Origin: Microcoleaceae cyanobacterium | Lineage (GTDB): Bacteria; Cyanobacteriota; Cyanobacteriia; Cyanobacteriales; Microcoleaceae | DNA: 32,000 nt | Reading direction: 5' to 3' | NCBI GenBank assembly: GCA_049649525.1 | Contig: JBARZE010000026.1 | Span: 40,246-72,245 of the forward strand | In this document: piece by piece, positions 1-32,000 of the stretch | Layout: each line of letters opens with the position of its first letter | How positions within the stretch are numbered: position 1 is the stretch's first letter | Made by a program: the position numbers and the translations under genes | The notes under the pieces: model-generated | Seen by the model: only the letters and a program-made list of their open reading frames with translations | The model's database searches: none | What the model was told of the DNA's origin: nothing

Positions 1-3000
1 AACTGTAACAAATCCTGCCCAACTTGAAAGTCTAAAATAAGCTGATAACCCTCACCTGTAACTAAGACAAACTCATCTTGTCCTGCGCCTCCGGTTAAGG
101 TATTTACCCCAACACCACCAGAGAGTAAGTCGTTGCCATCTCCACCGATGAGGCGATCGCCATCTTCTCCCCCAGTCAGGGTATCATTTCCTAAACCTCC
201 ATCAAGGGTATCTTGTCCGGCATCTCCGGTTAAACTGTCCTCTCCGGCTTGACCATACAATTGATCGTTGTTGTCACCTCCGCTGAGAGTATCTTGACCA
301 TCTCCGCCATCGAGTAAGTCGTTATCGCTACCACCAGATAACAGGTCATTGCCGTCATCTCCCAGTAAGATATCTTTGCCGTCTCCCCCGTCGAGAAAAT
401 CATTATCCTCGCCACCATCAAGATAGTCATGTCCCATCTCTCCGCTGAGGGTATCATTACCCGACTCACCCCAGAGAGAATCTTTACCCTCCCCTCCGGT
501 AAGATAGTCTAAACCCTGGCGACCATAAAGTTTATCGTTTCCGGCATCCCCACTGAGGAAGTCATCATCTTCGCCACCATCTAAGAGATCGTGACCATTT
601 CCGCCGTTGAGGTTATCAATACCCGCTTGGCCCCAAACTTCATCTTGACCATCTCCCCCTTGTAACAAGTCATTGCCATTGCCACCGTCGAGGATGTCAT
701 GTCCTAAACCACCCCAGAGGCTATCAGGATTGTCATTACCCCAGATGAAATCATTCCCTTTACCCCCATACAAGCTATCCTCTCCTTGGCGGCCATAAAG
801 GTCATCATTGCCGTCTCCGCCTTCGAGATAATCGTCATCAGCCTCACCGTCGAGAAAGTCATTGTGGTTTCCGCCAAACAGACTATCTTTTCCGATACCG
901 CCATAGAGGATATCTTTACCTCCCTCCCCATATAAGGCATCTATTCCGGCTTCCCCTTTGAGGGTATCATCACCGCTACCTCCGGAGAGATAATCATCCC
1001 CATCACGACCAAACAGTTGATCTTTGCCTTCACGACCCGAGAGAAAATCATCTCCCAGACCGCCATCTAGGTAGTCATCTCCCCGACCGCCATCTAGGTC
1101 ATCTGCGTCAGCTTGACCATACAGGGTATCATCTCCGGCTTCTCCCAATAGGGCATCTTCCCCTTTGCCACCGTCAAGGAAATCATCCCCAGCTTGGCCA
1201 TCAAGGTCATCGTTACCCTCACGACCCATGAGGCTATCATCTCCTTTGCCGCCAACGAGGTTGTCATCCCCTAAACCGCCGTCAAGAGAGTCATCACCAT
1301 CGCGTCCGTCAAGGTAGTCATTCCCCCCAAGTCCGCTTAATTTGTTATCCTGGTTATCTCCAATTAAGCGATCATCAAATTCTGACCCTTCTAAGTTTTC
1401 AATTTCCTCATAGCGATCGCCTTGGGAGTCTCCACTAGGGCCGCTACCGCCTGTAGTTAGGTCTGCGATCACACCGCTGTCGGAGTTGTAGAAAGAGGCT
1501 GTATCATCCCCGTCTCCTCCATTGATGAAGTCAGCCCCCTGACCGCCGACAATAAAATCATCACCGCGATCGCCATAAATAGTATCGTTATCTTTGTCTC
1601 CATATAAGCGATCGTCAGCTTCACCCCCGCTGAGGGTATCCTCTCCATCGTTACCAAAGACTATATCTTCTCCATCATCTCCCCACAACAGATCCGCGCC
1701 ATTGCCACCATAAAGACTATCTTTTCCTGCATCTCCATTAATATTGTCGTTGCCGTTATCGCCGTAAAGTTCGTCTCTACCCAGGCCGCCAGAGAGAGTG
1801 TCATCACCGTTGTTACCTTCGATGAAATCGTCTCCTTGGTTACCATCAATTAGATCTTTACCGCCATCTCCTTTAAGAATGTCATTGTCTTGGTTACCTT
1901 GAAGAGTGTCATTACCTAAGCCACCGGAGATATTATCTTCTCCAAGTCCACCCTCTATACTGTCCCGACCATCATTACCTTCGATGATATCGTCTCCGCC
2001 ATCGCCTGTAATTTGGTCATCTCCGCCATCGCCTGTAATATTGTCATCGCCATCGTTACCCGCGATCGCATCATTACCTAACCCACCGGAGATATTATCT
2101 TCTCCTTCATCGCCTGTAATATTGTCATTGCCATCGTTACCTGCGATCGCATCATTACCTAAGCCACCGGAAATACTATCATCTCCACTATTCCCTTCAA
2201 GTTGATCGATACCTTCCTCACCAAAAATCAGATCTTGATCGTCTCCTCCACTAATATAGTCATTTCCTACACGACCGTACAGAGAATCATCACCATATTC
2301 TCCATAAATACTATCGTGACCAAAGCCACTATCACCAAATATCAGGTCATTTCCGTAGAAGCCCCAAATTTCATCGTCTCCATCTCCACCAGTAATATTG
2401 TCATCTCCATTTCCTCCAAAGATCAGGTCTTTACCACCTTCTCCTCTGAGATAGTCGTCCCCATCATGTCCCTCTATTTCATCCCAACCATTTCCGCCGT
2501 ATATAGAATCATTGCCACCATCGCCGTGAATTTTATCAGATTCATCTTCTCCGTAAAGAATATCGGATTGATCTCCACCGCTAATAAAATCTAAACCTCC
2601 TCCTCCATGTATTTCGTCTTGACCTTGATGACCGTGAATAATATCATTTCCCTCTCCACCATCTATGTAATCATCACCGCCGTTTCCTTGTAGTTCGTCC
2701 CAACCATTTCCACCACTTATATAATCATTACCACCGTCGCCGTGAATTTTATCAGATTCATCTTCTCCATAAAGAATATCGGATTGATCTCCACCGCTAA
2801 TAAAATCTAAACCTCCTCCTCCATGTATTTCGTCTTGACCTTGATGGCCATGAATAATATCCCCTCCCCCTTGACCATGAAGGAAATCATCACCACCATT
2901 ACCGTTAATCTGATCGATTCCATCACCACCATAAAATATATCGCGTTTGTGATCGAAGCCGTTCATCACATCCCCATAAAGTGAAGCTTGGATTATTTCT

Positions 3001-4274
3001 ACATCTAAAACAGTGTCCGTAGTTCCCCAACCATCATTAATCTCGTAAATATCAACTCCTGCAATTTGACTGGGATTGACTACAATTCCTTGCAGAGTAA
3101 GAGAACTAGAATAATCAGCGGTATCAATTGCCTCTCCACCATCAAGTAAATCGTAACCAAAACCACCTATCAGTTGATCGTTTCCCCCGTTGCCTCGCAA
3201 TACATCATTCCTGTCTTCTCCTAATAACCCATCATCAATCTGACTTCCTTCTATCCAGTCATCATCTTTAGTACCAGATACAGAAGATGAACCAGGAGCT
3301 TGAATGGGTTCGTTAGGAAAATAAAATCCTTGTGGCTGTAACTCATATATAAAGCTTTTGACAGAAGACTGTGTTTCTGGATATCCTAAATATGTACTGG
3401 GCGACGGATTAGCACCACCAAGAGCGTGACCGTCTGTCTCACTGAAAGCCTTGTCAAATTGGCTAAACAAATTTATTAACGCCGATCCAAACTCAATCGA
3501 ATTTGGTATTAGGAAGTTATCAAATTGAAAGTTAACTAGCGGGTCGTCGGTTTTTTTAATATTGGCAACCTCGTATTCATCAACATCAGAATAACTAGTC
3601 TGAGAACCCATTGCTATAGTTCGGACTCGTGCTGGGTCGAACTCACCTGATTTCAACCCATCTTCTATAAAAAAGTTGCCCTGAGAGTGAGATATAAAAA
3701 CCACAGAATTTTTTTCATTTTTTAGTAAATCTTGTACTTGAGGAACCCAGATATTATTTTCAACATTACTGGCATCTTCCCAGTCAAAAACATACTGAAA
3801 AAAAGCTTCTGCTAAATCGCCAAGTAGTCCTATGCTGGCTATTTTATCTATTACTTCAGAACTACCTAGATATTCGATAGCTGCTTTTGCTCCCAATTCC
3901 AGAGAAGGAAAATCTGTGAGCAAGCTCTCATTTTCTAAAAGACTTCTTGCGTAGCTAACAAATTCATTAAGTCCATCCTCTAAATGCTGTATGGCGGACT
4001 CATTATGATGCCAAATGTACTCAATAGAACTCGATGAGTCTGATTGATATGGAGATGAAAAAGGTGATATTCCATCAGAAAAATTTTGACCATTAAGTGA
4101 AGAATCATTTAATTCTGAGAAAAAATTAAACGCATCTCCAACATTTTGAGTGTGATCGTCAAAAGTTTGGTTGGTTCCCCTTAAACCATTTATCCAAAAT
4201 ATATAAGTCTTACCATTGCTCTCTCGAAGTTGATTATAAACATATCCGAATTCTGAATCAGCTTTATATAGCAT
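1..4274 (-). CDS. Large RTX (hemolysin-type Ca-binding repeat) protein with an N-terminal lipase/esterase-like alpha/beta-hydrolase domain; the 3' end runs off the window
   Basis: Absent from the ORF track because no stop codon lies in the window. The reverse frame is open from ATG 4274-4272 to position 1, with AGGAGG at 4284-4289 (9-nt spacer). My translation starts MLYKADSEFGYVYNQLRESNGKTYIFWINGLRG. A nucleophile-elbow motif VVFISHSQGNFF lies at ~3675-3692 (HSQG). From ~3230 downward the frame is continuous GGxGxDxLx nonapeptides, e.g. LRGNGGNDQLIGG and LYGGNGADLLWGDDGED. The last residues are TGGAGQDEFVLVTGEGYQLILDFQVGQDLLQ. Confidence 0.85.
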   Translation of the reverse strand, partial: MLYKADSEFGYVYNQLRESNGKTYIFWINGLRGTNQTFDDHTQNVGDAFNFFSELNDSSLNGQNFSDGISPFSSPYQSDSSSSIEYIWHHNESAIQHLEDGLNEFVSYARSLLENESLLTDFPSLELGAKAAIEYLGSSEVIDKIASIGLLGDLAEAFFQYVFDWEDASNVENNIWVPQVQDLLKNEKNSVVFISHSQGNFFIEDGLKSGEFDPARVRTIAMGSQTSYSDVDEYEVANIKKTDDPLVNFQFDNFLIPNSIEFGSALINLFSQFDKAFSETDGHALGGANPSPSTYLGYPETQSSVKSFIYELQPQGFYFPNEPIQAPGSSSVSGTKDDDWIEGSQIDDGLLGEDRNDVLRGNGGNDQLIGGFGYDLLDGGEAIDTADYSSSLTLQGIVVNPSQIAGVDIYEINDGWGTTDTVLDVEIIQASLYGDVMNGFDHKRDIFYGGDGIDQINGNGGDDFLHGQGGGDIIHGHQGQDEIHGGGGLDFISGGDQSDILYGEDESDKIHGDGGNDYISGGNGWDELQGNGGDDYIDGGEGNDIIHGHQGQDEIHGGGGLDFISGGDQSDILYGEDESDKIHGDGGNDSIYGGNGWDEIEGHDGDDYLRGEGGKDLIFGGNGDDNITGGDGDDEIWGFYGNDLIFGDSGFGHDSIYGEYGDDSLYGRVGNDYISGGDDQDLIFGEEGIDQLEGNSGDDSISGGLGNDAIAGNDGNDNITGDEGEDNISGGLGNDAIAGNDGDDNITGDGGDDQITGDGGDDIIEGNDGRDSIEGGLGEDNISGGLGNDTLQGNQDNDILKGDGGKDLIDGNQGDDFIEGNNGDDTLSGGLGRDELYGDNGNDNINGDAGKDSLYGGNGADLLWGDDGEDIVFGNDGEDTLSGGEADDRLYGDKDNDTIYGDRGDDFIVGGQGADFINGGDGDDTASFYNSDSGVIADLTTGGSGPSGDSQGDRYEEIENLEGSEFDDRLIGDNQDNKLSGLGGNDYLDGRDGDDSLDGGLGDDNLVGGKGDDSLMGREGNDDLDGQAGDDFLDGGKGEDALLGEAGDDTLYGQADADDLDGGRGDDYLDGGLGDDFLSGREGKDQLFGRDGDDYLSGGSGDDTLKGEAGIDALYGEGGKDILYGGIGKDSLFGGNHNDFLDGEADDDYLEGGDGNDDLYGRQGEDSLYGGKGNDFIWGNDNPDSLWGGLGHDILDGGNGNDLLQGGDGQDEVWGQAGIDNLNGGNGHDLLDGGEDDDFLSGDAGNDKLYGRQGLDYLTGGEGKDSLWGESGNDTLSGEMGHDYLDGGEDNDFLDGGDGKDILLGDDGNDLLSGGSDNDLLDGGDGQDTLSGGDNNDQLYGQAGEDSLTGDAGQDTLDGGLGNDTLTGGEDGDRLIGGDGNDLLSGGVGVNTLTGGAGQDEFVLVTGEGYQLILDFQVGQDLLQ
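2027..2188 (-). repeat. In-frame tandem duplication inside the RTX gene, period 81 nt (27 aa), each copy carrying a HIP1 site
   Basis: catcgcctgtaatattgtcat...gcgatcgcatcattaccta starts at 2027 and again at 2108. The HIP1 sites at 2062 and 2143 are exactly 81 nt apart. Confidence 0.85.
2483..2861 (-). repeat. In-frame tandem duplication inside the RTX gene, period 216 nt (72 aa, 8 nonapeptides)
   Basis: Segment 2483-2645 is near-identical to 2699-2861 (cccaaccatttcc...gaataatatc), with only a few substitutions seen by eye. Confidence 0.85.
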
Positions 4275-4363
4275 AACTTAGACCTCCTATCATGTTTAGC
4301 AGTCATTAAATGAAACTTACAAGTGACTTGATTATCTTTTAAAGCATCTCAAGTAAGTGATGC

Positions 4364-4597
4364 TTATAAATCTTCTTTAATTACTAGTACTTTAAACCGA
4401 GATAATGCTTCAAAATTCCCTGTAACCCACTGTTGCTGTAACGTTTCTAACTTATCGGTATCAAAGTTGTTGCCAAAAACCTGCTGACTCTTGAATATAA
4501 AATCTTCGCTATTAGCAAATTCTTGCAACCATCCGTAAGCATCCTCAAACCCAGTTATTACTAAATTATTTGCAATTGCAGGATTCGGTAAAGACAT
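4364..4597 (-). CDS. Small protein (77 aa) resembling the N-terminal leader module of large cyanobacterial RTX proteins; sits directly upstream of the RTX-lipase gene
   Basis: ORF-track protein contains LQEFANSEDFIFKSQQVFGNNFDTDKLETLQQQWVTGNFEALSRFKVL. From memory this matches the F-A-x-S-x-D-F ... F-G ... L-R-x-x-W-x-x-G-D-F-S-x-L-P-x-I-E-V-L pattern at the N-termini of cyanobacterial Ca-binding repeat proteins. Same strand as the RTX gene, 90 nt upstream of it. Confidence 0.5.
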   Translation of the reverse strand: MSLPNPAIANNLVITGFEDAYGWLQEFANSEDFIFKSQQVFGNNFDTDKLETLQQQWVTGNFEALSRFKVLVIKEDL

Positions 4598-4738
4598 AAT
4601 TTATGACCCCTGAATAAATTATAAATTCGCATTTAACCTTCTCTAAACCCTAATTGTTATTAGAGTTTATCTGGTCGTTGATATCGCTGATGAAGTCACA
4701 TTTAAACAGTATATAAATACACAAGTCAAGTGTTTTTT

Positions 4739-4799
4739 TGTGAATATTTTTGTGTACTTTAGAGGGTTTTGTGTAGGATTTTGTGTATAATTCTGTGTA
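4739..4799 (+). promoter_or_regulatory. Array of five phased TTTTGTG(T/A)A direct repeats in the divergent intergenic region upstream of the HTH-STAND gene
   Basis: TGTGAA at 4739 and TGTGTA at 4751, 4770, 4782 and 4794, giving spacings of 12, 19, 12 and 12 nt. The array ends ~24 nt before ATG 4823. Confidence 0.45.
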
Positions 4800-4822
4800 G
4801 AGTCGATTGAGTAGAGAGAGGA

Positions 4823-6260
4823 ATGACTCCAAAGCAATTTGAAATTAAGTTCAATAACTTATCATCTAGAAAAAAGGAGATATTAGAAAAACTATTAGCA
4901 GGAGAGAGTGATAAGACAATCGCTAAATCACTCAATATAGTTGAAAATACTGTTAGACAAAATATTGCTAGTATTTGCAATACTTTTTTAGGGAAAGCAG
5001 TTATTTCGGGTAAATGTAGGCGCGATGAATTAGTTGATATCTTCCAAAGACATAAGCCTGAATGGGTGAATTTGGATGATGATATTGAGGATCAAGTAGA
5101 GATTGATTTAGATCAAAGTTTTGATATTTCAGATAATAGTACTTCGGTTTTAATTAGTGATAATTCTGTTAATTCGGAAGGAAATCAAGAAAATAATAAT
5201 GTTGAAGAGAATAGAGAAAGTAATCAAATTGAAAAAACTTTAAGGGAGAAAACCAATTGGCAGCAAAAAAGACTATTTGGTATTGATAAAATACTTGATA
5301 AATTGGGGGATAATCTCCGAAGTCCTGATGATTATTGGTTGATGAGTTTGACGGGTGCAGGCGGAATTGGTAAAACGTCTTTAACTGAAAAATTAATTAG
5401 TGAATATGGGGAAGATTGCGGTTTTGTTAAGTTGGCTTGGACTACAGCAAAAAAAAACTTATTTAGCGGCGGATATGTCGGTGCAAATCGAAAATAATAG
5501 AAGAGATATTAATGCAGATAGTATTATCTATGATATTGCTTCACAGCTTGAGATTAATTTACCACCTGCTAACAAAGATCACTTCAAGGCACTGCAAAAA
5601 AAGTTACAAGCAGATCCTTATTTAATTGTGATTGATAATTTAGAAACGGTATCAGAATATGAGCGTCTTTTGGATAGATTTAATCCTTTTCAACCCGAAT
5701 GCAATATTAGACCCAGCAAGATAATTTTGACTTCTCGTAAAGATGTAAAAGCGAATAATTGTGCAGCCAGAGAAATTAAATTGAAGGGTATAGATCCCTC
5801 AGCAACTTTAGAGATGATTCGATATCAAGGTCAAGAATTAGATGTGATTCAACAGGCTTTAGATGAAACATTATATCCAATATATGATAAAACACAGGGC
5901 AATCCTTTGATGATTTTATTGGTAATAAATTTATTGAAAAAATATGATGAGCCGTTAGAAAGAATATTTCAAAGATTTGACAAAGAGCAAAATATTCAAG
6001 CTTTTTTATATGAAGAATCATTAGATTCACTCTCTGATAGTGCGATACGGGTTTTAAATTCGGTAGCTGAATATAGTCCTAATAGTTTAATTTCTCGCTT
6101 GAATATTCAAGAAACATCCGGTTTAAATGATGATGAATTTACACAAGCTATCGCAGAATGTAGCAAATCTAATCTGTTAGAAAGTAGTCAGAGTATTCAA
6201 TCAGAATCTAGATATTCAATGCATAGTTTACTTTATGAGTTTTTAACAACATATTATTAA
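4823..6260 (+). pseudogene. N-terminal LuxR/GerE-type HTH fused to an NB-ARC-like STAND P-loop ATPase, split into two ORFs by a frameshift in an A9 run (5449-5457)
   Basis: HTH: LSSRKKEILEKLLAGESDKTIAKSLNIVENTVRQNIASI. Walker A LTGAGGIGKTSL lies in ORF 4823-5497. Walker B YLIVIDNLE and KIILTSR lie in ORF 5400-6260. Removing one A from the 9-A run joins ...KLAWTTAKK to TYLAADMSVQIENN. Confidence 0.75.
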
Positions 6261-6267
6261 TAAGAAC

Positions 6268-7617
6268 ATGAGCAGAAAATCTTTAAAAGAAAGATTGCGT
6301 CAAAACAAGCCCGATCCAAATCGTCATTTTGCTGTTCTTCTGTCAAAATCAGAGATAGAAATAGATTTAGATCATGTAATTACAGCCTTAAGAAAACACT
6401 ATAATAAAACTCAATATTTACAGAAACGTTCTCAATTACTTAGTCAGTTTATTGATAAAGCTTTACGGATTTTTACGACAACTGAAGCATGGCTTTATGA
6501 GATAGATCAACTCATTGAGGAATATCAAACTAATTCAATCAATTTACCCGCTATTTTGTATTACAATAAGTTTAAATGTTTAGCCAATTTATCAGTTTCT
6601 CATCCAAAGGCAGAGTTTAATCTCAAAAAAGCGATAGCTTTAGAAACTAATTTACATAATAAAATTGACTATCAAATTTATCTAGCAATATATTATGAAA
6701 ATACGAGTCAATTTAAAAAAATACCGAAAATTCTTAATCGCTGTGAAATACTATGTCGGCAAAATCATAATTTAGAAAAGCAGTTAGGTAGAACTTTGCT
6801 TTATCTAGGACATTATTATTTCTATACATTTCAATTAGATAAAGCGGCTGATTATATGAATCAAGCAACAAATATTTTACTTGCTATATTAAAAACAAAA
6901 GAAAAAGAAAAAAAAGAAATTTTACAATTATTGAATAGCTGCTTTCATTATTTAGGTCGAGTTTATTTAGCACAATATAATTTTGCTGAAGCCGCTCAAT
7001 TCTATATCAAAGCTCAATATTTTCTAGAAAAAGCTCGTGATGAATATACATTAAGTAATGACTTGGGTGCTACTGCTTTTTATCATTTAAGATTAGGTCA
7101 GATTTTAGAAGCGAATCAATTAATTGAAAGCGCAGATTATCATTATCAGAAAAGTCAAAATATATTTATTGACTGCGGTAATCTTTCGGGTCAAATGCAA
7201 GTATCATTAGCAAGAGCAAATTTAATCGGGAGTTTTGTTGATAATTCTAATTATAATAAAAAAGAGCTTTTAGAAAAGCAAGCTCAACAAATCTGGGAAG
7301 CGGCTATTGATGCAAAAGCAATAGGATATAATCGTGGCTACTTAGAAGCTTTATTACGACTATTTTTGCTCAATATAAAAAAAGGCAGAATAAGGGATTT
7401 AATTAAAGTGGGTTTTGCTATTGTGACAACTTCTGAATTTTATAAATTTATTTTTAGCAATCCCAATCTATTGATATCTAAATTACAATTAGCTCTAGGA
7501 TTGTATGGTATGGGGCCTTATCATGAAGCAAGATTATACAAGTATAAAAAACACCAACCTCACACTATTCTAGAAGCTTGTCCCTGCGATGAATGCAAAG
7601 ATAGAAAATTGAAATAA
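6268..7617 (+). CDS. TPR-like helical-repeat protein, probably the detached sensor arm of the upstream STAND ATPase
   Basis: 449-aa ORF starting 7 nt after a TAATAA double stop. TPR-like units include LGRTLLYLGHYYFYTFQLDKAADYMNQA, CFHYLGRVYLAQYNFAEAAQFYIKA and AFYHLRLGQILEANQLIESADYHYQKS. The C-terminus carries CPCDEC. Confidence 0.6.
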   Translation: MSRKSLKERLRQNKPDPNRHFAVLLSKSEIEIDLDHVITALRKHYNKTQYLQKRSQLLSQFIDKALRIFTTTEAWLYEIDQLIEEYQTNSINLPAILYYNKFKCLANLSVSHPKAEFNLKKAIALETNLHNKIDYQIYLAIYYENTSQFKKIPKILNRCEILCRQNHNLEKQLGRTLLYLGHYYFYTFQLDKAADYMNQATNILLAILKTKEKEKKEILQLLNSCFHYLGRVYLAQYNFAEAAQFYIKAQYFLEKARDEYTLSNDLGATAFYHLRLGQILEANQLIESADYHYQKSQNIFIDCGNLSGQMQVSLARANLIGSFVDNSNYNKKELLEKQAQQIWEAAIDAKAIGYNRGYLEALLRLFLLNIKKGRIRDLIKVGFAIVTTSEFYKFIFSNPNLLISKLQLALGLYGMGPYHEARLYKYKKHQPHTILEACPCDECKDRKLK

Positions 7618-7719
7618 TAATTCTCAACTGACTAATTATCCAAACTGGCGAAATTTATGCAAAGAATATGGCAGAATATTAGGAGTAATTAAAGTATCTA
7701 TTTTTGTTCGCGATCGCCC

Positions 7720-10455
7720 ATGACTTCATCAACCCCCAACTTACCCAGTCAATATAATCCCTTCACCACAGAAACCAAATGGCAACAATACTGGGAAGAA
7801 CATCAAGTCTTCGTGGCTGACCCGCAACAAGCTGGTGACCCTTACTGTATCATGATTCCGCCGCCGAACGTCACGGGCCGCCTCCACATGGGCCATGCGT
7901 TCAATAATTCCTTAATTGATGCTTTAATTCGCTACCATCGCATGAAAGGCGACAATACCCTCTATTTACCGGGGACAGATCACGCCAGTATTGCAGTACA
8001 AACTATTTTAGAACGACAACTCAAAGAAGACGGTAAAACTCGTTACGATTTAGGTCGAGAAAAGTTCCTTGAAAAAGCTTGGCAATGGCGAGAAGAATCT
8101 GGGGGAACTATTGTTAATCAACTGCGACGTTTAGGGATATCTGCTGACTGGAGTCGGGAACGTTTTACCCTCGATGTTGGATTATCAAATGCCGTCATTG
8201 CCGCGTTTATTCAGTTATATGAAGACGGACTGATTTATCGCGGTCAATACATGGTGAATTGGTGTCCTGCGAGTGAGTCAGCAGTATCGGATTTAGAAGT
8301 TGATAATAAAGATATTAACGGTAATTTGTGGCATTTTCGTTATCCTTTAACTGATGGTAGTGGCTATGTCGAAGTCGCCACCACTCGCCCCGAAACCATG
8401 TTAGGAGATACCGCCGTTGCAGTTAACCCTAAAGATGAACGTTATCAAGATTTAATTGGCAAAACATTAACCCTGCCAATCATGAATCGAGAAATACCCA
8501 TTATTGCCGATGAACACGTCGATCCTGAATTTGGGACGGGATGTGTTAAAGTCACTCCTGCCCACGATCTAAATGATTTTCAAATGGGTCAACGCCATCA
8601 ACTGCCCATGATTAATATTATGAATAAAGATGGGTCATTGAATGAAAATGCAGGAGAGTTTGAAGGACAAGATCGGTTTGTTGCCCGGAAAAATGTCGTC
8701 AAACAATTAGAATCAGATGGGGTACTGGTTAAGGTAGAAGACTATCAACATAGTGTACCTTATAGTGAACGAGGAAAAGTTCCGGTTGAACCGTTATTAT
8801 CCACCCAATGGTTTGTAAAAATACGCCCATTAGCCGATAAAGCATTAGACTGTTTTGACAATCAAAATTCGCCGCAATTTGTCCCAGATCGTTGGGGAAA
8901 AGTGTATCGAGATTGGTTAGTTCGTTTAGAAGATTGGTGTATTTCTCGGCAGTTATGGTGGGGTCATCAAATTCCGGCTTGGTATGCTATTAGTGAAACC
9001 GAGGGAGAGATTACTGATGATACACCTTTTATTGTTGCTAAAACAGCAGAAGAAGCAACAGAAAAAGCGATTGAAAAATACGGTAAAGACGTTCAATTAC
9101 AACAAGATCCAGATGTATTAGACACTTGGTTTTCTTCCGGTTTATGGCCGTTTTCAACCTTAGGATGGCCGGAAAAAACCGCAGATTTAGAGAAATATTA
9201 TCCGACTAATACCCTTTCAACTGGATTTGATATTATCTTTTTCTGGGTTGCCCGGATGACGATGATGGCGGGATATTTAACCGATAAAATGCCCTTTGAA
9301 ACCGTTTATATTCATGGATTAATTCGGGATGAACAAGGCAAGAAAATGTCAAAATCCGCCGGAAATGGAATCGATCCTTTGATATTAATTGAAAAGTACG
9401 GAACCGATGCCTTACGCTACACTTTAATGCGAGAAGTAATAGGGGCAGGGCAAGATATTCGCTTAGAATATGACCGTAAAAAAGATGAATCCCCCTCTGT
9501 AGAAGCCTCCCGGAATTTTACTAATAAAATCTGGAATGCTGCCCGGTTTGTGATGATGAATTTGGAAGGAAAAACACCACAGCAATTAGGAAAGCCTGAG
9601 TTAGATAAATTGGAACTATCTGATAAATGGATATTGTCTCGTTTCCATAAAACAGTACAGCAAACCTGTAATTACATGGAAAATTACGGCGTTGGAGAAG
9701 CTGCCCGCGAACAATATGAGTTTATTTGGGGTGACTTTTGTGACTGGTATTTAGAATTGGTAAAACCGCGTTTCTGGGGAGATGATACGGCTTCAAAAAC
9801 TATCGCCCAACAAGTATTGGCAGAAGTGTTAGAAGGGATATTAAAACTATTACATCCGTTTATGCCTCATATCACCGAAGAAATCTGGCATACGTTAACT
9901 CAAACCGGGGAAGAAGATTGTTTAGCGGTTCAAACTTATCCTCAGTTAAACGAAGCTTTAATAGACTCAGAATTAGAAACAGAATTTGAGTTAATTATTG
10001 CCACTATTCGGACATTACGAAATCTGCGGGCAGATGCGGATATTAAACCGAAGGTAAAAGTACAGGCAATTCTGCAAACAGAAAGCGAAACAGAGCAGAA
10101 TGTATTGACAAAAGGGCAACAATATGTTAAAGACTTATGTAAAGTGGAACAGCTCACCATTACTGATAGTTTACCGGAGAATACGGGTCAAACCATTGTT
10201 GGTGTTTTCGGTACCGTTCAGGCTTTAATTCAGTTAGCCGGAGTCGTCGATATTGACGCTTTAGTTACCCGGACAGAGAAGAAAATCGCTAAAATTGAGA
10301 AAGAAATTCAATCGGTTTCTAAGCGTTTAAATAATAAAAACTTTGTGGAAAAAGCCGATCCAGAAGTGGTTAAAGCTGCGCGAGATAATTTAGCCGAAGC
10401 CGAAAAACAAGCCAGTATTTTACGCGATCGCGCCCAACAATTAAAATCCACGTAG
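7720..10455 (+). CDS. valS: Valine--tRNA ligase
   Basis: 911 aa. Class I HIGH-type motif ([13 protein letters not shown]), KMSKS motif ([10 protein letters not shown]), [14 protein letters not shown], and a C-terminal coiled coil. A HIP1 site lies at 7710-7717 just upstream of the ATG. Confidence 0.95.
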
Positions 10456-10492
10456 GGGCGCAATGCTTGCGTCCAATGCTTGCTATAATTTA

Positions 10493-11362
10493 TTATAAAA
10501 ATGGGTTAGATATCCTAGAATTAGAAACAGTCACATCTTGCACTAAGCGATCTAATTCCTGCTGCATTTGACTCACCACTTTGTGATAACAAATATCAAC
10601 ATAAGTGCGATCGCGGGATGCTTTATAACCATAACGATCAAATCGAATAGGCGCACAAACCCGAGTATGAATTTGTACAGGTAAGGGAATATTGGGTAAA
10701 GGGCCAATACTGATAATCCAAGGTAAACCTAAATATATTGGGAAAACTTCTGGATCAATTCCGAATAGCCAAGGCATCCCCCATTCATGTAATTGTTTAG
10801 CCTGTTTGTAGAAATCTCCCAGGACAATTAAAGTATCATGACCCCCAGAAGAAATCATCGGAATGATAGGAATATGTTGTTGTAATGCTAACTTAATAAA
10901 GCCTTTTCTTCCCGCAAATTGTATTTTATTTCTTTGAGAATAAGGACGAAAAACATCCTGTGCCCCACCCGGATAAACTAAAACACTCGCCCCTGCTTCT
11001 AAAGCTTTAATTGCCATTTTAGGATGGGCAATAATTGCCCCAGTTTTAACCCCCGCCTCAGCAATGGGAGGACTAATTTTCCAGGCGCTGGGATGCATTA
11101 AACCATAGATTTGACGTTGAGTACCAAAGTGGCGAAACCAATCATAAATCATCATGATCATATCAGGAGAAACCATTCCACCATTATGGGAACCCACCAA
11201 TAAAATTTGTCCATCCGGGATCTGATGCCAGCCATCAGTTTGGACTCGAAAATAGTAGCGGTAAAACCACTCCCACAGCGGCATACAAAATTCAATAAAT
11301 TGAGGATCTCGTTGTTCTAATGACCAACCATTCAAAGGGTTAGACTGTTGTTGATGACTCAT
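10493..11362 (-). CDS. Lysophospholipid/glycerol acyltransferase (LPLAT/PlsC superfamily) family protein
   Basis: 289 aa. LLVGSHNGGMVSPD is an H-containing acyltransferase block and VLVYPGGAQD is an FPEG-like block. Convergent with valS. Confidence 0.6.
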   Translation of the reverse strand: MSHQQQSNPLNGWSLEQRDPQFIEFCMPLWEWFYRYYFRVQTDGWHQIPDGQILLVGSHNGGMVSPDMIMMIYDWFRHFGTQRQIYGLMHPSAWKISPPIAEAGVKTGAIIAHPKMAIKALEAGASVLVYPGGAQDVFRPYSQRNKIQFAGRKGFIKLALQQHIPIIPMISSGGHDTLIVLGDFYKQAKQLHEWGMPWLFGIDPEVFPIYLGLPWIISIGPLPNIPLPVQIHTRVCAPIRFDRYGYKASRDRTYVDICYHKVVSQMQQELDRLVQDVTVSNSRISNPFL

Positions 11363-11522
11363 GTACTTTTAATGATATATTTTCCTATTTTATCCTAAGT
11401 TTCTACCATATATTATCAGAATATAGCAAAGCAACTTAGCTTTAAAAGTATATGATGGCTGTCTCTTTTAGCTTACTTTAGAATAGCGTTAATTCAGATT
11501 AATATGCAGACTGTTAAATATG

Positions 11523-11876
11523 TTAAGGTGTGGGTGGGTTAAGATTACCCTCAAATTTTTCTTTCAATTCTTCTAGTAAATATAAAGCAGCATCTTTATC
11601 ATTATCTTCGATAGCAGCTTGAACATCACTAATCTGTTCTAATAAATTTTCGTTTGTTTCGGGTATAATCGCTTCAAACTGTAACCAATTATAAAGATGA
11701 TAAATTAAGTGAAATGTAATTCCATGACTTAAAAGAGGTTTTGGATTCTGTAAAAAAAACTCTACTTCTACTAACCAATCTAATGCAGCGATAATACCAT
11801 CAACATAAATATGAAATACAGCCGTACTAATCATTTTTTCCGGAGCATGAGGGTATGCAACTTGAAAGGCTTGCAA
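11523..11876 (-). CDS. Hypothetical protein; the true 5' end is uncertain
   Basis: 117-aa ORF from a TTG start. The same frame stays open upstream to ~12030 (…HYVRKRKYHEFIPHSRQQKLEIVKALIERDNIRNQA…) with no canonical start. An ATG at ~11975 (MSENENIT…) lies one frame off. Confidence 0.4.
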   Translation of the reverse strand: MQAFQVAYPHAPEKMISTAVFHIYVDGIIAALDWLVEVEFFLQNPKPLLSHGITFHLIYHLYNWLQFEAIIPETNENLLEQISDVQAAIEDNDKDAALYLLEELKEKFEGNLNPPTP

Positions 11877-12057
11877 CGCTTGATTACGAATATTATCTCG
11901 CTCTATTAAAGCTTTAACAATTTCTAACTTTTGCTGGCGTGAGTGTGGGATGAATTCGTGATATTTTCGTTTTCTGACATAATGCGACTTCCAATAAGAT
12001 GAGAGTACAATACAACAGATCGTACCCTCATTTTCTTAGTATTAAATGGATGAAAGA

Positions 12058-14025
12058 TTATGCACCGCCACGCAATTTTTCCAATACACTCAAATCTTGC
12101 ATTGTTGAAATATCGCCGGTAATTTCTTCACCCGCTGCCAGGTTTCGTAAAAAGCGCCGTATAATTTTACCAGACCGAGTTTTGGGCAGGTCATCGGTAA
12201 AGCGAATTTCACCCGGACGGGCGATAGGCCCAATTTCTTGCACCACGTGTTGTTTCAGGGCTTTATTTAATTCCTCACTGGCTGTGTCGTCCCCTTCTAA
12301 CGTCACAAAAGCAACAATTTCTTCCCCTTTAATGTCATCAGGTCTGCCCACCACAGCCGCTTCTGCAACAGCCGGATGAGACACTAACGCCGACTCAATT
12401 TCCATTGTCCCGAGGCGGTGTCCGGCCACATTAATCACATCATCGACGCGACCCATTACCCAGAAATAGCCATCTTGGTCTCTGTGGGCACCATCTCCGG
12501 CAAAATAAACATAATTGCCATCTTTGGGCGGAATAAACTCCCAATAAGTGCGACGATACCGTTCTGGGTTACCATAAACTGTTCGCATCATACTCGGCCA
12601 GGGATGCTTAATGACTAAATAGCCGCCGTCATTGCCTTCAACGGGGTTACCTTCAGCGTCCACAATATCAGCAATAATGCCAGGAAAAGGTAACGTCGCC
12701 GAACCAGGTTTTGTGGGGGTTGCACCGGGTAAGGGGGTTAACATAAAGCCACCTGTTTCCGTTTGCCACCAGGTATCGACAATCGGGCAACGTTCGCCAC
12801 CAATGACGCGATGATACCACATCCAAGCTTCCGGGTTAATTGGTTCTCCCACCGTTCCCAATAGCCGCAGAGAGGATAAATTACGGGCGTTGGGATGTTT
12901 GTCGCCCATTTTCATCAATGCCCGAATAGCGGTGGGGGCGGTATAAAATATTGTTACCCCTTGTTTTTCCACTACATCCCATAAACAGCCAGGGTTAGAC
13001 GGACGCGGGGCACTTTCATACATCACCGTCGTTGCCCCATTCGATAACGGCCCGTAGACAATATAACTATGGCCTGTAATCCAGCCTACATCAGCAGTAC
13101 ACCAAAATACATCCGTATCTTGCAAGTCAAATGTCCATTTATTGGTAACGTGAGTATAAAGGTTATAACCGCCTGTGGTATGAACCACCCCTTTCGGCTT
13201 ACCTGTTGTACCACTTGTATAAAGGATAAATAACATATCCTCACTATCCATCGGTTCGGCGGGACAGTCGGCGGAGGCATCGGCTTTCAATTCATGCCAC
13301 CAATGATCTCGCCCGGTTTCCATGTTAATATCTTGACCCGTGCGTTTAACAGTTAAGACATTCTCCACAGAAGACGCGCCTAATTCTATCGCTTTATCCA
13401 CTTGATCTTTCAGGGGAACAATAGCATCTTTGCGCCAACCACCATCAGCCGTAATAACCAGTTTTGCTTCAGCATCAACTAAGCGATCTTTTAACGCTTC
13501 GGCACTAAACCCACCAAATACAACGGTATGGGGCGCACCAATTCGGGCACAAGCGAGCATTGCGATCGCCGCTTCTGGTATCATCGGCATATAAATTCCA
13601 ATGCGATCGCCTTTTTGCGCCCCTAACTGCTTCAGGACATTCGCCATTTGACAAACTTCTCGATGCAGTTGAGCATAAGTTAAAGTGCGAGAGTCTCCCG
13701 GTTCCCCTTCCCAAATTAAAGCGGCTTTGTTGCGTCGCCAGGTGGTGAGATGACGGTCTAAACAGTTGTAGGAAATATTAATTTTACCACCGACAAACCA
13801 CTTTGCAGTAGGCGGTTGCCAGTCGAGAATAGTATCCCATTTCTCAAACCAATGCAATTCTTTCTCTGCTAATTCTGCCCAAAACGCTTCCGGGTCAGCT
13901 TTGGCTTTGTCGTAAAGTTGTTGATATTGCTCTAAACTTTGAATATGGGCATTTTGCGAGAACTCAGTCGGCGGATTAAACAGGCGTTTCTCTTGTAAAA
14001 TCGATTCAATGGTGGGTTGTGACAT
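12058..14025 (-). CDS. acs: Acetyl-CoA synthetase (acetate--CoA ligase)
   Basis: AMP-binding signature [19 protein letters not shown], and a C-terminal [11 protein letters not shown]. The N-terminus [19 protein letters not shown] is typical of Acs, so I prefer the internal ATG at 14025 over the track start at 14058. Confidence 0.93.
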
Positions 14026-14221
14026 TGTTGCTAATTGTAACTTTAGACACGATTTCAATTATCTCTACATTTTGTCTTGAAAGCGGGTTACAGAATCTTT
14101 AGTTTATTTAAAAAATGCGTAGCAGCAGTATTCCAGTCTAGAAAATAATCTTTAAGAATTTGGAATTGAGTTCATATAATGGTGAAGTATAAAGTATCAT
14201 CCTTAATCGCTACCTGAACTG

Positions 14222-16265
14222 ATGGAACCCATAACTGCTACTGCTATTATTACCCTTCTCTCTACCAAATTTATTGAAAAAGCCACTGACAAGCTGTCAG
14301 AAGGGGGAGTACAAAAACTCAATGATCTGCGTCAACTGATATGGCAGAAAGTACGAGGACAGGCAAAAGTAGAAAACGCCCTGAAACAAGTTGAACAAGG
14401 TTCAGAGTCAGAATTAGACGTTCAGCCTGTAGCTGCATTTCTCGAAACCGTAATGACGCGATCGCCTGAATTTGCCCAACAAGTTCAAACCCTTGCCCAG
14501 GAAATTAACCAAGAAATTAATATTGATATGCCCAACGCTAAAGGTGTTCAGAATGTCTTCGGTGGTGAAGCTTATCAGTCTATTAAAAATCAAGGGCCTA
14601 CCTTTCATGGTAGTAATCATACCATCACTTTTAATTGACTAAACTCGTCCGAACCGGATCGGACAAAGTTAACTCCCCCTTATGAAAACTTAGGGATACG
14701 CGGTATTGCTGAACGCGATAAATTTGTTGGACGCGATTCTCTTGACAGAGAGGCTACGCCAACGCACACTCGTAGATCTTCATCAATTATTGCAGCAAAA
14801 TACCCAAGTTGCGATCACAGCAGCGGTTATTGGTATGGGCGGAGTAGGTAAAACAGAACTTGCTATTCAATACGCCCGTCAACACCTGGAAAATACTTAT
14901 ACAGGCGGCGTATGTTTCCTGACTGGCAATAGTTTTATCTTGGAGTTAATTCAATTTGCCCGTCCTCGCTTCTTCCCGAAGATGGACTTTAGCGGCTTTT
15001 CGGAAAAAGAACAATTAGACTATTGCTGGACACATTGGGCGGAAGGGGAAGTCTTGTTAATTGTAGATGATGTCACAAACTACAAACAACAGGTTAAACC
15101 TTATTTACCCAGTTCTCCTCGGTTTAAAATATTAGTGACCACGCGAGAACAGATCTCTAACGTTACTCCTCTCAATTTAGAAGTTCTGCATTCCGATGAT
15201 GCCTTAAAATTACTTGAGTTTATCATAGGGAAAAATCGCATCGACGCAGAAGCCGAAACTGCAAAAGAACTCTGTCAATGGTTAGGTTATTTACCGTTAG
15301 GCTTAGAATTAGTCGGGCAATATTTAGCAGAAGATGAAGATCTGTCCTTGGCAAAGATGCTGCAACGCCTGCAACGTAAACGCCTACAACATTCTTCCCT
15401 AAAAGATGCAGATACAGCAGAAACCGCAAAATTAGGAGTTGCCGCAGCCTTTGAATTAAGCTGGGAACGGTTGCAACAACAACCCGAAACGCAACAATTA
15501 GGATGTTTATTATCCCTATTTTCTCCCGATGCAATATTGTGGGAATTAGTAGAAGCAGTATATCTCTATTGGCAAGGAGAAGATATTGATCTCGAAGATA
15601 TTGAAGATAGTAGACGCAAATTAGTTAAACTCAGCCTATTTCAACGAAGCAAAGAGAAAACCTATCGCCTGCATCAACTGCTACGGGAGTTTTTCCGCGA
15701 CAAACTGGAAGAACGAGAAGATGCAGCGGCAATAAAACAAGCTTTTGTCACCACAATGGTTTATATTGCCCGTCAAATTCCTCAAGATATTACCACGCAA
15801 CAAGTTAAATGGGTTGAACCCTTTACTAAACATATTGAAGAAGTAGCTAATAGTTTCACTGAGTTGTTACCTAATAAAGATTTAATTGCAATATTTACTC
15901 CTTTAGGTTGGTTTTATCAAGATCAAACCTTGTATTCTGAAGCTGAACTATGGCTGAAGAAAGGGGTAGAGATCATAAAAAGCCGTTTCGGAGAAGAACA
16001 CAATCACGTTGCCCTTAGCCTGAATAACTTAGCTCATATTTATCACTCTCAAGCACGTTACAGGGAAGCTGAACCTTTGTTTCAACAGGCTTTAGAAATG
16101 TATCAACGGCTATTTGGAGCATATCATCCCGATGTTGCCACCAGCCTGAATAATTTAGCTCATATTTATCACTCTCAAGCACGTTACAGTGAAGCTGAAC
16201 CGTTGTTTGAAGATGCTTTAGAAATGTATCAACGGCTATTTCAAGCAGACCATCCTAAATCTTGA
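14222..16265 (+). pseudogene. NLR-like STAND gene (helical N-terminal domain, NB-ARC, kinesin-light-chain-type TPRs) disrupted by an in-frame TGA and a frameshift, and truncated at the 3' end
   Basis: ORF 14222-14638 ends at TGA 14636-14638. The same frame continues LNSSEPDRTKLTPPYENLGIRGIAERDKFVGRDS with no start codon. The NB-ARC body (LHQLLQQNTQVAITAAVIGMGGVGKTELA, LLIVDDV, ILVTTR) is one frame over, so the shift lies between ~14740 and ~14775. TPR units are LNNLAHIYHSQARYREAEPLFQQALEMYQRLFG, present twice. The last unit breaks at HPK (~16258). Confidence 0.75.
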
Positions 16266-17147
16266 GGACGTGCGAAGAAGTAGAAGTTTTTCTACTTCCT
16301 GGGAAATGGAATTTGAGGAGGAGAAATCTTTTTTGATGTCTGATAATCCGCTTTGTTCAGATATTTCAACTTGTTCTAGGGTGGCAAAAATCCGCACTTG
16401 GTCGGGTTCGGCTAATGGGGCTGTATTAAAATTAATAAATAATTTTTCTTGAGCAATCAAACTGTTAATTTTATCAGTAGTTATTTCTGATTGAGTTAAT
16501 AGTAATTGGGTATAACTTATTCCGGGCTTGGCTTTAACTAATGATAATATGACTGCTTCTAGAGTATTGTTTTCGTCTAAATTTTGTCTTTGAAAATAGG
16601 GTTCTAACCATTGATAATTTCTTAACCGAATGGTATTGGATTCGAGGTCTGTTCTGATATAATAATTAAGTCCGTATTTTTGAGCGTATTCTTCTCCTGG
16701 TGGACAATGCCAATTTCCCGTTTCATTTTGGAGATAGCGGTGGGGAAGAGGGTTGTGCTTTTTTGATTAATTCATTAATGGGTTTAAATTCTTCCCATCT
16801 GGCTTCTGTTAATCCTATTACGAAAAAATCAGGGGTATGTGCTGTTCGTACTCTTCGACCACTTTTGGAAATGTAATTTAATTCTATTGGTGGCGGTTGG
16901 TCGTAATATTCTAAAACTTCGTGATTATGCTCTAATTTGTCGATGATATGTGCTAATTCGCCCCGATGGGATTCAAACTGAATAGTTTGACCCATTTTTT
17001 CACTACAATATTTCCCACAAACGTTGCCGTAATTCCCTTGTACTCTCCGCGATGGTGGCAGGCGCGAATTTGAGTGATTAGCTGACGGGTAGCTTGCGGT
17101 AGTTGTAGTTGGCTACACCATTGCTCAAATTCTTCTTCTGTGAGCAT
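16260..17147 (-). pseudogene. tnsA: TnsA-like (Tn7-family endonuclease subunit) gene remnant with at least two frameshifts
   Basis: Three reverse-strand pieces. (1) MLTEEEFEQWCSQLQLPQATRQLITQIRA. (2) After a shift at ~17055-17065, PPSRRVQGNYGNVCGKYCSEKMGQTIQFESHRGELAHIIDKLEHNHEVLEYYDQPPPIELNYISKSGRRVRTAHTPDFFV. (3) After a shift at ~16745, RYLQNETGNWHCPPGEEYAQKYGLNYYIRTDLESNTIRLRNYQWLEPYF. No tnsB or tnsC follows. Confidence 0.65.
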
Positions 17148-17190
17148 TGATTTGTAGTTTTATTTTCTTTCTGAATTTTACTGTAAAAGT

Positions 17191-17329
17191 GTCCACTTTC
17201 TTCTTCCATTTTAGAATGATGGCCACTTTCTTGTTCCAAATTGGCTCTAACTTTATTTCTTCTTTAACGATGGAATCAGTCTTTCGGCTTTTAACCTGGC
17301 CAATATCTTTTTCCAAACCTGGCCAATAT
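17191..17329. repeat. Two pairs of direct repeats immediately 5' of the tnsA-like remnant (possible transposase-binding or operator sites)
   Basis: gtccactttcttcttcca (17191) and ggccactttcttgttcca (17221) are 30 nt apart. aacctggccaatat occurs at 17293-17306 and 17316-17329, 23 nt apart. Confidence 0.5.
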
Positions 17330-17334
17330 TTTCT

Positions 17335-17581
17335 TCAAATCACACGTTGCGGCACGCAGTAGCGTGATTGAGTCGTAGTATCTGCTAACTGTTCGGTAAC
17401 AATTGCTTCAACCCACACCTTGAGTTCACCGTTAAGTTCTGCTGGCTCATCAAAGAACTGTTTAATGATTTCAACTTCGGGCAGCACTCTCGCTCAGTTT
17501 CTGCTGTTTCATGTATTGTCTGAGTTGCTTGTGATATTTCGGGGGTAGGTAGGTAACAGCTCTAATATTCTTGGTGGTCAT
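17335..17581 (-). pseudogene. Small ribbon-helix-helix-like gene with one frameshift
   Basis: Reverse translation from ATG 17581 gives MTTKNIRAVTYLPPKYHKQLRQYMKQQKLSESAARS*. Another frame then continues EVEIIKQFFDEPAELNGELKVWVEAIVTEQLADTT…*. The palindrome gtatgc-N8-gcatac at ~17628-17647 lies upstream. Confidence 0.3.
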
Positions 17582-17866
17582 GGGTGCTGATAATATGCTA
17601 CTTACAACATACTATAGCTAATATTAGGTATGCTGTATATGGCATACTTTTTTCCAAGCGTAGAACAAGAATTCACCGAAAATCTCCGGCTCTAATAGCC
17701 TTAGCATCAACTTAAACTTAAAATTGTTACGCTCATAGCGGCACGCTACAGAATCATGCGCTTGCTACGCCAACCACACCTGCGTAAGTTGCAAAAGTGC
17801 GAACCACCAACACGCAGGTTGAAATTGTAAGGATGTTCTACCATAAGCATTGATTGCTACTTTTAT

Positions 17867-19226
17867 ATGAAAAATACGATTATGACCAATACCGTTAAAA
17901 AAGCATCTTCTTTACCTCCAGGAAACTTAGGTCTACCTCTCATTGGCGAGTCTATCCCATTCTTCAACGATTCAAATTTTATTGATAAGCGTCAAAAAAA
18001 GTACGGAAAGATTTTCAAAACTAATATTTTTACTCGCCCTACCATAGTCATGATAGGCTCCGAAGCCAACCGATTTTTATTTACCAACGAAAATAAATAT
18101 TTTTCTGCGACTTGGCCTGCTAGTACTAAAACTTTGTTAGGAAAAAATTCTCTATCTGTGATAGGAGGAGCTATGCACACTCAACGTCGTCAGCTCATGT
18201 TTGAAGCTTTCAAACCTAGAGCATTAGCTAGCTATCTACCCACAATAGAAGCTCTGACAACTCGTGATCTCGAAAAATGGACACGCATGGGGACTTTAAC
18301 CTGGTATCCCGAATTGAGAAATTATACTTTCGATATTGCAAGCAAGTTATTCGTCGGTAAAGATGGGGGGTCGCAAACAGTTTTAGGAGAGCTATTTGAG
18401 GAGTGGTGTAATGGCTTATTTACTCTTCCCATACGTCTTCCTTGGACGAAATTTAGTAAAGCTTTACGGGCGTCGCACCCTAATGCTAGAAGAAATTGAA
18501 AAAATTATCTTGAAGCGTCAGAAAGAAAAAGATTTAGGGGAAGATGCTTTAGGAATTTTATTGCAAGCTAAAGACGAAGAAGGAAATAGTTTATCTTTAG
18601 AGGAACTCAAAGACCAAGTACTTCTTTTATTATTTGCAGGTCACGAAACTCTTACGTCTGCTTTAGTTTCTTTTTGTCTATTGATGGCGCAACATAGAGA
18701 AATATTCACTCACATTTGTACAGAGCAAAATCGACTAGGAATAGACAAACCACTCAACCTCGATAATTTAAAAGAAATGGTTTATTTAGAGCAAGTTCTC
18801 AAAGAAGTATTGCGTTTCATTCCTCCAGTTGGTGGTGGTTTTCGAGAAGTCATAGAAGATTGCGAGTTTAATGGTTATTCAATTCCTAAAGGTTGGGTGG
18901 TGCAATATGTGGTGGGAAAAACTCATCAAGATAGAGAAGTTTATCAACTTCCAGAAGAATTTGACCCCGAGCGCTTCAGTCTAGAAAGAGCAGAAAATAA
19001 AAACAAAATCTTTAGTCATATACCTTTTGGTGGTGGCGCTAGAGAGTGTTTGGGTAAAGAATTTGCTCGGTTGGAAATGAAAGTTTTTGCTGCTATGTTG
19101 GCACGTCATTATGAATGGGAACTTCTTGCAGACCAAGACTTAACAATGGGTGCAAGTATTACTCCACATCCCCGTGATGGTTTACAAGTAAGTTTTAAAA
19201 AGCAGCAGTGTTCAGCTTCACAGTAG
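17867..19226 (+). pseudogene. Cytochrome P450 (CYP120-like) split by a frameshift near 18470
   Basis: Heme-thiolate motif FGGGARECLGKEFARLE, I-helix LLFAGHETLTSA, and an N-terminal LPPGNLGLPLIGES. ORFs 17867-18499 and 18396-19226 overlap. The sense switches between …WTKFSKALRA and RRTLMLEEIEKIILKRQ. Confidence 0.85.
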
Positions 19227-19233
19227 CAGATTT

Positions 19234-19500
19234 CTATTTACCCAGGGATTCACAACCTACGCCATCTTTATCTCTATCTAACTTGTGGCGGTCATCTCCT
19301 TTAATAATGACTGGCGCGTTAATTCCTAATGCAGGCAAGTCTTTACAGTTAAGGTCAGGTGATGATACGGGAATACAGATTTGATTACCGTAGATATCTG
19401 TTGGGTAAGCTGGGTCACAGTCTTGAGCTGATAGTAATAGTGCGAGAAGTAACGCCATAGAAATTGGGTGAAAGACATCATACACTTCTCTCGATATCAT
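19234..19500 (-). CDS. Small secreted Excalibur Ca-binding-domain protein
   Basis: C-terminal DRHKLDRDKDGVGCE matches the Excalibur DxDxDGxxCE motif. A hydrophobic leader MALLLALLLSAQD suggests an alternative start at 19458. Confidence 0.6.
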   Translation of the reverse strand: MISREVYDVFHPISMALLLALLLSAQDCDPAYPTDIYGNQICIPVSSPDLNCKDLPALGINAPVIIKGDDRHKLDRDKDGVGCESLGK

Positions 19501-20245
19501 GAAGCCCCTCCGGAGATTTGTTCTGCGTGTATGGATAAATTTAGTTGCAAATTTGGTAGCGATGCCGTGATTGCGGCGGCTACTAATCGCAAAGTGTGCC
19601 GTCAGTGGTAATCACACATTTTGCACTATCGTACATACAGCATCTGGGTTGGGGGCGTTTCGTTCTGCGCTGCTTAGATCCAAACGGGGTATAGGTTTAT
19701 CGCATGGCACTTCTAATCAAGTTTCCGTTTGTCAGAGCAGACCATTATTGACAGAATTACATCTCAATATTCACGATGTCGCAGAATGAAACGTGCGAAG
19801 CTAGCTGATCTCCTCAAACTTCCATCTTGGTATTTTAGCCCCAGGCTTAGCTGCATTAATCGCCCTATATGCTGTTCCACAACGTTTCTTGCAATATCTA
19901 GCAAAGTGGCGATCGCCTAGAAGCTCAAATTAGATATAATTACTAACGCTCGGAAATTAAATCTTGTTCTAACTGAGTTAGTTTTACAAACTCCAAAATT
20001 CAAAATAAGAAACGGTTAATAAAGAAGCGATGGGTACGTTCTTACCGATGAAGAAGTGAAGCACGGACAAGTTACGAACAAAGCTAATAAGCATTCTAGC
20101 TTAATGCATGGAAGTGTTTACAAGTTCCGTAGTTTTCGGAACTTATAATTGAGGCAGGTTATTTCTAACAAACTAATAAGTTGGCTACACTAATTACAAT
20201 CTTACGCAGCAGATATTATATGCTTTCAAGCTTAATATAGACTCG

Positions 20246-20482
20246 CTACCCTCCAACTTGTTCCTCAATCCTAAATTGTTCTGGGGCTTTACGTTTAGCA
20301 ACAGCCGCAGTAATCGCTTCTCTATAGAATTGAGCCATAGATTCCCCTTCTCTTAGCAACCCTTCAAGCTCTTGTCGCATACTTTCAGGAATTCGAGTCT
20401 GAGCGACAACTGATTTTTCATTTTCACTAATTGGGGTATACCAGCTTTTTTCGCCATTTCGGTTCCCATACGGGGCTGCCAT
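20246..20482 (-). CDS. Ribbon-helix-helix (CopG/Arc-like) DNA-binding protein, plasmid or mobile-element type
   Basis: 78 aa. The segment TRIPESMRQELEGLLREGESMAQFYREAITAAV looks like a beta-strand followed by two helices. A strong SD AAGGAGG lies 6-7 nt upstream of the ATG. Confidence 0.5.
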   Translation of the reverse strand: MAAPYGNRNGEKSWYTPISENEKSVVAQTRIPESMRQELEGLLREGESMAQFYREAITAAVAKRKAPEQFRIEEQVGG

Positions 20483-20497
20483 TATATTCCTCCTTTC

Positions 20498-20576
20498 ATT
20501 GCCTTGTATGCTCTAGTATAGCCAATATACAAAATAAATAGCAAGAGTTGACAATTGCCTTGTATGTAGGTAATGA
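20498..20576 (+). promoter_or_regulatory. Divergent promoter/operator: two copies of ATTGCCTTGTATG, with a -35 TTGACA and -10 TAATGA at 17-nt spacing
   Basis: ATTGCCTTGTATG occurs at 20498-20510 and 20554-20566. TTGACA is at 20548-20553 and TAATGA at 20571-20576. The second repeat fills the spacer. The region lies between the RHH gene and ORF 20656. Confidence 0.45.
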
Positions 20577-20655
20577 TAATAAATATAGCAAAAGAGAGAG
20601 GCGCTTCCTACGGCAAAACCTCTCTCCAAGCTAGTACACAAGTAAGGTAACTAAC

Positions 20656-20892
20656 ATGACTACATTGTACTGTGATTGTAGTGTTGAGCAATATCAATCG
20701 ACTGAAACCATTGTCGCCCGAGATGGTAAACAGGTAACATTTCATTCAGAAATCCACGGAATTATAGACGGTCGCAACTGGCGCTATGTACGTCACGAGC
20801 TAAATTGGCGCTATAGCAACTATGAGTTACAGGTTCAGGCGTGTAATGATTATTGGCTGAGTGAAGATGAAGCTTGGACACCATTTCATTAA
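20656..20892 (+). CDS. Hypothetical protein (78 aa)
   Basis: ORF downstream of the promoter-like element. I recognise no motif in it. Confidence 0.35.
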   Translation: MTTLYCDCSVEQYQSTETIVARDGKQVTFHSEIHGIIDGRNWRYVRHELNWRYSNYELQVQACNDYWLSEDEAWTPFH

Positions 20893-21487
20893 GCGATAGA
20901 CTGGGCGGTAGAGCAACGCAATTTACGCCGCTATGTTGCAGAAATTCATTCACAGTTGGCGTTTCAGAAAGATGATTTCAGTCATGAGCCTTGTCTTAGC
21001 AGTATCGCAGCGTCGGGTGTAAGTGACAAAGTTATTGAGCTTGACACAGTTCGACGCGATAAAGATAACACTCGATCTGCCCTTTTGCCATCATCGGATT
21101 TGAAACCTAGTGAACCTGTAACCACAACAGTAGCGACTGCTAATATTTCTCATAAAGTTGTCGATATTGAGAAGAAGGAAGTGAGTCAGTCTCTACCTGC
21201 ACCCTTCACTACTAGCTCATTACAACAAGCCGCTGGAGATAAATTAAATCTAACGACAAAAACAACGATGAGTATAGCTCAGAAACTCTATGAATCTGGA
21301 TTAATTACTTACATGAGAACGGATTCTTGCTCATTATCTGAGGAATTCTGTTCAGCAGTAAAAGCTTATTTGCAACAACACGACTCACAAAATCTCCCTG
21401 AAGTTATGACTCAACATCGTAATAATAAATCGGCTCAGGAAGGACATGAAGCGATTCGACCCACTCATATTGAGGAGACTCCTGAAC

Positions 21488-22668
21488 CAGAAATGTTGAA
21501 TCGGTCGAGGAATCTATCTAAAATTAGACACACTACACCTATTATCAGCAAATTTTGTCAACAAAAAACGCTCCTTAGGTAACCAATGAACATAGCTGAT
21601 GTTTTCACACATAAAAGCCTGTAAATAACGCAGCTTGTCTAATAATTTATTTCCAAACTCTTTAGGAATTATGACTAATTGCAGCAACACGTAAGCGATT
21701 AAACAGACATAGATTGGAATAGTGATTCTATTAGTATTTTTAGTGATTAAACGGTCGAGTTTAAGATGCATCTTTAAGAACTTCCAGAATAATTCTATTT
21801 GCCAACGTAATCGATCAGATTCTCCCACTTCTTCATTACTAATTCTTTCTACTCCTGTTTCAGGTAAATTGGTAACAAAACGAAATTCAGTTTTGCTTTC
21901 TATCTCACAAAAATTGACGACTCGGGCTACCACTTGCTGACTACCTGTTCCTACTAATAATTGACTATTGTCCAACATTTATAGCCGAATATTGTTTTTT
22001 ATTAAGAATAAAAAATATCTTTGAGTTTCACTCATTAATTTTTCAACTCTTGACAGGCTTGAAAATCCTCTGTCCATTAGACTAACTCCTTTTGATGGAG
22101 TAGCTTCTATCCTAGAGTCTCCATACTTACTATCATGACCTTGGCCAAAATGAATTCAAATACCTCCTGGTTCTGCCGTCAATAAATTCAGACCAGCAAA
22201 CAGTTTGACTTGGTAAAAGTCTTGAGACCATAATAGTTTACTTGTTCAAGTCACAATAGTTGAATCCAATGGGAATAATACTAACTTATCTGACTGTTTT
22301 TTATCAGAAAGTTTTAACTTTTTTCTCAGCTTTAAAAATAAATTATAAAATTGAAGTGGGTCTCGATTTTTGCGCTTCTTTAGAGAAAGTTGAAATATCT
22401 ACCTTTATGCCCCGCACATTTAGGCGTTTAAATAGGCTCCTCATACTCGCGATTGCTTTGATCAAGGGCAAAATTTAGCCAGGTAGAAACAAATAGGAAT
22501 GAACTCAGGACTGGATAATCATCTTGAGGAAGCTCTCCTAGGAGATTTTTGACGAGGTGAGGAAAGTTTGATACCATACAGCTATTAGTTTTTTGAAATT
22601 CATAAGCCTCCAGTCTATCAGATTAGAGGCTCTTTTTTAAGTCTTTTCACTAACATTCAACACTTCTG
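21488..22668 (-). mobile_element. IS4-family insertion sequence (1181 bp) with a decayed DDE transposase, 14-bp terminal inverted repeats and a 9-bp target-site duplication
   Basis: IRL is cagaaatgttgaat (21488-21501). IRR, reverse-complemented, is cagaagtgttgaat (22655-22668). The TSD ctcctgaac occurs at 21479-21487 and 22669-22677. Transposase pieces on the - strand include PLDSTIV, LMDRGFSS and RLRWQIELFWKFLKMHLKLDRL (the DDE blocks), with several frameshifts and stops. Confidence 0.85.
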
Positions 22669-22817
22669 CTCCTGAACATTTAAGTTCATCACTTCAAGGG
22701 CAAGAATTACAGTTGGATGAACTGATTTGGAGTCGGGCGACCGCATCTCTATGTAAGCCTGCCATAGTAGAGAAAACTCAGGTGAAAATAATTGCAGGTG
22801 AGCAGGGCGAAGCCCTT

Positions 22818-22964
22818 GGAAGGCAGAAGGCAGAAGGATGATCCCTCAAACTTATCCTGCTTAGATACAAGCCCTGACTTAAGAAGTCGCTGTAAGTTTA
22901 GTGGGAGTCCAAGCTCCTTCCAAACCAGTGACCCTCTGCCCTCCTCCCTCTGCCCTCTACCCTC
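22818..22964. repeat. Short insertion (147 bp) bounded by inverted heptamer-repeat arms, (GGCAGAA)n and (CCCTCTG)n
   Basis: The left arm is ggaaggcagaaggcagaagg (22818-22837). The right arm is ccctctgccctcctccctctgccctctaccctc (22932-22964). It interrupts the topoisomerase between …VKIIAGEQG and YEYHFLLKGNRI. Confidence 0.65.
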
Positions 22965-23250
22965 GTATGAGTATCATTTTCTGCTTAAGGGTAATCGAAT
23001 TGTAGAGTCTTGTTATGCTAAATATTGGCAGAATTTAGCAGAAGAAAAAGACTTACCTGAATTTATAGTTGGACAGACTTTAGAGTTAGAGAGCGTTCGT
23101 TTAAGTCAACACAAAACTGAAGCGAATAAACGATTTACTGAGCCGAGTTTGGTTAAGACTCTGGAAAAAAATGGTATAGGTCGCCCTTCAACTTATGCTA
23201 CTATTATCAATACTTTAATTGATAGAGCTTATGTGACATTGATTGAACGA

Positions 23251-23471
23251 GGGCAGAAGGCAGAAGGCAGAAGGCAGAAGGATTATAAATTAAGAGATTC
23301 AAACTCGCCACTAATTGTAGACGATCAAATCAAAGATTTTAATAGGGATCTTGTATCTAAAAGTATGAAGCGCGACAATGCAGTCTTAGAAGAAACCCCC
23401 ATGAGTGATTGTCGTAATAAGGGAGAAGAAAAATCAAACCCTCTGCCCTCTGCCCTCTGCCCTCTGCCTTC
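23251..23471. repeat. Second insertion (221 bp) with the same inverted heptamer-repeat arms but an unrelated interior
   Basis: The left arm is gggcagaaggcagaaggcagaaggcagaagg (23251-23281). The right arm is ccctctgccctctgccctctgccctctgccttc (23439-23471). It interrupts the topoisomerase between YVTLIERG and KKNLVVTELG. Confidence 0.65.
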
Positions 23472-24357
23472 AAAGGCGTTGGCGTAGCCTCTCCGCCAGG
23501 AGAAAGCCTGACAAGAAGAATTTAGTCGTAACAGAGTTAGGCTTGAAGGTTGATGAAATTCTATTTCAGGTGGTTCCAGATATTATTAATCCAGGTTTTA
23601 CAGCTCAACTTGAAAAGAATTTAGATGAGATTGCCGATTGTCAATTGAATTGGGAGTAATGGCTAATTGATTGGAATACTCAAACGTTTCAACCTGCACT
23701 GAATCGGGGTAATCAAGTGATTGAGCAAGTCATTTCTTAACAATTAACAGAGTTCGATTGTCCTATTTGTGGTGCTAAGTTGAAGAAGCATCAATATATT
23801 AAAAATAAAGAGTCGAAAGTGATGCTACGTTGTTCTCAATTGGGTAATTCTGATTGTAAAGATGTGGCTTATTTTCAATCAAGGGATTTGTTTTGGAGTC
23901 CTAAATATGGAGATTTGCCGGGGCAGGTTAAACCTCAAAATCAGAATTTGGCTAAGGTTAAACCCGCAACTAAAACTAATACTCCTGTTTCGGGAACAGT
24001 ATCTAGAAGCCCTAAATTAAGGAAATCTCTGTAGTTAAGTGTGTTGCGATGGCGTTGTATTGCGTGACTCAGCTTTTATGACGTAATTCTATTGCCTACA
24101 TCAAGTTTGCTGTTAGTAATATCTTCACGGGGAATATTCCTGTAGTTATCTATCTACTTTTCATTCCCTTTATCACCCCTTGAGATCTCTCTATTCTAGT
24201 AATGAGGTTCTATCTCATAAACCTTTGCAAACATTATCATGCTAGTAATACTTGGAAACAAAGTTGAAGAACCGCCTTCTTGGGCTATTTAGTAATATGC
24301 CTAATTAGTTACTATTAGATTAAGTCTAATTATAAATCAGAGAAGTTGCATTACTTA

Positions 24358-26271
24358 CTATAAACCTTCTCGGGCACCATGAGATAAAAGAAATTCAACC
24401 ATATTTCTATTCTTTTGTTGTACAACTCTATGTAATGGACTATATCCCTGAGCGTCTCGAATATTAATATTCGCCCCATAGGTAACAAGAAGTCTGATAA
24501 TCTCATCATTGCCCAACTGTTGACAAGCAAGAGTAAGAGGGCTACAACTATATCTATTCGTTAAATTGACACTTGCACCAGAAGACAAAATATATTTTAT
24601 TGTCTGTCTATGATTACCTTGCACTGCTTCACATAAAGCACTATTTCCTACTTGATTTATATGATTAATATCGGTATTATATTGAGTTAGAAGCTCTACA
24701 ATATCTTGATGCCCTAAACGGGCTGCCCAATATAGAGGAGTGTTACCATATTTATCTTCTGTGTTGACATCTGCACCATAACTAATCAAAAGCTCACCAA
24801 TATCTCTACAGCTTATGTAACTTGACTCATAACTTACAATTGCCACTTGATGCAAAGGAGAAAACTCAAATTTTCCTGTCTTTTCATTGACTCTTGCACC
24901 CTGATTGAGCAGAAGTTCAATCAAAGTTTTATTTTTATACTTACGTCCAATCGCTGTAATCAACCATGAATCTCCTTTTGACAATCCTTTTGTTAATCTA
25001 GAATTAACATCTATTCCCTGTGCGAGATAAGACTTGACTAATTCTATATCCCCAAGCATCAGAGCAATATCTGGTTCTGTAACAGCATTATTATCTAATA
25101 GAAGTTGAGCAATTTTCTTGTGCTCATTAGAAACTGCTAAGTATAGAGGAGTGCAGCCATCTTTTGCTCTGGCATTGATTTGTGCTCCATTAGTAATTAA
25201 GAGTTCAACTATATTCTGCTCTCCTCGTTGGGAAGCAATATGCAAAGGAGTATAACCGTTATTATCTACAACGTCAATGCTTGCACCATGAGCAATTAGG
25301 AATTGTACAATACTCTCATTCTCCTGTGCAACTGCTATGTGTAATGGACTCAAATTTTGTCTACATCCGCTAATATTAACCTCAGCACCATAGGCAACAA
25401 GAACTCGAACAACTTCATCACCACCTTTACGCTGTAAAGCACGCAGAAGAGGAGTAAAACCATTATTGTCTGTTAAATTGACTTCTGCCCCGTGCTGCAA
25501 AAGAGATCTTAGTGTGTCTGGACAATGATTTTTGGCTGCTCCAAATAATGCACTGGCGTTTTCTTTATTAAGGATATTAACATCAGCTCCGCAATCTAAC
25601 AGAAGTTCTACAATTTCCCGATTTCTTAACAAAGCAGCCTGATGTAAAGGGGTATGACCTCCTGTAGCTTTAGCATTAACATCAGCACCATGAGCAATCA
25701 AAAGGGAGCAAATATCTAGACAATCTATAGCTGATGCTCGATGTAGTGGAGTAACATTATGAGGTTCACTCCTCTCTTGAACATTTGCCCCCAAATCTAA
25801 TAGAAGTGCAGCCATAGCTCTGTTTCTGTTTGTGATAGCTGTCATCAGCCATGACTTACCCTTGTTATATCCTTTTTTTAACTTAGAGTTTACATCTACT
25901 CCCTTTTGTATATATTGCTTGACCAACTCAACATCTCCAAGCATCACAGCGATGTCTGGCTCCATTGTGGCACCATAATTTAGCAGAAGTTTAACAATTT
26001 CCTGATGCTGACCCAGAGCTGCTAGATATATAGGAGTACAGTCATCTTCTGCTTTAACATTAATCTGTATTCCATAATTCAGCAGTATTTTCACTACATG
26101 TATGTGTCCTTGAAAAGATGCTAGATGCAAAGCAGTTTGGCTACGGCTGTCTCTAGCAGAAATATTAGCTCCATTAGCAATCAGTATATTAACAATTTCT
26201 CCATCGCCCTGGTAAGCAGCAATAAGCAATACAGAACCAGTTTTTCTTTGAAAGTTAAACATATTACTCAA
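24358..26271 (-). CDS. Ankyrin-repeat protein (637 aa, ~18 repeats) with an internal ~110-140-aa block duplication
   Basis: ANK consensus recurs throughout, e.g. GHTPLHQAALLRNREIVELLLDCGADVN and GYTPLHIASQRGEQNIVELLITNGAQIN. No signal peptide is visible. Confidence 0.9.
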   Translation of the reverse strand: MSNMFNFQRKTGSVLLIAAYQGDGEIVNILIANGANISARDSRSQTALHLASFQGHIHVVKILLNYGIQINVKAEDDCTPIYLAALGQHQEIVKLLLNYGATMEPDIAVMLGDVELVKQYIQKGVDVNSKLKKGYNKGKSWLMTAITNRNRAMAALLLDLGANVQERSEPHNVTPLHRASAIDCLDICSLLIAHGADVNAKATGGHTPLHQAALLRNREIVELLLDCGADVNILNKENASALFGAAKNHCPDTLRSLLQHGAEVNLTDNNGFTPLLRALQRKGGDEVVRVLVAYGAEVNISGCRQNLSPLHIAVAQENESIVQFLIAHGASIDVVDNNGYTPLHIASQRGEQNIVELLITNGAQINARAKDGCTPLYLAVSNEHKKIAQLLLDNNAVTEPDIALMLGDIELVKSYLAQGIDVNSRLTKGLSKGDSWLITAIGRKYKNKTLIELLLNQGARVNEKTGKFEFSPLHQVAIVSYESSYISCRDIGELLISYGADVNTEDKYGNTPLYWAARLGHQDIVELLTQYNTDINHINQVGNSALCEAVQGNHRQTIKYILSSGASVNLTNRYSCSPLTLACQQLGNDEIIRLLVTYGANINIRDAQGYSPLHRVVQQKNRNMVEFLLSHGAREGL

Positions 26272-26490
26272 CTCATATTAACTATTTTGTAGCTATTTCA
26301 TACATTCAAATTTATTAATTTATTTTAATTAAAAATCAATGATTTGAAACTGAGGATTAATTGTTGAGTCTATATTTTTGGAGGCTACAGAGATTTCCTG
26401 ATTCTTTTTTACACTAAGTTTCAACTGTCATAATTCTCTACCTTATAGCCTCCTTGTTGTTCTTTTAAAAGGAGAGATATAATGCAAATT

Positions 26491-27255
26491 TTATATTAAG
26501 CCAGATAGAAAAGCTGATTTAATATGATGATTCTTAACAAATCCTTCGATTCGAAAAGTTATTCCTGTAAAAGGGTCTATTCCTATACCATCCCATGCAC
26601 CTGTTGGAATGCATTTTTGTTCATATGCATTACCAATCATGTCTATCACACCATAGTCATCTAAATCTATTGGGAAGAAGCTTGATACTTTTTCTAATGA
26701 TGGATGGCTTGGAACTCGAGATTTTGCGGTAAAAGGTTCGTCATAAGCGTTTTCAGGGGGTTCAGTAACCCATTCGTAATGCACCGTTTCAATAGCACGT
26801 GCTGTTGAGTGAAAACCAGAAAGCTCGCCAACTCTAACAGAAGGGAAAAAAATATGATCTTCGTCTATTGTGTAATTACAATTGTTTTCTTCATTCAATT
26901 CTAATACAACTGCTCCTATCATAGATAGACCAACAAGGATGTCAAGTAACTTGAAGGTACTCACCTGCTCTGTGACAGAAATAAATCCTGATGGGTCAGT
27001 ATAGTGAATTGGATTCGCATTTCCATATAAGTACTTATGTAACGTAATTGGCTCAGCTACTCGACCCTCATAAACATCTCGACGAGTAAACCGTCCAACA
27101 TTCCGGTCATAGTAGCGATCGCGTAAATAATACTGTCCTAAATTCCCATCAAATTGCTCCCCTGCAAACAGATAGTTATTCTCAACATCACCCGTAGAAT
27201 CTAATAACTCGCCAAAGGCTTCATAGTTATAGTCAGCAACGCCGGATTTTTTGCT
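26491..27255 (-). pseudogene. Orphan Rhs/YD-repeat C-terminal tip: the end of the Rhs core plus a ~170-aa variable C-terminal (toxin-like) domain, 5'-truncated with no start codon for the core part
   Basis: The reverse frame is open from 27255, just after a TAA. It reads SKKSGVADYNYEAFGELLDSTGDVENNYLFAGEQFDGNLGQYYLRDRYYDRNVGRFTRRDVYEGRVAEPITLHKYLYGNANPIHYTDPSGF. That is the Rhs-associated core end (…GRF…D…LHxYxYxxxNPxxxxDPxG). A unique tail follows, which is track ORF 26491-26964 starting at GTG. Confidence 0.75.
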
Positions 27256-27344
27256 TTATTATGAGAGGAAAATTAATTAGATACTGGTCAACAGAAGTAA
27301 TCGGCTAGCCATAAATGCCTGTAATTAAGGAGTGAAAAATAATT

Positions 27345-27380
27345 AAGAAAAGGTGGGTTTACTTTGCAGCAACCCACCCG
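27345..27380 (-). terminator. Rho-independent terminator closing the two-gene operon
   Basis: On the minus strand: GGGTGGGTT-gctgcaaagta-AACCCACC followed by TTTTCTT. The perfect 8-bp stem spans 27352-27359 and 27371-27378, ~37 nt after the stop at 27417. Confidence 0.75.
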
Positions 27381-27416
27381 ATAAAATTAACAATCGCACT
27401 TTACTGATGTGAAAGT

Positions 27417-32000: not shown

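Follow-up and report, generated by a model that had tools for sequence, protein, structure and literature searches.

As a rule, a STAND/NLR protein is one chain, and its own repeat sensor keeps the ATPase autoinhibited in cis. Among the regulators of this type, MalT oligomerises and then binds cooperatively to arrays of short, repeated boxes, and for GutR of Bacillus subtilis Leipe et al. in 2004 are said to have given the domain order HTH, NB-ARC, TPR. GutR is a glucitol-responsive activator that is activated by the inducer and then by ATP (as cited in PMC10936776). The SARP/AfsR regulators bind direct repeats adjoining the -10 element, and AfsR is activated by ATP binding (PMC10936776). The AP-ATPases described by Kaur et al. 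carry their C-terminal TPRs fused in the same protein, at least in the available portions of the two articles (PMC8195603, PMC7159879).

In the window (the whole 32-kb stretch of DNA that was analysed), we observed a pair of plus-strand genes that resembles these systems. From the ORF reading, Pfam and the homologues, gene A (4823..6260) encodes a GerE-type HTH, a linker and an NB-ARC STAND ATPase, while gene B (6268..7617) encodes a 449-aa TPR-like solenoid. The reading that we favour, and consider reasonably probable, is that the pair constitutes a self-contained, NLR-like STAND switch of two genes, that is, an autoregulated, ATP-gated transcription factor with its sensor in trans.

The reading frame of gene A is broken in this genome. 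Its first part (4823-5457) lies in frame 0 and the remainder in frame +1, ending with the stop codon 6258-6260, and the unrepaired gene appears as two overlapping ORFs, 4823..5497 (224 aa, frame +0) and 5400..6260 (286 aa, frame +1). Comparison with relatives placed the disrupting +1 insertion in an A9 homopolymer (5449..5457, plus strand). Removing one A from this run gave an uninterrupted protein of 478 aa; the preliminary description was thus right in seeing one repairable gene, but not in the length of 479 aa that it gave. The repaired protein could be aligned end to end with intact homologues of 472-483 aa, with 62-84% identity. At the A9 site the relatives read GC-AAAAAGAAC, and the tract differs from all of them by a G-to-A change and a 1-nt insertion. 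Programmed frameshifting was also considered, and was rejected because the relatives do not have the A-run. The 284-aa 'NB-ARC domain-containing protein' entry P0007 is a fragment of a frameshifted gene, and for annotation purposes database entries like it are pieces of such a gene.

With its lineage-specific +1 insertion in the A9 tract, the copy of gene A in this genome may be inactive, or may be expressed solely by slippage on the A-run. It is quite possible, although we incline slightly against it, that the locus here is a decaying pseudogene without present function and that the frameshift is a true inactivating mutation. The departure of the A9 tract from all relatives points in this direction. 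The Logan assembly of SRR28062651, an independent assembly of the raw read set, was identical to the window over 9083 bp, A9 run included; however, the Logan contig possibly comes from the MAG's own library, and a systematic homopolymer error is possible. The neighbouring RTX gene is disrupted too (about 100 codons are gone and the frame changes), and a P450 gene, a gene for a topoisomerase and the other STAND gene of the window are likewise fragmented. A Planktothrix MAG (L013) has a separate +1 insertion 20 nt from the site; this is a different MAG, and the insertion is possibly an assembly error. Against a pseudogene, the two halves of gene A and the whole of gene B are otherwise intact, with no more stops and with 80-91% identity to relatives, and the promoter boxes (described below) are still preserved. 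The lesion therefore arose recently, is an error, or is tolerated. Slippage on an A9 run, during either transcription or translation, can also give back some full-length product, which again counts against loss of function.

The protein of gene A starts with a GerE/LuxR-type helix-turn-helix (residues 12-51; 4856..4975, plus strand), seen with Pfam, NCBIfam and the homologue model. Pfam GerE (PF00196) matched these residues (E=1e-7; 31.9 bits, where the cut-off is 23.5) with partial coverage (profile positions 2-41 of 57, about 41 positions), and in NCBIfam it was the HTH portions of CsgD, NarL and FixJ that matched (E 5e-6 to 2e-4). The homologue model contains four HTH helices (17-25, 30-37, 41-56 and 64-77) at a pLDDT of about 90. 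The HTH is followed by an acidic, Asn-rich low-complexity linker (residues about 84-135; 5072..5227, plus strand), recognised from the sequence and the homologue model. Residues 85-131 of this linker have a pLDDT below 50 in the model, and both its length and its sequence vary among the orthologues. An N-terminal GerE-type HTH and an acidic Asn-rich linker had both been proposed in the preliminary description, and the Pfam score and the linker composition, together with its disorder in the model, bear this out.

The NB-ARC module that had been proposed for the centre of the protein was also recovered, above the cut-off in Pfam (residues 156-391 of the repaired protein; 5288..5996, plus strand; E=5e-13, 49.3 bits against 23.5), as well as by alignment and structure match. 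The P-loop GAGGIGKTS (5354-5380, residues 178-186), the Walker B motif LIVIDNLE (5622-5645) and ILTSR were all where they had been noted, and GNPL also lies in the module. A winged-helix domain with an invariant IHS histidine comes after the NB-ARC and extends to 6257. In the alignment, the P-loop residues G178, G180, G181, G183, K184 and T185 were invariant, and so were LIVID271, TSR305, G359-N-P361-L362 and I-H467-S in 19 homologues, H467 being the His of the MHD-like IHS motif in the winged helix. Walker B departs from the usual D-D/E in having Asn as its second residue (D-N-L-E), and this Asn is invariant across the family. ATPase activity is therefore uncertain.

When the model of P0001 (an intact homologue with 84% identity; pLDDT 78.6) was searched with Foldseek, it matched ZAR1, NRC2/3, Apaf-1 and CED-4 with E of about 1e-11 to 1e-9, and its TM normalised to the NRC1 NB-ARC was 0.66-0.72. 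The family profile matched Roq1 (4.6e-8) and PH0952 (4.7e-4). The ATPase of gene A is in the NB-ARC (AP-ATPase) clade and not in the MalT/AAA_16 clade. The term 'inverted LAL', used in the preliminary description, hence describes the layout of the protein but not its ancestry, its best matches being Apaf-1 and plant NLRs. The protein terminates right after the winged helix, and a C-terminal repeat sensor (TPR, WD40 or LRR) is absent from the same chain. Such a sensor in the chain is typical of the family, but the ATPase clade is not defined by it.

Gene B gave sub-threshold TPR matches only in Pfam (TPR_12, E=1e-4), and 15.5 bits against TPR_MalT, for which the cut-off is 45. The AlphaFold2 model of gene B was a confident all-helical solenoid (pLDDT 85.7) that resembles TPR superhelices, in agreement with the TPR-like ORF of 449 aa that had been claimed. 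The C-terminus carries a conserved ILxxCPCxxxxC motif. Jackhmmer searches from gene B connected the Chloroflexota partners and the C-termini of fused relatives; as they drifted into generic TPRs past round 3, they were used just to place TPR regions and not for orthology. Gene B is presumed to be the arm and the sensor of the system, given in trans.

At the junction of the two genes (TAA TAA GAAC ATG; 6258..6270, plus strand), the double stop occupies 6258-6263 and the ATG of gene B is at 6268. This start had been described as lying 7 nt after the double stop, which is correct when counted from the first stop, but it is 4 nt past the second. With a gap of 7 nt, the translation of gene B is probably coupled to that of gene A. 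We observed that the two ORFs were kept in all of the 17 closer loci (Cyanobacteria, one Chloroflexota and one Actinoplanes), with differing junctions of -35 to +34 nt, and of 123 nt in one case. An exhaustive profile search for the gene B family returned essentially stand-alone proteins only (410-480 aa), and the identities of the NB-ARC core and of the TPR co-varied across 14 loci (r=0.97). A fusion of A and B was seen only in distant relatives of 25-30% identity; in these proteins of 777-1003 aa the TPR is fused from residue ~450-470 and a partner ORF is absent, and the TPR-like solenoid of gene B takes the position where they have it fused. The split into two genes is real and old. The separate TPR arm of the preliminary description thus stands, and none of the findings that it had listed as contrary to its own reading (no GerE score, no STAND NTPase score, or a TPR ORF fused in close relatives) was obtained.

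We also compared the N-termini found on the same NB-ARC and TPR chassis. These were GerE, the HTH-like PF26355, TRADD-N and EAD4. TRADD-like_N was present on P0016, L016 and L018 (some TRADD-N relatives also have TM segments) and EAD4 on L019, and an Exo_endo_phos (EEP nuclease-family) third gene was present at L016, L018 and L026. Among more distant NB-ARC homologues (~30% identity, from the ATPase protein alone), TIR_2, DUF4062 and PNP_UDP_1 N-termini were seen. On the window copy, no TRADD-N, EAD, TIR or caspase-type adaptor/effector domain was found, and the HTH is there instead.

These sister systems, and the ~30%-identity homologues, speak for the alternative, raised in the preliminary description as a defence-type STAND, that A/B is a conflict or anti-phage NLR-like sensor, in which the TPR would detect an invader-derived molecule and the HTH would trigger a defensive or suicidal programme elsewhere. 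Kaur et al. place such N-terminal domains in conflict systems of multicellular bacteria (PMC8195603, PMC7159879). The taxa concerned are filamentous Cyanobacteria, Chloroflexota and an actinomycete. The genomic context is variable and the module has a GC of 28-32%, while the mean of the window is 39.7%, which suggests mobility, and a second NB-ARC-TPR gene lies 7 kb from the pair. We nevertheless consider a role in defence unlikely. In PADLOC-DB 2.0, neither the NB-ARC nor the TPR protein had a family match (gene B gave none at all), and the HTH alone resembles CasR/Csa3 HTHs, with a weak match to CasR and CARF-associated HTH models; across NCBIfam and PADLOC, neither protein received a family-level assignment beyond generic HTH. 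The TPR sensor has diverged about as much as the ATPase, unlike hypervariable immune sensors. Known defence genes are not adjacent to the pair, which is flanked in the window by valS, an acyltransferase and the RTX gene, and the HTH-STANDs of known function (MalT, GutR and AfsR) are metabolic or developmental regulators. The defence reading concerns the biological role, and is compatible with the switch mechanism that we propose.

Upstream of gene A, the motif scan and the orthologue comparison revealed a candidate operator array of TTTGTG(T/A)A boxes (4717..4799, plus strand). It consists of five direct boxes (4737-4744, 4749-4756, 4768-4775, 4780-4787 and 4792-4799, spaced by 12, 19, 12 and 12 nt) and one inverted copy (ATACACAA, 4717-4724). 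The exact TTTTGTGTA 9-mer occurs three times in the window, always inside the array, and nowhere else in these 32 kb do three or more boxes cluster within 80 nt. The six GerE-type loci that were examined come from three sequence lineages (62-84% identity to the window protein) and lie in different genomic contexts. Every one of them had 4-5 such boxes over its own promoter, three of them in a 12-nt register and conserved at -56, -44 and -32 from the gene A ATG. Each GerE-type locus had exactly one cluster, and the copy number exceeded that in shuffles (p<=0.025). A TATAAT hexamer (4786..4791, plus strand), which overlaps box 4 and is 32 nt upstream of the ATG, is kept as TATAAT or TATGAT in the six aligned upstream regions and is, judging from the sequence, the likely -10 of the gene A promoter. 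It was absent from the consensus-scan list because no good -35 accompanies it.

None of the 11 non-GerE loci had TTTGTG(T/A)A box clusters, and the orthologues of the PF26355 type had three AAAGTNANT boxes with 10-nt spacing that abut the -10. This co-variation of promoter boxes with HTH class is a new observation, and it is an indirect indication that the HTH of gene A is a putative sequence-specific DNA binder. NtcA or CRP-type sites were considered as the identity of the boxes and rejected by eye, as both the spacing and the half-sites misfit. Rfam at its gathering threshold had no RNA family match in the whole window, and thus no known leader or riboswitch. A metagenome scan for three boxes in register (TTGTGWA N5 TTGTGTA N5 YTGTGYA) returned noise (tandem repeats and chance matches), with the NB-ARC/TPR family at 0 of 80 loci among the matches listed, and so carries no information on a regulon. 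A homology search with the first 86 residues of protein A by themselves gave no candidate with enough 5-mers in common.

As the boxes extend over the -10 and the region of the presumed start, they could instead be promoter or UP-like elements, or sites at which another regulator of the host binds and which move together with the 5' cassette, and would then not be sites of protein A. The boxes are T-rich. The usual targets of GerE-type proteins are inverted repeats, bound by dimers, 12-nt direct repeats are atypical for dimers of this family, and 12 nt is not a helical repeat. However, the sequence and spacing of the boxes switch with the HTH class on an orthologous downstream chassis, and the boxes are invariant columns amid upstream regions that have otherwise diverged, in different genomes and contexts. 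A global host regulator is not expected to change its motif whenever the gene downstream has a different N-terminal domain. We therefore regard this explanation as improbable, and continue with the boxes as predicted sites of protein A.

The preliminary description had also suggested that the module could be a regulator dedicated to the divergent RTX-lipase operon; in that case the 225-nt intergenic region shared by the two would contain, in the box array, the control sites of the RTX promoter. In favour of this are the divergent arrangement of the RTX gene and gene A in the window and the L004/L005/L009 lineage, with a near-identical intergenic region, and a minus-strand -10-like site at 4618-4623. 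This is nevertheless very improbable and we set it aside, since the RTX neighbour is confined to the window and that lineage, an FG-GAP/Peptidase_M23 gene takes the upstream place in the closest orthologue (84%; L002/L003), the neighbours at L088, L091 and L094 are AIM24, small ORFs or a 286-aa ORF without Pfam match, only the A/B pair is conserved across the 17 loci, the window has no further box cluster, and the box distance is fixed to the ATG of gene A and not to the neighbour.

By analogy with MalT, GutR, AfsR and Apaf-1, the switch would work as follows. Gene B product would dock on A and keep the NB-ARC closed and ADP-bound, and the binding of a ligand to the TPR would lift this hold. 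ADP would then be exchanged for ATP and A would oligomerise, and the clustered HTHs of A would bind the TTTGTG(T/A)A boxes cooperatively, three of them in the 12-nt register across its own -10/start. The module would thus regulate itself, and possibly unlinked targets too.

The N-terminal output domain and its promoter boxes probably form an exchangeable cassette on a constant NB-ARC and TPR chassis. More tentatively, and with more doubt than belief, we propose that filamentous cyanobacteria and Chloroflexota contain a family of two-gene NLR-like switches in which boxes and output domain are exchanged as a unit, and in which the chassis drives either transcription or death-type effectors. If this is true, one conserved sensor chassis would stand behind GerE or other HTHs with their own operator arrays, or behind TRADD-N, EAD4 or an EEP nuclease. 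The family would then provide a natural, testable instance of an immune-type NLR chassis rewired to transcriptional output, and of a STAND with its autoinhibitory sensor as a separate subunit. A conserved and co-evolving separate sensor would offer a simple means of examining how nucleotide exchange and oligomerisation follow from the release of the sensor, and the predicted operator arrays that co-vary with HTH class make the transcriptional output open to direct testing. The swaps of HTH, TRADD-N and EAD4 on one chassis tie the STAND regulators of the AfsR, GutR and MalT type to conflict-type NLRs.

When compared with the known systems, the module shares with AfsR and the 'large' SARPs of Streptomyces the order of an N-terminal DNA-binding output, an NB-ARC-type NOD and a TPR sensor. 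A distant NB-ARC homologue (P0039, 29% identity) has BTAD and Trans_reg_C. Neither of these Pfam domains matches the window protein, which therefore falls outside the SARP/AfsR family; its HTH is of the GerE/LuxR type, whereas AfsR has an OmpR-type winged helix with BTAD. The window protein also differs in its long disordered linker, in having the TPR on a separate polypeptide, and in a box spacing of 12 nt rather than 11 or 22. GutR, likened here by description, has an N-terminal HTH, an AP-ATPase-type NOD and a TPR region in common with the module, but is one chain of 829 aa and is linked to its target operon. MalT and the LAL proteins are also STAND ATPases whose output is a LuxR/GerE HTH and whose sensor is made of helical repeats; however, their NOD is of the MalT/AAA_16 type and the HTH is C-terminal in a single chain, whereas the HTH of the window protein is N-terminal. 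With AAA_16 the gene A protein scored 20.2 bits (cut-off 32.6), which places it outside the LAL/MalT family.

The AP-ATPase conflict systems (Kaur, Burroughs, Iyer, Aravind 2020/2021) belong to the same ATPase clade, occur in the same taxa and have variable N-termini (TRADD-N, EAD4, HTH), as far as the available parts of these articles go; the conserved two-gene split, the GerE output and the co-varying boxes were not found described in those parts. PH0952 (a Pyrococcus STAND with a TPR sensor, PDB 6mfv), Apaf-1 and the NB-ARCs of plant NLRs share the NBD-HD1-WHD fold, but have the sensor in cis and no HTH output.

We observed that the ATPase gene (gene A, 4823-6260, +) and the TPR gene (gene B, 6268..7617, +, 449 aa) are kept as two genes among relatives. 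In 17 closer loci, the NB-ARC ORF was followed by a separate ORF of 432-468 aa encoding the B homologue. These loci came from Cyanobacteria (among them uncultured Lyngbya sp. MAGs, Planktothrix, Lyngbya aestuarii, Coleofasciculus, Pseudanabaena, Limnothrix and Floridaenema), one Chloroflexota MAG and Actinoplanes utahensis. The proposal in the preliminary description that the TPR arm is a gene of its own was thus borne out, and its alternative, a local mutation with in-frame fusion in close relatives, fails because the two ORFs are kept in these 17 loci. The A-B junctions were +7, +6, -8, -11, -14, -17, -32, +9, +29 and +34, with +123 in one locus, and since they differ, a single mutation cannot account for the split. 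Genes A and B alone were common to the neighbourhoods compared, and they are co-inherited: the identities of NB-ARC core and B to the window copies co-varied (r=0.97, 14 loci).

The B-family profile, run exhaustively against 1.84 billion representative proteins, gave 264 hits. Those spanning most of the profile were stand-alone proteins of about 410-480 aa, the sole exception being a 620-aa protein matched C-terminally, while long proteins were hit through short generic TPR stretches only. Among Chloroflexota ATPases of a more distant branch (25-30% identity), most of those of ~470 aa were followed by an overlapping ~400-aa ORF. A few long ATPases of this branch (777-1003 aa) had no partner and carried TPRs from about residue 450-470 onward, as placed by an iterated search that drifts to generic TPR and so locates the repeats without proving orthology. 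On this evidence, the split of A and B is real. The presence of both fusion and split at the same joint in the wider family supports the view that B is the arm and sensor, supplied in trans.

Protein B gave only sub-threshold matches to the TPR profiles of Pfam. Its model was a confident all-helical solenoid (pLDDT 85.7, pTM 0.84) that resembled LGN/Pins, Rap receptors and other TPR superhelices. The C-terminus (7560-7600) ends in ILxxCPCxxxxC(K), conserved in nearly all homologues, with C438 and C440 kept in at least 90% of them; this motif might form a small knuckle for metal binding or redox chemistry. The 40 residues ahead of it are hydrophobic and of low confidence in the model.

Gene A is interrupted in the window. 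Its 5' half (4823..5497, +, 224 aa) and 3' half (5400..6260, +, 286 aa, frame +1) are two halves of one gene: taking one A out of the A9 run at 5449-5457 gave an uninterrupted 478-aa protein with 62-84% identity, over 99-100% of its length, to intact 472-483-aa proteins of other cyanobacteria. The site reads GC-AAAAAGAAC in relatives versus GCAAAAAAAAAC in the window, indicating a lineage-specific G-to-A change plus a 1-base insertion. In the NCBI annotation of a Microcoleaceae MAG, the 3' half stands as a protein in its own right (P0007, 284 aa, 'NB-ARC domain-containing protein'), and protein B is 100% identical to P0121, encoded on the same 74.7-kb contig.

In repaired protein A, GerE (residues 12-51, 31.9 bits) and NB-ARC (residues 156-391, 49.3 bits) both scored above the curated Pfam cut-off of 23.5, and residues 8-52 aligned to the HTH regions of CsgD, NarL and FixJ (NCBIfam). 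The two domains are separated by an acidic, Asn-rich stretch of ~50 residues, variable among orthologues and modelled as disordered. The NB-ARC signature was full and invariant among 19 aligned homologues: P-loop GAGGIGKTS, Walker B, TSR, GNPL and an MHD-like I-H-S, whose histidine sits near the C-terminus; the protein ends directly after the winged helix. Walker B reads LIVID-N then L-E-T, with Asn always in place of the usual second acidic residue (D-N-L-E, 5634-5645), and D271, N272 and E274 were also invariant in a wider 44-sequence alignment. This D-N-L-E is reminiscent of NACHT proteins with their extended acidic Walker B, and ATP hydrolysis by protein A may be slow. The AlphaFold2 model of P0001, an 84%-identical intact homologue (pLDDT 78.6), matched ZAR1, NRC2/3, Apaf-1 and CED-4, with a TM of 0.66-0.72 normalised to the isolated NRC1 NB-ARC. 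Among solved structures, the family profile found Roq1 and the archaeal TPR-STAND PH0952, and AAA_16 reached 20 bits on protein A, below its cut-off. Together, these results place the ATPase in the AP-ATPase/NB-ARC clade and not with MalT/AAA_16. Of the 'inverted LAL/AfsR-like' architecture suggested earlier, the GerE domain N-terminal to NB-ARC stands; 'inverted LAL' fits the domain order but not the descent of the ATPase.

The N-terminal head is swapped among relatives, the first 100-300 residues varying on a conserved NB-ARC and TPR chassis. GerE heads occur in the window, P0001-P0006 and P0012, and a different HTH-like domain (PF26355, from precomputed annotation) in Planktothrix, Lyngbya aestuarii and another MAG. 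Some relatives carry XRE-like sequences, others a TRADD-like_N head preceded by predicted membrane segments, and locus L019 an EAD4 head. Three relatives have an Exo_endo_phos (EEP) gene immediately after the TPR gene and overlapping with it (L016, 8392-9489; L018, 8424-9494; L026, 8317-9393); two of them have TRADD-N heads and one, a Chloroflexota MAG, is without an N-terminal Pfam domain. Kaur, Burroughs, Iyer and Aravind tie TRADD-N and EAD on AP-ATPases to conflict systems of multicellular bacteria, and point out that ECF-like HTHs might provide a transcriptional output (PMC8195603, PMC7159879).

The 225 nt 5' of gene A contain five direct TTTGTG(T/A)A boxes (4737, 4749, 4768, 4780 and 4792; spacing 12, 19, 12 and 12) and an inverted copy at 4717-4724. 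Box 4 overlaps a TATAAT that precedes the ATG by 32 nt. The exact 9-mer occurs three times in the 32-kb window, each time inside the array. We observed the same layout 5' of every GerE-type orthologue with readable upstream sequence (six loci), including 62-68%-identity orthologues in unrelated contexts (L088, L091 and L094). Boxes lay at -56, -44 and -32 from the ATG in 6/6 GerE-type loci, with the inverted copy near -95 to -106; copy number exceeded shuffles (p<=0.025), and the invariant columns of the six aligned regions were mainly the boxes and the -10. Each GerE-type locus had exactly one cluster (at least 3 boxes within 80 nt), in the same place each time, and eleven non-GerE loci (about 135 kb) had no such cluster. 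PF26355-type orthologues instead had three AAAGTNANT boxes at exact 10-nt spacing adjoining TATAGT/TATAAT, with two further copies upstream, in Planktothrix and Lyngbya aestuarii alike. These operator-like arrays thus co-vary with HTH class. Though indirect, this is the strongest evidence that the N-terminal domain recognises DNA in the promoter of its own gene, and it suggests that this promoter and the output domain travel as a unit.

The gene 5' of gene A encodes a very large RTX protein, in which HemolysinCabind matched 33 stretches. It is disrupted in the window: a 77-aa ORF (4364-4597, -) holds the first 75 codons (73% identity to residues 1-75 of the single 2067-aa protein of L004), the body (<1-4277, -) lies in a different frame, and about 100 codons (residues about 76-175) are gone. 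The RTX neighbour was common only to the window and the L004/L009 lineage; at L002, the closest orthologue, and at more distant GerE-type loci the neighbours are others. Synteny therefore does not support the idea of a dedicated RTX-operon regulator, though an effect on the divergent RTX promoter is conceivable in the window's lineage. The module (4001-7000) is poorer in G+C (28-32%) than the window overall (39.7%) or adjacent valS (about 39-41%), which with the variable genomic context suggests a mobile or recently acquired cassette.

The Logan assembly of SRR28062651 equalled the window over 9083 bp, A9 run included, so the gene A frameshift is not an artefact of a single assembler; the same library could underlie both assemblies. 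Besides the RTX gene, three further genes of the window are fragmented (a P450, a topoisomerase and a second NB-ARC-TPR gene), which points to either real gene decay or a systematically error-prone assembly. The single insertion is the only damage to gene A, gene B and the boxes, and the lesion would thus be recent or tolerated. Slippage on an A9 tract can give back some product. Planktothrix sp. GU0601_MAG3 (CP136572.1; L013, 6255-6275) has its own +1 insertion in the orthologous NB-ARC gene (TTTAGAAACC versus TTTAGAACC in PCC 11201), ~20 nt downstream of the position matching the A9 lesion, which could be coincidence, assembly error or a fragile spot.

Elsewhere, the cytochrome P450 (17867-19226, +) consists of two overlapping ORFs (17867..18499 and 18396..19226) and looks like another frameshift. 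At 20893-23487 (+), two separate bacterial DNA topoisomerase fragments ~1.2 kb apart match positions 101-226 and 267-359 of the Topoisom_bac profile; the gene could be interrupted or a pseudogene. The second STAND gene (14207-16265, +) is of the usual fused type (NB-ARC, DUF7779 and TPR_10/TPR_12, 14694-16265); its 143-aa helical N-terminal ORF lies in another frame (14207-14638) and its TPR array stops abruptly, so it also looks degraded. At 24358-31039 (-), a 637-aa protein of nearly all ankyrin repeats precedes two large ORFs, of 634 and 568 aa, without Pfam match.

By analogy with MalT, GutR, AfsR and Apaf-1, B would hold A closed and ADP-bound until a ligand binds the TPR; ATP binding would then drive oligomerisation, and the tethered HTHs would occupy the array cooperatively. 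With boxes lying across the -10 and start region, autorepression seems somewhat more likely than activation. Activation is possible as well, for which SARP regulators, with direct repeats beside the -10, offer a precedent (PMC10936776). HTH-NB-ARC-TPR regulators and variable N-termini on bacterial AP-ATPases are already known, and databases already contain these proteins; within the literature searched, the combination of a GerE head with NB-ARC, the conserved organisation as two subunits and the HTH-specific promoter arrays appear to be new.

Follow-up and report, generated by a model that had tools for sequence, protein, structure and literature searches.

Bell-domain/BASS amyloid-signalling gene pairs have been described from filamentous bacteria (Dyrka et al. 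2020, bioRxiv 10.1101/2020.01.06.895854), and Bab/Agp from E. coli (Ibarlosa et al. 2024, bioRxiv 10.1101/2024.11.07.622273). The published screen for such pairs demanded a motif common to the Bell C-terminus and the NLR N-terminus, and Dyrka et al. 2020 do not mention stop codons or readthrough (bioRxiv 10.1101/2020.01.06.895854). According to the authors of the Bell work, the Bell subfamilies have very low mutual similarity; a 'MEPIS' motif has been described for the N-termini of Bell, Hell and Avast2 (bioRxiv 10.1101/2024.11.07.622273). A literature search on readthrough in bacterial NLRs or in cyanobacteria returned nothing relevant and no report of the case described here. There is ample documentation of programmed stop-codon readthrough in viruses and animals; among bacteria, to our knowledge, it is almost confined to phage (Q-beta A1) and scattered cases, and we know of no system in which hairpin-stimulated readthrough, established in eukaryotic and viral systems, has been established for bacterial ribosomes.

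We analyzed a 32,000-nt stretch of DNA from a Microcoleaceae cyanobacterium (hereafter, the window), in which the original prediction had seen a single NLR gene inactivated by an in-frame TGA. The locus does not fit a simple dead single gene, nor does it fit a two-gene pair of the classical type, because the TGA is conserved, the downstream NLR is under selection and the hairpin at the junction covaries. It is a third arrangement beside the single gene and the two-gene amyloid pair.

Effector ORF and NLR half in the window

On the + strand, ATG 14222 opens a 138-codon ORF (14222..14635; MEPITATAIITLLSTKFIEKATDKL...GVQNVFGGEAYQSIKNQGPTFHGSNHTITFN) that is closed by TGA 14636-14638, so the ORF and its translation agree with the predicted 138-aa N-terminal module (14222-14638) followed by an in-frame TGA. 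A consensus scan (10/12 matches) found a putative promoter-like site (TTAAGA-17-TATAAT, 14152..14180, +) that precedes the Bell start codon by ~42 nt and is a consensus match only; the orthologues at L003 and L013 are likewise preceded by a recognizable cATATAATgg core.

As judged from its sequence relatives, the N-terminal module is Bell-type and a member of a large family. Residues 1-25 (sequence start MEPITATAIITLL) make up a hydrophobic 'MEPIS'-type first helix, residues ~1-100 a helical bundle, and residues 102-138 a G/N/Q-rich segment. The AF2 model places helices at residues 6-12, 15-22, 27-44, 48-58, 64-80 and 82-100, with a pLDDT per 10-residue block of 69-87 over residues 1-100 and <50 over the disordered G/N/Q tail (102-138). 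Its composition and its disorder in the AF2 model suggest that this tail is a putative amyloid/prion motif. The N-domain is not a chance ORF, because HMMER recovered 294 cluster representatives at E<=1e-3 (most of 130-155 aa) and dN/dS among close orthologues is 0.1-0.2. Two members of the HMMER family, P0026 and P0038, are encoded at classical motif-sharing pairs (L022 and L023), and classical pairs from Acaryochloris and Pseudanabaena also fall in this family; the link to Bell runs via these relatives, not via published seed sequences.

The Bell-like module with a hydrophobic first helix was thus correctly anticipated (MEPIS-like helix, ~100 helical residues in AF2, a family found in Bell/NLR pairs), as was the G/N/Q-rich C-terminal segment, seen as a disordered tail in the model. 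The predicted likeness to HeLo and CC domains was not detectable at the level of the fold, with no meaningful match in a profile search of PDB sequences (best E=0.048, none related) or in a Foldseek search of the AF2 N-domain model against PDB (best E 1.5; Rx CC domain E=9.1). Neither sequence nor fold similarity was detected between the N-domain and Babybell (PDB 9H9V), HeLo, MLKL 4HB or CC. The 138-aa ORF has no significant match to a Pfam, NCBIfam or PADLOC family, an EspA match of 18 bits lying below the curated cut-off. The Bell domain may kill through membrane attack.

The P-loop (GMGGVGKT, 14832-14855) and the remaining NLR lie in a different frame, in ORF 14706-16265. Pfam identified NB-ARC (E=7e-15), winged-helix/DUF7779 (E=7e-6; 26.6 bits, just below the 27-bit cut-off), TPR_10 (E=3.5e-34) and TPR_12 (E=9.5e-33) in this shifted frame (14763..16265, +), bearing out the prediction of NB-ARC followed by KLC-type TPRs. 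In tblastn, 494 residues of the NLR half align with the L007 product at 81% identity, and the NB-ARC with P-loop and subsequent sensor repeats of an NLR are present. An intact NLR reading frame is absent in the window. The frameshift predicted ahead of the P-loop is a discrete, window-specific 25-nt insertion (TCTCTTGACAGAGAGGCTACGCCAA, 14738..14762, +), recognized by comparison with orthologues; it is missing in L007, L003 and L013, interrupts a GCGATCGC (HIP1) site, and throws the NLR out of frame after FVGRD. The TPR array ends mid-repeat at ~16258, as had been proposed, with the break lying at ~16256-16262, and similarity to L007 stops at ~16238-16262. Without the insertion, the window copy spans 672 codons, vs 1023 and 882 in the read-through ORFs of L007 and L003.

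In place of the lost TPR tail (16277..16995, -), we found a 22-nt sequence with a 9-bp perfect inverted repeat and a 4-nt loop (16277-16298, read directly) and a TnsA-like endonuclease fragment (16723-16995, -; Pfam Tn7_TnsA-like_N, E=2e-5, 25.5 bits vs the 26.5 cut-off), and a transposon may have caused the truncation. Several other genes in the surrounding 32 kb are broken. Decay of the NLR copy was therefore rightly predicted as regards the insertion and the TPR truncation, two lesions that are separate from the TGA. As the insertion breaks the frame and the TPR tail is replaced, only the short Bell protein could still be produced intact; the inactivation is recent, given a dN/dS of 0.10 against L007.

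The conserved junction stop and its hairpin

An in-frame stop at the effector/NLR junction was found in 19/19 loci of this class that could be read, as TGA in 18, TAG in one (L017) and TAA in none. The loci come from Microcoleaceae, Limnoraphis, plasmid gamma of Nostoc/Anabaena PCC 7120, Acaryochloris (7 loci on 6 plasmids) and several metagenomes, and span ~11 lineages in several cyanobacterial orders; they are not 19 independent events, because many of the Acaryochloris copies are paralogues. The PCC 7120 copy lies at NC_003267.1 65522-70384 on the minus strand, with WP_044520337.1 and WP_044520336.1 as its annotated proteins. The window reads UGA CUA at the stop (14636..14641, +), and both C at +4 and CTN as the next codon were observed in 18/19 loci. 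C at +4 and UGA-CUA are recognized leaky contexts (PMC7026636), and stop identity and 3' context in the 19 loci match those of leaky readthrough. Nine classical two-gene relatives end in TAA (7/9) or TAG, a significant difference in TAA use from the loci with the junction stop (Fisher one-sided P=3e-5). A Trp at the stop position in P0007 was rejected as a gene-caller artefact (code 4), the DNA (L013) reading TGA. The TAG locus L017 shares its Bell protein, P0013, with the L018 contig.

This comparison overturned the idea that the TGA is an inactivating mutation. The frameshifting insertion and truncated TPR array of the window copy, along with the other broken genes in its surroundings, would suit a plain pseudogene, i.e., one NLR gene killed by a nonsense TGA and later lesions, yet the same TGA is common to all relatives of the class, whose NLRs are intact and selected and run on for up to 1481 codons, and it is also found in the complete plasmid sequences of cultured strains. 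The 11 complete read-through ORFs (678-1620 codons) contain zero further stops, downstream selection is not relaxed (dN/dS 0.1-0.2), and a covarying hairpin accompanies the TGA. We consider the pseudogene explanation very improbable; by sequence comparison, the TGA is a conserved stop and not a decay mutation.

The hairpin (GUCCGA-ACCGGA-UCGGAC, 14647..14664, +) was delineated using alignment A6, RNAalifold and a covariance model. It has 5 bp, begins 8 nt 3' of the stop and is present in 17/19 loci. Across the 15 loci of alignment A6, all cells (100%) of the 5-bp helix are paired, vs 12-50% at slid control positions, and the helix contains two compensatory pairs; pair 22-37 is UA in 11 loci and CG in 4, and pair 24-35 is CG in 11, GC in 2 and UG in 2. 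The covariation score of 0.220 (vs 0.136 in shuffles) was reached by 0/500 shuffles, and RNAalifold independently predicted the junction hairpin. The compensatory pairs arise via non-synonymous changes in both arms (S-S-E...D-R-T vs S-P-E...E-R-A vs S-S-G...E-P-T), synonymous change is depressed within the hairpin codons, and the loop codon is variable between loci.

Covariance model R1, trained on 9 loci, recovered all 8 plasmid copies outside the training set, every one placed precisely at a stop, and a scan of 92 kb gave no other match. The junction hairpins are short, and z-scores from folding the sequences singly are weak (0 to -1.9), including that of the window (-9 to -10 kcal/mol, z=-1.5), which is weak alone. 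L001 and L015 keep the in-frame TGA-CUG and have no hairpin; at L015, a 24-nt deletion takes out exactly the hairpin and retains the frame. A metagenome scan added a single Lyngbya-type deletion derivative. L026, the sole match when viral contigs were scanned with a degenerate DNA pattern, has no ORF context and was taken as chance.

Two further elements of structure are possible. An outer helix pairing UUGACU (14635-14640, including the stop) with AGUUAA (14667-14672) would span 14635..14672 (+); it is paired in 94% of cells across 15 loci, its changes are one-sided only and the UAG variant still pairs, and it is inseparable from coding constraint on Lys-Leu. It was preferred over the AACU/AGUU helix of the window's single-sequence fold, which was dropped because it fails at loci with AAG or GAG in that codon. 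A loop-to-downstream pseudoknot (GGGA x UCCC) is paired in 80%, with one compensatory change, and may likewise form; it is inseparable from Pro-Pro coding.

A hairpin right 3' of an in-frame UGA, with conserved G residues in the loop ~20 nt past the UGA, has the geometry of a bacterial SECIS (PMC7026636), and could in principle recruit SelB so that selenocysteine is inserted at the junction. We rejected this owing to L017, which has the same cassette with UAG. No Cys homologue was seen at this position among the sequences read (the W of P0007 being the artefact noted above), the position is in a linker and not at a redox site, and an Rfam scan of 14100-15000 gave chance-level matches only, with no family matching the hairpin. 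Anabaena PCC 7120 is not known to possess Sec machinery. The probability of selenocysteine insertion is, in our estimate, minimal.

Linker, motif and translation of the NLR half

Beyond the TGA, the frame of the window remains open through ...LNSSEPDRTKLTPPYENLGIRGIAERDKFVGRDS. The linker (LNSSEPDRTKLTPPYENLGIRGIAERDKFVGRD, 14639..14737, +), which would be made only upon stop read-through, leads into the NB-ARC N-terminus and has no in-frame ATG, GTG or TTG, in agreement with the prediction that this part has no start of its own. No ATG was found between stop and P-loop in any of 11 linkers examined; L003, L013 and the window have no ATG, GTG or TTG at all ahead of the P-loop, and the sole candidate starts in L007, L019 and L020 come after the conserved FVGR motif. 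The frame from stop to P-loop is unbroken in L007, L003 and L013, and the linkers (45-63 codons, at least 5 different lengths) are all in frame. With a dN/dS of 0.15-0.25, the linker evolves as coding sequence, and the NB-ARC domain is under purifying selection (0.1-0.2). Substitutions relative to L013 past the hairpin are mostly at third positions, and coding-type conservation starts right past the hairpin, upstream of every candidate start. A conserved in-frame stop, coding conservation downstream of it and the lack of an independent start, the features expected of readthrough, thus occur together.

No copy of the effector motif was detected on the NLR side in 16/16 loci with the junction stop (z<=1.1), and in 17 loci, the window among them, z was <=2.1 when the last 45-70 effector residues were compared with the 60-110 post-stop residues. 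In classical pairs of the same Bell family the motif is duplicated (z=6-26 in 3/5), and in those classical two-gene relatives that were checked, the NLR has a separate start and the motif is present twice. With no motif repeat at the NLR N-terminus and no start of its own, the locus is, as originally argued, not a true two-gene amyloid pair. The family also contains stop-free natural fusions (P0023, P0094 and P0153), so a Bell-motif-NLR polypeptide is viable. In Acaryochloris, this motif-TGA-hairpin-NLR cassette is also found behind an alpha/beta-hydrolase effector, indicating that the cassette is modular.

Two separate proteins could still be made if the stop were efficient and the NLR were translated by termination-reinitiation or from a non-canonical start (ATT, CTG, internal TTG/GTG), the hairpin pausing or tethering the ribosome. 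Several linkers contain an in-frame TTG or GTG; at L033 the TGA is directly followed by GTG, so ordinary translational coupling would be allowed there; and PGAP calls an ATT start in frame with the TGA in PCC 7120 and models a GTG start inside FVGR in Acaryochloris. Tight coupling or overlap is the rule in classical Bell/NLR pairs (bioRxiv 10.1101/2020.01.06.895854). However, the post-stop codon is CTA or CTC, both non-start codons, in many loci, no canonical start precedes the P-loop in L003, L013 or the window, and the coding-type conservation begins upstream of all candidate starts. A separately started gene would not need the shared frame that all linkers keep, and a separately made NLR would have no motif for signaling to the effector. 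We regard translation as two proteins as unlikely.

The hairpin might instead have another job, as an RNase processing site, a regulatory-protein site or a stability element, with the shared frame a relic of a fused gene. Its RNA-level conservation, the depressed synonymous change inside it and the missing Rfam match would fit, and fused ancestors are plausible in view of the true fusions. Indels would be expected to destroy a relic frame, yet the frame is kept at every linker length, including in the 24-nt hairpin deletion of L015, and the exclusive use of UGA/UAG with +4 C, the absent start codon and the absent motif on the NLR are left unexplained. This possibility seems to us a good deal weaker still than that of two proteins.

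On balance, we think it probable that the locus encodes an immune module of the Bell/amyloid-signaling kind, in which a programmed leaky stop codon links effector and NLR. A single mRNA would carry the Bell domain with its G/N/Q motif, then UGA-CUN, an 8-nt spacer and a hairpin of 5-6 bp, and then the start-less, motif-less NB-ARC-TPR frame. Most ribosomes would stop at the UGA and release the 138-aa free effector, and a minority would put a near-cognate amino acid (probably Trp) at the UGA and continue, so that the NLR of the resulting long isoform has this Bell-motif module at its N-terminus. Cyanobacteria lie outside the scope of a paper on tRNA-Trp with a 4-bp anticodon stem. Ligand-driven oligomerization of the rare long form would gather its motifs, which could template the abundant short form, freeing Bell helix 1 for membrane attack, with cell death or abortive infection as the outcome. 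How leaky the stop is would determine the ratio of sensor to effector, with the long isoform as the ligand-triggered nucleator. In this scheme we infer the readthrough itself, its efficiency, the inserted amino acid, the amyloid templating and the membrane attack. We give an even chance to the more specific proposal that UGA/UAG, CUN and the hairpin at 8 nt form a dedicated cyanobacterial recoding signal by which an abundant effector-motif protein and a rare effector-motif-NLR protein are made, leakiness setting their ratio and the long form nucleating.

Gene callers split these genes, with an arbitrary internal NLR start (ATT, GTG or the P-loop ATG) or code 4, so many database NLR entries of the class are probably wrong at the N-terminus. 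Because the published screen required a motif shared by Bell and NLR, the class was invisible to it; the proposed readthrough, if true, would account for Bell/NLR neighbours missed by motif-pair screens. It would also represent conserved, structure-stimulated programmed readthrough in cellular bacterial genes, and suggests that the sensor:executioner ratio is fixed at the level of translation. The covarying RNA stimulator would offer a tractable system for 70S ribosomes bypassing stop codons, and Anabaena PCC 7120, a genetic model with a copy on plasmid gamma, makes a direct test possible.

Comparison with known systems

The junction resembles viral and eukaryotic readthrough sites (Sindbis UGA-C, UGA-CUA(G) genes) in its UGA/UAG, +4 C and CUN at +4 to +6 (context rules in PMC7026636), and differs from them in that the genes are cellular and bacterial (plasmid or chromosomal) and are translated by 70S ribosomes. 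As in MuLV (UAG, 8-nt spacer, pseudoknot), the structure begins 8 nt downstream; unlike the MuLV pseudoknot, the putative stimulator here is a short hairpin, with a pseudoknot possible. Programmed readthrough, including that of phage Q-beta A1 in bacteria, yields a fixed ratio of two products from a single ORF, and the same is predicted here. With the bacterial SECIS the junction shares a hairpin just 3' of an in-frame UGA and conserved loop G residues; it is set apart by the occurrence of UAG, the lack of Cys homologues, the linker location and the lack of an Rfam match.

Like the Bell/BASS pairs, the locus has a small helical effector with a MEPIS-type helix and a C-terminal G/N/Q motif, directly upstream of and collinear with an NB-ARC/TPR NLR; it too occurs in multicellular cyanobacteria, and within its HMMER family there are genuine pairs whose NLR repeats the motif. 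Unlike in those pairs, the NLR here has no motif copy and no start of its own, and the two frames are joined by a conserved UGA/UAG and a hairpin. The long isoform, if read through, would have the same architecture as all-in-one NLRs (fungal NLRs, plant CC-NLRs, Avast2 and bNACHT N-termini), and true fusions exist within the family (P0023, P0094, P0153). In contrast to all-in-one NLRs, the fusion here would come from only a fraction of ribosomes, with the effector also free and in excess, and the amyloid-like motif lies between the effector and the NOD domain. If true, this would be a third route of NLR-effector coupling, beside two-gene amyloid signaling and all-in-one fusion.

In-frame stop between effector and NLR

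The N-terminal ORF runs for 138 codons from an ATG at 14222 to a TGA at 14636-14638 (plus strand), and its frame stays open past the TGA as LNSSEPDRTKLTPPYENLGIRGIAERDKFVGRDS, in which a start-codon census found no ATG, GTG or TTG. The P-loop (GMGGVGKT, 14832-14855, plus strand) lies in a different frame, in an ORF at 14706-16265 with Pfam matches to NB-ARC (7e-15) and DUF7779 and strong matches to TPR_10/TPR_12. The in-frame TGA, the lack of a start behind it, the frameshift ahead of the P-loop and the NB-ARC and TPR content described in the original prediction are thus real. Its reading of the TGA as an inactivating lesion failed, as the DNA of relatives carries an in-frame stop at the same junction in 19 loci.

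The DNA was read at every relative that could be fetched. In the closest orthologue (L007, a Microcoleaceae MAG; Bell 88% identical) the junction reads ...NINY*LNSSEEDRIKLTPPYENLGIRGIAERDKFVGRDRTLIDLHQLLQQNNQVAIAAAVIGMGGVGKT, NB-ARC shares the frame of the TGA, the frameshift is absent and the read-through ORF spans 1023 codons. The same arrangement was found at L003 (882 codons), L013, L004, L014, L015 (1070), L019 and L020 (940), with a TAG stop at L017 (678 codons), and in complete plasmid records of cultured strains, those of Nostoc/Anabaena PCC 7120 plasmid gamma and six Acaryochloris plasmids. The PCC 7120 copy (NC_003267.1 65522-70384, minus strand; L027:4501-9363; read-through ORF of 1620 codons) has Bell WP_044520337.1, the TGA, a hairpin and NB-ARC WP_044520336.1 in this order. 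In total, the 19 loci of this leaky-stop class represent ~11 lineages and use TGA (18) or TAG (1) and never TAA, with C as the following base in 18 and CTN as the next codon in 18, whereas nine classical two-gene pairs from this family terminate with TAA (7) or TAG (2; Fisher one-sided P for TAA usage, 3e-5). The TGA at the junction is conserved and is not decay, which speaks against the rival of a plain pseudogene. Selenocysteine insertion at the UGA is another rival, against which the one UAG locus counts. Seven other sizeable ORFs of the window, too few for interpretation, end in TAA (3) or TAG (4) and none in TGA.

The junction is also found behind another kind of effector. On Acaryochloris sp. 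'Moss Beach' pMB04 (NZ_CP071721.1 92790-93759; L028:426-1395), the effector is an alpha/beta-hydrolase of 305 aa with the same G/N/Q motif at its C-terminus (..ISGGEVYQGENITINKTT). After it come TGA CTA GAG, the hairpin and, still in frame, NB-ARC/TPR; the whole spans 1020 codons. The leaky-stop cassette thus serves two kinds of effector and is not confined to Bell.

One apparent Trp-for-stop variant, the fused Bell-NB-ARC protein P0007 predicted by a metagenome gene caller, was rejected: the DNA (L013, 488-1648) has TGA, which the caller rendered as Trp under genetic code 4, and such database entries can pass for sense-codon variants. In the Limnoraphis MAG JBJHBL010000001.1 (L001:6001-6819), TGA CTG AAC is retained in frame at the end of the Bell ORF, but the hairpin is absent. 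The extension of 129 codons has no relation to NLRs, and next to it lies a 387-aa protein containing hydrophobic stretches; either the partner differs here or the locus has been rearranged. At L009:5001-6150, L012 and P0008 (Lyngbya aestuarii BL J), Bell residues 1-100 are joined directly and in frame to the NLR winged-helix/TPR tail, a deletion derivative missing motif, stop, hairpin and NB-ARC.

RNA hairpin and the downstream frame

A UGA with C after it is known to terminate weakly, and both UGA-CUA and structures starting ~8 nt downstream stimulate viral and eukaryotic readthrough (PMC7026636). In the leaky-stop loci an element GUCCG(A)-loop-(U)CGGAC lies 8 nt past the stop. In a gap-free junction alignment of 15 loci, the 5-bp helix was paired in 75 of 75 cells, with pair 22-37 as U-A (11) or C-G (4) and pair 24-35 as C-G (11), G-C (2) or U-G (2). 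The covariation score was 0.220 vs 0.136 in shuffles (0 of 500 reached 0.220), and sliding the partner by 1-3 columns lowered pairing to 12-50%. Both arms compensate through non-synonymous changes (S-S-E...D-R-T, S-P-E...E-R-A, S-S-G...E-P-T), and the central loop codon is free to vary (P, W, E, G or R). RNAalifold independently predicted the helix, plus an outer helix UUGACU/AGUUAA that takes in the stop codon. A covariance model trained solely on nine metagenome/MAG loci recovered every one of the eight plasmid copies left out of its training, all precisely at an effector stop (E 3e-17 to 3e-6), with no other match in 92 kb. Single-sequence folding energies were unremarkable, a candidate pseudoknot between loop GGGA and downstream UCCC was indistinguishable from Pro-Pro coding, and L015, like L001, has no hairpin.

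Among four close orthologues, synonymous change was low in the ten hairpin codons (dS 0-0.16 vs 0.15-0.76 in the Bell domain), which points to RNA-level constraint. The hairpin could as an RNA element serve another role, a rival reading that this constraint would also fit; the hairpin region had no Rfam match and no terminator-like T-run on its 3' side. The dN/dS was 0.1-0.2 in the Bell domain, 0.1-0.2 in NB-ARC and 0.15-0.25 in the linker past the hairpin (comparisons with L013), where changes were mainly at third positions.

Independent initiation or translational coupling of the NLR is a further rival, and the PCC 7120 NLR is indeed annotated (PGAP/RefSeq) from an ATT 21 codons past the TGA, in the frame shared with the TGA. 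No ATG occurs between stop and P-loop in any of 11 linkers examined, no canonical start precedes the P-loop in L003, L013 or the window, and the sole TTG/GTG codons of L007, L019 and L020 sit past the conserved FVGR motif. Linkers of 45, 51, 55, 56 and 63 codons are all in frame, and that of L015 has a deletion of exactly 24 nt. We infer that the frame downstream of the stop is translated from upstream.

Bell-type effectors and their motifs

A word-indexed search returned only standalone relatives of the N-terminal ORF (136-143 aa, plus one 83-aa fragment), and exhaustive HMMER with their alignment gave 294 cluster representatives (E ≤ 1e-3), mostly 130-155 aa. The family has a ~100-residue conserved helical part opening MEP(L/I)TA, followed by ~35-40 G/N/Q-rich residues of several distinct motif types. 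For the window Bell, AlphaFold2 (47 homologues) predicted six helices within residues 6-100 (pLDDT 69-87 per 10-residue block over 1-100) and disorder at 102-138. Its N-terminus agrees with the 'MEPIS' motif common to Bell, Hell and some antiphage NLR N-termini (Ibarlosa et al., bioRxiv 10.1101/2024.11.07.622273), and textbook Bell/NLR pairs with the motif repeated at the NLR N-terminus (L022, L023, L032, L035, L036) fall inside the same HMMER family. Based on this family membership, layout and predicted fold, we assign the 138-aa ORF to the Bell type. The Bell-like domain originally proposed thus holds for family and N-terminus; profile search and Foldseek detected no resemblance to solved structures, Babybell 9H9V among them, and Pfam, NCBIfam and PADLOC models did not match.

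Classical pairs share the motif between Bell C-terminus and NLR N-terminus, for which local alignment gave z = 25.8 (L022), 7.6 (L023) and 6.0 (L032). A repeat of the motif on the NLR, the mark of a two-gene amyloid pair, was found in none of 16 leaky-stop loci (z ≤ 1.1), as expected if the NLR gains motif and whole effector by translation past the stop. True fusions with no stop exist, namely P0023 (a similar G/N/Q motif straight into NB-ARC), P0094 and P0153. In the Acaryochloris classical pairs L032, L035 and L036 (TAA), the NLR starts at its own GTG four codons past the stop, carries a separate copy of the motif and is also in frame with the Bell ORF; these form one related lineage, so their in-frame state is compatible with chance.

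The window copy and its neighbourhood

The 'decayed' label suits the NLR half of the window copy and not its TGA. Relative to L007, L003 and L013, a 25-nt insertion (14738-14762, plus strand; inside a GCGATCGC site) puts the NLR out of frame, so a read-through product would end 70 codons further on. The insertion splits a HIP1 palindrome exactly (GCGAT|...|CGC) and carries a small inverted repeat, CTCT-TGAC-AGAG. The TPR array is cut off as had been described, similarity to L007 ending at ~16238-16262. Directly past this point lies a 22-nt sequence (16277-16298) that forms a perfect inverted repeat of 9 bp, and short minus-strand ORFs follow within 16266-17500, including an N-terminal fragment of a TnsA-like endonuclease (16723-16995, minus strand; 25.5 bits, just below the Pfam cut-off of 26.5 bits). 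Inverted repeat and minus-strand ORFs are probably the remnant of an element that took the TPR tail. Inactivation of the NLR is recent, given a dN/dS of 0.10 between the window NB-ARC and L007.

Other genes nearby are also broken. A second STAND gene (4823-7617, plus strand; GerE/LuxR HTH, NB-ARC and a weak sub-threshold TPR_12) is broken into three ORFs that differ in frame (4823-5497, 5400-6260, 6268-7617), which may reflect decay or recoding. A cytochrome P450-like gene (17867-19226, plus strand) is split into two ORFs, 210 and 276 aa long, the second with the heme signature FGGGARECLG; their overlap points to a frameshift. Bacterial DNA topoisomerase fragments (20956-21582, 22792-23487) flank a DDE transposase fragment (21514-21978, minus strand), and this gene looks IS-disrupted.

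Proposed readthrough and known systems

When the stop occupies the A site, a hairpin from +12 sits at the ribosome's mRNA entrance, the geometry of frameshift and readthrough stimulators. Under programmed readthrough, the majority of ribosomes would terminate and yield a free Bell-motif protein, and a minority would read on to give Bell-motif-NLR. The putative readthrough signal is well backed by comparative evidence and open to testing in a model organism (PCC 7120).

Full-text literature searches that paired readthrough with the terms NB-ARC, cyanobacteria, Anabaena or bacteria turned up no report of such a case. The screen of Dyrka et al. needed a motif common to the Bell C-terminus and NLR N-terminus and therefore could not detect the leaky-stop class, and neither stop codons nor readthrough come up in their text (bioRxiv 10.1101/2020.01.06.895854). 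The leaky-stop loci are variations on two known themes, Bell/NLR signalling and programmed readthrough. As in amyloid signalling, ligand would activate the long form to act as nucleator, with the short form as amplifying executioner; the difference is that here their stoichiometry would be fixed by translation.

Follow-up and report, generated by a model that had tools for sequence, protein, structure and literature searches.

The window analyzed here is the whole stretch of 32,000 nucleotides from a Microcoleaceae cyanobacterium. Its minus strand carries the tip of an Rhs protein gene, an open frame of 254 codons (27255 to 26494, stop codon 26491-26493) that runs without frameshift or internal stop. 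The translation opens with SKKSGVADYNYEAFGELLDSTGDVENNYLFAGEQFDGNLGQYYLRDRYYDRNVGRFTRRDVYEGRVAEPITLHKYLYGNANPIHYTDPSGF, and a tail of 163 residues then follows. Along the frame lie the end of an Rhs-associated core, a short hydrophobic helix, and a candidate nuclease domain. An ankyrin-repeat gene stands downstream on the same strand, while a terminator-like hairpin and two genes for coiled-coil proteins lie upstream (Table 1). Residues of the toxin domain are numbered from the GTG codon at 26964 throughout.

Table 1. Features of the Rhs tip and its neighborhood in the window
Feature	Position	Strand	Remarks
Two coiled-coil genes upstream of the Rhs tip	29333-31039 and 27417-29321		
Terminator-like hairpin	27344..27379	-	GGUGGGUUGCUG/loop/AACCCACC, then UUUUCUU; -20.7 kcal/mol, z=-3.2 vs shuffles
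Two TAA codons in tandem (frame closure, truncation point)	27256..27261	-	read in the sequence
Rhs-associated core end	26983..27255	-	91 aa; no start codon; ends YTDPSGF (DPxG[LWF] boundary)
Hydrophobic pre-toxin helix	26902..26955	-	FKLLDILVGLSMIGAVVL; follows the DPSGF boundary and precedes the nuclease domain
Divergent EndoU-type RNase toxin domain (predicted)	26494..26880	-	aa 29-157 of the ORF from GTG 26964
Candidate catalytic H37	26854-26856	-	motif (D/E)xH-[IL]-F
Candidate catalytic H52	26809-26811	-	motif G-F-H-S
Candidate catalytic K92	26689-26691	-	motif K-x-S-S-F-F-P
Candidate catalytic S94	26683-26685	-	motif K-x-S-S-F-F-P
Candidate catalytic S150	26515-26517	-	motif I-x-[TS]-A-[YF]-P near the C-terminus
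Ankyrin-repeat gene (candidate immunity protein)	24358..26271	-	220 bp downstream of the tail; Ank_2 E=1.7e-110

The Rhs core end and its truncation

An earlier note on this DNA had read the frame as opening directly after a TAA into the end of an Rhs core. This reading held in an actual alignment. Two TAA codons close the frame, and residues 11-90 (26986-27225) align with positions 1-75 of the 76 in TIGR03696 (Rhs_assc_core, NCBIfam) at E=1.4e-16 and 60.8 bits (cut-off 32.5). This match lies far above chance. Core ends of cyanobacterial Rhs proteins are 55-71% identical to that of the window. Likeness to full-length Rhs proteins begins within a few codons of the TAA TAA, as seen when SGVADYNYEAFG is set against SGVVTDAYTYDAFG of the Rhs protein from a Phormidiaceae MAG (locus L007).

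When this 3555-aa protein was used as a tblastn query against the 32-kb window, the sole match was 27231-26509 (54% identity, E=2e-72), and YD repeats were found nowhere else in the window. Because only this segment matches and the TAA TAA stands upstream of it, the Rhs piece is a fragment and not a complete Rhs protein. The repeats that should precede the tip are thus absent, as the earlier note had stated, and the window holds neither a full-length upstream rhs gene nor, beside the tip, a main rhs gene sharing its core sequence. A scan for ATG, GTG, and TTG likewise agreed with the note in placing the first possible start of the frame at GTG 26964, seven codons past DPSGF.

Among 32 loci from genome contigs, none was identical to the Rhs tip, and the best came from Desertifilum and Phormidiaceae MAGs (54-56%). 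Metagenome contigs contributed 44 loci matching the Rhs core only, with the EndoU tail in none of them. When the core fragment served as query in a word-seeded protein search, all matches were short fragments (66-170 aa) whose aligned parts were at most 82% identical (mostly 55-70%), so no recombination donor was identified.

Assignment of the tail to a divergent EndoU clade

The tail had previously been described as matching no toxin family. The results instead indicate a divergent EndoU RNase domain of the bacterial type, from a rare clade bordering on the Pfam family EndoU_bacteria (PF14436). The window tail by itself falls below the PF14436 cut-off of 25.3 bits (14-15.5 bits; E 0.023-0.068), and its alignment covers profile positions 7-100 only. 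Relatives within the clade pass the cut-off (P0002, 30.5 bits; P0031, 27.1 bits; P0036, 35.1 bits). These relatives are 42-54% identical to the nuclease domain of the window, and their matches span positions 5-128 of the 129 in the profile. The window copy therefore belongs to PF14436 by transitivity and not directly. PF14436 matched all four of the first family members and then 11 of 16 aligned members at E<=0.01, with a best value of 1.2e-24.

A word-seeded database search with the tail returned three relatives only (P0002, P0027, and P0028). For an exhaustive HMMER search, the window tail and P0002, and no other sequence, were combined into a profile, which was run against 1.84 billion cluster representatives. 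It yielded 25 clusters at E<=0.001, the last few of which were weak matches to multi-repeat proteins; so small a number among so many representatives marks the clade as rare. The same profile reached two canonical EndoU_bacteria proteins, P0046 (E=9e-5) and P0048 (2e-4), which score 58.5 and 87.6 bits against PF14436, respectively. Searches of PDB sequences gave nothing meaningful for the tail alone (best E=1.7, BCCIP) and no match for a 4-sequence tail profile. With the family profile, the best PDB sequence was 9ftw, a solved eukaryotic EndoU, at a value that is not significant (E=0.23). In that alignment eHifyPdvrsgelsGFHs is paired with EHVFSGEVKKGKVTGFHN, such that H37 and H52 fall on the two catalytic histidines (EHVF...GFHN).

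Within the family alignment, the window copy has every candidate catalytic residue, and its tail retains the His-x15-His-x40-Lys-x-Ser spacing. P0046 and P0048 align with the family at both histidines and along the SSFFP and TAYP blocks; at the position of K92, P0048 has Lys and P0046 has Gly. In the coronavirus Nsp15, H235/H250/K290/S294 have a spacing of 15/40/4, near the 15/40/2 of the window tail. The tail also fits the H, H, [SNT], [SNT] active-site pattern given for Tox-EndoU (Zhang et al., PMC3482391). Its His-His-Lys residues agree with the triad described for CdiA-CT(STECO31), an EndoU toxin that cleaves tRNA-Glu (PMC9086364).

The tail was modeled with AlphaFold (AF2). A 4-sequence alignment gave an unusable model (pLDDT 35), and only the 16-sequence alignment gave a usable one (pLDDT 84.4, pTM 0.73). 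The Foldseek comparison suggested by the earlier note was run with this model against the PDB. Ranks 1-10 were all coronavirus Nsp15/XendoU structures, with probabilities of 0.72-0.99 (nine of them at least 0.87) and modest scores (TMq 0.42-0.53, E 0.014-0.25). Below rank 10, the probability fell steeply to <0.1. The CdiA-CT(STECO31) structure, 5HKQ, was absent from the top matches. The predicted fold is consistent with EndoU, though the E-values are modest. A toxin family can thus be named for the tail from relatives that pass the PF14436 cut-off, from the motifs, and from the Foldseek matches; sequence, motifs, and fold agree on EndoU.

The window tail carries a conserved pair of cysteines, C29 and C118. 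Near its end, it has Leu (SAFL) where all aligned relatives with an intact domain end have Pro (TAYP), and its C-terminus is a few residues shorter than those of its closest relatives. Judging from the Pro to Leu change and the shortened C-terminus, the toxin copy in the window may already be decaying.

The hydrophobic pre-toxin helix

The position and character of the pre-toxin helix are kept in the window, L006, L007, P0002, P0029-P0032, P0036, P0037, and P0042, and a sister clade (P0028, P0034, and P0035) has a Pro/Thr-rich linker at this position. A hydrophobic helix of ~20 aa also separates DPSG[LF] from the nuclease domain in full-length Rhs proteins with an EndoU tail. Since it occurs there directly within the Rhs protein, the helix is part of the Rhs toxin module and not the signal peptide of a separate gene. 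The hydrophobic start noticed earlier in the tail is therefore real, but it is not peculiar to the window copy. The tail model places a helix at residues 5-25 with low confidence.

Full-length parents and truncated copies

The same tail occurs at the end of full-length Rhs proteins. In the L007 protein, it occupies residues 3424-3546, following a DUF4114 domain, many Ig-like domains, and 13 RHS-repeat matches (RHS_repeat E=2e-121). No PAAR or other T6SS-associated domain was found in this parent at E<=0.001. Behind its gene stand two ankyrin genes, encoding 337 and 331 aa, and beyond these come two 5'-truncated rhs fragments of 788 and 782 aa. The fragments bear different tails, and each has a small gene of its own downstream. 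Textbook rhs loci are arranged in this way, with the main rhs first, the immunity genes next, and the orphans last. The EndoU tail of the window is also borne by a further Rhs protein in Desertifilum (L006) and by the YD-repeat proteins P0029 (at least 764 aa) and P0037 (at least 1047 aa).

Truncated copies retain different lengths of the Rhs core. L001 keeps none and is a 166-aa ORF with the same helix. The L003/L004 copy keeps ~35 aa and resides on a plasmid-like element with a relaxase and ParA/ParB. The window, P0036, and P0042 keep ~70-95 aa, and the latter two orphan copies start at the same point as the window copy, just upstream of the TIGR03696 domain.

The ankyrin partner gene

The ankyrin protein of the window comprises 637 aa if read from TTG 26271 and 634 aa from ATG 26262. 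The ATG is the likelier start, as it aligns with the MFYS... starts of relatives. The protein consists of two fused units of ~318 aa each, which are 46% identical to one another and 53-59% identical to single-unit proteins. Single-unit homologues of ~335 aa are encoded after the EndoU tail in L001 (69 bp downstream), L003/L004 (263 bp), L005 (90 bp), L006 (~120 bp), and L007, where the two genes lie 114 bp downstream. Being built of two fused units, the window protein resembles the two tandem genes of L007 joined together. With 47-83% mutual identity, the ankyrin partners are true homologues and not mere fellow repeat proteins.

A same-strand ankyrin gene lay 3' of the EndoU tail in every locus that could be examined (6 of 6). 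As controls we used 30 Rhs-core loci with other tails. Only one of these shows any resemblance to the ankyrin unit, and that match is weak (30% identity) and 8 kb off. The difference corresponds to a Fisher p of ~4e-6, for a control that is imperfect in that some loci have short flanks. In P0042, the first half of the toxin is fused in frame to ankyrin repeats, which is best explained by a deletion between neighboring genes. The window protein also matches the PADLOC candidate-defence ankyrin model (E=8.7e-96), a value that may reflect generic repeat similarity.

In polymorphic toxin cassettes the toxin gene is, as a rule, followed by its immunity gene. EndoU is a recognized Rhs-borne toxin, cyanobacteria included, and the ankyrin repeats of Imm-Ank form a recognized immunity class; fused polyimmunity proteins are likewise known (PMC3482391). 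The partners listed for EndoU by Zhang et al. 2012 are SUKH, SuFu, and Imm28, and ankyrin repeats are not among them (PMC3482391). By its synteny, the ankyrin gene, which the earlier note had missed, is probably the immunity gene for the EndoU tail.

Surroundings and expression signals

The hairpin upstream of the Rhs tip lies 37 nt past the stop codon of the upstream 634-aa gene; a simple terminator scan missed it. It falls within a block (31240-27332) that has 92% DNA identity to Okeania contigs and ends 77 bp before the tip. The 568-aa product of this two-gene block clusters with Okeania proteins at >=90% identity. A comparison with Okeania as an "empty site" found only the two coiled-coil genes in common, with the flanks differing on both sides. 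As the Okeania copy stands among other neighbors, with no toxin or ankyrin gene, we rejected the coiled-coil proteins as partners of the cassette. Searches with these proteins against Pfam, NCBIfam, and PDB sequences gave only weak coiled-coil-type matches, and PADLOC gave weak matches only (E above 5e-4).

Promoter-like sites near the cassette show no excess over shuffled controls (10 found, 12.4 expected). The best of them (26945-26918) overlaps ATG 26922, where gene callers start the window ORF (P0001). Inspection of the sequence ahead of GTG 26964 found no convincing ribosome-binding site.

The neighborhood contains the debris of several other genes. A type IA topoisomerase lies in at least three pieces around a DDE transposase fragment; elsewhere in the window an NB-ARC gene and a P450 are each split, and a TnsA-like fragment is also present. 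With a GC content of 0.32-0.40, the cassette lies below the coiled-coil block (0.40-0.46) and close to the sequence on its other side.

Interpretation as a probable orphan toxin-immunity cassette

In our reading, this marine filamentous cyanobacterium carries an orphan Rhs-CT(EndoU)/Imm-Ank cassette with a silent toxin part and an active immunity part, and we give this reading a probability of roughly 0.75. Its parts are best explained as a 91-aa Rhs core end serving as a homology handle, a helix with a divergent EndoU module, and a tandem-fused ankyrin gene. Four points are direct observations: what the domains are, that the Rhs piece is truncated, that full-length parents with the same tail exist, and that tail and ankyrin gene are strictly linked. 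The toxin part is probably silent, because its core has no start codon, it stands behind a terminator, and promoter signals are lacking. The ankyrin gene, the putative immunity part, is probably active.

By analogy with known systems, the Rhs cage of a full-length parent would enclose the toxin, and the aspartyl autoprotease of the core would cut at DPSG|F. The released helix-plus-EndoU module would enter a neighboring cell and cleave RNA through its His-His-Lys(+Ser/Thr) site, with no metal ion needed, leaving 2',3'-cyclic phosphate ends. The likeliest target may be tRNA, as for CdiA-CT(STECO31). The ankyrin protein would bind and block the nuclease. The silent toxin part of the window could persist as a recombination substrate or as a deletion remnant, and, should a main rhs gene exist in the genome, its tip could be a handle for recombination. 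We infer that the intact double-unit ankyrin gene is selectively kept because it would protect against EndoU-tipped Rhs toxins of related strains.

It is possible, if somewhat unlikely, that the Rhs piece is a plain pseudogene, the remnant of a full-length rhs-EndoU gene that lost its 5' body by deletion. It would then have no future role in a cassette, and only the ankyrin immunity gene would be useful. Neither an rhs body nor other rhs/immunity pairs occur within 4.7 kb upstream or 26 kb downstream, which favors such a loss, as do the wealth of broken genes and mobile-element debris, the end of Okeania similarity so close to the tip, and the unique Pro to Leu change at a conserved position together with the shortened C-terminus. 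However, the 254-codon frame is intact with all candidate catalytic residues present, and a truncation point at which P0036 and P0042 also begin fits a recombination handle. A deletion remnant would have another history and fate than the orphan cassette but the same identity.

We consider it doubtful that the tail is a stand-alone toxin, expressed from GTG 26964 or ATG 26922 and forming with the ankyrin protein a toxin/antitoxin-like or defence module without Rhs delivery. L001 resembles such an arrangement, with its 166-aa homologue, the same helix, no Rhs core, and an ankyrin gene close downstream. The start at ATG 26922 chosen by gene callers, the copy on the plasmid-like element of L003/L004, and the PADLOC match, perhaps generic, point the same way. 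Yet the helix also stands within full-length Rhs proteins directly after DPSG[LF], and Rhs core codons remain in frame upstream. The promoter-like sites do not exceed expectation, the best overlapping the ATG itself, and a convincing ribosome-binding site is missing ahead of the GTG. Rhs loci are repetitive and often misassembled, which could mean that an rhs body exists and was lost or misjoined in the assembly, or that the frame is otherwise an artefact; we regard this as very improbable. The Logan assembly of public run SRR28062651 (L002), which may derive from the genome's own source data, is 100% identical to the window over 2174 bp (27512-25339) spanning the junction, so the truncation is unlikely to be an assembly artefact. 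The upstream sequence, moreover, is a well-formed gene end with a terminator, conserved at 92% with Okeania.

The orphan cassette can also be built into a broader joint reading, which we hold to be unlikely as a whole. There, the tails would form a distinct Rhs-borne EndoU clade whose helix, following the cut site, serves as a membrane-insertion or translocation element. The ankyrin proteins of ~335 aa would form a dedicated immunity family, the fused double protein would have two specificities, and the orphan tail might be a membrane-anchored RNase made from an internal start.

As a cassette, the locus is unremarkable and of a known kind, and it leaves the current understanding of polymorphic toxin systems unchallenged. 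What is mildly new is that EndoU is paired with ankyrin, that the probable immunity protein is a fused double one, and that the pre-toxin helix is conserved; the EndoU/Imm-Ank pairing is absent from the survey of Zhang et al. 2012 (PMC3482391). A function can be assigned to a tail that had seemed unassignable, along with a probable immunity partner, and a cyanobacterial example is added to the catalogue of Rhs toxin cassettes. Together with its relatives, the tail points to an EndoU subfamily that is small and coherent and in which a hydrophobic helix, a Cys pair, and probable ankyrin immunity are conserved. Such proteins could help in studying the passage of Rhs toxins across the target membrane and the blocking of an EndoU active site by a repeat protein.

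Relation to known systems

The earlier note had likened the layout to that of displaced orphan toxin cassettes, and this comparison is upheld by the 5'-truncated Rhs tip with no start codon for its core. Like the orphan rhs-CT/rhsI modules of Enterobacteria (Zhang et al. 2012, PMC3482391), the window has an rhs piece that keeps the core end to DPxG, a variable toxin tail, and a same-strand gene directly downstream. The same tail family also appears in the textbook layout in L007. Unlike classical orphans, the window piece has no adjacent main rhs gene. It keeps 91 aa of core, whereas the L007 orphans keep ~550 aa. The host is a cyanobacterium, and the L007 parent has DUF4114 and Ig-like domains before its RHS repeats.

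With the bacterial EndoU toxins (PF14436/Tox-EndoU; CdiA-CT(STECO31), 5HKQ; kin of XendoU and Nsp15), the tail shares the His...His...Lys-x-Ser motif, the C-terminal [ST]-A-[YF], a two-lobed alpha+beta fold in its predicted model, and the C-terminal place on Rhs proteins. It differs in that its clade is peripheral and the window copy scores below the Pfam cut-off, in its conserved Cys pair and preceding hydrophobic helix, and in having an ankyrin partner rather than SUKH, SuFu, or Imm28.

The ankyrin protein resembles Imm-Ank (Zhang et al. 2012) in being an all-alpha repeat protein whose gene comes directly 3' of a polymorphic toxin tail. That survey places Imm-Ank with nucleases of the HNH/EndoVII fold (Tox-AHH, Tox-GH-E) and not with EndoU (PMC3482391), whereas the ankyrin gene of the window pairs with EndoU. 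Like the polyimmunity proteins of the same survey, the window protein contains tandem or fused immunity units. Polyimmunity genes usually lie away from toxin genes (PMC3482391); in contrast, the window fusion joins two diverged copies of one unit and sits beside a toxin cassette.

Conserved cysteines and the ankyrin partner

Two cysteines of the divergent EndoU toxin, C29 and C118 (counted from GTG 26964), were kept across the whole toxin clade and were missing in P0046 and P0048, two canonical EndoU_bacteria proteins. They may be linked by a disulfide, which would make the secreted toxin more stable.

The ankyrin protein, the candidate immunity partner, was found to be an internal tandem of two ~318-aa units with 46% mutual identity, an arrangement that may reflect a 'polyimmunity' fusion of two specificities. 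In PADLOC it also hit PDC-M72A, a candidate-defence model (E=8.7e-96), a match that may arise from repeat similarity alone. Toxin and ankyrin repeats are naturally fused in frame in P0042, a 283-aa protein from the representative search. Here the Rhs core end is followed by the helix and the first half of EndoU (through GFHST...FEWLD), which is joined directly to ankyrin repeats. P0042 looks like the product of a deletion that joined toxin and immunity genes and inactivated the toxin.

Possible mobility of the toxin tail and the upstream block

An EndoU tail of the same type was located on L003, a plasmid-like contig bearing genes for a relaxase, a NikA-like protein, ParA/ParB, and DUF3854. 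This copy retains just ~35 aa of an Rhs core end of different type, its linker is Gly-rich and Pro/Thr-rich, its C-terminus has diverged, and a 335-aa ankyrin gene comes after it. The L003 copy suggests that Rhs toxin cassettes with this tail are carried on mobile elements.

Upstream of the Rhs tip, the 3.9-kb coiled-coil block, including its terminator, shared 92% DNA identity with Okeania contigs (L038-L040), in which the flanks differ from those of the window on both sides. In contrast, the database held no relative of the window's ValRS at ≥90% identity. The two genes of the block could move horizontally as one module. Pfam and NCBIfam returned weak matches of coiled-coil type only for the 568-aa and 634-aa proteins, neither matched PDB sequences, and PADLOC gave a weak match for the former. 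A hydrophobic stretch was visible by eye in each, and the pair is perhaps a binary helical pore-former.

Features of the window and of contig L003
Feature	Positions	Strand	Remarks
Coiled-coil gene, 568 aa	29333-31039	minus	adjacent to next
Coiled-coil gene, 634 aa	27417-29321	minus	
Coiled-coil block	27332-31240		
C29 codon	26880-26878	minus	
C118 codon	26613-26611	minus	
Ankyrin gene	24358-26271	minus	
Type IA DNA topoisomerase	20956-23659		broken into three or more ORFs, which cover Topoisom_bac profile positions 101-226, 267-359, 360-407
DDE_Tnp_1 transposase fragment	21514-21978	opposite to topoisomerase	between topoisomerase pieces
LuxR-HTH/NB-ARC gene	4823-6260		two overlapping ORFs
Cytochrome P450	17867-19226		two overlapping ORFs
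TnsA-like endonuclease fragment	16723-16995		90 aa
EndoU tail copy	L003 8001-10101		JGI 3300055349

Broken genes in the window

The split of the P450 gene is likely a frameshift, and the region with broken NB-ARC, P450, and TnsA-like genes gives the impression of genome sequence that is both plastic and in decay. Within the topoisomerase region, the short peptide motifs CPLPS and QKAEGRRQKD recur, which suggests inserted repeat elements.
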